64,000 bases of DNA, from IMG/VR virus record IMGVR_UViG_3300038465_000039, positions 1 to 64,000 of that record; one strand, written 5' to 3'. Below are positions 1 through 64,000 of the stretch, piece after piece (positions within the stretch are counted from its first letter, which is position 1; every line of letters begins with the position of its first letter). The translations under genes were made by a program, and so were the position numbers. The stretch comes from a virus. The notes under the pieces are model-generated. The model did not search any database and was not told the origin of the DNA. It saw only the letters and a program-made list of their open reading frames with translations.

Positions 1-138
1 ACGGCCAACGAGCCTGATGGTCAGGTCCGCGGCATCCGCTATCAGCAATTGACCGCAATCCTTGCCGGGGCTATTCAGGAATTGAAGGCTGACAACGACA
101 ACCTGCGAGCGCGGCTTGACAAGCGTGCGGCAAACTGA
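1..138 (+). CDS. 3' end of a fibre/spike protein with C-terminal intramolecular chaperone (peptidase S74-like), partial
   Basis: Frame 1 reads TANEPDGQVRGIRYQQLTAILAGAIQELKADNDNLRARLDKRAAN*, closely matching the S74-type tail of 13457..18376 (DYQRLTAPIIEALRELKADNDNLR). Confidence 0.75.
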   Translation, partial: TANEPDGQVRGIRYQQLTAILAGAIQELKADNDNLRARLDKRAAN

Positions 139-150
139 GGGAGAGACATC

Positions 151-507
151 ATGAAGCGACTATTTCTGGCGCTGGCGATTCTCTCCATGATCGGCCCCGC
201 AGCCCGCGCCGATATCCTGTTGCCGCCGGAGCGGTTCGACCATCCTTATCCCGATACGCGGGTACAGGAAATGTCCCTGCAAGAAGTCGAGCAGACCTGC
301 GACATGGAAAACCGGCACTCCGGCATCATGGCCTGCGTGCTGTTCTGGAGTTCGTACAAGGTCGGGGATACCTGCATTCAGGTGCTGCCGGTCATCGGGC
401 CGGGCGGGGTTTCGTTGCGCGATCGCGCACTGCTGCGGCGGCATGAGGACGGGCACTGCAATCAGGGGCCGCGCACGGGGCAGGAAGATCACGAGGGATG
501 GCGATGA
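151..507 (+). CDS. Secreted small protein with HExxH motif (possible zincin-like minimal metallopeptidase)
   Basis: GAGGGAG RBS; signal peptide MKRLFLALAILSMIGPAARA; HEDGH motif; 4 Cys. Confidence 0.6.
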   Translation: MKRLFLALAILSMIGPAARADILLPPERFDHPYPDTRVQEMSLQEVEQTCDMENRHSGIMACVLFWSSYKVGDTCIQVLPVIGPGGVSLRDRALLRRHEDGHCNQGPRTGQEDHEGWR

Positions 508-637
508 TTTGGCACACGTTCATGCTGCTGGTTTTGGTACTTGCAGCGGTGATGCTTGCGCCGATCCGGATCAAAGGTGATGCCGAGATCGCCGATGACA
601 TCCGCGAAGACTTAATCGGCGACTGAAAAATAACATC

Positions 638-1384
638 ATGGTCCCATCGGTCACCGAAAGCGCGGTCAACACCGCGCTCGGCAACCTGTTGCAGGCGATG
701 CTGCCGCAGTTCGCGGCTGGACAGATCGTCGTCGGACAGACCAATCGTGTTGCGTCTCCGGAAGGTGACTACCTGGTGTTCTGGCCGCTTCGGCGGCCGC
801 GGCTCGGTACCGACATCGAGACACCAGTCGACGCGGTATTCACAGGCACCATCACGCCTATCGATGCCAACACGGCAACACTCGACATCACCGCGGTCAA
901 CCCGAATTTCAGCGGCGAACTATCGATCGGTTCCGTCATCTTCGGCGTCAACGTAGCAAGCAACACGACGGTCACCGCTCTGGGAACCGGTACCGGGGGC
1001 ATCGGGACCTATATCGTCAAGCCCTCGCAGACCATCGGCAGCGAGACACTTTCCGCTGGTGTGATCGATATCGACCAGTCGACTGAGATCGTTTTTCAAA
1101 TTGATTGCCATGGACCCAGCAGTGGTGACACGGCTCAGGTGATATCGACGCTGTTCCGCTCAAGCTTCGCGACGACGTATTGTGCGCAGAACAGCCCGAT
1201 CATTTCACCGCTCTACTGCGCTGATCCAAGGCAGATGGTGTTCACTACGGCAGCTCAGCAATTTGACGAGCGATATATTGTCGAGGCGCATCTTCAAATC
1301 GTTCCCGTGATTGCGATTCCGCAAGAGTTCGCTGCGGCAGCAACTGTTGACGTCGTGAACGTCGAAGCAACCTATCCAGAATAG
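638..1384 (+). CDS. Tail completion/terminator-like protein with inserted beta-rich domain
   Basis: Lies just before the sheath; QIDCHG...PLYCADPRQM...RYIVEAHLQ is typical of DUF3383-phage tail completion proteins. Confidence 0.65.
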   Translation: MVPSVTESAVNTALGNLLQAMLPQFAAGQIVVGQTNRVASPEGDYLVFWPLRRPRLGTDIETPVDAVFTGTITPIDANTATLDITAVNPNFSGELSIGSVIFGVNVASNTTVTALGTGTGGIGTYIVKPSQTIGSETLSAGVIDIDQSTEIVFQIDCHGPSSGDTAQVISTLFRSSFATTYCAQNSPIISPLYCADPRQMVFTTAAQQFDERYIVEAHLQIVPVIAIPQEFAAAATVDVVNVEATYPE

Positions 1385-1407
1385 GCTTTCCCGAGAGGAC
1401 CAGAAAA

Positions 1408-3405
1408 ATGTCGAGTATACCGGCTTCATACAGCGTCATCTCGCAGCCGAGCGTCCTTAACCAGGGCGGCAATGCGCTGAACCTGAACGGGCTCTGTGTG
1501 TCCGAAAACACCAGAATCCCGATCGGGGTCGTGCTGTCGTTCCCGACCGGGGCGGCGGTGACATCATACTTCGGTTCGGCTTCCGCGGAATCCGTTCTCG
1601 CCAACGGCGGTCAAACCGGAGCCGGGAACCCGGCCGGAACCGGCTATTTCGGCGGTTCCCTCGGTGCCACGGCTACTCCTGGGGCGATGTTGTTCGCACA
1701 ATACCCCGCCACGGCCGTAGCAGCGTATCTCAGAGGGGGAAACGTCGCGGCGGCACTTACCCTAGCCCAACTCCAAGCCCTCTCAGGGAGCCTTACAGTC
1801 GTCATGGACGGCTACTCCCATGTCATCAGTTCGATCAATTTTGCCGCCGACAACAGCTTCTCGGCGGTGGCGGCGGCAATCCAAGCCGCTTTCACGGATC
1901 CAACCGAGGCATCCTTCACGGCGTCGATCGGTGCCAGCTTCACGGGTTCGCAGTCCGGGACCAATCTGACCACGACATCGGTCACCGGCCTGATTTCGAT
2001 CGGCGACGTCATCGCCGGCACCGGAGTTGCTAGTGGTACAACGATCGTCTCGCAAACTTCGGGGACGACCGGGGGTGCAGGGGTGTATGTCACAAGCTTG
2101 TCCGGTACGGCCTCGAGCGCTTCCTGCACGGCTACCTCTACCGTTCTGGATGTCACCGTAGAGGCCAGTGGTACGATTGCGATCGGTCAGACATTGGCCG
2201 GCACCAGCGTCACGGGCACGCCGGTCATCACCGCGCAACTGGGCGGCACGACCGGTGGCGTTGGCACCTACCGTATCAGCGGGACCGGTTTGCAGATCGC
2301 CAGCGAGGCCATGACAGCGATCGCCACGGCACCCGTGGTCACCTATGATTCGGTCTCAGGGGCCTTCGTCATTACATCCGGCATCACCGGTGTTCCGTCG
2401 ACGTCGGCCTACGCCACCGGGACGCTTGCCGCATCGCTTCTGCTGACATCGGCCACCGGTGCTGTTCTGTCACAAGGTGCCGCGGCAACTACACCCGCCG
2501 CGTTCATGGCATCGATCCTGAATCTGACGACCAATTGGGCGACGTTCTTTACGTCATTCGATCCGGATGGTGGTTCGGGCAACACGCAGAAGCTCGCCTT
2601 CGCGGCTTGGACCGACAGTGTTGCACCTCGTTATGCTTACCTGGCGTGGGATACCGACATCACGCCAACCGCAAGCGTGCCGGCGAGCTCATCGCTCGGC
2701 TATCAGGTCACGCAGACCCTGAACTATTCCGGTACAGCCCCGATTTACGAACCCGTCGATCTCAATCACGCTGCGTTTGTTTCTGGAGCAATCGCCGCGA
2801 TTGATTTCAACGCTCCGAATGGTCGGACGACTCTGGCTTACCGAACCCAGACCGGACTCGGTGCGGCTGTCACCACACAAACCGCAGCGGTCAATCTTGG
2901 CGGCAACCCACTTTCCAATGGATCATTCGGCAACGGCTACAACTTCGTCGGGTTCTTTTCTCTTCCGAACCAGAACTCGATCAACTTTCAGCGTGGCACG
3001 ATTTCGGGGCCGTATCAATGGATTGATTCCTACGTCAATCAGATATGGTTGTCGTCGCTGTTACAGAGCACCGCCTACAACTACATGCTTGCCGTCAAGT
3101 CGTTTCCTTACACGACTTCCGGTTATGCTAATTTCGAGTTGGCATTCAACGGACCGATCCAGCAAGGTTTGACCTTCGGTGCTTATTCCGCGGGGGTCAC
3201 GCTGTCATCGGCACAGATCGCGGAGGTCAATCTTCAGGCCGGCGCCAACATCGCGCCGACGCTCCAGACACAAGGATACTATTTCCAAGTTATCGATCCC
3301 GGTGCAACGATCCGCGCTTCAAGAGGGTCGCCGATTGTAACATTTTGGTATGTAGATTCTGGCTCGGTGCAGTCATTGACGATTGGCTCTGTCGCAGTTG
3401 GATGA
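1408..3405 (+). CDS. Contractile tail sheath protein (DUF3383 family)
   Basis: MSSIPAS..VISQPSVL start, NWATF, IDFNAPNGRTTLAYR, WIDSYVNQIWL, RGSP..TFWYVDSGSVQ motifs. Confidence 0.85.
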   Translation: MSSIPASYSVISQPSVLNQGGNALNLNGLCVSENTRIPIGVVLSFPTGAAVTSYFGSASAESVLANGGQTGAGNPAGTGYFGGSLGATATPGAMLFAQYPATAVAAYLRGGNVAAALTLAQLQALSGSLTVVMDGYSHVISSINFAADNSFSAVAAAIQAAFTDPTEASFTASIGASFTGSQSGTNLTTTSVTGLISIGDVIAGTGVASGTTIVSQTSGTTGGAGVYVTSLSGTASSASCTATSTVLDVTVEASGTIAIGQTLAGTSVTGTPVITAQLGGTTGGVGTYRISGTGLQIASEAMTAIATAPVVTYDSVSGAFVITSGITGVPSTSAYATGTLAASLLLTSATGAVLSQGAAATTPAAFMASILNLTTNWATFFTSFDPDGGSGNTQKLAFAAWTDSVAPRYAYLAWDTDITPTASVPASSSLGYQVTQTLNYSGTAPIYEPVDLNHAAFVSGAIAAIDFNAPNGRTTLAYRTQTGLGAAVTTQTAAVNLGGNPLSNGSFGNGYNFVGFFSLPNQNSINFQRGTISGPYQWIDSYVNQIWLSSLLQSTAYNYMLAVKSFPYTTSGYANFELAFNGPIQQGLTFGAYSAGVTLSSAQIAEVNLQAGANIAPTLQTQGYYFQVIDPGATIRASRGSPIVTFWYVDSGSVQSLTIGSVAVG

Positions 3406-3418
3406 TAACAAATGATGC

Positions 3419-4168
3419 ATGAAAAATTGCATCGAATGCGGCAAGGAAATTGTAGGCAGGCGCAAGCATGCCAAACGGTGCCTTGCGTGCTCGGAAGTCA
3501 GGAACAAATCCAAACGTCGCGAAGGAAGATCGCGTCGGTGGAGAGAGAGGCCCAAAAGGCTTTGGAAATGTGTTGACTGCGGAGATGACGCCGATGAAAG
3601 GTCTAAGCGGTGTCCGGCATGCAAGAAAGCTAGAAATTCTATCACTCGCAAAGAGGCTTCGAAACGCTGGCAACTCAGGAACCCGGAGAAGGTTGCCGCC
3701 CAAAACCGCGCGCCATCGAAGAAAGTATATAATGACGGATATCGCGATAGAAATAGAGCGAAGTGCAACGAGAGAGTGGCGACTTGGGCTGAGAACAATC
3801 GGGAACGACGGAAAGCAACTCAAAAAATTTACTATGAAAATAACAAAGACGAGATAAAGCGCAAATATCAAATTTGGACAATCGACAATCGAGACAAGAA
3901 CTGCGCGCGAGCCGCGCGTAGGCGTGCAGCCAAGATGCAGGCCACGCCGTCATGGGCTGACATCGACAAGATAGGTTTCATTTATGCTGAAGCTCAGCGT
4001 ATCTCGCGCGAGACAGGTATCGTTCATCACGTGGATCATATCTATCCTCTCCGGTCCAAATTCATGTGTGGGCTTCACGTCGAGACCAACCTGCAGATTC
4101 TTCCCGCCAAAGAAAACCTGTCTAAATCGAATCATCGGTGGCCTTCCCAGCCATGCGACAAACTTTGA
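3419..4168 (+). CDS. HNH homing endonuclease with N-terminal Zn ribbons
   Basis: CxxC pairs; ATPSWAD...HHVDHIYPLRSKFMCGLHVETNLQILPAKENLSKSN; AT-richer than its neighbours. Confidence 0.85.
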   Translation: MKNCIECGKEIVGRRKHAKRCLACSEVRNKSKRREGRSRRWRERPKRLWKCVDCGDDADERSKRCPACKKARNSITRKEASKRWQLRNPEKVAAQNRAPSKKVYNDGYRDRNRAKCNERVATWAENNRERRKATQKIYYENNKDEIKRKYQIWTIDNRDKNCARAARRRAAKMQATPSWADIDKIGFIYAEAQRISRETGIVHHVDHIYPLRSKFMCGLHVETNLQILPAKENLSKSNHRWPSQPCDKL

Positions 4169-4180
4169 GGAGCCGTCGTC

Positions 4181-4618
4181 ATGTCGATAACCAGCGCTAA
4201 TTCCAGCATTAACATCTCCGTTCCGATCATCTATCCTAACGGTTACGAGCTACAGCGATTCTCAACCGACGACATCTATAGTGCGGGCCAGGTCCGCCGA
4301 AACATCACGAAGATGGGCGTCGATGGTTACCAGTCGGCAGGTAAGGTTTGGGTGTCTAGATCGGTCACCTATCATTTTCAGCCGGATTCGCCATCATGCG
4401 ATTTCTTCGATGTCTGGGGTCAGACCGAGGACCAACTCAACGATACATTGATCGCGAGCGGTCTCATCGTGCTGCCAGGTATCCAGAAGAAATTCACGAT
4501 GGTCCGCGGCGCTCTTGGTGAATGCTCTCCAATTCCCGGGGCTGGACAGACATTGAAGGAACGGACTTTTGAGGTCGTCTGGAATCTTCTGATCCCGGCG
4601 CCATATACCGGAATCTGA
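4181..4618 (+). CDS. Tail tube protein
   Basis: MSITSANS, MGVDG..SAG, PDSPS..FFD motifs; 145 aa; follows the sheath. Confidence 0.8.
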   Translation: MSITSANSSINISVPIIYPNGYELQRFSTDDIYSAGQVRRNITKMGVDGYQSAGKVWVSRSVTYHFQPDSPSCDFFDVWGQTEDQLNDTLIASGLIVLPGIQKKFTMVRGALGECSPIPGAGQTLKERTFEVVWNLLIPAPYTGI

Positions 4619-4619
4619 T

Positions 4620-5060
4620 ATGCGGAAAGAACTCTACGTCACCATTGATGAGCCCGGACGTGACATCGGCAAGGTCTACAAACTCATCGAGGCTCCCGCG
4701 ATTCAGGCCGACAAATGGGGCATCCGCGCCATGTTGGCGCTGAATCGCACTGGTGCGCAGATTCCAGATGAGATCATGAAGCTGGGCTTGATCGGAATTT
4801 TGGTCGTCGGTGTCCACAAGCTCAAGGGTGTCCTCTGGGAAGATCTTGAACCGCTGATCGATGAGATGTTGTCGTGTGTCGAGATAGTCCCGACACCATC
4901 GCAGCGAAACGTCACCCGGAAATTGTTCACCGCTCCGGATGATATCGAGGAAGTCTCGACGCTTTCAACACTGCGCATGGAGGTGTTCAGGCTACACACA
5001 AATTTTATTCAGAGCGACAACCCATCGAAATCCCAAGACGGAGCGGCGGCCGCAGCGTAA
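4620..5060 (+). CDS. Tail assembly chaperone (G)
   Basis: GRDIGKVYKLIE..A.QADKW..RA and DIEEVSTL..LR.EV..LH motifs; between tube and tape measure. Confidence 0.8.
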   Translation: MRKELYVTIDEPGRDIGKVYKLIEAPAIQADKWGIRAMLALNRTGAQIPDEIMKLGLIGILVVGVHKLKGVLWEDLEPLIDEMLSCVEIVPTPSQRNVTRKLFTAPDDIEEVSTLSTLRMEVFRLHTNFIQSDNPSKSQDGAAAAA

Positions 5061-5227
5061 TGGACTACCCGAATGCGTCTTCTGTAATTGCAGCGGCACT
5101 TTCCACCGGAATGACGACGATGGGCGAACTCTCGACGGTTTTGTCGATCGAGGACTGCTATCTGATGATCGAGGTTTCGGCGGTCAACAATTATAATAGT
5201 CGGCCACCTGAGACGAAGACGAGGTAG
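5060..5227 (+). CDS. Tail assembly chaperone T segment (-1 frameshift extension GT); absent from ORF track
   Basis: MDYPNASSVIAAALSTGMTTMGELSTVLSIEDCYLMIEVSAVNNYN...; -1 frame relative to G and open back to slippery A_AAT_TTT at 5000-5006. Confidence 0.75.
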   Translation: MDYPNASSVIAAALSTGMTTMGELSTVLSIEDCYLMIEVSAVNNYNSRPPETKTR

Positions 5228-5231
5228 TCAA

Positions 5232-6926
5232 GTGGATATTGACGAACTTGTCGTAAAACTTTCGTTGGACCCGTCAAAATTTACCGCCGGCCAGAAAGAA
5301 GCGCTCGACTCGTTTCGTAAAACCGAAGAGGAGTTCACGAAGCGCCTCTCCAATCTCGAAGCTAAAAACAAGAACGTCGCCTATTCGTTCGGTGATGTCA
5401 CGCATGCCGCAGAGGGATTGTTCGGAGCACTCGCCGGTGCCGGCATGGTGGCGTTCGCACATGATGCGATAAATTCTGCGGCGGCCTCTCAGCGAATGGC
5501 GACGAACATCGGTATAGCCCGCAATGAACTCGATGCTTTTGGAAAAGTCATCGAGCGTAACGGTGGCAACGCCGACAGCGCCGCTGCATCTCTCAAGTCT
5601 TATGCCGACGCTGTTCAGAAATGGAGAACCGGGCACGGAGATACTGAGTTCTTGACAGGCATCAGTCAGATCGGTGGAGCAGATATCAACAAGGCAAGCC
5701 CGCTGGAGATAGTCGAAAAGTTTGCAAAATTTGCCGAAACTCATAACGCGCAACAGATAAACCAGACCGGTGCCAGACTTGGCATGTCGCAGGAAATAAT
5801 CAACACAGTTATCGGTGGATTGAAGAGGTTTCAGGATCAGTATCAGGACGCGATGAAGGTTGTTCTCAGTCCCGAACAAAATAAGAGGTTGGCGGACAAT
5901 CAGGAGGCTTGGGTTAAGCTTGGTCAGGCACTCGAGTTTGTATCGAAGAGCGGACTTTCCGATATTGCGCCGGCATTGAAGGGTTTTGCGACTGAAGCCG
6001 AATATCTCATACGTCAGAATCCAGCCCTAGCCAAAGGCACTTTGGCTGTTTCAGCTGGTATAATCGCGATCTCCACATCGCTTGCAACACTTTCCGCGAC
6101 GCTGGCAGTATTCGGCGCACGAACGCCGGCGTTGTGGGTTTTGCGATTACTTGGGCTGGTGAGCCTGCCCGCTGCAGCAGTTGCCGTGAGCGCCGGTGCC
6201 GCGGCTGGAATTACAAGCCAAGTGATGGGTGACGCCAAAGCAAAGGAATGGGATGACGCTCATCCATGGCTCAAAAAAATAGACGCATTCTTTGGTTTGG
6301 CTGGCGCTGGCGGTGCGCCAACTCCCGGAGGCGGCGGCGGTGGGTCGGTGCGCGATGCTGGTATGGCCTATTTCAAGTCGCAGGGATGGAGTGATGTACA
6401 CGCCGCGGCGATCATGGCGAACGCACAAGGGGAAAGCTCGTTCAATCCTAACGCGAGCAACGATGTCGGCGGTGGCCACAAAGGACTTTTCCAGTGGGGC
6501 AAGAGTCGTCGGCAACAGATACTTGCGGGGACTGGAATCGACGTCTGGAATGCTACGGCGCAGAAGCAGTTCGAGGCCGCTCAGTGGGAGTTAACTCACA
6601 CCGAGAAAGCGTCCGGGGAAGGGCTAAAGAAATACAACGATCCCGGCATGGGTGCGGCGTTCTTTGATTATTCCTTTGAGCGCAGCGGAGATAGTACCGA
6701 GCAGCAAGCGAAACGTGGGCGGATGGCGCGAAATATATTCGACCAGCACCGCCTCTCCGGAGACGGAGGCGGTAACACCATGCAGATAGCCTCAGTCTCG
6801 GTCAACATCACGCCGCCTCCCGGTACGACTAATCCTCGCGAGTTCGGCCGGTTGACCGGCCAAGCGCTTCAGGACTATGCGAAGTCGATCGCCAACAACG
6901 CCAACAGCGGCCAAACGAAGCAGTAG
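5232..6926 (+). CDS. Tape measure protein with C-terminal phage tail lysozyme domain
   Basis: IDELVVKLSLD start, Ala-rich helical body, AAAIMANAQGESSFNP...GLFQW...R lysozyme motif. Confidence 0.85.
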   Translation: MDIDELVVKLSLDPSKFTAGQKEALDSFRKTEEEFTKRLSNLEAKNKNVAYSFGDVTHAAEGLFGALAGAGMVAFAHDAINSAAASQRMATNIGIARNELDAFGKVIERNGGNADSAAASLKSYADAVQKWRTGHGDTEFLTGISQIGGADINKASPLEIVEKFAKFAETHNAQQINQTGARLGMSQEIINTVIGGLKRFQDQYQDAMKVVLSPEQNKRLADNQEAWVKLGQALEFVSKSGLSDIAPALKGFATEAEYLIRQNPALAKGTLAVSAGIIAISTSLATLSATLAVFGARTPALWVLRLLGLVSLPAAAVAVSAGAAAGITSQVMGDAKAKEWDDAHPWLKKIDAFFGLAGAGGAPTPGGGGGGSVRDAGMAYFKSQGWSDVHAAAIMANAQGESSFNPNASNDVGGGHKGLFQWGKSRRQQILAGTGIDVWNATAQKQFEAAQWELTHTEKASGEGLKKYNDPGMGAAFFDYSFERSGDSTEQQAKRGRMARNIFDQHRLSGDGGGNTMQIASVSVNITPPPGTTNPREFGRLTGQALQDYAKSIANNANSGQTKQ

Positions 6927-6929
6927 CGC

Positions 6930-7526
6930 ATGGCAAATGGTCTTCCTCCGCTTCCTCCCGGCGTCAACGTTTTTGTCGATGTCGCGCTGCTGACTGCGGA
7001 TGCGGTATCGTTGCCGAGTCAAGCAAACCAGGAATGGGGTCTCTATCTCAATGGTGTCCCCGTTGTCGTCGCCGACAACTTACTGACGTTCGGGTTCAAG
7101 AAGGGTGCCAGAATATCGAAGTACCCGCAGGAGCAGGGAGCCTTTGCGAGCTACAACAAAGTGACGAACCCGGCTGAACCAACGCTTCGTTACTCGACGG
7201 GCGGATCGGTTGCAGATCGAAAGGTGTTCTTGGCTTCGGTCGCACCGCTGATCAACGATCTAAATCTCTATGATATCGTGACACCGGAAGTTACCTATCC
7301 GAACTACAACGTCATCGACTACGACTACGACCGCAACGCCGATAACGCAGGTCTCTTGGAAGTCGATGTCCGGGTCGAGGAGATCGTCGTCGCCGGCGCT
7401 TCGACTTTCAGCAATACGTCCCAACCGAGCGATCAATCTCAGGTCGATCAGGGCACGCTGAATCCAGGAATAGCGATCAATCCGATCAATGCCACTTTTG
7501 ACCAACGATTCGGCGCGATTGGATAG
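6930..7526 (+). CDS. Baseplate/tube initiator (Dit-like) protein
   Basis: ISKYPQEQGAFASYNKV, LYDIVTPEVTY motifs; directly after tape measure. Confidence 0.7.
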   Translation: MANGLPPLPPGVNVFVDVALLTADAVSLPSQANQEWGLYLNGVPVVVADNLLTFGFKKGARISKYPQEQGAFASYNKVTNPAEPTLRYSTGGSVADRKVFLASVAPLINDLNLYDIVTPEVTYPNYNVIDYDYDRNADNAGLLEVDVRVEEIVVAGASTFSNTSQPSDQSQVDQGTLNPGIAINPINATFDQRFGAIG

Positions 7527-7532
7527 AGATAA

Positions 7533-7841
7533 ATGCTGATCGTTCCATTGCAACCTATTCCAAATCAGACATTGCAAATAGTGCTGGCAAATCAAAACTG
7601 TCAGCTATCGGTCTACCAGACGCCGGGCGGTCTCTTTATGGATGTCGAGGTCAACGATGCACCGATCAAGATCGGAACGATTTGCCAGAACTTGAATCGC
7701 ATCATCAGAAATCTCTACCTCGGTTTTGTTGGCGATTTTGTTTTCTTCGATAACAGCGGGACTGACGATCCTGTCTATTCCGGTCTGGGTTCACAGTTTC
7801 AGCTTTACTACCTGACTGCTGCCGAGGCCGGTGACGTATGA
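7533..7841 (+). CDS. Baseplate plug-like protein
   Basis: VPLQPIPNQTL..LANQNC, DPVYSGLGSQFQLYY motifs; synteny. Confidence 0.65.
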   Translation: MLIVPLQPIPNQTLQIVLANQNCQLSVYQTPGGLFMDVEVNDAPIKIGTICQNLNRIIRNLYLGFVGDFVFFDNSGTDDPVYSGLGSQFQLYYLTAAEAGDV

Positions 7842-8749
7842 GTTTCGTAAAACGAAATCTTGGGTTCACATTCCAGTTCGGGATCGGGACCAACGGTGCC
7901 GGTGGTTACAATACCGTCCAACTCCCGGACGGTCTTTGGGCAACGGTGAAGATCACTCAACAAGGTGGTCCGGCTTTCAATGAAGCCAACATCCGTATCT
8001 TTGGAATGCAGCAGTCCACGATGAACCGTCTATCGCGCATCGGCCTCCAGCCGGCTGCGATGAAGAACAATATCGTAACTGTGACCGCAGGAGAACTCGG
8101 CGGCAATATGCCGATAGCTTTTGTCGGCGGCATCAAGGAAGCATTCCCGGATTTTTCCAATCCGACTGAAGCCGCGATGACAATCAGCGCTGATACCGGA
8201 ACACTTGATGCGTTGAAACCGTGCTTGCCGACGAGCTATGCGGGTAGCACAAACGTCGTCGATATCATGCAGTCTCTTGCAAAGCAGATGGGCTACACGC
8301 TGGAAAACAATGGCGTCACCGGGCAACTGACTGACCCGTATCTTCCAGGCAGCGCCAGAGATCAGGCCGTCGCAGCCGCAGCGCAAGCCGGCATCTACGT
8401 CTACTTCGAAAATACCAATGGCGTGATGTCGATTGTGCCGATGGATAGTTCAAGAAACACAACGGCACCGACAATATCACCCAACCAGGAAATGGTCGGC
8501 TATCCGGCTTATGTCGGCCCCGGAATGATCTCTCTGAAAACCGAGTACAATCAAAATATCAAAGTGCTTGGGAATATTGTCGTCAAGGATTCTATCGTTA
8601 ACAGTTCTGGTTCGGGTAGGGGTGCCAACACATCGAATGGCGCCAACGGGACGTGGCGCGTCATGCAACTAGCTCATGATCTTTCGACGTTGCCTGATGG
8701 GCCGTGGTTCACCGAGATTCCGTTAGCGCAACTAACGTCGCTTCAATAG
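7838..8749 (+). CDS. Baseplate hub protein
   Basis: MSFVKR, ENNGV..QL.DPYLPGS, IS...MVGYP, GPWFT motifs; synteny. Confidence 0.7.
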   Translation: MSFVKRNLGFTFQFGIGTNGAGGYNTVQLPDGLWATVKITQQGGPAFNEANIRIFGMQQSTMNRLSRIGLQPAAMKNNIVTVTAGELGGNMPIAFVGGIKEAFPDFSNPTEAAMTISADTGTLDALKPCLPTSYAGSTNVVDIMQSLAKQMGYTLENNGVTGQLTDPYLPGSARDQAVAAAAQAGIYVYFENTNGVMSIVPMDSSRNTTAPTISPNQEMVGYPAYVGPGMISLKTEYNQNIKVLGNIVVKDSIVNSSGSGRGANTSNGANGTWRVMQLAHDLSTLPDGPWFTEIPLAQLTSLQ

Positions 8750-8750
8750 A

Positions 8751-9404
8751 ATGGGAGCCAATCAAGACGGCTACATGGGGCAAGCCGACCCCATGGCGTG
8801 GGCACATCCGTATAATGCGCTGAGTTTTATGATCAACCAAGTGATCGCCGGGAAGTGGACGATCACGCTAGGTCAGATCAAAAGTGTTAGTGGTGGTGGC
8901 ATCGGTTCACCATGTATCGTCGGCGTTCAACCGATGGTCAACGAGATCGATGGATACGGAAATCCGACTCCGCACGGCATCATCAATGGCGTTCCCGCCT
9001 TTCGTCTTGGCGGAGGAACCGGAGCGTTCATCGCCGACCCGGTCGTCGGCGATATCGGTATCCTCGCCTGTGCCAGCAGCGACATCTCTGCGGTCAAGAA
9101 CAACCGAGCTCCATCAAACCCGGGTTCTTTTCGAACATTCGATCCAGCGGACGCCATGTATCTCGGTTCCCTGCTGGGCTCGGCTCCGGAACAATACGTC
9201 CAGATCACGCCACAAGGCATCACCATTCAGTTTGGGGCCGGGATCAGTATTACCCTAGCCTCGACCGGAATAACGCTCCAGGCAGGCTCCGCGGCCATCC
9301 TGATAGCCACTGACGGGACGATCACGATCAACGGTATCGTGTGGGATACGCATCTGCATGCTGTGACGACAGCTCCCGGAGTGACCGGCGTTCCGGAGGC
9401 GTAG
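8751..9404 (+). CDS. Baseplate central spike (Gp138/gpV-like)
   Basis: VQPMVNEIDG, DPVVGDIG, DISAVK...PGSFRTFDPADAMY; C-terminal THLH metal-binding tip. Confidence 0.8.
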   Translation: MGANQDGYMGQADPMAWAHPYNALSFMINQVIAGKWTITLGQIKSVSGGGIGSPCIVGVQPMVNEIDGYGNPTPHGIINGVPAFRLGGGTGAFIADPVVGDIGILACASSDISAVKNNRAPSNPGSFRTFDPADAMYLGSLLGSAPEQYVQITPQGITIQFGAGISITLASTGITLQAGSAAILIATDGTITINGIVWDTHLHAVTTAPGVTGVPEA

Positions 9405-9405
9405 G

Positions 9406-9762
9406 ATGGCTGGAAATTCTACCCTGCTTTTGGATGCCGATCTCTGGGATTTGGCGGTCGATTCTGCGGGGAACATCGCGGTAGCCGGACCGCCGTATTC
9501 TCAGGCTCAGGATGCATCAAGTGCGATCCGTCTGTTTCTCGGCGAACTCTATTACGACACGACCAAGGGTGTGCCGTATGAGAACATCCTTGCTCAGGCA
9601 CCGAATTTCCCGCTGCTGAAATCCTACATGGTGGCGGCGGCTCTGACCGTTCCAGGTGTTGTTTCCGCGGTCTGTTTTATTTCTTCAATCGTTGATCGCA
9701 ATGTCTCCGGACAGGTCACGATCACGAATTCCGCGGGTCAGACAGCAACGGCGGGATTCTGA
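9406..9762 (+). CDS. Baseplate wedge/sheath initiator protein
   Basis: [14 protein letters not shown]...[23 protein letters not shown]. Confidence 0.7.
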
Positions 9763-11639
9763 TGCCAACAAATGTGCCTCAGGTCAGTTTTGGTGCGAAT
9801 GGTTTTTCGGCGCCGAGCACGACGCAGGTTTTAACGGGCGTCATCGCGGACATCCAGGCCGCGTTTGGCAACACGCTCAATCTTTCAATCACGGATACCG
9901 ATTCTCTCGCCACGCCACAGGGGCAGTGGGCGACGAGTTGGTCCGCTCAGATAACGAACACGAATAACGCGTTCCTGCTTCAGTCACAAATGACCGATCC
10001 GAGCTATGCTTTCGGAATCTGGCAGGATGCGATTGGTGAAATCTACTTCATTCAGAGAAAGCCGTCACAACCGACCGCGCTACAGATCGCGTGTAATGGT
10101 GCTCAAGGTGTCCCGATTCCGATTTCCCCGGTAGCGGCTACAGTCAAGGACAACGCCGGAAACATCTATCAGTGCATCCAGGCCGGGACGATTCCGGCCG
10201 GTGGATCGATTACACTTGCATTTGCCTGTACTGTTCCGGGTCCGATCACGGTCCCCGCAACTGTTACTCCCTATCAAACGATTCCTGGCTTCGACAGCGC
10301 GACCGTTGTATCGGGTGTTCAGGGCATCAATGTCGAAAGCCGTTCGGAGTTCGAAGCCCGCCGGCAGGATTCAGTTGCCGGAAACAGTTTCGGTGCCATC
10401 GGTTCAATCATCGGCGCCGTGGCCTCGGTATCCGGTGTCATCGATTATTACGGCTACAACAACAACACGGCCGGATCAGTTACGATCAATGGCGTCTCGA
10501 TTGCTCCTTATTCGATCTATATCTGCGTCGCCGGTGGTGCACCGTCGTCGGTAGCACAGGCTATCTTCTCCAAGAAGGGACCAGGCGCTCCCATGACGGG
10601 GAGCGAGACCGTCACGGTCTATGACAGCAATCCTCTCTATGCGTCGCCGCAACCCTATACAATCAAGTATCAGATCGCGGTACCGCTTCAGTTTCTGTTC
10701 GCCGTCACGATTGCTGCCGGTCCGAACGTTCCATCGAATGCACTGGCCCAGGTTCAGAGTGCTTTGCTTGCGGCATTCACCGGCAATGCGCTTGCGGCGA
10801 GCTTCACCGGATCTATTGCTGGTACGATTCTAACGGTCTCCGCCATCGCTTCCGGAACTCTTGCCATTGGACAGGTCATTTCTGATCTAACCGGCAACGT
10901 CACGGCCTTGACCGCCATCATCGCACTTGGAACCGGGACAGGTGGGATAGGGACGTATCAGGTCAACACGACCCAGAACGTGCTTTCAGAGGCGATGACG
11001 TCGGAAGCTCCACCGGCCCAGGTCACCGTCCCCCGTGCAAGGATCAATTCGACCGTCATTGCAGTCCAGTATGTTCCGGCGATCGCCGCTCTTGGTCCAT
11101 GGGCGCTCGTCAAATCGATCTTTGCGGGTTCAGCCAACGAGTCCGATGCGGTTGTCGTCGGTCATATCAACGGGAATCTTCTGACGGTGACTTCCGTTAC
11201 ATCGGGGACGATCTTAAACGGTGATACCCTTTTCGATACCTCGGGACTGATTCCGAACGGGACCAACATCACATCATTCGGAACCGGAAGTGGTGGGACC
11301 GGTACATACAACATCAACAATCCGCTGACCGTTGGCGCAACCTTCACCGGAAGCGGATCAGGAACGAACCTCACCGTGAGCGCTGTTACCGGCACCCTCT
11401 TGGTGGGACAAGTTCTGGTCGGGACAGGAATCCCGGGAGGCACCACGATTCTGTCGCAGACCTCGGGGACGACTGGTGGGGCCGGTGTTTACGTGACAAG
11501 CGGATCAACGACGGCATCAGGATCGTGTTCATCGAACGAGACAATCACTTGCGCATCCGCGGATCAGAACGCCGTGCAGGTCAACGCAAATCAGATACCC
11601 CAACTCGTCGCTCCTAACATCACGTTGGCGCTGTCGTGA
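9762..11639 (+). CDS. Baseplate J-like wedge protein with three inserted beta-rich domains
   Basis: [38 protein letters not shown] motifs. Confidence 0.85.
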
Positions 11640-12298
11640 GCGATACGGGGCCGCCTTACCCTCCGAGTCCGGTTTCCGGCTCGAACGGAATCGGAGTTGG
11701 CGCGATCGGCATCATGTCGATCGGTGCTATCCCTGCTTACGATCCTTGGCCGAAAATAATCAGTCAGTACAAAAATTCGCCACGAATGGACGCGATGATT
11801 CTCGCCTTCAATGCGGCGATGGATCAGACCGAGAACATCTCAAACCTATTCGATTTTTGCTGGAACGTCCAAACCGCAGTCGGTTATGGCCTCGACGTGT
11901 GGGGTCGTATCGTTGGCGTCAGTCGCATCCTTTCTTTCCCGAGCGGTGTCGCCTATCTCGGATTCGAGGAAGCCAACAGTTGGACCGGATTCGGGCAGGG
12001 AGGCTTCTACACGGGTTCCGGGGTTTCGACCAACTATGTCCTGTCGGACTCCGATTTCCGCACCCTGATCCTCGCCAAGGCCGCCGGCAACATATCTGGC
12101 GGGACCATTGAAGAAATCAACGAAATCCTGCTGACGCTCTTTCCCAACCGCGGTCCTTGTTACGTTGCGGATGGCCTCAACATGAGCTGCACGCTGACAT
12201 TCAAGTTTGCGCTCACGCCCGTCGAGTTGGCGATCATCGAACAGGCCAACGTTCTTCCGATTCCGTGTGGCGTCGTCGTCAACATCAGTCAGCTATGA
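11636..12298 (+). CDS. DUF2612 baseplate protein
   Basis: [50 protein letters not shown]. Confidence 0.8.
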
Positions 12299-12308
12299 GA
12301 AAAAATCC

Positions 12309-13460
12309 ATGAAGAGATTTTTGGCGATCTTCGCATTAGTGTTTGCGACGGGTCCAGCGCTTGCGCTGACGCAAGGAAGTCCCCCGCCTGCGTTTCCGAT
12401 TCCGTGGGGTAACTCGGCTGGCAGTTCATATATAAGATCGATACCGGTCCCATCACAAATAGGGACACAAAATTGTGCAGCTTCTTTAACCGATGGCTTT
12501 CCGCCCCTTAGCTTCGTCCCATCCGTCGCCGGTGGTTGTCCGCCTTTTGGTGCTGACTTCAACGGCATCCTGAAGCAGATCACGCAATGGTCGCAGTGGC
12601 AGAAAGCGGGTGGTCCCGTATTCTACGATTCGGCTTTCGCGTCTGGCGGTAGTGGTGGCTACCCGAGTGGCGCTATCGTGATGTCGGCAGTTGTTCCCGG
12701 TGATCACTGGATGTCGACCGCGGACAACAACACGACGAACCCTGACGCCGGCGGAGCGAATTGGGTCCAGGCTCCAGGTGAAATACCGATCGGAACGCCG
12801 GTTCAATCGATCATCGCGACGGTTCCAACGGGCTATGTTTCCGCGAACGGCAAGACGATCGGCAACGGGTCATCGAACGGGACGCAACGCTCCAACGCCG
12901 ACACTCAGTTTCTGTTCTCCCTGCTGTGGAGCGGTTGCGCGTCGTGCCAGCTCTACAACAGCGCCGGGACGCCGATCTCGAGGGGTGCCACAGCCGCGGC
13001 CGACTTCGCGGCCAATGATGCGATTGCGACAACCAACCTGAACGGCAAAGGGTTGATGGGAGCGGACTCGCAAAACGGTTCAACCTCGAGCAATCTGACC
13101 GGTGTTCCAGTCACCAGCGGCAACACGACGACACCGGGGTCGATCGTCGGAGAGAACCTGCATGCGCTGGTGACCGGCGAACTCGCCGCGCACACCCATT
13201 CGATCACTGATCCAGGACACAACCATGCGATCACTGATCCAGGCCATACTCACACATTGACGAGTGCCATTGGCGGTCAGCACGGCGGCAGCGGCGTCAA
13301 TGGTGGCCAACTGACATCCGGCATAACCAATTCGGCAACGACCGGTATCACGATCAATACGGCAACAACCGGCATCACGGCGACGAACAGTACTGGCTCC
13401 GGTACCGGTCACAACACGGTTGAACTCAGCGCCCTCGTTTGGTGGAATCTCAAATTATGA
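12309..13460 (+). CDS. Tail fibre/collar protein with N-terminal Sec-type signal peptide
   Basis: ATG at 12309; MKRFLAIFALVFATGPALA then baseplate-attachment region (SQIG..AASLTDGFPPL...PPFGADFNGIL..IT, GGYPSGA), collar-like region and HTH..TDPGH tip repeats. Confidence 0.8.
   Translation: MKRFLAIFALVFATGPALALTQGSPPPAFPIPWGNSAGSSYIRSIPVPSQIGTQNCAASLTDGFPPLSFVPSVAGGCPPFGADFNGILKQITQWSQWQKAGGPVFYDSAFASGGSGGYPSGAIVMSAVVPGDHWMSTADNNTTNPDAGGANWVQAPGEIPIGTPVQSIIATVPTGYVSANGKTIGNGSSNGTQRSNADTQFLFSLLWSGCASCQLYNSAGTPISRGATAAADFAANDAIATTNLNGKGLMGADSQNGSTSSNLTGVPVTSGNTTTPGSIVGENLHALVTGELAAHTHSITDPGHNHAITDPGHTHTLTSAIGGQHGGSGVNGGQLTSGITNSATTGITINTATTGITATNSTGSGTGHNTVELSALVWWNLKL
13191..13253 (+). repeat. 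Intragenic 27-bp tandem repeat (HTHSITDPG/HNHAITDPG)
   Basis: cgatcactgatccagg occurs twice, 27 bp apart. Confidence 0.7.
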
Positions 13461-16400
13461 TACGCTCTTTCAAATCTGCCATCGCTGGATTGATCGCGCT
13501 CGTCGCGATTCCGTGCGCTGCATATGCTCAAACGAGTCCAAATTTTACGTTTGGTCAGGTCCCCACGCCGGCGCAGTGGAATGCTGCGTTCGCCGGAAAA
13601 CAGGATGTTTTCGCGTCAACACCCTGTCTCACCATCGGATGCACTTTTACCGGCGGTATAATCACGGCGCCCTCAGCCACCTATTCCGCAGGCATCAATC
13701 TCCCCCCCGGCACGGCACCGACATTGCCGATCGATGGCGATTTGTGGACGACTACTGCTGGGCTCTACGCTCGGATCAACGGATCGACGATTGGACCGCT
13801 CGGAACCGCGGCATGCCCGACTTGCGCGGTGACGAATGCAACTAACACGTTCACGGCGGCGCAGATCATCAATCTCAATTCGGCGACCTTGCCCGCCGCA
13901 CAAACCGGGACGGCCTTGCAGATCGGCGGCGCGGCAGGAACGACGGTGCGCGCGGAGTTGGACGCCTTTGCGGCCACACCTCGCTTTACCTGCGTGCGGA
14001 CGGATGGAACGATTGCAGCTAAGACAACATTGCAGAGCGGCGACGAAATCTGCTCACTCAATGCGTTCGGCTACAACGGCAGCGCCGTGGTCGGCCCGCA
14101 GGCCGCCATCCGCACCTACGCCGCGCAGAATTGGGTTGCAGGGAGTGCTCTCGGCACGAACATGCGCCTCGGGGTCACTGCCAACGGGGCAACGGCGCTG
14201 ACCGACGCGCTGGGGATTGAGCAGGACGGTGGGATCACCGCAGGTTCTTTGATCGGAACCAGCATGGGCGCGGGCAACTTCAATGCGCTCGGCTACTATG
14301 TCAGCGGCACCAAGGTTGCCACCAGCGCCAGCACACCAATTGTTCTCACCGCTGGCGTCCTGACATGCCCGACCTGCGCGACCGTCCCGGGCGGCCCGAC
14401 GACGATCGGCGACATCGCGATCTTCAGTTCGACGTCCGGCGTGGTCGGCGACGCCGGCGGCGGCATCCCGAACCTTCCGCTGGTTCACCCATCGTCCGGA
14501 AATAACTTCGGGGCCGGCTGCAATGGGACCGCGCATCAAGCATGGTGGGTCGATCAAAATCTTTGTAGCACGGCCGACGTCTTGCAGGTCGTCAGCAACG
14601 ATCCGAGCGCGCTCGCGGTTTTCACGTTAGGCGGAACGCCAGTTTCGGGCCACGTCTATACCTTCAACCTGATCTATGGCGGCACGACTAAGACCGTCAC
14701 CTACACGGTGCAGCCTGGCGACGGACTCAATAACGTCACGGCCGGTCTCGTCTGCGCGATCGCCAGCAACACGACGCTGTTCAACCTTAACGGCGGATCG
14801 TGCTCCGGCGGCGTCATCACGCCCGCGACCCCGACGACCTCCTACGGCGGCTATGCCGGCGGAAAGCAGATCGGCTACACGGTCATCAATACCAACACGT
14901 CGTTCGCGTTCGACTACAACAGCGCGAACGACATGCAGATGAGCTATTCGGTCTCCGGCGGCGGGACCGAAACCATTACGTCACCGGCCGGATGGTTCTC
15001 CGGAACGCTTTACAGCGCCGGTACTTCGACGGGCTCCGCGAACGCTCAGGTGATCGCGGCGAGTGGCTTCACGCTGGCGGCCGGAAAATCCATCAACTTT
15101 ACGGCTGGCTTCAGCAATTCCGGCGCTGCGACGCTGAACGCTCAATCGACCGGTGCCGTCGCGATTCAGAAGTACGTTAACGGTGCGCTAACGGCCCTGA
15201 CGGGTGGCGAGATCGCCGCGGGAACGAACTACACGGTCGCCTACAACGGTTCGACCTATACGCTGAACCTGAACGCCGTTCATGTCGCGGGCGGCAGCAC
15301 GGCCAGCACGAACTATCAGTTGCCGAACGCCTTCGACAACAATCCCGCGCTTGTGACCGGACGCGGTCCTGGCGGCATCCCGCCCGCGCCCGGAAGTGCG
15401 ATCTTCGCGCTGTATGCGACCGGAGCGCAGACGGGTAGCTCCCCGACGGCCCGGACCGTCAACTACGGCGTGATCGCGAACTTCGTTAATAATTCCAGCA
15501 CCGGCGCGCTCAAGAACGCGTGGATCTTGCAAAACGCGAACGGCAGCGGGACGTTCTTCGGCGACGGCGTTTATTCAAATTACGGGTGCGAGGGCGTCTT
15601 CGGAATCTCAGCGGCCTGCGTCGTCGACAAGGGACAGGCGACCTTCAACGCCGGCGTCGGTTATTGGATTTCCGGGACATTGGACGGGAACGGCGCCGAA
15701 CTCTACAAGAGCGCCAGCACGATCCGGCTCGACACGTTCTCGACCGGCTGGCCTATCATCCTGAACTCGAGCGGAGGCGTCGGCATCAACGCGACCCCGA
15801 CCGCAAACGGAGAGTTCAACAGCGCGCTAGGCGGATTTTTCTCCGGCTCTCAGGTCCCGGCGACCGGGACCGGAATCGCGATCGGGCTGAACTCCGGAAA
15901 CGGCTACATGATCGCGGAGAACTTCGGGACATCGACGTTCCAGCAGTTGATATTTCAGGGCTCCCAGGTTCAGCTAGCGCCGAATGGCATCAGTGCTAAC
16001 GGCGTTTCAATGATTTCCAACGAGTTGTTTCCAATCACTGACAACCAAGTCTTGCTAGGCGACACGGCAATTCCGCATCGCTTCATCAGCGTATCGTCGA
16101 TGGCGTATAACTTCGGCGGTTCGACGAGCGGCAACCAGCAGCAGAAGACGGCCGCGATCACGAGCGGGACTATTACGTGGCCGGCCGGAACCGTCGATTT
16201 TAGCGCGACAGGGGGAACGTCGCAGGTCGTCAAGCAGACCAGCGCGGGCGGAATCTTTACGGTCGCGCGTCTGGCTTGCGCCGATCTTTCCGATTCAAGC
16301 ACGGGATGTTCGGCGGCTTCCGGTATTACGGCCATAACCGGCGATGGTACCGCGACCGGACCTGGCTCAGCAGCCTTCACGCTAGCGACCGTCAACGCCA

Positions 16401-18376
16401 ATACCGGGGCGTGGGGAAGCGCAACGCAATCGCCGCAGTTTACCGTCAACGGCAAAGGTCTGATCACCGCAGCCGCGAACGTCACTATCACGCCGGCGGT
16501 CGGCAGCATCACGGGGCTCGGAACCGGGGTAGCGACCGCGCTCGGCGTCAACGTCGGGACCGCGGGCTCTCCCGTTATTAACGGTGGTGTGCTCGGAACT
16601 CCTTCGTCGGGCGTCGCCACCAATCTGACCGGGACCGCATCTGGTCTAACGGCCGGCAATGTGACTACCAACGCGAATCTGACAGGTCCGATCACGTCGA
16701 TCGGCAATGCGACTTCAATCGCGGCGCAGACTGGAACCGGAACCACGTTCGTGATGTCGGCCGCTCCGTCGATCGCAGGCGGTACGCATACCGCGATCAC
16801 GTCGCTAGGTATTCGCGACACCAGCGCGGCATTCGACGTGACGCTGGCGGCGGTTTCGTCCACGGCGCTGACGGCGGGCCGAACCTTAACGTTCGACGTC
16901 GGCAACGTCGCGCACACGCTGAAGCTCGGAACTACCGCGAACACGATCACGTTCCCGAATGCGGCCTCTTACAATGTTTTAACGGATGCTGCTGCGGTTA
17001 CGGGCGCGCAGGGTGGCACTGGTCTGACGACCGCTGCAATCGGCGACATCATGTACGCGTCCGCCACGACGCCGGTGTGGGCCCGGCTCGCGGATGTCGC
17101 GACCGGTAGCGTCTTGGTCTCGGGTGGAGTCAATACCGCGCCAGCCTATAGCGCGACGCCGTCGGTCACGAGCATCAATGTCGCGAGCGCCGGTAGCTAC
17201 CAGCAGAACGGCTCGACGATCCTGACGACCACCGGGTCGGCCACGTTCACGACTTCGGTTGGTATTGGTGCCAATGCTGCGAACACTACTGGCGGGAATC
17301 ACAACACCGCTGTCGGTTACCATGCCCTAAATATCAATCAGACAGGCACCGACAACACTGCGCTTGGCTACCTAGCGCTGGCTGCTAACAATTTAGACTC
17401 AGGAGTGCATGGGATACAGAATACTGCTATTGGGTCGAACGCGCTAGCTGCGAATACGACCGGATATAACAACGTTGCGGTTGGCGCAGCCGCGCTTACC
17501 TCGCATCTGAGCGGCAACAACAATATGGGTGTCGGTCAGGCAGCTTTGCAAAATCTTACGACCGGAACCGACAACTCCGCGATTGGCAATGCATCGCTTC
17601 AGACGTTGGTCAGCGGTTCTCAAAATACGTCGATCGGCTCTGCTGCAGGCCAAGGAACGACCGCCGGCGATAATACCTACGTGGGATATGCGGCGGGCTT
17701 CAGCGACACCAGCGGCGCGAACAACATCGTTGTCGGAGCTAATCCGAACGTCAACCGAGGTCCGACGACCGGAAGCAACAATATCCTAATTGGATACGAT
17801 CAGGACTTGGTCTCACACACGGCCTCGAATCAAATGTCCATCGCCAATGCCATCTTCGGCACCGGTCTGACGGGTACCGGAACGACGATCGCCGGTAAAA
17901 TCGGCATCTTGAACAACAATCCTTCGGTGGAGTTGGACGTGACAGGAGCCATCAAGGCGAGCTTGACCTTGACGGTTGTCGGCATGAGCAACACCGCGAC
18001 GACGAGCGCGGTCTGCTACAACACCGGCACCGGACTTTTGACCTACGACGGTACGATCGGCACCTGCACGGTGTCGGACGAACGCCTGAAGAACATGGGC
18101 GCGCGCATCGCGAACGCGCTCGACAAGCTGCTTCTGATCAACGGCGTGAACTACACTTGGAAGGACTCGGCCTATGGCTCCGGTCCACAAATCGGCGTCG
18201 GCGCGCAAACCGTCGAGAGGGTGTTTCCCGAGCTAGTTCAGACCGGCTCCGATGGCTATAAGAGCGTCGATTATCAGCGCCTGACCGCACCGATCATTGA
18301 GGCTTTGCGGGAACTAAAGGCCGACAACGACAATCTCCGCGAAGAAGTCTCGCAAATTAAAAGGGTACGGCGATGA
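13457..18376 (+). CDS. Giant tail fibre/adhesin with signal peptide, NTAxG beta-helix repeats and C-terminal S74 chaperone
   Basis: ATGA-coupled start; MIRSFKSAIAGLIALVAIPCAAYAQ; Gly/Thr/Ala-rich; NTAVGYHAL-type repeats; SDERLKN...GVNYTWK...IGVGAQ.VE.VFPELV. Confidence 0.85.
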   Translation: MIRSFKSAIAGLIALVAIPCAAYAQTSPNFTFGQVPTPAQWNAAFAGKQDVFASTPCLTIGCTFTGGIITAPSATYSAGINLPPGTAPTLPIDGDLWTTTAGLYARINGSTIGPLGTAACPTCAVTNATNTFTAAQIINLNSATLPAAQTGTALQIGGAAGTTVRAELDAFAATPRFTCVRTDGTIAAKTTLQSGDEICSLNAFGYNGSAVVGPQAAIRTYAAQNWVAGSALGTNMRLGVTANGATALTDALGIEQDGGITAGSLIGTSMGAGNFNALGYYVSGTKVATSASTPIVLTAGVLTCPTCATVPGGPTTIGDIAIFSSTSGVVGDAGGGIPNLPLVHPSSGNNFGAGCNGTAHQAWWVDQNLCSTADVLQVVSNDPSALAVFTLGGTPVSGHVYTFNLIYGGTTKTVTYTVQPGDGLNNVTAGLVCAIASNTTLFNLNGGSCSGGVITPATPTTSYGGYAGGKQIGYTVINTNTSFAFDYNSANDMQMSYSVSGGGTETITSPAGWFSGTLYSAGTSTGSANAQVIAASGFTLAAGKSINFTAGFSNSGAATLNAQSTGAVAIQKYVNGALTALTGGEIAAGTNYTVAYNGSTYTLNLNAVHVAGGSTASTNYQLPNAFDNNPALVTGRGPGGIPPAPGSAIFALYATGAQTGSSPTARTVNYGVIANFVNNSSTGALKNAWILQNANGSGTFFGDGVYSNYGCEGVFGISAACVVDKGQATFNAGVGYWISGTLDGNGAELYKSASTIRLDTFSTGWPIILNSSGGVGINATPTANGEFNSALGGFFSGSQVPATGTGIAIGLNSGNGYMIAENFGTSTFQQLIFQGSQVQLAPNGISANGVSMISNELFPITDNQVLLGDTAIPHRFISVSSMAYNFGGSTSGNQQQKTAAITSGTITWPAGTVDFSATGGTSQVVKQTSAGGIFTVARLACADLSDSSTGCSAASGITAITGDGTATGPGSAAFTLATVNANTGAWGSATQSPQFTVNGKGLITAAANVTITPAVGSITGLGTGVATALGVNVGTAGSPVINGGVLGTPSSGVATNLTGTASGLTAGNVTTNANLTGPITSIGNATSIAAQTGTGTTFVMSAAPSIAGGTHTAITSLGIRDTSAAFDVTLAAVSSTALTAGRTLTFDVGNVAHTLKLGTTANTITFPNAASYNVLTDAAAVTGAQGGTGLTTAAIGDIMYASATTPVWARLADVATGSVLVSGGVNTAPAYSATPSVTSINVASAGSYQQNGSTILTTTGSATFTTSVGIGANAANTTGGNHNTAVGYHALNINQTGTDNTALGYLALAANNLDSGVHGIQNTAIGSNALAANTTGYNNVAVGAAALTSHLSGNNNMGVGQAALQNLTTGTDNSAIGNASLQTLVSGSQNTSIGSAAGQGTTAGDNTYVGYAAGFSDTSGANNIVVGANPNVNRGPTTGSNNILIGYDQDLVSHTASNQMSIANAIFGTGLTGTGTTIAGKIGILNNNPSVELDVTGAIKASLTLTVVGMSNTATTSAVCYNTGTGLLTYDGTIGTCTVSDERLKNMGARIANALDKLLLINGVNYTWKDSAYGSGPQIGVGAQTVERVFPELVQTGSDGYKSVDYQRLTAPIIEALRELKADNDNLREEVSQIKRVRR

Positions 18377-19215
18377 AGCACCCATTCGAAGTCCTTCGGC
18401 CGGAATACTCGCAGCTGCTGGCCGCCATGCGGGTCCGGCCGGAATGCAAGAAGCTCGTCGACGAGGTCGCTGTGAAGCTCGTCGGCTATAAGACCCGCTA
18501 CCAGGCGGTGACCGACGCCGACGGCGTGCCGGTCGTGTTCATCGGCCCGTCGAATGAGCGTGAGGACAATAGCGACTTCACGAAGAACCCCGCGCAGGGC
18601 TGGCCGCTGCATGCTGTGTCGAAATGGATTCCCCACAATGGTCCCTTCCCGGACTGGAAGACCGCGGCGATCGCGGCCTACCGGCTGAACGGACTCGACC
18701 GGATCGGCGCCGCGAACTGGACGTGGGAGTTGATCTGCTTCTACGGCGAGATGTTCAACGGCTTCGGCTACCGCGACTTCCACCGCATGCACTCGCCCTA
18801 CCTGTGGGGCGGCACGAACATCCAGATGGTCGGGAAGTACACATCAGACGGTGAGTTCGATGCCGGCCACATGGACACCCAGCTCGGCATCATCCCGATC
18901 GCGCGCCGCATGGTCGAGCTCGACCCGTCGCTGGCGCTCCCGGACGCGCCCTACGTGCCGGCGCCGCCGATCGCGTCCGGCATCGCGGCAGAACCGGACG
19001 CCGACGCCAAATGGGTGCAGCAGACTTTGAACGCCCTCGGCTTCGACCCGCCCGTGAAGGCCACCGGCAACTACGACCGCTCGACCAAGCTCGCGGTCGA
19101 GCGCTTCCAGGACAGTTGGGGGCTGGCCGACGTCGACGGTTTAGTCGGGGACAAGACTACCGCGGCGCTGCGCAAGGCGCTGGAGAACCACCAGGCGGCG
19201 GAGAAACCGAAATGA
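18373..19215 (+). CDS. Endolysin: lysozyme-family domain plus C-terminal peptidoglycan-binding domain
   Basis: E.FNGFGY....HSPYLWGGT...GKY.SDG.FD...DTQLG; VQQTLNALG...AVERFQ...GL.DVDGLVG.KT. Confidence 0.85.
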   Translation: MKHPFEVLRPEYSQLLAAMRVRPECKKLVDEVAVKLVGYKTRYQAVTDADGVPVVFIGPSNEREDNSDFTKNPAQGWPLHAVSKWIPHNGPFPDWKTAAIAAYRLNGLDRIGAANWTWELICFYGEMFNGFGYRDFHRMHSPYLWGGTNIQMVGKYTSDGEFDAGHMDTQLGIIPIARRMVELDPSLALPDAPYVPAPPIASGIAAEPDADAKWVQQTLNALGFDPPVKATGNYDRSTKLAVERFQDSWGLADVDGLVGDKTTAALRKALENHQAAEKPK

Positions 19216-19433
19216 TGACCAAGCAGGAGCAGGATGACGTGTTCAAACAGTCGGTGAAGGACGCCGCCTCTGACCTCGTCAAGCGCATGATTGACGTCGC
19301 TGGATCGAGCGCGATCAATGGCGACTCGGACGAAATGATCATCGGACGCGCCAGGCGCGGCCTCAATGAGTTTGTAAGAGGCGCAAAATTAGTTCGATCT
19401 GCAGTGGATGTTGAACTATCAACACCAGAGTAG
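19212..19433 (+). CDS. Hypothetical protein
   Basis: ATGA overlap with the endolysin stop, GGAG RBS. Confidence 0.5.
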   Translation: MMTKQEQDDVFKQSVKDAASDLVKRMIDVAGSSAINGDSDEMIIGRARRGLNEFVRGAKLVRSAVDVELSTPE

Positions 19434-19442
19434 GAGGTTCCT

Positions 19443-19628
19443 ATGCGCTGCGCGGTCGTCGTAGTCGTGCTATTATTCGTTGTGCCAGCTCACGCAGACA
19501 ACAACCCATTTTCCGGTGCGCGATCAATCAAGGTTTCGATGCGCCACGTTCATCATCCGAAATGGTGCGTGCGGCATTGGAACTATGACTACGATCAGAA
19601 TGTGCCAATCCGGTGCGAGGACAAATGA
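19443..19628 (+). CDS. Small secreted peptide (2 Cys in mature part)
   Basis: AGGAGG RBS; hydrophobic N-terminus ending in AHA. Confidence 0.6.
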   Translation: MRCAVVVVVLLFVVPAHADNNPFSGARSIKVSMRHVHHPKWCVRHWNYDYDQNVPIRCEDK

Positions 19629-19747
19629 GCAAAAAATTTTGGATCACGATATCAGTGCTGATCATCGCTATCGCCGCGATTGATATTGCGCTTGATCGCG
19701 CGACTGATGAAGTCTTGGCCGTCAGGATAGGGGCGCAGGCGCGATGA
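19625..19747 (+). CDS. 40-aa single-TM peptide
   Basis: MSKKFWITISVLIIAIAAIDIALD...; ATGA overlaps at both ends. Confidence 0.5.
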   Translation: MSKKFWITISVLIIAIAAIDIALDRATDEVLAVRIGAQAR

Positions 19748-20013
19748 AACGGATCATTATTTTGGTTGCTCTGCTGGCGAGCCCGGCAGCACATGGAGCG
19801 GATTGGACCGTTACCAAAACCGTCAAGTGGTCGCTACTGGATCGCGTAGCACAAGCCCTATGTGAAGCCGAGCGAGATGATTGCGATGCAGATTGGCGTT
19901 GCGGTATCAACCCTGCTTGGACAACATGCCTGACGATAGGAGTTACAGGCAGCGCGGCGGTATGGACACAATATCGCGACAAAGCACAGCGGGCATTGGA
20001 GGCAACAAAATGA
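19744..20013 (+). CDS. Small secreted Cys-rich protein
   Basis: MKRIIILVALLASPAAHG signal; 4 Cys. Confidence 0.6.
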   Translation: MKRIIILVALLASPAAHGADWTVTKTVKWSLLDRVAQALCEAERDDCDADWRCGINPAWTTCLTIGVTGSAAVWTQYRDKAQRALEATK

Positions 20014-20276
20014 ATTACATATTCGCCGCAATCTTCATGCTGCTGCTGGCGAGTCCGGCGATGGCGCAGATCGCCGGCCAGCCAGCGCATCGCGATTTGA
20101 CCCCGGACGGTTTCCCAGCTGGAAAGCAGGGGCATTGTTGGGCCTGCATGCACGGCTGCACTCCAAAGCAGGACGCCGAATTTTGCGGATGGCCTGTGCG
20201 CAACACCGTCAACCAGCCAATGGAGCCGGAAGCGGACCGTCGTTGTGGCCCCTATGGCTGCATGGGGGAGAAATGA
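20010..20276 (+). CDS. Small secreted Cys-rich protein
   Basis: MNYIFAAIFMLLLASPAMA signal; 6 Cys; GGAGG RBS. Confidence 0.65.
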   Translation: MNYIFAAIFMLLLASPAMAQIAGQPAHRDLTPDGFPAGKQGHCWACMHGCTPKQDAEFCGWPVRNTVNQPMEPEADRRCGPYGCMGEK

Positions 20277-20431
20277 TCCACGCCATCTCAACGTGCGTGT
20301 TGATGGCGGGGTTGCTTCTTTGGTGGGTCTCTGACTGTGCCAACGTTGCTTATGGACAAAAGGGCTATTGTGCCGGTCCCGGTTGCACGCCTAACGGCTG
20401 CGGTCACTGGACTTTGGGGACAATGGGATGA
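20273..20431 (+). CDS. Small membrane/secreted Cys-rich peptide
   Basis: MIHAISTCVLMAGLLLWWV...CAGPGCTPNGC; ATGA coupling. Confidence 0.5.
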   Translation: MIHAISTCVLMAGLLLWWVSDCANVAYGQKGYCAGPGCTPNGCGHWTLGTMG

Positions 20432-20571
20432 GCACACTTCTTGCCTACGCCGATCTTTCTCCGGGCCTCGACGTCGACGGCATCGTGCGGGATTTTGTCG
20501 TAGGCATCAGCTTCCTGGGCGTTGGCTTGCTGGCGCTCGCAGGACTGGCCTTTGTGTGTTTGCGCCGATGA
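20428..20571 (+). CDS. 47-aa single-TM peptide
   Basis: MSTLLAY...FVVGISFLGVGLLALAGLAFVCLRR; ATGA coupling. Confidence 0.5.
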   Translation: MSTLLAYADLSPGLDVDGIVRDFVVGISFLGVGLLALAGLAFVCLRR

Positions 20572-20708
20572 CGTGCTGCGATGCCATCACATGGGCCGTC
20601 GTGGTCGCGGTGATCGGGGCCGCGCTCTACGTCTCGCCCGACTTCATCGGCTGGCTGCAATTCGCTTGGTATTGCCGGAATGGCTGTGCGGCGAGCTTCG
20701 GCGGCTGA
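20568..20708 (+). CDS. 46-aa membrane peptide with Cys
   Basis: MTCCDAITWAVVVAVIGAALYV...WYCRNGC; ATGA coupling. Confidence 0.5.
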   Translation: MTCCDAITWAVVVAVIGAALYVSPDFIGWLQFAWYCRNGCAASFGG

Positions 20709-20709
20709 C

Positions 20710-21189
20710 ATGATCCGGCTCCGCTTCGTCGAAGGCCAGGGCATCGCCTCCGATCTAATTGAGATACGCGAATCGGTTTGCATGCCGATCATCCCCTCTC
20801 ATGTCGAGTGCGTCGATCCTGAGACCGGAAAATATATCGGTCAGCACGCATCGGGCGGAATGCTGGCGCGTCTCCCGGGCTATGATGCACCATTCAAGGG
20901 GGAGTGCTTCGTCGACCTGCCCTGCACGCCGGAGCAGGAGAAGGCATTCTACGATGCAGCCCGAGCGTCTATCGGCGAGCCTTATGACCTTGTGGCGATT
21001 CTCGGCTTCGCGGTTCCCGGTCACTTCCACGACAAATTTCACGCGATCTGCTCGGCAAAAATGACGCTGCTGCTGCGCGACAAGGCCAACTGGTTTCCCA
21101 GCAAGGTCCCCTTGGCCGTGCCGTTCCATGATATTGATCCGCGCGACTTGCTTTTGATGCTAAGCTGCATCGTCGAGATTCCGCACTGA
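20710..21189 (+). CDS. Permuted papain-like (YiiX/NlpC-P60-type) protein
   Basis: SHVE...GEPYD...ICS order of catalytic His then Cys. Confidence 0.65.
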   Translation: MIRLRFVEGQGIASDLIEIRESVCMPIIPSHVECVDPETGKYIGQHASGGMLARLPGYDAPFKGECFVDLPCTPEQEKAFYDAARASIGEPYDLVAILGFAVPGHFHDKFHAICSAKMTLLLRDKANWFPSKVPLAVPFHDIDPRDLLLMLSCIVEIPH

Positions 21190-21213
21190 CCACTTACCAA
21201 CCAGGAGCATCAC

Positions 21214-21657
21214 ATGGCTTCCGTCACCGACACCGCCAACAAGGTCAACGTCGCGCTGCGCTATCTCGGGTCGAACGCCACCGGCGCGCTCACGCTGGCT
21301 GTCGCGCTCGGAAGCCTCTCGCCTGACCAGTCGGCCCTGATCATCTCCAAGATCCATGTCATGTACCAGGCGACGCAGGACTTCGTCGGCGCGTTCGCGA
21401 GCATCTGGTACATCGTGTTCCCGATCATCGCGGCGTGGCTCATGAAGATGGGCGTCAACTCATCCGGCTTCGGAAACATGATGGACAGAATCTTCGCTGC
21501 GGCCAAGGCGGGCAACGTCGACGCGAAGGTCGCGATCGTGAACGCGGCGGCATCTCCGGAGATCGGATCAACTGGCGTTGTCAATCCTGCGATGGCGGCC
21601 AATCCAGCGACCTCAGCCAATGTGGTTTCGTCGGCTTTGTCACTTCCAAAGACGTGA
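21214..21657 (+). CDS. Membrane protein, holin candidate
   Basis: AGGAG RBS; two hydrophobic segments; lysis region. Confidence 0.45.
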   Translation: MASVTDTANKVNVALRYLGSNATGALTLAVALGSLSPDQSALIISKIHVMYQATQDFVGAFASIWYIVFPIIAAWLMKMGVNSSGFGNMMDRIFAAAKAGNVDAKVAIVNAAASPEIGSTGVVNPAMAANPATSANVVSSALSLPKT

Positions 21658-21772
21658 TGCTAAAAGGCAACACGCCAGCATAATCGTTCCATTGCCGCTT
21701 CAAGAGGCTTGCAGTGCATCGGTGCGAGAGTAGCGTCCGCGCACTCTGCAACCCTCAATTTTGGAGACGGCA

Positions 21773-22522
21773 ATGAAACGAATTGTTCTCGCGGCACTCG
21801 CCGCTTCTCTGCTGATCGCGCCGCTGGCGCGGGCGGCTGATCTTCCTGCAAAGGCCCCGGCTGCGGCCACCATCAACTTCACGTATCCGACGCTCAACGG
21901 ACTCATCGTTGAAGTTTTCACCGAAGGCGGCGGCAGCTCCGTCGTCGCATCGGTCCCCGGTATTCCGCCGGCCAGCCTATCGACCACCACCGCCGGCATC
22001 GGCGGCACGCTCGGCTACATGTGGACTCCGAAGCTCAGCCCCGTATCGTTTTCGTTCGAAGGTCATCTTGAAGCTCAGAACTTCAACGGCAACAACGCGG
22101 GCATCAGCGTACAAGGGCCGCTGCGGCTTGAAGCCGCGGTCATCGCCTGGGCGCCGTGGTCGAGGGTCTTCGCGGCGCTGCCGTCTCTCTGGAATCCCTT
22201 CGCATCTCTGTCGCCGTTCACGCTGCCGGCTGGCTTCACGGCGCAGGGCAACGCGCTTGCCGGCCTCGGCCTATACGGCACCGGCGCCGACATCTCCACC
22301 GCCTATCAGGGCCTTCAGGCCGGCAAGGTGTGGCGCGTGAACCCGGGACTCGAGGCGATTACGGCGCAGCCGTTGGTCGGCGGCGGTGCGATTCGTATCT
22401 TCGCGAAGTGGGACTTCCTCGGCAACTCGAAGATTTTCGGAAGCGTTCCAGCGAACAGCAACCCTACCATTTCGACTCTCGGTACCAATGGTTACCGCGC
22501 TGGTGTCGGCTACGCGTTCTAA
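21773..22522 (+). CDS. Outer-membrane beta-barrel protein (Omp25/RopB-like)
   Basis: Signal peptide, then ADLPAKAP; amphipathic strands; C-terminal beta-signal RAGVGYAF. Confidence 0.75.
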   Translation: MKRIVLAALAASLLIAPLARAADLPAKAPAAATINFTYPTLNGLIVEVFTEGGGSSVVASVPGIPPASLSTTTAGIGGTLGYMWTPKLSPVSFSFEGHLEAQNFNGNNAGISVQGPLRLEAAVIAWAPWSRVFAALPSLWNPFASLSPFTLPAGFTAQGNALAGLGLYGTGADISTAYQGLQAGKVWRVNPGLEAITAQPLVGGGAIRIFAKWDFLGNSKIFGSVPANSNPTISTLGTNGYRAGVGYAF

Positions 22523-22544
22523 ACTGCATCGATTCTGTGCTACG

Positions 22545-22581
22545 AAAGGCCGGGGCCATCGCCCCGGCTTTTTCATTTTTT
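22545..22581 (+). terminator. Rho-independent terminator
   Basis: ggccggggc-catc-gccccggct stem followed by T tracts. Confidence 0.8.
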
Positions 22582-22594
22582 GAGGAACGCCAGC

Positions 22595-22972
22595 ATGTCA
22601 TTCCAGCAGATGCTGATCGACGGCCTGCTTCACACGGTTGCGTCGATTCACCCGGACTACAAACCGCTGATCGACTTCGCACTCGCACACGAGGACCAAC
22701 TTGAGAAGGTTGGGCCCGTCATCAAGGCCGCGGCTGAGGAAGGTCCCGGCGCATTCGCCGCGGCCGAGAAGGCAGCTCCGGAACTCGCCAAGGCAATTCG
22801 CAATCTGGCCGCGTCGATCGACGACATGCCGATGAACTCATCGACGCCGCCTGGAGTGGTCGAAGACCTTCACGCCGAGAATGTCACCCGACAGATCGTC
22901 GGCTTTCAGAAGATGACATCCGTAGAGGAGCGCGCCTGGATGGACCAGAAAACTACGGGCGTCGGATCGTGA
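22595..22972 (+). CDS. Hypothetical protein
   Basis: GAGGA RBS, phage-like codon use. Confidence 0.55.
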   Translation: MSFQQMLIDGLLHTVASIHPDYKPLIDFALAHEDQLEKVGPVIKAAAEEGPGAFAAAEKAAPELAKAIRNLAASIDDMPMNSSTPPGVVEDLHAENVTRQIVGFQKMTSVEERAWMDQKTTGVGS

Positions 22973-22981
22973 GGTTGGCGA

Positions 22982-23194
22982 GTGACCGACATGCAATGGA
23001 TGGATCTTGCGACGAAGGGCGGCGCCTATGTCGCACCATTCCTGATGGGGGCAATTTTATGGCTGCTGGTGGATCGCAAGCGATTGGTCGAAGAGAACAA
23101 GCAGAAGGATATTCGTCTCGTCGATTTGGCCGAGCGCGCGATCGCGGTGAATGCCGAGATCAGGATGTTCCTGTTTCAAGAGCGCAAGGCGTAA
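22982..23194 (+). CDS. Single-TM protein, holin-like candidate
   Basis: GGAYVAPFLMGAILWLLV TM then a charged coil. Confidence 0.5.
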   Translation: MTDMQWMDLATKGGAYVAPFLMGAILWLLVDRKRLVEENKQKDIRLVDLAERAIAVNAEIRMFLFQERKA

Positions 23195-23435
23195 CAGGGC
23201 TGCTTCGCCGCATGTTCGGCTGTCGTGCCGAGGCGAAGGGAGACGCCGCCTACCGCGAGGCAATGAAGGTGAGCGGCGATCTCATCCGAAGAATGCGCGA
23301 GACGTCGAATTCGACGGATGCTGCTCGTGCAATCATGGCAGACATCTGGCACCAAAATCACAACATTCCGTTCCTGACCACGGTCTATGAAGCGGTCCAG
23401 GAAGCAAAATCCGGTGAGGACCAGAAGCCCGGTCA

Positions 23436-23927
23436 ATGACAGATCCGGCCCTCATTCTGGAAACCCTGAACGGGGCGGCGATCGTGCCCGGCGTCATCTG
23501 CACCATTCTCTTCACGCGTTACATGGTGAAGGAAACGCACCGACGCGGTCTCCGCGGGCTGGACTGGTTTCATCTCCCGCCGAGCATGGACCTCATTCTG
23601 GCGATGTTCCTGTTTAATTCAGCGGTCCTCGGTGAGCGCGTCGTGAAATGGATATGGCGCCGTTTCTTCGGCGCCGATGATGTAAACGCCGGTGAAGCCG
23701 CAGGTATGATCCTGTTCGGATCGGTCATCATCATTGCATCCCTCTGCAAGATCCGTGCTCTCACGCGACCGGACTACGGCAACGGCCCGTGGATGGCATC
23801 GGTGGTTATGACGATCGGCGCGATCGTGGCGTTAATGATGCCTACGACGATCGGCGCACTCGCGGCGTTGGTGGTGGCTGCAACGATTGCAGCGTTGATT
23901 CTCATGTCATTGATACGGACCAGGTGA
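23436..23927 (+). CDS. Multi-pass membrane protein
   Basis: 4-5 hydrophobic segments. Confidence 0.6.
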   Translation: MTDPALILETLNGAAIVPGVICTILFTRYMVKETHRRGLRGLDWFHLPPSMDLILAMFLFNSAVLGERVVKWIWRRFFGADDVNAGEAAGMILFGSVIIIASLCKIRALTRPDYGNGPWMASVVMTIGAIVALMMPTTIGALAALVVAATIAALILMSLIRTR

Positions 23928-23945
23928 CGTGCTTAGGGAGGGGAT

Positions 23946-25139
23946 TTATATACATGACACCCTTACGGGTATCCAGCATATCTTTCCATCGGCACGCTTG
24001 TCGCACTCGACTGCGTTAAGCCGAAACGGACCAATCCCGGCCCGCTGTAGAACGACCTTCGCCGCGGCGACATCTCGGTTAAGGACACAGCCGCAGGGAC
24101 ACGAATGTGTCCGTTCGGAGAGTTCCTTTTTCTTGACGACACCACACTCAGGACAAGTCTGCGAAGTGAACTTAGGATCAACCTCAATGAGCGCGCCACC
24201 AGTTTTTTCGACTTTGTAGCGCAGGAAGTTGACCAACTTTCCCCAAGACGCATCGCGGACTTCGCGTGCCAGCATCCCGGCAGCGAGGCCCTTGATGTTT
24301 AGTTTCTCAACTGCGATCAGACCAAACTCTCGGACCAATGCGGCCGAGACTTGGTGCAGGTAGGTGTCACGTTGTCTGGCTATCTTGGCATGTGCAGCGG
24401 CAAGCCGATCTTTAACCTTGCCCCTCCGCTTTGACCCCCGTTTGCACCGCGCCAAGGCGCGGGACCGGCGCCGCACCTCTTTCTGAGCGCGCTTGGACGG
24501 CTTTGTGTTCGGGATCAGGTCACCGTTCGAAAGTGCTGCCAGTGTTGAGATGCCCAAGTCGACACCAACGGCGGGACTTGTATGATCCGTCGAGCACGGC
24601 ACTTCGACCGAAAAAAGAGCGTACCAGTGCTTTCCTTCGCGCTTGATCTTGAGTGCGATCGGATTGGACGGTAACTCGCGGTGGATGTGGACACGGACGG
24701 AACCGATGCCCTTTATGCGAAGGCGGCAACCCTTCAGCTTCCATCCGCCACGATCGGAGAACCCAAAAGTCTTGAACCATTCGCGACCACGGAATCTAGG
24801 GAAACCAGCCTTTGAGGCGCTTGATTTCACTCGTCGGAAGAATGCTGAAAATGCAAGATCGACCTGCTTCAGAGGCCAGCGCTGTAGAGCCACTGGATAT
24901 GCAGTCCATGCCGGATCGACCCGCAACTCGGTCAAAGCCTTACACTGATCCGGCCACGTACGACCTCTGCCAGTTTTCTGGTAGCAGTCGATGCGCTCCT
25001 GAAGCGCGGCGTTGTAGAGATCTCGGGTGTGATCCAGCGCGGCGCGCAAGTGCGCATGCTGTGCCGCGCTAGGAAGCAAGCGGCACTTGTACGTTAGAAC
25101 TTGCGTGGATATGATTTCGTCAGCCGACATGGAATTCAT
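23946..25139 (-). CDS. tnpB: RNA-guided endonuclease TnpB, apparently intact
   Basis: TYKCRLLPS, LYNAAL, GFPRFR; RuvC VGVDLG / IAVEKL / NRDVAAA; TSQTCPECG..CPCG Zn finger. Confidence 0.9.
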   Translation of the reverse strand: MNSMSADEIISTQVLTYKCRLLPSAAQHAHLRAALDHTRDLYNAALQERIDCYQKTGRGRTWPDQCKALTELRVDPAWTAYPVALQRWPLKQVDLAFSAFFRRVKSSASKAGFPRFRGREWFKTFGFSDRGGWKLKGCRLRIKGIGSVRVHIHRELPSNPIALKIKREGKHWYALFSVEVPCSTDHTSPAVGVDLGISTLAALSNGDLIPNTKPSKRAQKEVRRRSRALARCKRGSKRRGKVKDRLAAAHAKIARQRDTYLHQVSAALVREFGLIAVEKLNIKGLAAGMLAREVRDASWGKLVNFLRYKVEKTGGALIEVDPKFTSQTCPECGVVKKKELSERTHSCPCGCVLNRDVAAAKVVLQRAGIGPFRLNAVECDKRADGKICWIPVRVSCI

Positions 25140-25193
25140 TCTTCCATCGAGGTTAGGGCTGAGTTGGCGTTGCAAGCGCCGCTCGGCCCGATT

Positions 25194-25223
25194 GTTATGT
25201 TCCCGCATCGGCTGGGGTGTCAA
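25194..25223 (-). promoter_or_regulatory. Sigma70-type promoter for tnpB, -35 inside the right TIR
   Basis: Minus strand TTGACA-N18-CATAAC. Confidence 0.5.
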
Positions 25224-25405
25224 GTATATAATTTCCTTAGGGAGCGGGGGTGCGGTAGCGCCTCGTTCGGCAATGTGCAGCGTGGCGCTGCAAGTTCGGG
25301 CGTGACACCCATTCTGGCGTCAAGCGCTATGCCGCGGTGGTCGACGCCATGAGCTGACCGGCGTTGCGCGCCGTCCGGTCTAAGAACCGTCGATCTGAAG
25401 ACCAG

Positions 25406-25454
25406 AAAGCCCCCGGTCCGGTTCCTCTCAGGAGGGCCGGCCGGGGGCTTTTTT
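25406..25454. terminator. Long hairpin terminator at the convergence of + and - gene blocks
   Basis: aaagcccccggtccggttcct...aggagggccggccgggggctttttt. Confidence 0.8.
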
Positions 25455-25539
25455 GCGTTTGTGGGGTACCGAGATAGGCCACGACCCCACAAACCGCACC
25501 GGTGACGCTCTCAGGGCCGGGAAATGGCCTTCTGGCGCC

Positions 25540-26070
25540 CTACTTGTCCCTGATCTTCCAGAGCAGATTGAGGGTCGTGCCCGGGAGATCGGGGTCGAGG
25601 TCGGCGGCGTTGATGTGCTCCAGCTGGAGCGTGCACGGAAGTTTCACGTAATCCGCCATCCGTTGATCGAACGTGATGGCCTCAAGGGTGCCGGCCTTGA
25701 CCGGCGCCGACGGATCTTCCGAACTTGTCCGGCGGCTCATGATGTCGAGTTGGGCTTTTCGGTTTGCATCCTGTGCCTCCAATTGAATCTGTTGAAGCAG
25801 AAACAGATTGTGGCCCTGGATATCGCGGACCTTGGAGGAAAGCTTGTAGTGCAGGGCGGTGACCGATTCCGAAGGTTTGCCGGCCGCCACCACGGCCGTA
25901 TAGGGCTCGTCGAGCGCTTGAAGTCCGCGCGCGACACTCAGGCAGTCGCTTATCGTCATCTTGTTCGGTTTCAGTGCTTCGGTAGAGTCTTGCTTGACGG
26001 GGGCTTCTGCCGCGAAAGCTGGCGCGATCAGGAACGTGGCGAATAGGATCGTGAAAAAAAGGCGTCGCAT
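25540..26070 (-). CDS. Secreted helical protein, possibly DUF1617-like fibre-associated protein
   Basis: MRRLFFTILFATFLIAPAFA signal; GAGGAG RBS; YKL..K.R....NL and QLEHI...DL pattern. Confidence 0.55.
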   Translation of the reverse strand: MRRLFFTILFATFLIAPAFAAEAPVKQDSTEALKPNKMTISDCLSVARGLQALDEPYTAVVAAGKPSESVTALHYKLSSKVRDIQGHNLFLLQQIQLEAQDANRKAQLDIMSRRTSSEDPSAPVKAGTLEAITFDQRMADYVKLPCTLQLEHINAADLDPDLPGTTLNLLWKIRDK

Positions 26071-27094
26071 CTGTAGTTCTCTCCTCTGTGGTGAAGCTGC
26101 CGCGGCAGCGGGTGGTTGGTAGTTCTTGCCCAACTGCGCTAAATGACGTGAGCCCCCAAAATACTTTGTTGATATCGTGCATCAGATGCTCCAAGGCCAA
26201 ATCAAAAGCCATCCCCCGGCAGTAGCCGCAACGCCTGTACCAACGGTAAACTTCGACAGCCTCGCGCAGCATCTCGTCATTCTCCTTGCACGTCAGGGGA
26301 GCGGGCGCGGAGGGCGGCCTCAATTTCCTCGGCCATATCGTTGCACATGGCGTTCGCGGATTCGTCGTCGGCCGGGCAGAGCCAGTCGTCATAAGAGCCT
26401 CCGGCCGCGACTGCTTTCCCGGTCAAATAGCTACAGATGATCCGAGCGACCTTGTTCACGACTTGGGGCTCCGCAAGATCAAGCAAGACGCTGGTTTCAG
26501 GGGCGGTCATTCGATCTCCCTTCCGGTATCGACCCAGATCAAGACCGTCGGCGGAAGGCCGCGAGCGACGACGCGAGCGCAGTGCTTGCACAGGTTCGGA
26601 TCATCGGTCTGAAATTCGGAGTCCATCAAAAGCCAGTCCCCCGCGTCGATGTAGCAGAGCGTAAAGAGCTTGCCGGGATGCCGCGCATGATGAACGTCCC
26701 GGCGCCAATGCTGGTTGCCCTTCGCACCCTTCTGCACGGCCGGGCGAGGTTTGTTCGAGCAAACCAGCTCCACGGTGACAGGAGAACACCGCTCAATCAT
26801 AGCCGTACGACCTCGAAATGCGCTTCCACTCCGCATAGCCAGCGTGACGGGGGTCGTCCAAATTGTTCGGATCGCCGGGCTGCGTCGATATTTCCGAGAG
26901 AGGCGTGCCGAGCGGCCGATCTCCGCGAAACTCCTTCGCCGTCATGATTGGAACGTCGCCTTCCATCGGTTCGCGCTGGTAGTCGTCTCCGGCCGCCAGA
27001 TCGCAGGCGTCGCAATACCAGCCGCCGCAGATTCCGACCGATGGATCATCAGGCTCGTAGCTGTCTCGGATATCGGCGTCGCATTTCGGGCAAT

Positions 27095-27421
27095 TCATGC
27101 GTAGACTCCCTGAATTTCGGACGCTTTCTTTTCAGTGGCTTCGCCAAGAATGAACTGCACGTCGATCACGTCGCCGTCGCTCAGATCGTCCCAATGCTTG
27201 AGGATGTAGAGGTGCGCGTGGTGATAGGTCCGCGACCGCCAATCGAAAGCGTTGTAGGTCGCCTCGCCCTTATGGAGGTGTTGCAGGATGATGCAACGGC
27301 TTTCGCCGTAACCAGCACGCCTCAAAACGGCGGCCTGCTTGCCATTGGCTGGGGTGGCTTCCGTTGCCATCGCCGGGATGCAAGTTCCTTCGTCTCGAAT
27401 TTCAAGTAGCTTAGTGAGCAT
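27095..27421 (-). CDS. Conserved phage hypothetical protein
   Basis: GGAGGA RBS; KLLEIRDEGT..P, RTY..AH.YI..HWD.L..GDVIDV.FILGE. Confidence 0.6.
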   Translation of the reverse strand: MLTKLLEIRDEGTCIPAMATEATPANGKQAAVLRRAGYGESRCIILQHLHKGEATYNAFDWRSRTYHHAHLYILKHWDDLSDGDVIDVQFILGEATEKKASEIQGVYA

Positions 27422-27472
27422 TTCATCCTCCTGTTAATAAATTCAGCAGTTTGCAGACGGAGCCAGCGTTCG

Positions 27473-27487
27473 TAACCTTATAGGTTA
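27473..27487. promoter_or_regulatory. Palindromic operator TAACCT-TAT-AGGTTA over the -10 of a minus-strand promoter
   Basis: Perfect inverted half-sites; minus-strand TTGATA-N17-TATAAG; 4 related copies elsewhere. Confidence 0.65.
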
Positions 27488-27527
27488 GTCAGCGCGTTAT
27501 ATCAAGCCCCTTTAACCCCCAATTGCT

Positions 27528-29252
27528 TCAACGCATCGTTCGCGCCTTCTTAACCGGTTTCGGCTTCTTCGCGGCGTCGAGTTCGACCGGGCCAGAATAA
27601 TGGCAGGTCCGAAGCTGTTTCGGTAGCCAGCCTTTGGCTGGAATGTGGGTGGCGCAGAACTTCGCCGCGTCACCCTTCTTCATCTTCGACACCTTAGCCG
27701 CGTGGTCGTCTCCCATGGAACAGCGTACAACCGCGACACACGCATCGAGGTTGACTGCGTCGAAGTAGCCCTTGGCGTCGAAGTTTTCCGCGAGTGCTTT
27801 GTTCAGCGCCTTCGGGTCCATTTTGGCGACGATGGCCTGTAGACCGAGACCGTCGATCGGGGATTTGGCGTCAGCGCTGTGGATCTGGATGCTGATGGCC
27901 TCGGCCGCGATTTTCGTGAGCATGACGACGCGCGCTTCCGGAGATGCCTTCAGCGCGCCATCGAAGACCTGGACGAAATTCTTCTCGCCGTCTTTCGGGC
28001 GGTTGAATCCACCACCACCAATACCGACGTCGACCACATGACCGTCACTCGCAAAGCCGGCAATCAGGGCCGCAATCGCGACATGCGGTGATGCGCCTAT
28101 CGCCGATGCAATCGCCTCCTCCAAGTCCTCGGAAAGCCGCTCAGCCAGCTTGTTCGTCAGCGAGTCCTTTTTCGGCTTGGCCTTCTTGCCCGGGTTGATG
28201 GTTAACTGCTTTCTCTCCGCTGGCTTCAATCGACCCATGTCGATCTTGAGTTGACCATCAGGCGCGATGTCGAGGATGCAGCCAGACTTTTTCTTCTGAG
28301 CGTCGGTGAAGACGCCCTTCTTGCCTTCCGGCTGCGTATGACCGTAGGCGTAATAGCTCATATTTTCGATATCGGATCGGTTGACGACCCACGACCAGCC
28401 CTGCTCAAGCAGAACGTGGGCAGATTCAACAAGCTTGGCGTCGGCCATCTTCTTGACCGCCTTCATGTCGGTGACGATATGATTAGTCGAGAACCAATCC
28501 CGCTGTTTGATAAGCCCGGCCGCGTCGATGTGGTCGACGCCGACAAATTCGATCAACTTGCCGAGTTCGCGCTGGGAATCCGGGATGAGTCGCGAGCGGA
28601 CTTCGTAGACTGTAGGCGGACCGCCTGCCTGCTTTCGTGCGGCAGCAAAGACCTTTTCTTGCTCCGCCTGATTGTCGGTCATCGTCAACGCCTGCGCGAC
28701 CGCGCCGTCCATCTCGTTGGCCCGCCATTTATCGCGGAGCGACGGCGCCAGGCTCCCGAGCTTCATCGTCTGATGGTACTGGCGCTCGGTCATGCCGAAC
28801 CTAAGCATCGCATCCGTGTGCGACATACCTTCGCCGACCAGAGCAGCGATGACCTCGTATCGGTCAACAGGATGCGGCGGCAGCGCGACGTTGGTCGCCA
28901 TCGCGATCTCTCTTGGATCACCTGCATAGGCATCGGAATCCACGGTGGGGACCATCACATCAAGACTGGGATGAATGGCGCGAAGTATCTTCAGGCGCCG
29001 ATTGCCCGCGGTGACGTACAGCTTGCCTTTGTGCGCCTTGGTTACCAGCGGGACGATGACACCATGAGCGCGGATCGACGCCTCAAGCGTCGGTAGGCCT
29101 TCCTCGTCATTGCTTTTGCGGACCTGGAGCCCGAGTTCTTTCGGTGCATCTGAGGCAAAGAGCAGATCGGATATCGGGATCATGGTAACGGTTGGCGGGG
29201 CGACGGGCGTCATCGGCGGGGCGTCTCTTTTGGCGGCAGCAGTTTTCGGCAT
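27528..29252 (-). CDS. ParB/Srx N-terminal domain protein
   Basis: LEASIRAHGVIVPL...VTAGNRRL; PHPVDRYE and HTH-like region. Confidence 0.75.
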   Translation of the reverse strand: MPKTAAAKRDAPPMTPVAPPTVTMIPISDLLFASDAPKELGLQVRKSNDEEGLPTLEASIRAHGVIVPLVTKAHKGKLYVTAGNRRLKILRAIHPSLDVMVPTVDSDAYAGDPREIAMATNVALPPHPVDRYEVIAALVGEGMSHTDAMLRFGMTERQYHQTMKLGSLAPSLRDKWRANEMDGAVAQALTMTDNQAEQEKVFAAARKQAGGPPTVYEVRSRLIPDSQRELGKLIEFVGVDHIDAAGLIKQRDWFSTNHIVTDMKAVKKMADAKLVESAHVLLEQGWSWVVNRSDIENMSYYAYGHTQPEGKKGVFTDAQKKKSGCILDIAPDGQLKIDMGRLKPAERKQLTINPGKKAKPKKDSLTNKLAERLSEDLEEAIASAIGASPHVAIAALIAGFASDGHVVDVGIGGGGFNRPKDGEKNFVQVFDGALKASPEARVVMLTKIAAEAISIQIHSADAKSPIDGLGLQAIVAKMDPKALNKALAENFDAKGYFDAVNLDACVAVVRCSMGDDHAAKVSKMKKGDAAKFCATHIPAKGWLPKQLRTCHYSGPVELDAAKKPKPVKKARTMR

Positions 29253-29276
29253 CTGATCTTCCTCTGGTCTTTGTTT

Positions 29277-29630
29277 TCAGAATTCGGTTTCGTCGTATAT
29301 TTGGTTTTCGAGCTGCAATCGAGACGGCGGCTCATAAGGCTTGTTGCGCTTCATGACCGTGGCCTCGTCGGTCAGCGAATAGGAGAAGATCGACGGGCCG
29401 CCGTAGAGGTGCGTTGTCCAGCCCTTTGCAGGATCGCCAGAGATCGGCACGTCAACGCGGATCATCTTCGCGCCGAACTTCTCGACCTCGATACATCGAC
29501 CCCAATGCGAGCGATGCCCCATAATTTCGATAAAAGCCCACTCCCATTCCGGTGCTTCGATCGGTTGGATTGTTTCGTCGTTCATGTCTTCCTCCATGGG
29601 TAGAATAAAATAGGCGTGGTCGAGGTTCAT
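29277..29630 (-). CDS. Conserved phage hypothetical protein
   Basis: EWAFIEIMGHR..G...EVEKFG.KMIRVDVP...YGG.SIFS. Confidence 0.6.
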   Translation of the reverse strand: MNLDHAYFILPMEEDMNDETIQPIEAPEWEWAFIEIMGHRSHWGRCIEVEKFGAKMIRVDVPISGDPAKGWTTHLYGGPSIFSYSLTDEATVMKRNKPYEPPSRLQLENQIYDETEF

Positions 29631-30499
29631 TCCGCGTCGGTGCAATGGGTGCCGCACTCGACATCGTAGTCAGAGTCTTCATCGGCGCCGTCGAACAGCG
29701 TCGGCGAGACGCGAACTTGCTCGATCAGTTCGGAGACGGTATCGCGCTTATCGAACCAGCCGCTTTGCTCGCGCTCTCGATCAGCCCACCACGTCGCCAC
29801 TGTTGCGTCATCGCGTATAAGGCGCTTGCGGATGCCTTTGCCTTTTTGGAAACAAAAGTCGCAGTTGCCTTCCCATGGATACAGGCCAAGGTCGAAGCCC
29901 TGCGGGAGCGGCACCGTGAGTGCTTTGGGATCGATATTGTCGCCCAGCCAGAATTTGAGGACGTTGGCTTTCCGAACCTTGGCCTTCGCCAGCATATAAC
30001 GGACGGTTCTGCCGTCCTTCTCAGCGCGCTCCATTCCGTTGAGGATGCGCAGCCCCTCATCATCGCGGAGCCCGATGATCTCAGTATATTGCCCAGGCTC
30101 TAAGCCAAGCGTCGAGCGCATGAATGCGAACATGGGCATCACCTTGAGATATTGCGTGCACCATCGCTCGTGAGTGTTCGGAAGGCGCTGCTTCGATTTG
30201 ATCAACGCCTCGAACGGCTCGCCCTTACGACTGGCGCTATTATACCCGACCTCGGCAAAGCCCTCCTTGCCAGCGCGCCACTCAACCCAATGGACGCGGA
30301 CGTTCCAGCGTGTCGAACATTCATGAACGAAGCGGAGCGTTTCTTCCTTCTCCTTGCCAGTGTTCGCAAAGACGGCATAAACGTCTCTCGGCAGGCCTCC
30401 ATTAACGCGCAAAATCTCGTGCAGCATATAGGCCGACGTGCGACCGCCGCTAAATGAGATCATCGCCGGGCCGTCAAGGATGATGTAGCTCAACGTCAC
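29627..30499 (-). CDS. PAPS reductase-family (PP-loop) protein
   Basis: ISFSGGRTSAYM, FANTGKE, RWCT..LK, IGLR.DE, GNCDFCF.K. Confidence 0.8.
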   Translation of the reverse strand: MTLSYIILDGPAMISFSGGRTSAYMLHEILRVNGGLPRDVYAVFANTGKEKEETLRFVHECSTRWNVRVHWVEWRAGKEGFAEVGYNSASRKGEPFEALIKSKQRLPNTHERWCTQYLKVMPMFAFMRSTLGLEPGQYTEIIGLRDDEGLRILNGMERAEKDGRTVRYMLAKAKVRKANVLKFWLGDNIDPKALTVPLPQGFDLGLYPWEGNCDFCFQKGKGIRKRLIRDDATVATWWADREREQSGWFDKRDTVSELIEQVRVSPTLFDGADEDSDYDVECGTHCTDAE

Positions 30500-31206
30500 T
30501 GTTCCTTCCGGGTGAGGTAGTATTTCGCGGTCGCGCGAATGTCGCGGTCCTTGATATCGCTCTTTTCCAAAATCCAAGAAAGATACGACTTATCGACCTG
30601 CGACCACTTCTCGCCGAAGTGCTTTCCGAACCGGACATTCGCGAGAAGTGCCGGACCGCTGCTCCATCTAATGATTTGTTCAATCGTCGTTTCCTTCAGG
30701 ATGCGACGAAACAGATGCGCGGTGACATAAGAATCCGGGCCGGACCGATGCGGGGGCACTGCAAGGTCGGGATCAAAATCGACAGCGTCGTCGAGGTCCA
30801 GATAATACCGCAGGACTTGGTTTTTGTGGCTCGGGCAATCTGGCCAAATGCGAAGTGCCGCCTTGTAGGCACACAGCATCGGCTTGCCGCCTCCTCCGAA
30901 AAACTGTTCATCGAACGCCATATTGAAAGCGCCGAACATCTCGGCGCCGTCCATCATCGTCATGCAGGCGCGCTCGATCGCTGGCGCGTTTTCGACATCG
31001 CTGTTTCGTATGTGATGGATTGCCATCGCCTCTACCGGAATAGGACGATGCGGATTCACGATCACGGCTTTCGGTTCACTGATGCGGCCCGTCGCGATAT
31101 CGAAGTCGGTCCAGCCGAACTCGACAGCGGAGTGCTTCTCGGTTTCGGATGGGATGCCGGTAGATTCGGTGTCGAATACGCGAATTTTCACGGGAAGTTC
31201 TTCCAT
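30496..31206 (-). CDS. DEDDh 3'-5' exonuclease (exonuclease X-like)
   Basis: FDTESTG, AIHHI, N..FD, H.S.PD.YVT; C-terminal FGKH.G..W..V...YL.W. Confidence 0.85.
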   Translation of the reverse strand: MEELPVKIRVFDTESTGIPSETEKHSAVEFGWTDFDIATGRISEPKAVIVNPHRPIPVEAMAIHHIRNSDVENAPAIERACMTMMDGAEMFGAFNMAFDEQFFGGGGKPMLCAYKAALRIWPDCPSHKNQVLRYYLDLDDAVDFDPDLAVPPHRSGPDSYVTAHLFRRILKETTIEQIIRWSSGPALLANVRFGKHFGEKWSQVDKSYLSWILEKSDIKDRDIRATAKYYLTRKEQ

Positions 31207-31784
31207 GTGTGGCCCCTTATAATTGCTCTGACAACATCGCCAGACACGCCAAAATCGGCACCAACTGCCCTCATTGATTCCAGTGATGTATCGTGCTTCC
31301 CGACGCCGACTAACGGACGATTGCCAATCCGATTCCGAATGGCGGCAACGTCCGATGCTGTAAGTTTGGCATTCCAGTTGTCGGAACCTATTGGCTTCTT
31401 CCCGTTGCGAACTGCATCACTGAGGTTCTTGGACCGTGTTCCCCATCCGAGGTTCTCCAGTCTGTTGTCGTTTGGTACGTCGTTATCATGGCAGCACTCA
31501 TGCCCCTTTGGGCATGGGCTGACAAATGCCGTAAGGACTAGGATGTGGACATCGTAGCTTTTGGCCGGGTGTCCGAGCGCTACGCTGACGTGACCGCTAG
31601 CCCTTGCGCCGGGCCGCAGTATTCTTTCCTTGCAGCGGCGCTCAACGGTCAAAATATTTTTATTATCGCTGTACTGATCGACGCGTTGATAAATCTCAAC
31701 TCTTGCGAGACTCTTGACGCGGCCAAGATCGCTGACCTCGTATCGGCCTTCAAATCCGACAACTGGTTTCCAAATTTCAGACAT
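31188..31784 (-). CDS. NUMOD4-HNH homing endonuclease
   Basis: EIWKPVVGFEGRYEVSDLGRVKS; VH.LV..AF; H.N....DNRLENL.WGT...N. Confidence 0.9.
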   Translation of the reverse strand: MSEIWKPVVGFEGRYEVSDLGRVKSLARVEIYQRVDQYSDNKNILTVERRCKERILRPGARASGHVSVALGHPAKSYDVHILVLTAFVSPCPKGHECCHDNDVPNDNRLENLGWGTRSKNLSDAVRNGKKPIGSDNWNAKLTASDVAAIRNRIGNRPLVGVGKHDTSLESMRAVGADFGVSGDVVRAIIRGHTWKNFP

Positions 31785-31936
31785 CACAAGTCTCCCTCGC
31801 GCCTGGCCTATCAAGCCAGGAAAGCGCGAATCCGGGGTCACATTTCTGCGACACCAGGCGCAAGGAAGTTGTGGAGGGTGCCGCGCTTTTGTCGCGTTGA
31901 TAGCCGCGAGTGGCACTGTCATATCTCAGTTTCTCT

Positions 31937-32731
31937 CTAAATGTCTGGAAATTCCCGCCGCATCAGATAGTCTGGTATTGGAATCTTGCCGGGCTTCTCG
32001 CCTGAAAGCTGCTTCATGAAGAAGGGGATGTGGAAGTGCTCGCAGACATATTTTATCTGACGAGGCCAGTCTGGATTCATAGGTCGGTAGCCGCGGCCGC
32101 TCTCGCCGCCACAAATTATCCAATCAGGGTAAGGACCGATAGCACCAAGTTCTTCCAGCGGCCCAATCGCTGGCTCGTAGCTGACGAATTTTACGCAAGC
32201 AGGGATGTATCTCAGGATCGGCCATCGCTTGTTATAGGCATTCTGATCTTCAGCGGTGATACCCAGCCAAACATTCGGCCAAAAATCATTTCCTGATTTG
32301 CCGCCCCAACCATCAGGCAGCATCTTTTCAATATTTTCCGGTCGCTTCGTTAGCAACAACCAATCGAGGTTTGGCGTGGAGTCGATCAGACTCCAGAGAT
32401 CGTCTCGCCACTGCGGATCCCATTGATTGTCGAAGACATCGGATAACGAAGCGCAGAACACGCGCTGGCGGTGGCCGTGCTTGGCCTGGAATGCCGCGTG
32501 GTGCTTGTTCCAAGTGAGAGGCTGTCGCCAGTAAGCGTCTGACGTGCGCGCGCGAGTGCCGACGCTCGGCACCGTCTCATCGGTCTTGCGCTGTCCCCAC
32601 TTCACGCGGTGATAGCGCGTATCCATCAGAGTCTCGGCATAGCAATTATCGCAACCCGACGAGACCTTCATGCAGCCCAAAACCGGATTGAAAGTTGAGT
32701 CGGCCCAGGAAATATTTGTCGTCTCAGCCAT
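31937..32731 (-). CDS. DUF5131 (Gp37/Gp68) protein
   Basis: W.DSTFNP..GC.KVS.GC.NCYA, RVFCASLSDVFD, LLLTKRP, WIICGGESG, FFMKQ. Confidence 0.9.
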   Translation of the reverse strand: MAETTNISWADSTFNPVLGCMKVSSGCDNCYAETLMDTRYHRVKWGQRKTDETVPSVGTRARTSDAYWRQPLTWNKHHAAFQAKHGHRQRVFCASLSDVFDNQWDPQWRDDLWSLIDSTPNLDWLLLTKRPENIEKMLPDGWGGKSGNDFWPNVWLGITAEDQNAYNKRWPILRYIPACVKFVSYEPAIGPLEELGAIGPYPDWIICGGESGRGYRPMNPDWPRQIKYVCEHFHIPFFMKQLSGEKPGKIPIPDYLMRREFPDI

Positions 32732-33953
32732 CACGCCTCTCCCGGATAGACACCAGTCGACCGCCAAATCCTGATCTTCACCAGCCGACGCTGGTTTCGC
32801 CGGATGCCTTCTTTCCACAAGCCAACGGCGTATTCGATGGTGCAGAGGGAAGGATCGCGAAGACGTCCGCGATTTTCCCTGATGCGGCGCAGCGCGTTGC
32901 GGGTCTCGACGCGGACTTGTTGAGCAAGCGTTAGACTGTCGTACCAGCGCTCGTATTTGGACATCTCGCGCTCGATCTCAGCGTGTTGCTGCGCATCGGT
33001 CATACCCATCCACTCGGCCATGGCTACGTCGTCGTCTAGCATGTCGTCATCTTCGTCAGCCACAGATCGTCTCCTTAATCCAGCCGCCGGCGCCGTCGCA
33101 ACGAGCGCACCGATCATATTGAATCGGCACAGGTTCATTCGGACACTCCCGCGCAAGGACGTGCAGGACCTTCGGCGAAAGCAGCAGCGTTGCCTTCGTG
33201 AAGCCTCGACCTTTGCAGTCTGAGCACTGTTGAAACGGCAGGCGCACATTCGCCGCCGCTTGCTGAAGGCTCAGTGACGGTTTTTCGCAGCGGCGCCTTT
33301 CCTCGATCTGATCGAATGTATCAGCCACGGTCGCGCTCCTCTTTCTTCGGAGGATCAGTCATCAGGACCGCGACCAACGTCTCGGCTTGTGTTCGGTCCA
33401 TGAAGAACGGAGTTTCCATCCGCTTGCGGACTTCGGCTTCGTAAAGCGCTCTCGTCTCAGGTTTTGAAAAATCAGTCATGTTCAAAGTACCCCTTAAGTC
33501 GCCATTGAAATCGCGCGATGCCGTCGACGTAAAGCGTGATCGTTGAATGATCTCGGCTATCGATGATTTGCATTCGATCAAGCGATACTCCGCATTCGTA
33601 AAAACACCGGATATGTTTTTCGAGTTCTGTGTACCGGCTTGCGAGAATTGATTTAACCCAATCCTGATGGCTAGGGCTCAGTCGAGTCATTTGAGCCATA
33701 GCATCGACCGCAGGCCAATCGATCACGTATGGTAGTTCTTGAGCCATTGCCGACTTGCCTCCATGCGCGCATCTTCGAACGTCGGGCCCGGCGCCGGCGG
33801 CGCGAACTCGTTCATGGTGTGGCGGATGTCTTCGCCTCGTTGTCGCGCGCCGAACAGATAGGCGCGGAACTGATCTTCCGACATGCAGCCCGCTCGATAT
33901 TCAGCACCGCGGGCATCGATGCGCTCCTGGCGCTCTTTCCAGTCAAGCATTTT

Positions 33954-35168
33954 TCAAACCGCTATGATGAGCGCTTCAGCAGCGCGAGTGATTGCTGTGT
34001 ATCTCCATCGCCTCGGAATGTCGTCGCGGTCTCCGCGACCTCCGAACACATCACCTTCGTCGATCACAACGACCTTGTCCCACTGCGATCCTTGAGCCTT
34101 GTGAACAGTCGTGCAATACGCATAATCGAACTCATCGTAGTGACTGCGCTGCATCTTCTCCGGAAGGCGAAGGTCGTTTTCCTTGTTGTTCCAGAACCAA
34201 TAGGCGTGCGGAACAGCGACGAATTCGGAGAAGTTCTCCTGGTCGATTGAATCTACCTCCAGATAGCTGACGTCCGGACGGCCCTTGCGCTTGGCCGCGA
34301 AGTCGCGGTCGCGCAATTCCTTCACCGTCCACATCGCGCCGTTCAGCAGGCCGCGGTCGCGTTTGTTCTTCAGGCAAATGACGCGGTCACCGACCACTGG
34401 CAGATGGTCGCCGGCGGGAAGCTTGCCCTGTGCGCGCAGTTCGTTGCGAATACGTCGATTGATCGTGACGCGGCTGTCATTTTTGCCGCACAAGATTTGC
34501 TCGGCCGCAAGTTCGCTGGACAGCTTCAGGTCGCCGCGGCGCAGGATTGAAACGCCTTGGCCGGCGCGCAGTCCCCTATGGCTGCCGATCGACAGCGTCT
34601 TGCCGAGCCGCACGTCGGTGGCGATGCGCACGATCGGGTTGTCGGCCGCCTGCCGGTGGATCTCGGTCAGCATGACGTCCGGAGTTTTGACCTCGGTAAA
34701 GAAACCGGCGCCGCTGATGGGTGGTAACTGTGCGGGATCGCCGAGCACCAGGATGGGTGTGCCGAACGATGTGACGTCCTTGCCCAAATCTTCCGACACC
34801 ATTGACGCCTCGTCGATTATAAGGAGCGCGGCACCGCGCAGCGCGCTATCCGGGTTGATCTCCCACATCGGTATCTCGCGGTCCTTTTCCTCGTCCTCGC
34901 GATTCTTGCGGCGCGGCTTGTAGATCAGCGAGTGCAGCGTCGAGGCACCGTGGCATCCCTTCTTGCGCATGACGAGGGCGGCTTTGCCTGTGAACGAGGC
35001 GAACAGCGTATCGCCGTCGCACATGCGCGCGATCTCGATTGCCAACGTCGTCTTGCCGGAGCCGGCGTATCCGAACAGGCGGAATATCTGCGGGCGACGT
35101 TCGGCGTCCATGTCCAGCCACTTCTGGACCGATACGAGGGCTTCGTGCTGTTGCGGGGACCACTGCAT
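33954..35168 (-). CDS. SF1B RecD/Dda-like ATP-dependent helicase
   Basis: GYAGSGKT, IIDEASM, GDPAQLPP, LTEIHRQ, YAY.TTVHKAQGSQW, YTAITRA. Confidence 0.9.
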   Translation of the reverse strand: MQWSPQQHEALVSVQKWLDMDAERRPQIFRLFGYAGSGKTTLAIEIARMCDGDTLFASFTGKAALVMRKKGCHGASTLHSLIYKPRRKNREDEEKDREIPMWEINPDSALRGAALLIIDEASMVSEDLGKDVTSFGTPILVLGDPAQLPPISGAGFFTEVKTPDVMLTEIHRQAADNPIVRIATDVRLGKTLSIGSHRGLRAGQGVSILRRGDLKLSSELAAEQILCGKNDSRVTINRRIRNELRAQGKLPAGDHLPVVGDRVICLKNKRDRGLLNGAMWTVKELRDRDFAAKRKGRPDVSYLEVDSIDQENFSEFVAVPHAYWFWNNKENDLRLPEKMQRSHYDEFDYAYCTTVHKAQGSQWDKVVVIDEGDVFGGRGDRDDIPRRWRYTAITRAAEALIIAV

Positions 35169-35308
35169 CAGACGCTGCTGTTCCCCCGCGCCACGACGCT
35201 GCTGTTCCCCCACGCCACGACGCTGCAGCCGATCACGACGGCGATATTGCCAAGATTTATGCAGGCGTCGAATTCAGCCTGACTGCGGACTTCGGTTCTC
35301 TTCTTCAT
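35168..35308 (-). pseudogene. 46-aa remnant of an SSVVA(W/R)GN octapeptide-repeat protein
   Basis: MKKRTEVRSQAEFDACINLGNIAVVIGCSVVAWGNSSVVARGNSSV*; 24-bp tandem repeat at 35171-35226. Confidence 0.55.
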
Positions 35309-35328
35309 CGCATTTCTCCGTTCTGGTT

Positions 35329-36699
35329 TTACTGGTTTTTTAGCTTGAGCGCTCTCAACTTGGCTTCCTTGTCCTTGGTCAGTTCGTCGATCTGCTGCGG
35401 GGAAAGCAACTCATTCCGGTCGGCCCTGGTCGAGCCCCAAAGGTCGGTCACGGCCGCCTTGCTGGTGGCGGCGTCGAAGCTGTCCCTCATGAAGGTCATG
35501 TAGCCGGCAGCATCGTCGTAAGGTGTCTCGTCCGTCGTTTCGGTCTTTGCCGAGCCTGGGGAGGCCGTCTGTGCGGGTTCCTTCATGGCCGGGCTGTTGC
35601 GCCCGTCGTCCGGCGAGCCCTGTTCAGTGACTTCCGCAGCGGCTCCGGAGGCCTTGTCACTTTTTGCCCCGTCGTTTGAGGCCGTTTCGGACCTTTCTTG
35701 CGCCATAGCTTGTGCGCCTTGCGTCACCTTGTCGGCGTTTCGTGCAATGGTCTCGCTGATCCCGGAACTGATCGGGTCCGGCCCTGGCATAGCCTTCCGG
35801 AGGAATTCCTGTTCATCAATCGCCAGATCGGCAATTTTCCCGGTAGCGGGCCTTTCGGCCGGCGGGTCGTCTTTGCCGGGTCGATTATCCGTCGCCGGGT
35901 CGTCCTTGAGCGGGTTCTTGACCACGTCATGCGCCGGGCCTGGCTTGCCGAACAGGCTGTCGATCGTCTCGGTCCCGTCCCGAAGCGCCGTCCACATGCC
36001 GATCAGCCGCGGCATGTGCTCCAGCGTGATCGCCTCCTCGCCGGCGACATCGAGCGCTGCGAACACGCGGTCCGGCTCAACTCCCATCTTCTGGAACGCC
36101 TCGACCGATGAGCGGCGCCGGGTCGCCAAGGTCTTCTGGTCGCCCTGCAGCACCGCCAGCACGCCTTTCCAGGCAGCACCCCAAATCGACTTCGGTACGG
36201 TCTTGAGGATGGCCTCGCGGCGCGCGATCGCCGCGCCAGCCGAAAAGGCTATATTCGTCATGTCGGCGTTGAAGATGCCCTTGCGCCCGGTAATACTGCG
36301 GCGAACGGGAACGGTCTGGCCGTTGTTCATCTGCATGTCGATGCAGACGCCCTCGATGATGACGGCCGCGCGCGCCGGATCCTTGGTGTCGAGCTCGACG
36401 AAGCGGGCGCCAGCGCGCATGTTGCCGTAGGACGCAAACACGAGCTCGGCGAAGCGCACACTCGGTCCCACGATATCTTTGCCGGCGCGCGGGAGGGAAT
36501 AGCAGCACTCGGCGGCGGTCTCCTCGTCCAGCGTGGCCCGGCTCATGATCTCGACCGAGATCGCCTTGTCGGTGCGGCGCGGATAGCGCTTGGCGGTCGC
36601 GACCTGTTGGCTGATCTCGGCAGCGACGGCGCCGGACATCATTTCCACAGGCTCGTAGCCGGTGACTTCGCCTGTCTCGTTATCGATGATCTCGCTCAT
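35329..36699 (-). CDS. Putative recombination/ssDNA-annealing protein
   Basis: QVATAKRYPR, YSLPRAGK.I.GPSVRFAE phage motif; lies between RecE-like and helicase genes; function inferred. Confidence 0.5.
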   Translation of the reverse strand: MSEIIDNETGEVTGYEPVEMMSGAVAAEISQQVATAKRYPRRTDKAISVEIMSRATLDEETAAECCYSLPRAGKDIVGPSVRFAELVFASYGNMRAGARFVELDTKDPARAAVIIEGVCIDMQMNNGQTVPVRRSITGRKGIFNADMTNIAFSAGAAIARREAILKTVPKSIWGAAWKGVLAVLQGDQKTLATRRRSSVEAFQKMGVEPDRVFAALDVAGEEAITLEHMPRLIGMWTALRDGTETIDSLFGKPGPAHDVVKNPLKDDPATDNRPGKDDPPAERPATGKIADLAIDEQEFLRKAMPGPDPISSGISETIARNADKVTQGAQAMAQERSETASNDGAKSDKASGAAAEVTEQGSPDDGRNSPAMKEPAQTASPGSAKTETTDETPYDDAAGYMTFMRDSFDAATSKAAVTDLWGSTRADRNELLSPQQIDELTKDKEAKLRALKLKNQ

Positions 36700-37381
36700 G
36701 GCTTGCTCGCTTTCAAAAGATTTGCATCAAAAGTTCCTCGCAGCCGAACACTTGCTCGGCTCCGCATGATTCGCATTCGTAATTTTGTGCGTCCGGTTCA
36801 ACGCCATCGACCTCGAGGCCGCAGATCAGACAGAACCCGGGATTGTCGAGCGAGTTACCGCGGCGCTCGCATGCGGCGACGATAGCAGCGTCAGTGAGCA
36901 TCGGGTGCCAAAGCTTCCGCGCAATCATCCTGTTTTCCTTTCGGGTGTGTCACGTCTTCGGCGCGCGCCATGCACTCGCTGACCTGCTTGTGATGTCGGC
37001 TGGCGAATTCCTTGCGTGCGGCAAGCTGCTCATGGCCTGGATGTATTCCTGCGGCACGTCGACGTGCCAGCACTGATAGGTGTATGTGCTCATGACGAAC
37101 ACCACGCGCCGATCATCCAGTGAGCGACTCCGTCCTTTAGGAAGGTGACCACTTTCGCGTCCTCCCACTTGTTGCAATTTTCGTCCAGCCACGCACGCGC
37201 GTCGGTATCACGGTCGAAGGTTTTGTCAGCAAATGAGAGGCCAGTAGCCATTCCAAAGCCGCCGGAATAGGAATGGCCATTTTCGTACCGATCCTCGTCC
37301 TGAGCTTTCGCGAAGGCTTCTTTCACCTCGTTGCGAGTCAGTGTGCCGACGAGCACCATTTCTTGAAACTCGGCTCCCATC

Positions 37382-37828
37382 TTACTGCCCCCTCGTCAGC
37401 TTCTTGAGGTTCTTGCGAACCTGCGCGTCATGCTTCTTTGTTGGGGCCTTGATCACCTTGAGAACATCAGGATCAATAAAGTCCTCCCAAAACGGCATTG
37501 AGTTTCCGCCGCTGTATGGCGGAACCTCCTGCAGCTTCGCCATCTCGGTCCAGACCCGCAGATAGGAGTCGTGAAGCGCCTTATCCGCCACGCTGGATTT
37601 GAAATTGTCATAGGTGATCCGATCGACCTCACCGCAGAGCGCAGCCTTCACGGCCTCGCGCTTCACAGGGGCTCGATAGAGATAGTCGGACTTCGTGTAG
37701 CGAGAGACCTTGGCGCCAGGGAATATCTTTTCGATATCACCCTTTCTGCGCGCCCGGATCATCAGTTCATCGCGAGCACAGTCCTTGCTCACCACTGATA
37801 AGAAAAAATCGTTTCCGCAGATCCACAC
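37382..37828 (-). CDS. Conserved hypothetical protein
   Basis: GAGGAAG RBS; F.SVV...L.IRAR...D, DY.YR, I.Y.NFK. Confidence 0.6.
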   Translation of the reverse strand: MWICGNDFFLSVVSKDCARDELMIRARRKGDIEKIFPGAKVSRYTKSDYLYRAPVKREAVKAALCGEVDRITYDNFKSSVADKALHDSYLRVWTEMAKLQEVPPYSGGNSMPFWEDFIDPDVLKVIKAPTKKHDAQVRKNLKKLTRGQ

Positions 37829-37856
37829 GAGCGTCTTCCTCCGCTTTGTGTTGCAC

Positions 37857-37871
37857 TAAACTATTAGTATA
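37857..37871. promoter_or_regulatory. Operator TAAACT-ATT-AGTATA in a minus-strand promoter
   Basis: 19-bp cactaaactattagtatag is identical to 63972-63990. Confidence 0.65.
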
Positions 37872-38855
37872 GATGATTTGCCCCGACATCAAGCCTAAAA
37901 CGGGATCAAATCGATGTATTTTTCGGCCGCAGCCATGGCGAGGCCCAACCGTGGCGTTGCCGCGTTGAACTGGCTCAAGGTCTTGGCCCGCAGTATGTTT
38001 TCGCAGGCCCTGTATAAGTCGGTCAACGGTACGGACGATTCCTGATCTTTCCGCCTCAATATCTCCAGATCGTTCGTTGCCGTCGTCAGTCGCTGATTGG
38101 CTTTTCCTAACTCAAGCCGCATCTCGGCAAGAAGCCTGCCGGTCTGGGCGGCCAGGTTCTCAGCCTCAGTCGTTTTGATGTGCGCAGCCGATTCGATGGA
38201 ATCAATGAGTCGCTGCAGAACAATCTTTTTCATGGACATTATCCGTGCTCCTGGTTCTGGCGCTTCTTACGTCGGGCCAGCGCCGCCTTCCCTATCTTCG
38301 CCGCCATGTCGATACCGGCCGTCGAATGCTGTGCGAGCATCCGGATGCCGCGCGTGATCGCCTCCGCCATGTCGGCTTCCGTGCCGGCGCAGGCCGAGCA
38401 CAGCGGCGGCGTCGCGCCTTCAACCTTGACCCATGAGCACGTCAGCGGCGTCTTTCGGCCGCCGTCTTTCGGCATCAGGCAGGCGTTGTGTTCCGTGCAT
38501 TTGCAGACACGGCAAGCCGGGCCGTCGTTCTTCAAGGGCTTGTGGACCGGGGGCATCAGCGTTCCCCCACTGTTGCCACGGGTTGCCGTCGCAGGCATTC
38601 GTCGAACCTTGACAGGATAGCCCGGCGCATCTGCTTATTCAGCGGCTGGATAGCAAAAAACGCCGCCGCCGATACCAGGACAACGTCGAACAGTTCTTCG
38701 GCGTCGGGTGCTGTTAGAGCATTGATCGCGGCATCAATTCCTTCGCTGATCTTGCTTGCCGCATGTTGGACCGCAGGACTAACCGGGCGATCGAACGTGA
38801 ATTTGGTAATTGATCTATCCATTTTGCGATCTTCCTCACGATGCCAAAGGATTTC

Positions 38856-38892
38856 AAAAAAGAGCCGGGGACCCATTCGCGGCGTCCCCGGC
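38856..38892 (-). terminator. Rho-independent terminator after the RecE-like gene
   Basis: Minus strand gccggggac...gtccccggc then tctttttt. Confidence 0.7.
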
Positions 38893-38935
38893 AGTTGCCG
38901 CCTTGGCCGTGCGGGCCTTCGACGGTCGCGGAAGT

Positions 38936-39928
38936 TCAGCGCGCCCTCGGCGACAACTTGCCGAACGCATATGGTAGTTGCGCGATATCGAGCTCGGTCA
39001 CTTCGTGACCGGGCAGCCATCGATCAGTACCGTGCTTTTCCTTCGCCATTTTGTAGAGGCTGATGGCGATATCGATGTCCTGGCGCGCGCCTTCGAGAAT
39101 CGGATTACCCGGTGACAGCACGCACGACCACGCATCCGGAGCGCCCTTCTTTGGAATGAAAACCAGTTGGAAGGCGAAGGTCTTTTGACCGACGCATCGA
39201 GCGAGGAAGCTGAGAAGTTGGTCGGCACCCTCAGTCTCCGGTCCAACGATTTCACCGTCGCCCATAAAAACAAAACCCGCATCAAGTAACGCCGGCATTT
39301 GGCGGCGCCCCTCCATGTAGTGCTCGGCCGGAATGTCGTAGCGATAGGTCGAGATATCGAGGAGGCATGCCTGATCGAGCGGCCGTTCCCGCTCGTTGGC
39401 GATTGTCTTGATATCTCCGATGCCTTTGATCTTCAGTTTGTCGAGCCGTGCCTTGCAGCGGACGCCATCCTTGCGCGTCCAGAAGATCGAGACTTCGGAC
39501 AGGCCGTTGTCGAGACAGCCCTTGAGTTCGGGGTCGGCATCGAGAACCTGCTTGCAGCCGAGAACGAAATCATAATCTTCTTGTGCGAGGAGTTCCTGAT
39601 CTTCCATCAGCTTTGCCTTCGCGGCCTTGGTAAGCTGCGCTTTTTCAGGCGGTGTTAAATCGTCGTCCGGTCCGTAAGGACCGCGGACATATTCGGCCGA
39701 GAATAGATCAAACCCATCGAGCAAAAGTCGATGTGTCGCTTGGCCCAGGATCAGCGATGGAGTTTTCTTCTCCTTCGGCCGCTTCGGGTTCATGGCCGAC
39801 TTGTGCCAGAACAGGTTCGGGCCCTTGAGCAAATCGCGGATGTTGCTCGATCCGAGCGAGTCGTCAGCATGATAGCGTTCGGAACTGAGACCGATATAGA
39901 TCCCGTCTGCAAGTTGGGTCTTCGCCAT
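38936..39928 (-). CDS. PD-(D/E)XK exonuclease (RecE/ExoVIII-like)
   Basis: YHAD..LGSS, LG.A.H, EVSIFW....CKARLD.L...DIKT, Y.Y..A.HY. Confidence 0.8.
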   Translation of the reverse strand: MAKTQLADGIYIGLSSERYHADDSLGSSNIRDLLKGPNLFWHKSAMNPKRPKEKKTPSLILGQATHRLLLDGFDLFSAEYVRGPYGPDDDLTPPEKAQLTKAAKAKLMEDQELLAQEDYDFVLGCKQVLDADPELKGCLDNGLSEVSIFWTRKDGVRCKARLDKLKIKGIGDIKTIANERERPLDQACLLDISTYRYDIPAEHYMEGRRQMPALLDAGFVFMGDGEIVGPETEGADQLLSFLARCVGQKTFAFQLVFIPKKGAPDAWSCVLSPGNPILEGARQDIDIAISLYKMAKEKHGTDRWLPGHEVTELDIAQLPYAFGKLSPRAR

Positions 39929-39964
39929 GGCTTCCTCCATTGGGCGGTTACGATTGACGCAGGA

Positions 39965-39979
39965 TATACTTATAGGTTA
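39965..39979. promoter_or_regulatory. Operator TATACT-TAT-AGGTTA in the RecE-like gene promoter
   Basis: Shares cttataggttagtc with the 27473 site; minus-strand TTGAAC-N17-TATCCT. Confidence 0.65.
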
Positions 39980-40370
39980 GTCCGTTCAAGCCCCGTCCGG
40001 GACAGGTTCCAACATTTCTCGGGAGGCCCAAAACTCCCGACCGTCCTCGAATCGAATCTTGCATAGAGCAACGCCGTCGCTTCGGTCTTCCGGTTGAACT
40101 GAAAAATCGGTCAACAGCCTGCATCGCTTCCCGATGTAACGATCTCCAAAGAATAAAGCCATTTGATATGGCGCATAGATGCAAACCGCCTGATCGCCGG
40201 CGCGCGGATCGAAGTCATCTTCGGGTTTGAGTGCGGTCATTTTTTCTCTCGAATTTTTCTTAATCGATTTTCAAGCTTGGCCTTTTCTCGTTCCAGTCTT
40301 CGTATCTGACGAGTGACAGCAATAATTTCCTTGAGAAGGTACTGTACAAAAACCAGAGAATTATCCGGCT

Positions 40371-40844
40371 TCATGTCAGCGGATCCCATCGGATCAGGAC
40401 ACCCTCGAACTTGTCGACGCCGGGATGCTCGTCGCGCCAGAACGCTTTCATCTCGTCCCATGTCTCGAAACCATCGGCCTGCGCGAACAAGTGGAGGCGT
40501 TCGTCGTAAAAACAATTCTCGGCCACTTTGCCGCCGCCGACGATGGCGCTACCCCAAAAGATAAACTCCAGCTTAACAGGCAGCGCAGAAGTGCACCGAC
40601 CGTCCCCGATCTTGAAGCACTGCTTGGTCCGCATGCCGTGATAGAGTTGCACGGTCTCGCCGACGCGCGCATGCCGGCGTTTGCCGATCGCGCGGATGGT
40701 CTGACGCTTTGGCCAGATCTTAGGACCGATGCGATATCCTGCTGGCGCGGTTGGATCATCGACGATCTTGGGTTCGACCGGCAAGATTCCGAGGCCGACC
40801 CTGATCGGGTCGACGAAACGCTTTTTGAATGAATAAGCTGTCAT
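40371..40844 (-). CDS. ASCH/PUA-like domain protein
   Basis: SFKKRF, KRQTIR, G..VQLY.GMRTK.C, FA.ADGF, LIRW. Confidence 0.7.
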   Translation of the reverse strand: MTAYSFKKRFVDPIRVGLGILPVEPKIVDDPTAPAGYRIGPKIWPKRQTIRAIGKRRHARVGETVQLYHGMRTKQCFKIGDGRCTSALPVKLEFIFWGSAIVGGGKVAENCFYDERLHLFAQADGFETWDEMKAFWRDEHPGVDKFEGVLIRWDPLT

Positions 40845-42017
40845 TTGTACGGCGGCCTCAGATGCGATGTATCCGGCTCGGCAACAACTTCCGGCTCCCA
40901 CTCCATCCCAAGTGCCTTGATGATTTCGAGAAGCCGTAGGATGGTTTCGTTTCCTTCGGGGCCATTGTACACGCCGTCGCGCGCGTAGCGCTCAATCGTC
41001 GGAAGCGTATCGGGCTCGCTAGGGTTCGGCGCGTAAAACTGGTAATCGCGTATCCCGTTCAGGATTTCGTGGATATCGGTTGCCATCAGAACAATCTCCC
41101 CTGTGATTCGATCGCTCGCAATTCCTGCAGCAACTCCTCGCGGTTCCGAAGTATCTCCAGAGCCCACTTCAGCGAAGTCGGGACAAGAACGTCCAGCGCG
41201 TCGAGCGCTGACCGCAAGGTGTCCGCGGTCTCGTTGTCGGCGAGCAGTTGCTGTCGATCGCGCGGCATCAAATGCCTCGCCGAGTTAGGCCGTAAAAACC
41301 GGCAAGTGTATCCAGGTCGGCACCGGTATTGGTCGCCGCGAGATCATGATGCTCGATCTTCAACTTCTCCTGCTGAAGCCGCTCGCGAAGATCCGAGTCG
41401 GGTTCCGGCGGCTCACGCACGATTTCCGGACCGACCTGCATCACGTCAACAAAGTGGTGGCCGTCCGCAGATGCGCGACCGATGAAGTCCCAGGTGTGCG
41501 CCGCTGATGCGTCTCCGCACTGGCCGGTGTATCGCGCGGGCTGCCATTCGGTCTCTGGCGTCATGGCCTCGCGCTCGGAGTCAGCCACGACGCGAACCCA
41601 ATAGAAGGCGCCGGCGCGTAGCGTCGGTTTGCCGCGCACGGTATTAAATAGTTCGACGCGTTCAAGTGTTGGCAGCGGACTAACCGGAAAGCCGGCTTGC
41701 TCCTCGTCGCGCTTGACGAAAAATTCTCCGATGCTGTTGCCGTCACCATAAATTCCCATGGTTGCCTCCTTTGGCGCGGCGAACGATGGAGACGGACACC
41801 GATCGCGATTGCAGATTTTGGCTAACAACCACTTCAACATCTTCGACATCTAGAATTGGGACTTGAAGGTTGTCCAGAACGTAACCGCCGCAGGCATAGA
41901 GATCGTAGATTGTGCCCTGAATGGCTGACTTGAGCCTGAATTCGGTTACTTGGGTTAACGGCTCACAGATGAAGCTGTCTGCGATGCGGTAGACCTCTGT
42001 CCAAAATTCGTCTGTCG

Positions 42018-42236
42018 TCATGGGATCAGATCCAGCGTCTTGCACTTCAGCGCCTCGGCGATCTTGACCAGCTTCACCAGCGTGATCGAGCTCTGACCGG
42101 ATTCGTATTTCGAAACCTGCATCGGCCCGACGTCGATCACTTCGCCGAGTTCGGGCTGGCTCATGCCGATCTTCTCCCGGCGCGCGCGGATACGCGCTCC
42201 GATCGCTTCATCGGTGACGGGTTTTTTCCGGGTCAT
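42018..42236 (-). CDS. XRE-family HTH regulator
   Basis: IGARIRARREKIGMSQ.ELG......QVSKYE.G.....L.KIA.AL. Confidence 0.85.
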   Translation of the reverse strand: MTRKKPVTDEAIGARIRARREKIGMSQPELGEVIDVGPMQVSKYESGQSSITLVKLVKIAEALKCKTLDLIP

Positions 42237-42568
42237 TCCTTCTCCTCGCATACGGCTGGCGGCAGGATAACGTATAGGTCGATACCGGCCATTTCCAAAT
42301 TCAAAGCTTCTGCGATCATCGTGTCCATCACGAATCCGGCCGGCGGCCGCGGCGGCCATTTCTCATAAATCCGTTTCATGGACTCGTCTACGGTCTCGGC
42401 AGGATAGTGCACCATCGCGCGGTAGTGATCGCGATTTTGGATGATGACTTTAACAGCCGCGCACCAGCCGCGCTTGAACTCGGGAGACTCTTCTCTGAAG
42501 TAGTGCTCTTGGCAAAACGCTGCCGTCGAAACAAACAGCAGTGCTCCCGTGATGATTGCTCGCATCAT
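42233..42568 (-). CDS. Secreted hypothetical protein
   Basis: MMRAIITGALLFVSTAAFC signal-like N-terminus. Confidence 0.5.
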   Translation of the reverse strand: MMRAIITGALLFVSTAAFCQEHYFREESPEFKRGWCAAVKVIIQNRDHYRAMVHYPAETVDESMKRIYEKWPPRPPAGFVMDTMIAEALNLEMAGIDLYVILPPAVCEEKE

Positions 42569-42824
42569 GTCGATTTCCTTTTTTCAAGATCTTCCTTGAT
42601 CTCGGTCCGCAATTTCTGCACCACGGAATTGAAAAGTCGGAGTCGATGCTCCGGTTTGATGGCCGCCATCACCAGTGATTTGAACAGCAGGATTGAGGCT
42701 TCAAGCCTGACTTCCTCTGGGACGCCAGCCATGGTCGTGAACATCACGGAAGCTGCCTGCTTTGCCATCGCCATCTTGACGGGAACTGTTAGGGGATCAA
42801 CCACTGGCACCTCTTCAGTTCATT

Positions 42825-43529
42825 TCACCGGCCACACTCTTGCGTAGCGTGTTGCAGAACGTCTCGACCATCTCGGCACGCTCTTCCTCGCCGATACCGG
42901 AGATCAGTGCGGTCACAAGAATGCCTACCGCGACGATCTCTGTTCGGCGTTCGGCGTCCCGCGGTAGCGCATCCGCGAGCGCCATAGCGATTTCGTTGTG
43001 GTCCATGGCAGCTTCCTTGAGAAGCCACCGCATAGGCCTGAGTCGCGAGGATCGGACAATCTGAGAGTTTAGTTATCAACCGGATGTCCACCGTCATCTT
43101 GTGCGTGCCGCGCCGATGATAGCCTGCTCGATCGCGACCGCGATGGCGGGCGATCGACGCTGTGTTGCTTACCATGTCAGCGCATTTGATCGACTGTGCT
43201 TCGGCGCCGGCTTTTGCCAGCCGGTCCAAGTTCATCCGGTTGCGTTGTAGGCGGTTGGTGCGGTTCGATGTCGGCTCATCGGTCAGATCGCGAACGATGT
43301 CGGCGATGTCCTTTCCAAACTCCATAACCAACTGTTCGTGAGTAACCGGCTGGTCCTCGACCGTGTCGTGCAGGTAGGCTGCGGCACAAGCGCGCTTGCT
43401 CAGGCCATAGCGCGCGCAAAGCTTTGCCACTTCATCGAGGTGGACAAAATACGGCTCGCCGGTGTACTTGCGCACTTGACCCCTGTGTGCACGCTCGGCG
43501 AACTTGCGGGCTTTGTCGACGATGTTCAT
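42825..43529 (-). CDS. HD-domain (RelA/SpoT hydrolase, Mesh1-like) protein with aberrant C-terminus
   Basis: AH.GQ.RKY..EPY..H, LHDTVED, V..LTD, IK.AD..SN; homology stops near 43143. Confidence 0.7.
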   Translation of the reverse strand: MNIVDKARKFAERAHRGQVRKYTGEPYFVHLDEVAKLCARYGLSKRACAAAYLHDTVEDQPVTHEQLVMEFGKDIADIVRDLTDEPTSNRTNRLQRNRMNLDRLAKAGAEAQSIKCADMVSNTASIARHRGRDRAGYHRRGTHKMTVDIRLITKLSDCPILATQAYAVASQGSCHGPQRNRYGARGCATAGRRTPNRDRRGRHSCDRTDLRYRRGRACRDGRDVLQHATQECGR

Positions 43530-44427
43530 GCCTCTGTGATCCCCAGCACTTCGAGATAAAGCCGCGTCAGCTTGTCGTAAGCGCCCGCGCGCGCCCGGTT
43601 CGTCATGCGAAGCTTGCCGTCGGGGCCGTTCTCGCCGCGGGCGATGGCATCGTCGGTCATCTTTGGCGGTGCCGGCGCCGCATTCGGCGTCCAGCTTCTT
43701 GCGGTAGATCGCCTCGGAAACGTCGCGGACCTGTTCAGGCGTATGTTTTGGTTTGTCGGCCACGCGCAGCCCTCCGTTTGGCGGCATCAAGCCGCGATTG
43801 AAATTCCGCCAGCCGGTCGGCGTGAGAGTCGAAGTAGCGAAAGATGACGCCGACAGGCCGCATCTGTCGGATCAACTCGCGGCACATGAAGTCATTCACA
43901 CCGATCACATCGTAGGCCATCAGCGCGCCGGGGTGTGGGACGAATTCCCCTCCGCACGCTTCGCAAAACGTCCGCAAGACGCTCTCTGATACGGAGCGAT
44001 GGACGGTTTGAAGGAAAAAATCTGCATCAGATTCCTCTTCAGCAGTTAGCTTGCCGTAACGGCCTAACACACGATCCTCAAAAGACAGGTTCACCGCAGC
44101 GCTCCCATTACGATCGCGCCGAGAAACAAGATCGACGCATAAGCAACAACAGCGCAGAATATCCTAAGGCAATTCTGTACGCGGCCGAGCGCCATGTCGA
44201 TTTTGACTATCAAATCCAGAACCGGACTCATCGCCGCTTTCCTTTACGTGCTTTTTTCTTTGCCACCTTTGCGACCTCGTTGCGTAGTTGATCGACAGTC
44301 GGTCTCTCCGGTGTCCGTGCACGCTTGGCGCCCGGCCCTTTGGTATTGTAGCGGATCAGCTTCAGCCGCTCGATGTCGGCAAGCTTGCTAGGTTTCTTCG
44401 GTTCTTCCTTTACCACTGCGATCTCCT

Positions 44428-44664
44428 TCACAGGTCGCGGGGACGACGCTTCGGATGGCGGGGAGCGTGGTCGGCAATGATCTGGCGAACGCGTTCTCTG
44501 GTCACCCCCATGGCGTTGGCTATCTCCTCTAGGGTGTAGCCCGCGTGATGCTTTCGCCAACTGATGGCGTAGTTCCACCGCCACCGAATACGCTCTTCTC
44601 GACCGGTCCCTTCGACAAGGGGCAAGCATACTTCGGGGATAGTCCGCGTTTTCTTCGCCGCCAT
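44428..44664 (-). CDS. Small HTH protein (sigma70 region-4-like)
   Basis: GYTLEEIANAMGVTRERVRQI. Confidence 0.7.
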   Translation of the reverse strand: MAAKKTRTIPEVCLPLVEGTGREERIRWRWNYAISWRKHHAGYTLEEIANAMGVTRERVRQIIADHAPRHPKRRPRDL

Positions 44665-44669
44665 CGGTG

Positions 44670-44684
44670 TATACCTAAAGGTTA
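44670..44684. promoter_or_regulatory. Operator-like TATACC-TAA-AGGTTA just upstream of the HTH gene
   Basis: Matches the operator family; minus-strand TTGACA at 44718-44723. Confidence 0.5.
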
Positions 44685-44774
44685 GGGTCTGCCGCATATC
44701 CTCCCTCGCCGCCTGCCTGTCAAGCCCTTGTGGGAAATAAAAAAGGTGTGGACGAAAGAATTTATTTTTCTTGA

Positions 44775-44877
44775 ACGGGTACGCGGCGGATACGAAAACG
44801 CAAGCCCTTGGTTCTTCGTCTATTTTTTGGCCTCCGCGTACCTGGTGACCGCTTCGCGTACCCGGTCGCGTACCGTT
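44775..44877. repeat. CGTACC(CG) iteron-like cluster 1
   Basis: One inverted copy (44776), then direct copies at 44837, 44857, 44869. Confidence 0.6.
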
Positions 44878-45269
44878 CGGTCCTGCTTTCTCGGTCTTGA
44901 CAGACGTTCTCGCAATAGCGCATATCGCTTTCGCGCGCGGCCACACATTCCGATAGACCGGGCGCTCATCAAGAGCGCCAAACGGCACGATCGCAGGTCT
45001 TGTCTCTACAGTAACCTGTCTCTAATGAATCGTATGCGCGCGCGAGGGCGCGCTTCATCAATCATGTCGGCAAAAACGTAAACCACCGGCTTGACGGTCG
45101 AAAATATACAGCGCACAAAACACCAGCGATTGATTCTCCCTCGATAGGTTCCATTCCCCCTTTTCACAGTTGCTGCGCCGGTTCCTATCCCCGGCCTGCA
45201 TCGCCCCGGTCATCTGAATCAGTCGCCTTTTTCGTGATGGCCGGGGCAACTAATTGAGGGAGCATCACG

Positions 45270-45824
45270 ATGGGTAAGCGAACGACGATCGAGAGCGAAA
45301 AGTCTGCCACCGGTAAGGAAATCCGCCTGCCGGCGAAGACCACGATCAAGACCTTCAATTCGGCATTCGACGAAGCAAAAAACATTATCGACGATGCCAA
45401 CGAGGTTTTGAAAACCGCCGCCGACGAAGCCAAGGCGAAGCACCTCAACCTTTGGGCTTACAAGACCTGCAAGAAGCTGTTCGATGACTTCCATGCGGCC
45501 GAGAACGAGGCCCTCGCCGCGGAAAAGCTGGCGGTCAAACTCGCCAATTTCGACGAGTGCCGGAAGCATTTCGGGCTGGACGAGATCGCAAATTTGCAGG
45601 GCCGGCTCACGGGCATAGGTGAGATCGGCAGCAAAACCGACGTCAACGGTGTGCCGCGCGAAGTCGACGAAGATGGCGAAGAAGATCCCCGGCCATCGCA
45701 TTTGAGACGACCCGGCGCCTCCGCTGCATCGGCGGTACAGGAAATGGCCGAAAAGGCCGGAGCTACGATCCCGCCGAAAGATGATCCGATGAACTCCGTT
45801 GGGCGCGGCCCGAAGCCTCACTAA
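45270..45824 (+). CDS. GapR/DUF2312-like DNA-binding protein (divergent)
   Basis: Helical pattern ..DANEVLK....EAKAKHLN..AYK...KL...FDE.R..FGL resembles GapR; GAGGGAG RBS. Confidence 0.45.
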   Translation: MGKRTTIESEKSATGKEIRLPAKTTIKTFNSAFDEAKNIIDDANEVLKTAADEAKAKHLNLWAYKTCKKLFDDFHAAENEALAAEKLAVKLANFDECRKHFGLDEIANLQGRLTGIGEIGSKTDVNGVPREVDEDGEEDPRPSHLRRPGASAASAVQEMAEKAGATIPPKDDPMNSVGRGPKPH

Positions 45825-45838
45825 AAGGAAATTCCATT

Positions 45839-46615
45839 ATGGGTGTGGAGCTTGGACAGACGTTCGGGCATTGGACGGTTGTTGCCTTGGCGCGTGTGAT
45901 AATCCCCTCGCAGCAGTTCTGGACTTGCGAGTGCAGCTGCGGCAATCGCAGAGATGTGAGGTCGGACAATCTTCTAAATGGTCGGTCTAGGCATTGCGGT
46001 TGTTCGAAATCTCCGCGATGGGAGGATTTGTCTGGCAAAGTTTACGGCCGGCTTACGGTAGTTGCTTTCGATCATGTCACGCCATACAGGCACGGCACGC
46101 GCACGTACTGGCGTTGCAAGTGTTCGTGCGGAACCGAAAAAATAATCCGGTCTGACGGGCTAAAGGGTGGTGATAATGTTTCGTGCGGCTGCAAAAAGGT
46201 CGAGCAGCTAACAACTCATGGTGACACGGGAACGCCAGAGCATTCTGCTTGGCTCGCGCTCTTCGACCGATGCCGCAATCCGAACAACGAATCTTTCAAG
46301 GACTATGGCGCGCGCGGCATCAACATCTGCGAACGATGGGAAAATTACGAGAATTTCTTAGCTGACATGGGTCGTAAGCCTACGCCGAAGCACTCGATTG
46401 AGCGAGTACGCAATAACGACGGTTACCAGCCAGATAATTGCGTTTGGCTCCCTATGCGAGAGCAATCCTACAATCGAAGAACAACGAAAATGACGGTCGA
46501 GAAGGCCGCTGCTGTTAGGTCGCGGGCTTGTGAATCGCAGCGTGTTCTCGCAGAGGAATTTGGCGTAAGCCAGGGCACGATATCTCGAATTTTACTGGGG
46601 CAGTCATGGCTCTGA
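45839..46615 (+). CDS. HNH-like phage endonuclease with repeated Zn-ribbon domains
   Basis: Two G..FG.LTV..W.C.CSCG..SCGC modules; RC.N.....YG.RGI..C.RW..F..DMG; SIER..N..GY.P.NC.W. Confidence 0.8.
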   Translation: MGVELGQTFGHWTVVALARVIIPSQQFWTCECSCGNRRDVRSDNLLNGRSRHCGCSKSPRWEDLSGKVYGRLTVVAFDHVTPYRHGTRTYWRCKCSCGTEKIIRSDGLKGGDNVSCGCKKVEQLTTHGDTGTPEHSAWLALFDRCRNPNNESFKDYGARGINICERWENYENFLADMGRKPTPKHSIERVRNNDGYQPDNCVWLPMREQSYNRRTTKMTVEKAAAVRSRACESQRVLAEEFGVSQGTISRILLGQSWL

Positions 46616-47163
46616 GATGTCTTGGCGTGGACCCCGGCGTCAACGGAAGTTGCGCGCTCTATCTCGGTGAGGGCCTGATGCTCCCGCCCGAAGCGATCTT
46701 TGATATCCCCACTGTGGGCGACGGCAACAAGCGTGAAATCGACTATGCGCGCATGCGCGACATGGTGTGGGCGCTGCGACCCGATGTAGCGTTTATCGAA
46801 GTGGTCAATGCTTTTCTGCCGAAGCGAGAAAACCCCGAGACAGGCGAGAAAGAAACCGTGAATTTTGGCGCAACATCCATGTTCCGGTTCGGGGGGGCGT
46901 ATTATGCGGCGCGCGCCGTTATCTGCTGTCTGAACATTCCGCTTCGGTCGGTCGGGTCTCCGGAGTGGAAGGGCGGATTCGGGCTCAAAGGGGGAAAGGC
47001 AAACAAGGATGCTTCGCGCAAGCTGGTGATGCAGCGGTACCCGCAAACGGCTCCGTTCGTTTCGCTTGTGAAGCACGGAAACCGCGCTGAGGCTTGGCTG
47101 ATCGCATGCTACGGCGCGCGCAAGATGCGACGGGAGAACGAAAATCTCGACATCCCCGAGTGA
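46606..47163 (+). CDS. RuvC-like Holliday junction resolvase
   Basis: LGVDPG..G, FIE.V, FG..Y, P.WK..FGL, K..SR, RAEA.LIA.YG. Confidence 0.8.
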   Translation: MALRCLGVDPGVNGSCALYLGEGLMLPPEAIFDIPTVGDGNKREIDYARMRDMVWALRPDVAFIEVVNAFLPKRENPETGEKETVNFGATSMFRFGGAYYAARAVICCLNIPLRSVGSPEWKGGFGLKGGKANKDASRKLVMQRYPQTAPFVSLVKHGNRAEAWLIACYGARKMRRENENLDIPE

Positions 47164-47436
47164 GAAACCGCGCGACATCGACTACGTGTTTGATTTCCTG
47201 ATGGATCGAATCACGGATGGTCGGCGCCGGGCTCGTGCGGCGTGTCAGGAACCGACATGCGGTGCGCGGGAGCAGGGAGTGGTGATCAGTTGTTCGTCTG
47301 TGAATTGCGGGGAGAAACTCATGCACAGTGGATGGCGCCGGGAATTGCGGGCATGTTTGCTGCTACGCGGGATGGTGTTGGACCGGGAGCGGCAGGAAAT
47401 TGAACGGGCCGCGCAAGCGGACAGGAAGGCGAAGCG

Positions 47437-48423
47437 GTGAAACCGGAAACCGACAAAGAGGAAGCGCACTGGACCCTTTTCGAGAAGTTGCTCGAAATGT
47501 GGGACAGCGACGCGCTGGTCAAGTTTTTCTACGCTGAGTATGAGCGCGGTCACGCCGCGGGCTATACCGCCGGCTACGAGGCCGCGCGCGCCGATATTCT
47601 TGCTGATCTCGAAACGGTCGCGAAGCGGACCAAGGCGCTGATGCCGCCGGCCGACCGCAAGCCTCTGGCGGTCACGGCGATGGAACCCATAGATAGGTCC
47701 GAAACGGACCAATCTGGGACAGCAGAAACGACCGTCGCGGGGGAGTGTGAAGCGCCCGAGGCTACCCAAGTAGCCCCCGAGCCCGAAAAACGCACCAGCG
47801 AGCCCCGCAGGCCCGAGGAACGGCCTCGTATTTCCCACGGAGTGGGCCGCGTGTCAGGATACGCAAGGCCGGAAGGCATCCCGTCGAATTTCGAAATGTG
47901 CCGGCTGGTCCTGATCGACGCCGGCCGCCCGTTGACCGCAACCGAGATCCGCGACTGCGTTAAGGTCCGATGGTGGCCCGATGTTCCGGCGGACTGGAAG
48001 TCGAGCCCGTTCGGGTTCTTGGGTTCAGGCAAGCTGAAAAAAGATGAAGACGGCAAGTTCATCCTGCCGGATGACAAGCCTGTCGAGCGAAAGCCGACGC
48101 CGCAGGAGATCATCAACGCCGAGGTCGCCAAGCGCCAGGCACCGAAGCTTGGCCCTCCAGCCCGTCAGGACGGCGTAGATTTTTTATGGAACGGCAAGAC
48201 GGTCACACTGCACCAGCGAGAGGCGACGATCGCGGTCCAGTTGCGGGCCGCGATGGGGAAGGGTCACCTCGACGCGAAGCTTTTGGCAAATTCGATCGGC
48301 ATCAAGTCCGAGGCGGAATCGGTGATGCGGGATATGGTTTCGATCCTGAACCCGAAGATCGCGGAGGTCGGTTTGCGTGTGGACTACTTCAAGGGGTTCG
48401 GCTTCATCATGAAGGAAGTTTGA
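47437..48423 (+). CDS. Hypothetical protein with possible winged-helix domains
   Basis: Long ORF in operon; GRPLTATEI...V region. Confidence 0.5.
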   Translation: MKPETDKEEAHWTLFEKLLEMWDSDALVKFFYAEYERGHAAGYTAGYEAARADILADLETVAKRTKALMPPADRKPLAVTAMEPIDRSETDQSGTAETTVAGECEAPEATQVAPEPEKRTSEPRRPEERPRISHGVGRVSGYARPEGIPSNFEMCRLVLIDAGRPLTATEIRDCVKVRWWPDVPADWKSSPFGFLGSGKLKKDEDGKFILPDDKPVERKPTPQEIINAEVAKRQAPKLGPPARQDGVDFLWNGKTVTLHQREATIAVQLRAAMGKGHLDAKLLANSIGIKSEAESVMRDMVSILNPKIAEVGLRVDYFKGFGFIMKEV

Positions 48424-48426
48424 ACC

Positions 48427-48963
48427 GTGGGGAAAAGAAGCTCATTCGAGCGCGTCCCTCAAGATAAGTACATGACGACGGACCCATGGCCGGTTCGCCG
48501 ATTGCAGGCGCATCTTCCGTCACGAATGATCTTTGCAGAACCATGTGCAGGCAACGGCGATATCATAAAATCAATGGAGTGGTTCGGTCACCGCTGCGCT
48601 TATGCATGCGACATCAAACCCGGCAAAAAGACAATCGAGAAGCGCGATGCACTGACGCTTGATGGGCGATGGCGCCGGGGATCAGGCGCGGCGATGTTCG
48701 TGACGAACTTGCCCTGGTCACGTGAGGTACTTCACCCGCTGATTGATCATCTGTCCGCGCTGTTGCCGCTCTGGACAATTCTTGATGCTGATTACATGCA
48801 CACCAAGCAAGGTGCTCCCTACATCGATAAGTGCCGTCAGATCGTCAGCATCGGCCGCGTGAAGTGGATCGAGGGCAGCGACGGCGGCGGGATGGAAAAC
48901 TCTTGCTGGTATCTGTTCGACGCCAAGCATACCGGCGGCCCTAGATTCATGGGGTTGGTCTGA
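48427..48963 (+). CDS. Putative DNA N6-adenine methyltransferase (short phage type)
   Basis: D.Y.T, EPCAGNG (motif I), TNLPW (motif IV-like), GRVKWI. Confidence 0.7.
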   Translation: MGKRSSFERVPQDKYMTTDPWPVRRLQAHLPSRMIFAEPCAGNGDIIKSMEWFGHRCAYACDIKPGKKTIEKRDALTLDGRWRRGSGAAMFVTNLPWSREVLHPLIDHLSALLPLWTILDADYMHTKQGAPYIDKCRQIVSIGRVKWIEGSDGGGMENSCWYLFDAKHTGGPRFMGLV

Positions 48964-50294
48964 TGGCGGTCAAGATCATCGTCGGCGATTCCCGCGAGCA
49001 ATTGAAACTTCTCGCCAGCGAATCCGTGCACGAGATCGTCACCTCGCCGCCCTATTGGGGCCTGCGCGATTACGGCGTCGCCGGCCAGATCGGATTAGAG
49101 GAAACGCCGCAGGCCTTTGTCGCCGAGATGGTGGCGCTGTTTGCCGAACTGCGCCGGGTGCTGCGCGCCGACGGCACGCTGTGGCTCAATCTCGGGGACA
49201 GTTATGCCACCGGCACGACTTCGGATCGTAATCCGACGGCAACCGGAAAACACGGTTACTGGGAAAACCCGGCCATCAATAAACGAATTGACGGGCGAGC
49301 CTATGGCCTCAAACCCAAAGACCTAGTCGGCATTCCCTGGATGGTGGCCTTTGCCTTGCGCGCCGATGGCTGGTATCTGCGGCAGGACATCATCTGGCAC
49401 AAGCCCAATCCGATGCCGGAAAGCGTCACCGACCGCTGCACCAAGGCGCATGAATACCTGTTCCTGCTCTCGAAAAGCGAACGGTATTTTTACGATGCGG
49501 ACGCAATCGCTGAACCGGCTTCGGAGAATACGCATTCCCGCGGCACCAAGCTAGTGACGCCCAAGAGCGCGCCGGAAGATTCGATGGTGCGCGCCAAGGA
49601 AAGCTGGCACGCCTCGACCGGCGATCACGTTTCCACCCGCAACAAGCGCAGCGTCTGGACCGTGGCCACGGCCCCCTTTGCCCAGGCCCATTTTGCCACC
49701 TTCCCGCCGGCACTGATCGAGCCCGCGATTCGGGCCGGCACATCCGAGCGCGGCTGCTGCGTGGCCTGCGGCACGCCGTGGATCAGGATCGTTGCCCGCT
49801 CGCGTTCGAATGAAAGCGGTTCGGGCCGTAGCGGCAAAAACCCGGCCGGCAAGGGCGGTCCCAACGCGCAGCACGCCGGCAGCGACGATGATATCCGAAA
49901 CGGCCCCGTGATCACTACCTCGACGCTCGGCTGGTATCCGACCTGTGACCACGATGGCCTCGCTCCGCTGCCCGCCTATCCCGACAAACCCGGCCGCGGC
50001 GACGACGACGGCCTTGAGGTGGAAGCGGCCCACGATGCAGCGACAGCGCTGTGGCGCGCCCAATGCCGCGAGGTCGACGAGAAGCGGCGAGCGCTGTGCG
50101 AGATCTCCGCGCGCCTCATCACCGCGCCCTGCACCGTGCTCGACCCCTTCGGCGGCGCCGGCACCACCGCGCTCGTCGCCGATCGTAACCAGCGCCACGC
50201 CATCCTGATCGAACTCAATCCCGAATATGCCGCGATGGCCCGCCGCCGCATCGATGGCGACGCGCCGCTATTCGCCGGTGTGGATCATCCCTGA
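48963..50294 (+). CDS. Beta-class N4-C/N6-A DNA methyltransferase
   Basis: VTSPPYWGLRDY, LWLNLGDSY, HFATFP..L, VLDPFGGAGTT, IELNPEY. Confidence 0.9.
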   Translation: MAVKIIVGDSREQLKLLASESVHEIVTSPPYWGLRDYGVAGQIGLEETPQAFVAEMVALFAELRRVLRADGTLWLNLGDSYATGTTSDRNPTATGKHGYWENPAINKRIDGRAYGLKPKDLVGIPWMVAFALRADGWYLRQDIIWHKPNPMPESVTDRCTKAHEYLFLLSKSERYFYDADAIAEPASENTHSRGTKLVTPKSAPEDSMVRAKESWHASTGDHVSTRNKRSVWTVATAPFAQAHFATFPPALIEPAIRAGTSERGCCVACGTPWIRIVARSRSNESGSGRSGKNPAGKGGPNAQHAGSDDDIRNGPVITTSTLGWYPTCDHDGLAPLPAYPDKPGRGDDDGLEVEAAHDAATALWRAQCREVDEKRRALCEISARLITAPCTVLDPFGGAGTTALVADRNQRHAILIELNPEYAAMARRRIDGDAPLFAGVDHP

Positions 50295-52780
50295 TGGCCT
50301 TCGATCCCCGCCAACTCGACGAGATACGGAGGCGCGTTCGCGTCAGCGATGTGGTCGGCTCTGTATTTCCGCTCATCAAAAAGGGGAATGAATTTGTCGT
50401 CAAAGGCAACGAGTCGTTCACGGTCAACGATGCGAAACAAGTGTGGTGCGAATTCGGATCAGGCGGCGACGGAAAGGGCCACGACGTCTTCGAATTTCTC
50501 GTCCAGAACCAAGGGCTATCGTTCCCCGAAGCGGTCGAAGAACTCGCCAGACAAGCCGGCGTCTCCCTCAAGGACGGACCTGGACGGAGTCCTGCTTCGT
50601 CTAATGGCGCTGGAACTGCATCGGCATCCCACGCTCGAATTAACGGAAGCGGAGCGGAGAGCTCGCCGACAGGTCGAGACGATAGGCCTGACAATGGTCT
50701 GGGAAAAGCTGCAGGCGGCAAGCGTGAAGTCATAGCGACATGGGATTATCTCGATCCGGAAAACACGCTGCTTTACCAAACAGTGCGCATGCAGGAACGG
50801 ATGCCGGATGGCAGTTGGCGTCTTACAAAAGATCGCAAAATCTGGAAAACCTTTTTGCAGCGCCGACCGGCACCGACGCCGGGCGAATGGATTCTTGGTC
50901 TTGATGTCGTCGATCGAGAAACAGGCGAACCTCTTGAGTTTTTGAAGACGGCGACCGGTACTGCATGGCTACGCGTAACCGATGAACGTCTGAAGTGGAA
51001 CAACACTACACGGGCAACGTTCGCCGATCTCGGTAACGTCGAGCACTGGCTATACAATGCAAATGCAGTGATCGACGAACTCCAGGAACCGAGGGACGAC
51101 CAGCGGACTATTTTCTGTCCCGAAGGAGAAGGAAAGGTCGATGTCCTGAAAGAGTGGGGTTTGCTTGCCGTAACCAATTCCGGCGGTGCAAAGCATTTCA
51201 CCACCGCCTGCGCAGAATTCTTTAGGGGCGCAAGGCACGTCGTCATTCTACAGGACAATGATCGCGCCGGCGCCGAGGGAGCGGCCAAGAAAGCCGCGAT
51301 GCTGAAAGCTGTCGGCGTTGAACTGATACAGGCGTTGAATTTTCGCGATGTCTGGCCCAGTTGTCCGATGAAGGGCGACGTCAAGGACTGGCGCGACCAT
51401 GGCGGCACAAAGGATCAGTTGCTCGAGATCGTTGACGATCTGAAGCCATGGACTCCGGAACCCTACAAATTCAGATACGGAGCAAAGACCGCAGCCGATC
51501 TGGATGACAAACCGAAGCAGTATCCCTGGCGGATTAAATTTCTGGTGCCGCGGAATGTCGATACGCTTATCATGGGGCCGAGCAAATCGGGGAAGACATT
51601 CGAGACGCTGAATATGTGCATGCATGTCCACTTCGGAAAGGATTACGCGGGCCGACGTGTTGAACAGGGCGGTGTTGTCTATTTGACTTATGAGGGATCT
51701 GAAGGTTTCGAAAACAGATTCCGCGCCTACATGCAGCACAACGATTTAACCAAGGCTGATCTTCATTCGTTTGCATGGTTGACGCGACCGCCTGGCCTTT
51801 ATGCGAGCGAGGATGATGCTAAGGGTGTAGCGCAGGAAATATCCGAGATCGCCAAGACCTTCCGTCTTCCGCTGTCTCATTCAGTGATCGATACTCATAA
51901 CGCGGCGACCCGGGGATCGAGCGAGATCAAGAGCGAGGATTTGAACCGCATCCAGAATAATTACGGGACCGTTCGAACCATCACGGGTTGCCCTCTCTGG
52001 ATCGTCGGTCATACAAATCAGGAAGGCCGGCACCGCGGCAACGAACAGTTTTTCAACGGCATCGATGCCGCGCTGTTGATACGCAGGCTCTACACCGATG
52101 AGAAAAAAAAGATCGAAAAGCGCGATGATGATAGGCGCGTCATTCGCCGATTGAGTTCCGACAAACAGCGCGATGGCGACGACAACGTGAGCGTCGATTT
52201 TGTGTTGCAGCGGGTTGTAATCGGTAAGGACGAATTCGGTGACGATATCCCGTCGATGGTATCGACTGAACCGGCGCAGAGCGTGCCGGACAGTGTTGTA
52301 GAGGAGACTACCCGGAAAGCTGAATGGCTCGACGGGGAATATCTGATGGGGAGCAATCTGGATGTCTTCCAGGCGTTGCTGCGCAGCCTTGCAAAATCCG
52401 GACAGCCGCCTCCAAAAGAACTCGGATTGTCAAATGTCCCATTGGTGGTCGAATGGTCGCATCTCGGCAGAGAGTATAAGAAGACCGATCCGCGCGAACA
52501 GGATGAACCGATTGATAAATATCAAAATCGCATGAAGGCGAGGACGCGGCGATTCCGTGCTGACCTGCTTAGAAAAAAGGTTATAGGGGTCGCCGAGATG
52601 ATCGATCCATCAGCCGTCAACGAGAATCCGGAGAAGCCGATGATGATGCATTTTATCTGGCCGACTGGACGAAGGGTTTATGGTAAAGGCCTGCAGTGGC
52701 CGCCATTGCCGAAAAAGAAAAAGGAGCAGCCGATGATTCTGGCTCCTGGCGAAACCGAAGACGATCTTCCTCCCATATAA
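50294..52780 (+). CDS. Primase-helicase (DnaG-like N-terminus, TOPRIM, RepA/AAA_25 helicase)
   Basis: SFTV...GHDVFEF....SFPEAVEELA; EGEGK.D, DND..G, D..DW; Walker A GPSKSGKT, VIDT, VGHT. Confidence 0.85.
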   Translation: MAFDPRQLDEIRRRVRVSDVVGSVFPLIKKGNEFVVKGNESFTVNDAKQVWCEFGSGGDGKGHDVFEFLVQNQGLSFPEAVEELARQAGVSLKDGPGRSPASSNGAGTASASHARINGSGAESSPTGRDDRPDNGLGKAAGGKREVIATWDYLDPENTLLYQTVRMQERMPDGSWRLTKDRKIWKTFLQRRPAPTPGEWILGLDVVDRETGEPLEFLKTATGTAWLRVTDERLKWNNTTRATFADLGNVEHWLYNANAVIDELQEPRDDQRTIFCPEGEGKVDVLKEWGLLAVTNSGGAKHFTTACAEFFRGARHVVILQDNDRAGAEGAAKKAAMLKAVGVELIQALNFRDVWPSCPMKGDVKDWRDHGGTKDQLLEIVDDLKPWTPEPYKFRYGAKTAADLDDKPKQYPWRIKFLVPRNVDTLIMGPSKSGKTFETLNMCMHVHFGKDYAGRRVEQGGVVYLTYEGSEGFENRFRAYMQHNDLTKADLHSFAWLTRPPGLYASEDDAKGVAQEISEIAKTFRLPLSHSVIDTHNAATRGSSEIKSEDLNRIQNNYGTVRTITGCPLWIVGHTNQEGRHRGNEQFFNGIDAALLIRRLYTDEKKKIEKRDDDRRVIRRLSSDKQRDGDDNVSVDFVLQRVVIGKDEFGDDIPSMVSTEPAQSVPDSVVEETTRKAEWLDGEYLMGSNLDVFQALLRSLAKSGQPPPKELGLSNVPLVVEWSHLGREYKKTDPREQDEPIDKYQNRMKARTRRFRADLLRKKVIGVAEMIDPSAVNENPEKPMMMHFIWPTGRRVYGKGLQWPPLPKKKKEQPMILAPGETEDDLPPI

Positions 52781-53326
52781 AATCACAGTGCATGCAGAAC
52801 CCCAAATGATAATCAAAGAGACGGTGGCAGGCGTGGCGGCGGATGGTGACCGTCCGTCCGGTCACGGCAGGATGCTAGGCAAGGCTCTGGCGCTGATTGC
52901 TGAGATTGGCCGCCGAGATGCGCCGATGCCAATCCCTGATACTTGCCTCACCTGTGCCTTCCGCGAAGGGACGATGCCCAATCAAACGGCTGGCACGGGC
53001 GTGATGGCGCTCAATTGCGTGCTGCGGATCGACCTTGACCGATTTGCATGCCATCACGGGATGAAGGAAGGCGAGCCGCAGAAACTCTGTGCGGGTTACA
53101 TCGCCGCGATGCTTGCGCCATTTTCGCAAGTGAGGGAAATCTTGGCCGCATTTCACAATGAACTCGGCACCATTGAAGATTCGACGGACGATGAGGTGCG
53201 CACGGCCTTCGATACATGGTTGAGCCTCGCTGATCCCGAGCGTCGGCTGGACGTTTATCAGGCCGCTCGTGAGTATGCCAAAAGTCAGATGCACGGTGAT
53301 GATCAGTAGATTGTGGACAGAGAACC

Positions 53327-54184
53327 ATGAGGGTACAAAAAATGCAGGGGTTGACCAGCATGAAGACTGATTCCGAGGATGTCCAAAAGGCGGTCCTCGA
53401 AGACCGCAAGCGCCGGCGCCTTGGGCTCGCCGCCGAAATGAAACAACTCGGAAAACACAAAAAGCGAATCAAGTTCAGATTGGTCGAGGGACGCTCCTGG
53501 CCGATCGATGTTGCCACTGGCGAGAATGCGGATATCGATCGCGAAGACGTCATGGCGTCGTTACCGGACGATATGAAGGCGCTGGTTGGTGACGTCGATG
53601 AAAAGATGCAGGCCATGCGCGTCGAGGCCGACAAGCACCAATCGTTTACCGAGGATACCGTGCAGGTTGACGAAGGAGTGCTTTTGCGCCGGCGGGCCGA
53701 GCGTGAGGCAGAACTTGAATCGCGCTCCAAGATACGAGGCGAGAAATGGACGCCGGAACTCGTCGAGGCGAGACTGGAAGACGCCTATCGCACGCTGTTT
53801 CGATCAAGCATCGGCGGTACGGGACCGCGTCCATTCGGCAATGCGATGCCGGCAATCATTAAGGAAGTCTCCGATCTCGTGCACCAGGCCGGCAACAAAT
53901 CGCTTCGTAATGCGATTGCTCACAGGTTCAAGGGAGTACCATCGACTGAAGAAGTCCGGCGAGCTAACGAGGCCTTGGCGTGGGCAACTGAATATCTATT
54001 AACCGAGCATCCCGATCTGCCTGGGTTCGTTCAGTTGTCGGCTTTATGGAAGGCATGGGGCGCCAAGATCAGTAAAAAGTGTGAGACTCACGGCATCAAT
54101 CGACAGGCGTTTTATCGCGATCGAAAGATAGCGTTGCAGCTGATTGTCGATGGGTTGATACGAAGCGGGAAGGCGCCGACGTGA
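53327..54184 (+). CDS. Hypothetical protein, DUF6362-like C-terminus (possible transcription regulator)
   Basis: WT.E.V..RLE.A..TL...P...PS..E..R..EAL.W pattern. Confidence 0.5.
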   Translation: MRVQKMQGLTSMKTDSEDVQKAVLEDRKRRRLGLAAEMKQLGKHKKRIKFRLVEGRSWPIDVATGENADIDREDVMASLPDDMKALVGDVDEKMQAMRVEADKHQSFTEDTVQVDEGVLLRRRAEREAELESRSKIRGEKWTPELVEARLEDAYRTLFRSSIGGTGPRPFGNAMPAIIKEVSDLVHQAGNKSLRNAIAHRFKGVPSTEEVRRANEALAWATEYLLTEHPDLPGFVQLSALWKAWGAKISKKCETHGINRQAFYRDRKIALQLIVDGLIRSGKAPT

Positions 54185-55020
54185 GGCTTATTCGAGTCTT
54201 CCCGCGTATCACCAAGGCAACGCCGCGAGATGATCTTGCGCGTTTCGGCCCTCCAACTTTATTCGACGAGGCTGACGAGGTTCATGTGTCGGTAACGTTC
54301 AGCGAGGATAAGATGATCGCAGAACATCTTGCTGAGCAATGGAAGCACGTCGCGCCGGTCAAAATCGGTGGCGTTGCCTACGACGACGATTCGCTCGAAT
54401 TTATTCCGGGTCGCTATATCGGCCCCGGCTATACCATCACGTCGCGCGGATGTCCGCGCAAGTGCTGGTTCTGCGGCGTCTGGAAAAAATGGCCGACCGT
54501 CAACCCCATGACGATCTACCCCGGATGGAACGTTCTGGATGACAACCTGCTCGCCGCGCCGCGCTGGCACGTGGAGGCGGTATTCGAGATGCTGCGCCAA
54601 TACGACCGCAAGCAGCGCGTGACGTTCACAGGCGGCTTGGAAGCCCTCTCACTGCAGGAATATCAAGTCGAACTACTCGCGAGCCTCCGGCCCAAGCCCG
54701 CAATGTTCTGGGCCTATGATCCCGGCGACGAATTCGAGACGCTAGAGCGCGCCGCGCGGTTGATGATCGAAGCAGGCTTTACCGCCGCATCGCATCGGCT
54801 CCGCGTCTATGTCTTGATAGGCTTTCCGAAAGACACCTTCGATCTGGCGGAAAAGCGCCTCAAGCAAATGATGAGCATCGGCCTGACACCGATGGCAATG
54901 CTGTGGTCGCCGGACAAGCCATCGCAAGAGCGATACCGACCTGCGCCGGAATGGCGTGCGTTCCAGCGCCGTTGGGCGCGACCGGCAATCATACATTCTG
55001 ATCCTGAGTGCCATACATGA
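54181..55020 (+). CDS. Radical SAM protein
   Basis: TSRGCPRKCWFC (CxxxCxxC), LDDNLLA, YVLIGF. Confidence 0.85.
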   Translation: MRLIRVFPRITKATPRDDLARFGPPTLFDEADEVHVSVTFSEDKMIAEHLAEQWKHVAPVKIGGVAYDDDSLEFIPGRYIGPGYTITSRGCPRKCWFCGVWKKWPTVNPMTIYPGWNVLDDNLLAAPRWHVEAVFEMLRQYDRKQRVTFTGGLEALSLQEYQVELLASLRPKPAMFWAYDPGDEFETLERAARLMIEAGFTAASHRLRVYVLIGFPKDTFDLAEKRLKQMMSIGLTPMAMLWSPDKPSQERYRPAPEWRAFQRRWARPAIIHSDPECHT

Positions 55021-55213
55021 AAAAACTCCAGAGGCTCTTGAAACTACATCAGGGCGGCGAAAAGTTTGTCCCCACTCCTATCTGCGAGTGCGTCGGCACT
55101 GCGCAGAGGATGCATGTTGACGGTCGATTTATGGGATGGACCGAAGGTAGGCGCGGTCCCAAAGGTGGTGTCTGCGGTGCTTGCGGCGGTGCGATTCCTG
55201 ATGAGAGAGGCAA

Positions 55214-55951
55214 GTGAAGAAACAACCGGCATATGCTTCTGAGGTCGCGCTCTGCGCAGCATTCCTTGCTGCCGTCGATAAGCAGAAGTGGACCGCTTAT
55301 GCCGAGAGTCTAGGATGGGACATCCTACTTGTTCGAAATCGTGACGGATTCCAGATCGGTATCCAAGCCAAACTGCGGCTCAATGTCGAAGTCATCAATC
55401 AAGCAATCGAGGAAGGTGCATGGTATAGGATCGACGAACCCGGCCCCGATTGTCGCGCAATCCTGGTCCCTCCAGATGGCGGCCCGGCCTTCGACAAGGT
55501 TTGTGATTTCATCGGACTGACAATCATCCGGATGCGCGACATGACGCATCTCAATCCGCGCTGGAACAGTGCGTTCATGCCGTCGCTGCCTGACGATCAA
55601 ATCCATGATCGGGAGTGGCACGAGATGGCGCCGACGAAACGCCACAAGCTACCGGAGTATATTCCTGATGTAGCCGCTGGATCATCGGCGCCGATCCAAC
55701 TCACACAGTGGAAAATCAAGGCGATCAAGATCGCTATTCTTTTGGAGAGCCGCGGTTATGTTACCCGCGCCGATTTTTCCTACCTACAGATAGATCATCG
55801 TCGCTGGATAACGATGGGTTGGTTGAAGATTGAGAATGGTCGATACGTAGCCAACGCTTCCCCTGACTTCAAGGCTCAGCATCCCATCGTCTACGGCCAG
55901 ATCGAATCCGATGTAGAAAAGTGGAAACCGAAACAATCGGAGATGCTATGA
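55214..55951 (+). CDS. Hypothetical protein with restriction-endonuclease-like N-terminus
   Basis: YAE..GWDILLV...QIGIQAKL; LPEY.PDV.AG..AP..LT.WKI.A. Confidence 0.5.
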   Translation: MKKQPAYASEVALCAAFLAAVDKQKWTAYAESLGWDILLVRNRDGFQIGIQAKLRLNVEVINQAIEEGAWYRIDEPGPDCRAILVPPDGGPAFDKVCDFIGLTIIRMRDMTHLNPRWNSAFMPSLPDDQIHDREWHEMAPTKRHKLPEYIPDVAAGSSAPIQLTQWKIKAIKIAILLESRGYVTRADFSYLQIDHRRWITMGWLKIENGRYVANASPDFKAQHPIVYGQIESDVEKWKPKQSEML

Positions 55952-56204
55952 CAATCGATATTACATTCAACGACAGCGGCCGCACAGCGACGCAGCCATC
56001 GAACCCGAAATTTCCGGACGGTATCGATGTCGATATTTCAGCACCGGGTCGTGCATCGTGTTGTTTCAACCTGAGTCATCCAGCCCCACGCGTCGGGACG
56101 TATTCGATTGTCTGCCGGACCTGTCGTTGCACCGCGGTCATCACCGTCGCCGGACGCCCCGACGATCCGCGCACCCTAACTTTACCGTGCAAGGAGATAC
56201 GACA

Positions 56205-56645
56205 TTGAGCGATCTTCCGTTTGTTGTCATGATCGACTATACGAACCACACTGGCATTCGTGCTATCCGTGAGATCGTACCAATGCCAACAAACGCGCTG
56301 CACTTCGGCTCGAATCAATGGCACCATGAACCGCAGTGGCTGATCGATGCGATCGACGTCGCGAAGAGCGACATCCGCACATTCGCAGTCAAGGATATCC
56401 ATGCATGGTCGCCAAGAGATGCGGCTACTGGTCGGTCAATGGCATCCTACGCCAAGCAGCTGCAGGCCTCGATCGAGCGGAACGCGCGCATGAAGGTACG
56501 GCTCGCGAAGGTAATCGACGTGCTCGCCGGCGTTGACGGTAGCAAGAGCGACTCGCGCAGCGAGGTTGATGAAGCTATCCGCAGAATAATTGCCGCGCAA
56601 AATGCGATCACGGCAATCATGAAGGATGAGGAGCCGGTCTGGTGA
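56205..56645 (+). CDS. WYL-like domain protein
   Basis: IDYTNH.G....R.I.P, W.IDA.D..K..IRTF...DI; AGGAG RBS, TTG start. Confidence 0.55.
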   Translation: MSDLPFVVMIDYTNHTGIRAIREIVPMPTNALHFGSNQWHHEPQWLIDAIDVAKSDIRTFAVKDIHAWSPRDAATGRSMASYAKQLQASIERNARMKVRLAKVIDVLAGVDGSKSDSRSEVDEAIRRIIAAQNAITAIMKDEEPVW

Positions 56646-56989
56646 AGTTGGTTATCCTGGAGAGCCCGTTCGCAGCGAAAACCTTTATCGGTCGATGGCT
56701 GAATCGTCGGTACGCGCGCCGATGTGTTCGCGATTCTCTGATGCGCGGCGAGGCGCCTATCGCTTCGCATCTGCTCTATACTCAACCGGGCATCTTGCGC
56801 GACGGCGATCCTGCCGAGCGCCAATGGGGAATCGACGCCGGACTGGCATGGGGAGACCGCGCTGACGCCACCGTTGTCTATACGGACCGCGGAACGTCGC
56901 GAGGTATGGTCTACGGCATCAACAATGCGGACCGCGCTGGCCGACCGGTCGAACTTAGGATACTGAGGCGGCATTCGAACAACGGGTGA
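56642..56989 (+). CDS. Nucleoside deoxyribosyltransferase-like fold protein
   Basis: VILESPFA, RGEAPIASHLLYTQ, VVYTDRG.S.GM..GI. Confidence 0.6.
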   Translation: MKLVILESPFAAKTFIGRWLNRRYARRCVRDSLMRGEAPIASHLLYTQPGILRDGDPAERQWGIDAGLAWGDRADATVVYTDRGTSRGMVYGINNADRAGRPVELRILRRHSNNG

Positions 56990-56998
56990 GGTACTGAG

Positions 56999-57469
56999 AT
57001 GGCGGGAAGCGTAAATAGGGTGATCTTGATCGGCAATCTCGGGAAGGATCCCGAGACGTTCGAGCGTAACGGCAATAAGACCGTCAAGTTCTCGATCGCG
57101 ACCAGCGAAAGCTGGCGCGACAAAGCTACCGGAGAGCGCAAGGAGGTCACGGACTGGCACAACATTGTCGTGTTCGACAAAACCGCAGCAGAGTTCGCGG
57201 AAAAATTCCTGAAGAAGGGAATGAAGGTCTACGTCGAGGGCAAGCAGAAGACGCGTAAGTGGACCGATAAAGACGGTGTTGATCGGTACACCACGGACAC
57301 CGTTATTGCAGCGTTCGGAGGACAGTTGCAAAATCTGACGCGCAGCGACGGTGCAAGCGGTGGGGCACCGAGCGAGGACGACTATGGCACGCCGTCTGAT
57401 CGAAACGGGCGCTCGGCATCGCAATCATCCAGCAGGCCCGAGGATGACGGCGGGGATATCCCCTTCTGA
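56999..57469 (+). CDS. ssb: Single-stranded DNA-binding protein
   Basis: MAGSVNRVILIGNLGKDPE, ATSESWRDK, KVYVEG, C-terminal DIPF. Confidence 0.95.
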   Translation: MAGSVNRVILIGNLGKDPETFERNGNKTVKFSIATSESWRDKATGERKEVTDWHNIVVFDKTAAEFAEKFLKKGMKVYVEGKQKTRKWTDKDGVDRYTTDTVIAAFGGQLQNLTRSDGASGGAPSEDDYGTPSDRNGRSASQSSSRPEDDGGDIPF

Positions 57470-57870
57470 TGGCCTCCCGCATTGTCCCAGAAGGTGGATG
57501 GTCGAATCTCAAACCGTTCAAGACGCCGCGAGTCGAGAAGCAATCACACCTGCGATTTGTGAAGTCGCTGATCTGTGTATGCTGTGCGGCCCAAGGTCTA
57601 ACCGTGCAGGCTGACGACCCGCTGCACATTCGGTCGATCAGCCTCATTCACGGTAAGGACGAAACAGGCGGATCGCGTAAGTCAGATGACAGGTGGACAT
57701 TGCCAGGTTGCCGAAGACATCACGATCAGCAGCACGGCATGAACGAGCGAAACTTCTGGTCGATGTACCGCATCGACCCGTTCCTGCTTGCTTTGGTTTT
57801 GTGGGGCCTGACCGGAAACGAGCATGCTGCGGTCGAGGTTATACGGCTGCATGCGAGGGGAGGAGTTTGA
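57469..57870 (+). CDS. DUF968/Ref-like HNH-type protein
   Basis: HL.FV..L.C..C, K.DD.W.LP.C..HH..QH. Confidence 0.7.
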   Translation: MASRIVPEGGWSNLKPFKTPRVEKQSHLRFVKSLICVCCAAQGLTVQADDPLHIRSISLIHGKDETGGSRKSDDRWTLPGCRRHHDQQHGMNERNFWSMYRIDPFLLALVLWGLTGNEHAAVEVIRLHARGGV

Positions 57871-58057
57871 TGCCGCCGTTCCGCGAAGATGTCAAAACCG
57901 CTTTCGGCAATCACAATCGTTTCGCCGAGGTGCTCGGTCAGATCGCTCATGGTCGGACCGATAATGGTAGACCGCTGGCGGCTGAGAAAGTGCGCCAGAT
58001 GGCGCGGGCCGTTCTTGTCGAGTGCGGCATCAATACGTGGTCACCGGACGAAACAGC

Positions 58058-58468
58058 ATGAGGCTTCTGGTATGCGGCGGCCGCGGCTACGGTGTCGTGC
58101 CGGACTGGTATCCGCAGGAACAAGCGGCTGAGGTCCGGGCGCGTGCTGCTCGTGAATCGTTCTTCCTGCGCGAGACGCTGGATTGCCTTCACATCGAAGA
58201 TCCTGTCTCAGTGGTCATCCATGGCGGCGCACGCGGCGCCGATGCATTGGCCGGGCTATGGGCGGTCCGGAAGGGTATTGAGGTCTTAGTCTTCAGGGCG
58301 GACTGGCGAGGTTTAGGGAAGTCGGCCGGTCCCATCCGGAATGCGCGCATGATCTTCGAGGGGTTGCCGGCAATGGTCGTCGCCTTCCCAGGCGGCTCTG
58401 GAACAGCCGACATGGTGCGCCAGGCAACGGCCGCTGGTGTCCGCGTCTTTGAGGCCGGGCAAGGATAG
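58058..58468 (+). CDS. SLOG (YspA/DUF2493-like) protein
   Basis: RLLVCGGR, IHGGARGAD, ADW..G..AGPIRN, VVAFPGG.GT.DM. Confidence 0.85.
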   Translation: MRLLVCGGRGYGVVPDWYPQEQAAEVRARAARESFFLRETLDCLHIEDPVSVVIHGGARGADALAGLWAVRKGIEVLVFRADWRGLGKSAGPIRNARMIFEGLPAMVVAFPGGSGTADMVRQATAAGVRVFEAGQG

Positions 58469-58575
58469 CGGCGAGTCGGAAATAGCGCACCGGTGAGCTT
58501 CTCTGGCCCAGCGAACGGCCATCCACAGGGAAAGTTCAGGTCGTGAGACCGAAAAATAGCTACAAAAATCCTTTT

Positions 58576-58681
58576 CGGGTACGTGAAAATCACAACATAC
58601 TGTTTTTCCATCATATTTTGATTGTCGGCGTACCCGTCAATGGTTTCGCGTACCCGCCACGTACCCGTCATTTCGTACCCG
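58576..58681. repeat. CGTACCCG iteron-like cluster 2
   Basis: One inverted copy (58576), then direct copies at 58629, 58649, 58660, 58674 with an AT-rich spacer. Confidence 0.7.
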
Positions 58682-59712
58682 TTTCGACGATTGCGGCGAA
58701 AATAAATATTGACGGGCCGCGACAGATTGCGACAACCATACGCACGCGAGCCCCGAAAGGGGTATTGCGTCCATCATCCCTGCGAGCGCCAGAACGCCCC
58801 CCGACGCTCGGGTATCGACCTTCCTTCGAACGCCCGGCTGCTCACGCAGTCGGGCTTCGTTGTATCCGGGGGCAGGGGGAAATCTGGGGATGGGCGACGG
58901 TCAATCGCTAGACGAGGCTTTCAAACAAATCGCTGCACTCCGGAAGACGATCGATGAGCAGCAGCGCACCATTACTCGGATGCAATCGGTCGGCGGCTTC
59001 GCCGACAGCAAACAACTATCGACGCGATCTCAGCGCCTCGAGGACCGTGTCGAGCGGCTTGAGTTCGACAGCGTGATGCACCAGGATGTCACCGCTCACA
59101 CGGTCGACCTGATGTCGCGCCACCTGCACGAGCGTCATGATCTCGATCTTGATCGGGACAATTCGCCCGACGTGATTTTCTTGCGCAAGATTCGGAAACG
59201 GTTGCGCGATTGGGCGGAAGACAAGGTCTGATGAGCAAGTGTCGGGATATCCGCGACACCCGACAAGACGAGAACCGGCTGCGGCCGGTGTCATCATGAA
59301 TACTCGGCGCGCTCGCCGACAGGCGCGACCAGATCGAGAAGGAATGCTCTAGGAAGGCTGCTTACCAGCCCTCATCGCCCTGCGGCGACGCCATGAAATA
59401 TAAGGCCGCAGTCTAGGCCTGTAGTATTTCTTGTTCTCTTCGCTCTTGCGCCTTTTGTACTCCAGCGGATTCTCTTCACGTTTTCGCTTCCGATATGATC
59501 TCATGTAGATCTTGGCCTTTTCGGAATATGTCCGCATCACATCGGCTCGTCGAGTTCGGCTTCTATCATGAGATCGTCGATAGCCTGTTGCTCGGTTTCG
59601 CCGTGGCCGATGGGCGAACCGAGATCGTAGTCGTCGAATACAGCGCTCCAATCCGCATCACGAAAAGGAACCGGCGGCGGGTCGTACTTCGTGATGATCT
59701 TGCGCGGTGGCA

Positions 59713-60165
59713 TCATCGTCTCCTCGGCTGCGGTGGTGTCGTGCACAGCACGTGATGCGCCATGCAGTAACTGGAGTTCTCAAGCTTCGGATGGCCGCAG
59801 AACGTCGGCGGATCACCTTCGGGATATCGACAGTCCCCCGGTAACAGATCGGCGAATGGTACTGCGAGCGGCTTGACATCGACGACACGAAGCTTGGCTA
59901 AGCTCACCGGTTCGTGTGTAATGCTGAGACGTAACCCGTTGCTGTTCGTGTTCGCGGGCGTGATCCGGATTCGTGGTCTTGTGACCGGGCTTTTCGGCGG
60001 CTTCGGATCGTTTTCTTTACGAAATAATCCGAGTCTCGAAATCTTCCCGCAGACGGCGTTTCGCGTCACACGGAATTCACCCGCGATTTCGGTTGCTGAT
60101 TTGCCCTCCGCGAACAGCGCCTTGAGACGCTCCACGCGGTCGTCAGTCCAAGCCATCGTTGTCAT
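59713..60165 (-). CDS. gcrA: GcrA-like cell-cycle regulator
   Basis: WTDDRVERLK.L...G.SA.EIA....TRNAV.GK..RLGL; CRYP.GD...FCG.......YC..H. Confidence 0.85.
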   Translation of the reverse strand: MTTMAWTDDRVERLKALFAEGKSATEIAGEFRVTRNAVCGKISRLGLFRKENDPKPPKSPVTRPRIRITPANTNSNGLRLSITHEPVSLAKLRVVDVKPLAVPFADLLPGDCRYPEGDPPTFCGHPKLENSSYCMAHHVLCTTPPQPRRR

Positions 60166-60239
60166 CAGAATCTCCACGAGAAACCCCGGCATTCATGCCG
60201 GGGAGGGATAGCGGTTCCGGCATTGCCGGAATGCTTTTC

Positions 60240-60268
60240 TTGCGCGAGCAGAGATAAGTGAGTATATT
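60240..60268 (+). promoter_or_regulatory. Sigma70-type promoter for the second tnpB
   Basis: TTGCGC-N17-TATATT. Confidence 0.5.
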
Positions 60269-60347
60269 GCCGGGGCGTCGCAGCGTTGGAACCGCCGCAA
60301 CGCCCCTTGATTGCCCTCCGTTGGAACCGGAAAAGCAACCCGCCAAC

Positions 60348-61428
60348 ATGATCCTCACTTACCGCTTTCGCGTCAAGGACGCATCGAACGGAACACGCAA
60401 CGCTCTCAGAGCGCAGGCGCGGGCCGTCAATTTCGTTTGGAATTATTGCTGCCAGATCGACCGCGAAGCCCATGCGCGCTGGAAAGCCGGGCGCGTCGCC
60501 AAACGGCCATCTGCGTTCGACATCGCCAATCTTTGCCGGGGCGTGACCAAGGAACTCGGCATCCATTCCGACGCGGTTGATGCGATCTGCCGCAAGTTCG
60601 CGGACGCGCGCCAAGCATGTTTTCCGAAGACGCCGCGCTTCCGCTCCTACAAGCGCAACCTCGATTTCGTGCCGTTCTCCAACTTCAAACGTCCGGCCAA
60701 GCTCGACGGCGAGCACCTGACCGTGCTTGGTCGAACCTATCGACTGTGGCTGTCGCGCCCGATCCCGCCCGATGGGAAGCCAAAGACATTCGAGTTTTCG
60801 ACCGACGCGCGCGGGCGCTGGTACGTCAATATTCAGGTCGAATTGCCGGATGCTGAGAAGCGGGTCGGCACCAGTGTCGGCATCGACCTTGGCCTTAAAG
60901 ACCTCGCCACATTGAGCGACGGAAGCAAGATCGCCGCGCCTTTACCGCGCCAGCGAGCGGCAACTGGCGATGCACCAATCGCGCGGGCAGAAGGTCCGCG
61001 CCCGCGCCCTGTCGGCCAAGATCGCCAACAGGCGCAAGCATTTCCTCCACGTTGAAACGAGCAAGATCGCTCGTGACCATGCGGAGATTTACGTCGGAGA
61101 TGTGAATGCGTCCGGCCTCAAACGCACCAAAATGGCGAAATCCGTTGGTGACGCAGGCTGGTCTATGTTCCGTAACATGCTGTCTTACAAAGCGATTGCG
61201 CTTGGCGGCAAATGCGAAATAGTTTCCGAACGTTGGACTACCCAAACCTGTAGCTCTTGCGGTTCTTTGCCGCAAAGCAGGCCGAAAGGTATCGCAGGAC
61301 TTGGAATAAGGCATTTTGGATGTTCCGACTGCGGGGCGTTGCATGATCGCGACGTAAATGCGGCTAGAAATATTCTACGTGTCGGGGCGGAGCGTCGCCC
61401 TCTTGTTGAAGAAATCCCCGTCCTTTAG
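60348..61428 (+). pseudogene. tnpB: IS200/IS605-type tnpB, frameshifted near 60940
   Basis: LTYRFR, NFVWN, VGIDLG in the first frame; YRAS..QLA..KIANRR..H, TTQTCSSCG, C.DCG.HDRDVNAA.NI in the +1 frame. Confidence 0.85.
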
Positions 61429-61445
61429 GGCGGGGAAGACGTTAA
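61411..61445 (+). mobile_element. IS200/IS605-type right end hairpin (omega/reRNA 3' end)
   Basis: gaaatccccgtcctttagggcggggaagacgttaa resembles the canonical RE hairpin; ends TTAA instead of TCAA. Confidence 0.65.
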
Positions 61446-63593
61446 CGTTGCATACCTTGTGTTGCGGTTGTGGATGCAGTGAACGCTTCGTGCATACGCT
61501 TATCCGCTGCAACCTTCAGATTGTAGGCATCGCGAAGACTATCGGGAGCATCACGAAGAAACCAGTCCCATCGGGACTTGAATCCGGCCTTCTTGATCGC
61601 AGTTTCGAAAGCCTGGTCGGCTATACCTGCATCGCGCATGGCCTCGGAGATTATTCGATCAAACATCTTGTTCTCTCCGGTCAGGCGACAAAGAGAGTGA
61701 TGAAGATCAGCATGCCGGCGCCGATCGAGGCGAACGGGATGGTTATCGACAGGAACATTCGGTTTGACATCGGCTTCCTCCGTTGTCGTTGGGTTGAAGA
61801 TCAGAACTTCCTCACGATACGAACCAATGTATCGGAGAGGTTTTCTTTCGGTAACGATGCTGTCTGCAATTGATCGAGCAGTCCCATCGAAATGCCGACA
61901 TCGTAGCGGCCGTCAGGCCGGCTGATGCCGACGCCGACGCGCGCTGGTTTCTGGTTGCACATCAGGATCAAGAAAGCCTGCACCGCATCGGCTTTGAGCG
62001 TGAGGCGGTACAGCGGCGGTTTGGTCAGGGGTTTTGGCATCAGTCTTCCTCCTCGCGTTCTTCTTGTCGGATCAGTTCTTCGACCGCTATCTCCTCGCAT
62101 TCCTCGCAGAGGTAGGCGTCGCAACGGCGGACGTAGCGTAGTTCGGCTCGGTGCCAGCAGTGCTCACAGACATGCATCATGATTGCACCTGATAGCCACA
62201 CCGGCGCTGGTCAGCCTTGTACCGGCGTTGCCAGTACGGCGTTAACTCCATCGCTTCCGACGGTCTGTCGGTCCATCCCCAATCGACGCCGCCCTGACCG
62301 GGAAGGCCGTTCGGTTTTCCGATGTAGTAGGTTTTGCCGTTAACGTGCTGTCTCCACCCGCGTCCGAGGGTATCGACACCTGCTGATAGTTTTGACATTT
62401 GGCTTCCTCCAATTGTCGGTTGCGGGGGGATCGAAATCAGTTTTCGCCCACGTCGGCGCTGTCCATGCGCTGACCGTAGAGCGGGTCACAATTGCCGTCA
62501 TCAACGGGTTGCGGCGGTTCGTCGACAAAGTTCGCAGCGTCATTGATGGCGACGACCAATCTTCCGACCAGTGCGCGGTCGATCTCTTCAAAAAATAGAT
62601 TGATCTCGACTTCGTTCGATTGGCAATCTGAGGCATCAGTATCGCCGTTGATGATGAGTTTGAGAGCAAGACCGTCATAGGAACCGGCCTTGATCTTTCG
62701 CACCCAGTGGTAGTTGGCGCTTGTCGTAATCATGAGTTTGTTGGACATCATCGTCTCCGTGGTCTGGTTACTGGAAATATTAGCGGCGGTAGCGTTCCCG
62801 GTGGTCGATATCGTAAAGCGGCGCGGTCGGGATGGCCGCACGGACCTGTTCGAGCCAAGGCCGAAGATGTTCGGCGCCGGCCGCGACCCTGTGATCGAGT
62901 GAATCGGCGCAGGCTTCAAGAAACGCGCGGGAGCAATCCGGCAAGTCGGCCGCGGTTAGTTTCATCGGTCGAGCTCCCGGGCAAGAGCGTTGGCACCGGT
63001 CAGAAGCTTTTCGAGCGCGACGTGATAGTCGCTGATGACATCCACATCGTTGCCCCAGATCAGGCGTATCCAGCAATCGTTATGGGCCGGGAAGTGGACG
63101 ATCAGGTAGTCCTCGCCGGTACTACCGAGGGCGACGAATATCTCGGTCGCATCGTTTGATCTTTTGACCGTGATATCTTCGCCGTCGTTCACGGATAGGC
63201 AAAGACCTTCGGCCAGCAAATCCTCGACGAGTTTGCCAACGATTTTCTTCTCGTTGTCCGAGGCGTCCGGGATAGGTGGCAGATCGGATTGTGCTGCAAT
63301 GCGCAGCGCGTCGATCACGGTCTCGCGGCGTTTGCCGCTGATGTCGAGCGAGCGGTTCGATGCATCGCTCTCGAATATGGCGAGTAGTTCTGTGAAGCGG
63401 TTCATCGGAATACTCCGTTCGCCATGCAGCCAGCTTCGTGGACGCGATCAAGTGCGGCACAGAAGCGCTTTTCGTATCCAGCAATAAACCATGGTTGAGG
63501 GTTGGCCTTGCGGACGTGGGCAAGATCGTCCCGAGCCTGCAGAAGATCGGCGCGGGCGCGAAGCAGGTTCTGTTGAAGATTGTCGTTCATGGC

Positions 63594-63938
63594 TCAAGCC
63601 TCCGTACAGGTGAAAGATGCGCGGCCGTGGTTCTTGCCACCGCAGGAACATTCGCAGTTCATGGTCTTGCCCGTTGCGTTCATGCAGCGAGCGTCGCATT
63701 CGTGGCGAGATGGGTTGGACTTGAAGTTGATAATCCGCTCGACCGGCAGCAGGGTTTTGGTCCAGCCTTGACCTTGCACATAGACGGGCTTTTCTGTGGC
63801 GACGCGGCCAACCTTCATCGAGAACCCGTCATAGCGCCGCCCCTTCACGCCGGGGAAACGCTTGGCGAACTCGGCATTGCCCATCGGCTGGAGGCTGACC
63901 AGTTCAGTATCGCCGTTGAAGTAAAGGGTTTTTGACAT
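63594..63938 (-). CDS. Cys/His-rich (Zn-binding) phage protein
   Basis: HECDARCM.A.G...CECSCGGKNHG; GGAGG RBS. Confidence 0.65.
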   Translation of the reverse strand: MSKTLYFNGDTELVSLQPMGNAEFAKRFPGVKGRRYDGFSMKVGRVATEKPVYVQGQGWTKTLLPVERIINFKSNPSRHECDARCMNATGKTMNCECSCGGKNHGRASFTCTEA

Positions 63939-63974
63939 TTGAGCCCTCCGGGCTATTCCAGTGGTTTGTTCCAC

Positions 63975-63989
63975 TAAACTATTAGTATA
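63975..63989. promoter_or_regulatory. Operator TAAACT-ATT-AGTATA
   Basis: Identical to the 37857 site. Confidence 0.65.
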
Positions 63990-64000
63990 GCATCGCGCCG

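Follow-up and report, generated by a model that had tools for sequence, protein, structure and literature searches.

In an uncultured, contractile-tailed phage of about 89 kb, both tail fibre genes encode proteins that begin with a predicted Sec-type signal peptide, and we consider it fairly probable that these fibres mature in the periplasm and join the particle at lysis. The window is the stretch of 64,000 nucleotides that was analysed (positions 1 to 64,000 of a record of 89,260 bp with a completeness of 92%). Fibre 1 runs from the ATG at 12309 to the TGA at 13458-13460 on the + strand (383 aa) and starts 10 nt past the stop codon of the DUF2612 baseplate gene (TGA 12296-12298). Fibre 2 extends from the ATG at 13457 to 18376, also on the + strand (1639 aa). 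An ATGA overlap joins fibre 1 to fibre 2 and likewise fibre 2 to the next gene, and lysis genes lie immediately 3' of the fibre genes. The features of the region are:

11636 to 12298, + strand: DUF2612 baseplate protein without a leader (Pfam PF11041, 177.5 bits)
12309 to 12365, + strand: predicted fibre 1 leader of 19 aa, with MKR, a hydrophobic core, G-P and A-L-A; predicted signal peptidase I site after A19
12366 to 12773, + strand: fibre 1 anchor domain, residues 20-155, with C56 (12474-12476) and C77 (12537-12539); matches PHROG tail-fibre families over residues 28-154
12774 to 13460, + strand: distal part of fibre 1, a collar-like domain with C210/C213 (12936-12947) and His-x-His repeats (13191-13253); matches phrog_8763 over residues 122-382
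13457 to 13528, + strand: predicted fibre 2 leader of 24 aa, with an A-Y-A end before Q25
13529 to 18073, + strand: mature fibre 2, with a conserved N-terminal segment (QTSPNFTFGQVPTPAQWN...), a long Gly/Thr/Ala-rich shaft and nine short-range cysteine pairs
18074 to 18376, + strand: C-terminal Peptidase_S74 intramolecular chaperone of fibre 2, starting SDERLK (Pfam PF13884)
18373 to 19215, + strand: endolysin-like protein with PG_binding_1 and without a leader, ATGA-coupled to fibre 2 (Pfam PF01471, PHROG endolysin families)

The leader of fibre 1, MKRFLAIFALVFATGPALA, is followed by LTQ and that of fibre 2, MIRSFKSAIAGLIALVAIPCAAYA, by QTS, exactly as the first-pass annotation had given them when it proposed signal peptides on both genes. 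Both proceed from a charged through a hydrophobic region to A-x-A. The n-regions are positive (MKR in fibre 1, MIRSFK in fibre 2; relatives mostly start with MKR, MKK or MRR), the uncharged core spans about 10-15 residues and small residues occupy −3 and −1, the pattern of a Sec-type substrate of signal peptidase I; in fibre 1 a helix breaker (G-P) precedes A-L-A. The best 9-residue Kyte-Doolittle mean was 3.14 for fibre 1 and 2.87 for fibre 2, whereas the 13 preceding tail proteins gave 0.77-2.29. A charged-hydrophobic-AxA start was absent from all 13 tail and baseplate ORFs between 638 and 12298, which agrees with the earlier claim that sheath, tube and baseplate carry no signal peptides. 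In fibre 1 the leader is borne on the baseplate-anchor domain itself.

Other types of N-terminal signal did not fit. The twin-arginine motif of a Tat signal (S/T-R-R-x-F-L-K) was not found, fibre 1 having KR-F and fibre 2 a single R. For a lipoprotein signal the +1 residue would be the lipobox cysteine, and it is L in fibre 1 and Q in fibre 2; C20, which lies after I-P in the leader of fibre 2, is not conserved. Signal-anchor-release (SAR) domains are weakly hydrophobic, Gly/Ala-rich N-terminal helices without a peptidase site, whereas here the core is strongly hydrophobic and the A-x-A site conserved.

The hydrophobic starts might be due to chance or to the annotation of untranslated upstream sequence, since the start codons were picked by eye and the Shine-Dalgarno match upstream of 12309 is weak. 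We regard this as barely credible. In-frame ATG, GTG or TTG codons of fibre 1 are found at codons 1, 5 and 11 and then not until codon 124, confirming that no nearby start would bypass its leader; in fibre 2 they are at codons 1 and 12, the next being codon 90. The genes are ATGA-coupled, and 146 diverged relatives with differing leaders share the pattern, as do about 60 fibre-2-type genes.

The relatives of fibre 1 were screened by rule: an N-terminal extension was called a leader if it was 15 aa or longer and reached a mean Kyte-Doolittle value of 2.0 or more over 9 residues, and the −3 and −1 residues were tallied. A leader was present in 146 of 262 relatives, the extension being mostly 17-27 aa long (mode 20). 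The leader sequences themselves differ among these diverged proteins and the charged-hydrophobic-AxA pattern is kept. The −1 residue was A, G or S in 146/146 (A133/G10/S3), the −3 residue A127/V9/S5/L2/T2/G1 and the +1 residue L72/M49/I11/E7/A6/T1, and Pro or Gly was found at −4 to −6. In 111 of the 116 leaderless relatives the first residue lay exactly at the predicted cleavage site. By comparison, the leaders are real and conserved in kind, and cutting at the predicted site would leave a mature fibre that begins where its leaderless counterpart does. A search at E<=0.001 gave 6,991 representatives of this large family, which occupies at least 577 places in IMG/VR. About a third to a half of the members examined bear a leader, and the trait is therefore not confined to a single contig.

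Fibre 2 gave a similar picture. Among 65 unique N-domains of the fibre-2 type from viral contigs, 57 had the leader site before Q (−1: A51/S2/C2/G1/F1; −3: A47/V5/S2/W1/T1/C1), and about 60 of 64 real N-domains of this type had a leader.

It could be argued that the leader does not serve export and that the protein is cytoplasmic. The hydrophobic start would then serve as a membrane tether or as a handle for assembly and be taken off later, or it would be bypassed by downstream initiation, and the cysteines would oxidise after release, as in the soil myophage Milano. Met is found at +1 in 49 of the 146 leader forms, and gene callers sometimes start at +1, for example in P0090. Against downstream initiation, the +1 codon of 25 leader-bearing viral loci was ATG in 6, TTG in 2 and CTG in 3, and in the other 14 it was a non-start codon (CTC, CTT, CTA, ATA, ATC or GAG); in the window, codon 20 of fibre 1 is CTG without a Shine-Dalgarno-like run upstream. 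A tether would not need the −3/−1 signal-peptidase rule that all 146 follow, nor the Pro or Gly before it.

The cysteines bear on the same question. Mature fibre 2 has 18 cysteines in nine sequential pairs (57/62, 120/123, 179/199, 304/307, 355/370, 433/449, 711/721, 941/951 and 1520/1537), with gaps of 3-20 within and 48-569 between pairs, a tightness matched by 0 of 100,000 random placements (P<1e-5). Fibre 1 has the pairs C56/C77 and C210/C213, for which the same placement test gave, for fibre 1 alone, only P of about 0.02-0.04. Each closely spaced pair that had been listed for the two fibres was recovered.

Cysteine pairs alone prove little, because disulfide networks also exist in cytoplasm-built virions. 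In Agrobacterium phage Milano, cysteine pairs stabilise the tail, the baseplate and the receptor-binding parts, and the disulfides are intersubunit bonds of sheath and baseplate (PMC10811340, available part); a siphovirus tail tube offers a further case (PMC13576161, in the portion available). The Milano bonds presumably form in the assembled particle. In a word search, the accessible text of the Milano paper (PMC10811340) did not contain 'signal peptide', 'periplasm' or 'cytoplasm'. In contrast to Milano, the fibre pairs here are short-range, lie within one chain and are tied to the leader.

This tie was seen in the tallies. The C56/C77 pair was present in 135 of 146 leader forms and in 1 of 116 leaderless forms. 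The lone leaderless form with the pair, P0090, was rejected as a truncated gene call, given the 23-aa leader of P0307 in the same cluster. Among viral contigs, 20/25 leader loci and 0/45 leaderless loci had the pair. It is not obligatory, being missing in 11 of the 146 leader forms and in 5 of the 25 leader loci. In the leaderless relatives examined, the two positions are taken by Gly and Val/Thr/Ile. The partner cysteine of C213 occurred in 96 of 97 leader forms as against 4 of 33 leaderless ones, and the mature cysteine count was even in 130/146 and 49/116, respectively. A further pair in the N-terminal segment of the fibre-2 type had both cysteines in 11 cases, neither in 46 and one side only in none. 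The first-pass annotation had proposed asking whether the leader co-varies with the gain of cysteine pairs across homologues, and by pair tallies, pair completion and parity the answer was clearly positive.

Trees built with all cysteines masked showed at least 10 changes of leader state and 6 independent contrasts on supported branches. The cysteine pairs changed in the same direction as the leader in about 5 contrasts and in the opposite direction in about 0. Kinship-corrected tests on the six contrasts gave a median p of 0.06, a similar separate analysis p 0.125, and the tree of the N-domain only supports just 2 contrasts. Fibre genes being mosaic, the leader and the nearby cysteine pair could also have been carried as one block by recombination.

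An accessory ORF that lies between the fibres in related phages switched its leader with that of fibre 1: it had one in 5/5 loci with a fibre 1 leader and none in 10/10 loci with a leaderless fibre 1, an agreement of 15/15. Within the sequences compared, the cysteine pairs and the neighbouring accessory protein follow the leader. Oxidation after release would not predict that even parity and pair completion track the leader, and we judge the cytoplasmic explanation improbable. Export and cleavage of the fibres are very probable on the sequence evidence, and periplasmic disulfides are probable too. That the fibres are exported to an oxidising compartment, as had been proposed, is well supported by the co-variation of leader and cysteines across homologues.

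Where the mature fibres go was addressed by the domains of fibre 1. The anchor domain matches the 'tail fiber protein' families phrog_12796, phrog_38625 and phrog_1396 and gave tblastn matches to 62 phage records. None of these covers the leader, and the 40 matches listed start at residue 19 or later. The leaderless fibres of the Burkholderia phages phiE058 (GP026), PE067 and Bcep1 (gp33) have the same anchor domain, and the relatives in Xanthomonas, Ralstonia and Pseudomonas phages are likewise leaderless baseplate fibres. Over residues of about 20-155 of fibre 1, the fibres of the cultured myophages are 33-47% identical, and they occupy the same slot directly after a DUF2612-type baseplate gene. 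The DUF2612 gene is immediately 5' of fibre 1 here, in loci L018-L026 and in phiE058 (GP025, then GP026). By homologous N-terminal domain and by slot, fibre 1 belongs with the Bcep1/phiE058-type anchors.

In the structural model, residues 4-136 of the mature protein align with residues 1-126 of the tail fibre of Pseudomonas phage Pa193 (9b45_2; Z 7.2, rmsd 4.0, 121 aligned), which was solved on the baseplate (PDB 9b45); the mature fibre 1 N-domain is predicted to have a similar fold. For the modelled distal part, similar folds were those of 1ocy, the receptor-binding domain of T4 gp12 (Z 6.8), and of 2xgf, the gp37 tip (Z 6.5); His-x-His repeats are a further shared feature. No Pfam family, including Collar, was detected in fibre 1 at E<=0.01; a collar-related domain is suggested by the phrog_8763 match and the gp12-like fold. 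In fibre 2, phrog_4636 (tail spike) matches residues 1219-1364 and PF13884 residues 1540-1594 (44.5 bits, cut-off 22). The S and K of SDERLK, which we take to be the S74 catalytic pair, are both present.

The fibres might instead be exported and stay outside the infectious particle, which would use other receptor-binding proteins. Acting in the envelope or once released, they could mask receptors or serve as decoys, aid release from capsule or debris, or be displayed on the infected cell; the first-pass annotation, too, had offered display on infected cells or release from them as an alternative. Export is equally supported under this explanation. Leader-bearing fibre-2 types beside a leaderless fibre 1 (23-25 entries) indicate that exported and cytoplasmic fibres can coexist, and the record is incomplete, with a gene cut at its end. 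A leaderless fibre may lie in the 8% of the genome that may be missing or beyond the contig end. The third fibre gene is the one cut by the contig end. Fibre 1 is nevertheless single-copy in the 89,260-bp record, with no leaderless copy there, and all three fibre-like genes seen have leaders. It occupies the slot of the leaderless baseplate fibre, retains the anchor domain, and by cleavage would regain the exact N-terminus of the leaderless fibre. Leaderless fibre-2 N-domains occur in otherwise similar modules (L177, L185, L188 and L193), as expected of an ordinary virion fibre. We consider exported, non-virion fibres unlikely. From its single copy, its synteny with leaderless fibres and its Pa193-like predicted fold, fibre 1 would be the fibre of the virion, and entry of the fibres into infectious particles at or after lysis is moderately probable.

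For the periplasmic route we infer export, cleavage, the oxidising enzyme and the time and place of joining as follows. Each fibre would be synthesised as a precursor bearing a cleavable Sec-type signal peptide, pass unfolded into the periplasm and be cut by signal peptidase I, after A19 in fibre 1 and after A24 in fibre 2. They would fold and trimerise there, fibre 2 by means of its own ATP-independent S74 chaperone domain, and the host Dsb system would close the short-range disulfides. Capsid, tail and baseplate would be built leaderless in the cytoplasm, and the two sets would meet only once the lysis genes breach the inner membrane. Fibre 1 would then dock on the baseplate by its mature N-domain, as its leaderless relatives do. 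The earlier proposal, in which particles without fibres acquire them only at the breach of the inner membrane, is reasonable as an inference, because there is no leaderless copy, the synteny is kept, the mature N-terminus matches and T4 fibres attach late. With about 1,600 residues, a trimeric fibre would be physically awkward to accommodate in the narrow periplasm, and efficient docking while the lysate is diluted is awkward too.

Textbook morphogenesis of tailed phages is wholly cytoplasmic, and the short and long tail fibres of T4 (gp12, gp34-37), which fold in the cytoplasm, are not known to have a leader. In the available part of PMC3004832, gp57A and gp38 are chaperones of the T4 fibres, which are produced separately from the particle and bind to fiberless particles, fast attachment requiring helpers; in the phage studied here, the separately made fibres would lie in a different compartment. 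Tailed phages do use the host Sec route for lysis proteins (endolysins and spanins), but these are lysis enzymes and not virion parts. The endolysin Lyz of P1 is a SAR protein regulated by a disulfide (PMC3556154) and a leader-bearing endolysin has been predicted (PMC8951688), both in the portions available. Unlike Sec-exported endolysins, the endolysin-like protein here has no leader.

The filamentous-phage g3p is a receptor-binding protein with a Sec leader that acquires periplasmic disulfides before it enters the virion. Its C-terminal helix anchors it in the inner membrane, and it is added during extrusion of the non-lytic phage. Unlike g3p, neither fibre here has a C-terminal membrane anchor (fibre 1 ends in ...VWWNLKL, fibre 2 in the S74 domain, neither C-terminus being hydrophobic), and the particle is a cytoplasm-built tailed virion. 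In the literature searched, no description of such a periplasmic fibre route was found for tailed phages.

Three combinations of fibre 1 and fibre 2 were seen, leaderless/leaderless, leaderless/leader and leader/leader; 0 of 42 entries had a leader on fibre 1 but not on fibre 2. With slightly better than even confidence, many soil tailed phages may be two-compartment particles with a cytoplasmic head, tail and baseplate and a periplasmic host-recognition apparatus, including the domain that plugs into the baseplate, braced by Sec/Dsb-dependent disulfides and united after holin opening. The trait would have spread from the outermost fibre inwards and dragged the accessory proteins along.

If true, the periplasmic route would be a new assembly route for tailed phages, and host Sec and Dsb would be phage dependency factors and possible routes to resistance. 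Possible misfolding of such fibres upon cytoplasmic expression could be explained in this way, and engineering and receptor-binding assays would need periplasmic or oxidising expression. Such fibres would be misfiled by tools designed to separate 'secreted' from 'virion' proteins, and gene callers sometimes remove the leader altogether, as is seen when P0090 is compared with P0307.

The 89,260-bp IMG/VR virus record, whose first 64 kb form the window, was estimated by CheckV to be 92% complete. Pfam and PHROG assigned bases 638-12298 to a contractile-tail module of ordinary type, and the fibre genes start directly behind it:

638-12298: tail module, which also includes a tube-like protein, a tail chaperone, a baseplate hub and a gp25-like wedge
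1408-3405: DUF3383 sheath
5232-6926: tape measure with a lysozyme domain
9762-11639: J-like wedge
11636-12298: DUF2612 protein
12309-13460: fibre 1 (383 aa), starting 10 nt past the DUF2612 stop
13457-18376: fibre 2 (1639 aa), in ATGA overlap with fibre 1
3' of fibre 2, with the same ATGA overlap: endolysin-like gene with a PG_binding_1 domain

The sheath and tube-like genes are separated by a 249-aa open reading frame with 12 cysteines (3419-4168). It matched a PHROG family of endonuclease VII (E 4.6e-10) and probably represents the insertion of a homing-type nuclease. A repeat-like 'tail fiber protein' module (phrog_21413 / phrog_38233) was found in the reading frame at 638-1384 before the sheath, in the sheath itself (1408-3405, residues 170-243) and in the J-like wedge (9762-11639, residues 327-414).

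The first-pass annotation had proposed that both fibres start with Sec signal peptides and carry paired cysteines, and that sheath, tube and baseplate have no such signals. This observation was confirmed. Translation of both genes gave the same N-terminal leaders, i.e. charged-hydrophobic-AxA extensions, with a predicted length of 19 residues in fibre 1 and 24 in fibre 2, and a start of this kind was absent from all 13 upstream tail proteins. As had been stated for fibre 1, there is no nearby in-frame start past the leader: before codon 124 of fibre 1, ATG, GTG or TTG occurs only at codons 1, 5 and 11, and in fibre 2 such codons are found at 1, 12 and next at 90. Any start that skips the leader would also delete the anchor domain. 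A Tat or lipoprotein signal was ruled out, as the motifs are absent. The four cysteines of fibre 1 form the pairs 56/77 in the anchor domain (first pair) and 210/213 in the distal part (second pair). The 18 cysteines of mature fibre 2 fall into nine sequential pairs, spaced 3-20 residues apart within a pair and 48-569 residues between pairs, and this tightness was matched by none of 100,000 random placements.

The leader was then followed among the relatives of fibre 1. Of 8,000 scored candidates, 1,088 were related to fibre 1 at E<=1e-5, and the cluster representatives at E<=0.001 numbered 6,991. The 267 listed proteins and fibre 1 itself, minus six fragments (P0141, P0148, P0174, P0185, P0224 and P0236), made a set of 262 that was aligned on the conserved PPKF..PWG block. 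An N-terminal extension with a hydrophobic core was present in 146 of these proteins and absent from 116. In the 146 leader forms, where the leader is usually 20 residues long, the residue preceding the leaderless start position was A133/G10/S3, position -3 was A127/V9/S5/L2/T2/G1, and Pro or Ala was common at -4. The predicted cleavage position coincided with the exact first residue of 111 of the 116 leaderless relatives. Therefore, a cut by signal peptidase I would yield a protein that is collinear with the leaderless fibre from residue 1. The residue at +1 (L72/M49/I11/E7/A6/T1) may be the former initiator methionine, either retained or exchanged for another hydrophobic residue.

The gene starts were inspected in viral contigs. 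The 80 loci fetched from IMG/VR reduced to 70 unique ones, 25 with a leader (24 called by script, L146 by eye) and 45 leaderless. Since a stop or non-leader sequence was found within a few codons upstream of the 45 leaderless genes, these genes are truly leaderless. Of the 25 leader loci, 6 had ATG as the +1 codon, 2 had TTG, 3 had CTG and 14 had a non-start codon. Dual initiation was rejected as a general device because of these 14 loci.

A co-variation of the signal peptide with the cysteine pairs had been suggested as a check, and it was found in the 262 relatives. C56/C77 was present in 135 of 146 leader forms, but in only 1 of 116 leaderless forms. The sole exception, P0090, shares its 90%-identity cluster with P0307, whose sequence is the same except for 23 additional residues that provide a typical leader, and P0090 is therefore regarded as a short gene call. 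One protein, P0033, has one cysteine of the two. Among the viral loci, 20 of the 25 genes with a leader had C56/C77, and none of the 45 leaderless genes did. The second site lies 135 residues beyond the first, and its C213 is nearly universal in the 130 full-length proteins. Of the 97 leader forms, 96 had its partner, 3-5 residues upstream, whereas only 4 of 33 leaderless forms had it, P0090 among them; 27 of the 33 carried a lone cysteine at the C213 site. The number of mature cysteines was even in 130 of the 146 proteins with a leader (never zero) versus 49 of 116 leaderless forms, with means of 4.9 and 2.3, respectively, and the same parity was seen outside the anchor domain. A leader without the first pair occurred in 11 cases and the first pair without a leader never, when P0090 is taken as a short gene call. 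This asymmetry fits an order in which export would have come first and the disulphide later.

The number of independent events was estimated with a quick IQ-TREE run on 129 full-length proteins, in which all cysteines were masked and P0090 was excluded. The leader state changed at least 10 times, and six independent contrasts lay on supported branches. For the second pair, about 5.4 contrasts went in the same direction as the leader and 0.1 in the opposite direction (median p 0.06); for the first pair, the values were 5.0 and 0 (p 0.06). A separate tree run gave 4 of 6 contrasts in the leader direction (p 0.125). With the anchor domain alone (FastTree, 130 columns), the tree was poorly resolved and only 2 contrasts were supported. 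The phylogenetically corrected test is uniform in direction, yet under-powered. Mosaic recombination of fibre genes could also have moved the leader and a nearby cysteine pair as a single block.

Fibre 2 was analysed in the same way. Its relatives, 901-2,869 aa long, nearly all start with a leader ending in A-x-A before Q. The N-domain motif of fibre 2 had 65 unique matches in viral contigs, one of them spurious. Q was found at +1 in 57 (-1: A51/S2/C2/G1/F1; -3: A47/V5/S2/W1/T1/C1), 3 had a leader with another +1 residue, and 4 were leaderless (L177, L185, L188 and L193). In each of these four loci the leaderless domain (M..F[ST]YG.VLT.GQW...) adjoins a leaderless fibre 1 gene; the IMG/VR ids of the contigs have a different numeric form, from which alone we guess that they are possibly isolate genomes. 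Cysteines among the first mature residues and just past the QW motif were both present in 11 N-domains, both absent in 46 and never discordant; the window's fibre 2 does not have this pair. When the states of both fibres were compared in 42 entries (a further 29 loci, several of them cut, had no fibre-2-type gene within 6 kb), both had a leader in 14, only the fibre-2-type protein in 23 plus two with weak leaders (L176 and L201), neither in 3, and only fibre 1 in none. According to Pfam, fibre 2 ends in the intramolecular chaperone Peptidase_S74. This domain does not require a cytoplasmic ATP-dependent helper and therefore suits folding outside the cytoplasm.

An accessory reading frame, absent from the window, was observed between the fibre genes in 15 loci (L136, L143-L145, L148-L154, L156, L157, L159 and L166). 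The encoded protein is about 190-300 aa long and starts with a K-I-L-K-S-like sequence. It had a leader in all 5 loci where fibre 1 has one (L136, L150, L151, L154 and L156, from about three lineages), and was leaderless in all 10 loci with a leaderless fibre 1. The homology was verified by BLASTP for one pair (E 3e-38), with values of 1e-4 to 1e-51 for the others. The protein may serve the fibre as a chaperone or as a connector.

Several results bear on whether fibre 1 is the particle's own fibre. The record has one copy of the gene, and PHROG tail-fibre families cover residues 28-154. Fibre 1 was matched by 62 cultured-phage records, at <47% identity and starting at residue 19 or later among the matches listed. 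Burkholderia phage phiE058 encodes its leaderless fibre, GP026, directly 3' of the DUF2612-type GP025, which is the slot of fibre 1; that fibre was named by similarity alone and was not detected by mass spectrometry, according to the available text of the study (PMC7266877). A search of genome contigs with fibre 1 alone gave only distant C-terminal matches, the best in Rhodoplanes serenus (33%), and the plasmid collection contained a leaderless Mesorhizobium relative. That the host is a soil Alphaproteobacterium is only a guess from composition.

An AlphaFold2 model of mature fibre 1, made with 99 sequences, had a mean pLDDT of 82, and >90 across residues 10-230. In the Pa193 baseplate complex (9b45_2), residues 1-126 of the tail fibre corresponded to model residues 4-136 (Z 7.2, rmsd 4.0, 121 aligned), and the distal part of the model resembled a domain of T4 gp12 (Z 6.8) and the tip of gp37 (Z 6.5); Z values of 6-7 in this structure comparison (VIA) are middling and were weighed only alongside the sequence evidence. 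Foldseek gave no match to the model at E<=0.001 (best E 2e-3), and a PDB sequence search gave nothing for fibre 1 and, for fibre 2, no more than a weak match to a 'cell wall surface anchor'.

The first-pass annotation had suggested that the fibres are exported, oxidised and joined to fibreless virions at lysis. A route of this kind is also the best explanation here: the fibres would be exported by Sec and the leader cleaved; they would then fold in the periplasm, where Dsb would make the short-range disulphides. Docking on the cytoplasm-built particles would follow when the inner membrane has been opened by the lysis genes, which are coupled to the fibres in translation by the ATGA overlap. 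The comparison of relatives strongly supports the predicted export and oxidative folding, and the proposed joining at lysis is plausible. In filamentous phages, the receptor-binding protein is exported, disulphide-bonded and membrane-anchored; unlike this protein, the window's fibres have no membrane anchor. In T4, separately made fibres attach late to fiberless particles, slowly without fibritin, as described in an excerpt of PMC3004832. Sec export of phage proteins is established for lysis proteins in the available text of PMC3556154 and PMC8951688. The virions of phage Milano are braced by disulphides, and a search of that paper for the words 'signal peptide' and 'periplasm' gave no hit (PMC10811340). 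The signal peptides mentioned in excerpts of PMC3556154, PMC12210884, PMC5384007, PMC8951688, PMC12309495 and PMC5026251 concerned only lysis proteins, Lom, eCIS cargo tags and methods. In our literature search, supplementary annotation tables excluded, no paper described tailed-phage fibres that bear a leader and mature in the periplasm. The leader-bearing tail fibres point to an undescribed assembly route. Added here are the location of the leader on the baseplate-anchor domain itself, the coincidence of the predicted peptidase site with the leaderless N-terminus across 146 relatives, the link of cysteine-pair completion to the leader at two sites, and the leader of the accessory protein, which switches in step with that of fibre 1.

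Further leader-bearing reading frames were noted in the record; Pfam and PHROG gave no family for them, for the accessory protein or for a third fibre. This third fibre-like frame lies beyond the window at 86942-89260 of the record (3942-6260 of the segment L135), where the contig end cuts it after at least 773 aa. It has the leader MKTLRTVLLIFGLTGSIAHA|QA, eight cysteines that make up four tight pairs, and an end, ...CLTSSARFK, that is S74-like. In a circularly permuted genome, its place would be between the neck and sheath genes. Among the leaderless neck genes, two frames have leaders: a Gly/Ala-rich protein of 369 aa with 4 cysteines (84352-85461; L135:1352-2461) and one of 191 aa with 6 cysteines (86370-86945; L135:3370-3945). 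The whole-genome leader scan that yielded the small leader-bearing frames was permissive, and its output is to be taken as candidates only. In a run of small frames behind the endolysin-like gene (19443-20708), three (19443-19628, 19744-20013 and 20010-20276) carry leaders of the A-x-A or A-x-G type, and upstream of the tail module a 118-aa frame (151-507) starts with MKRLFLALAILSMIGPAARA|D. A 425-aa frame on the minus strand (23946-25223) matched the PHROG 'transposase' family phrog_506 (E 3.6e-84). The porin-like gene at 21761-22522, with no match in Pfam, PHROG or the plasmid collection, encodes a protein of 249-253 aa with the leader MKRIVLAALAASLLIAPLARA|AD and is possibly an outer-membrane beta-barrel moron. 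Look-alike N-termini were seen at the same place in the related loci L018/L136, L142, L150, L151 and L154.
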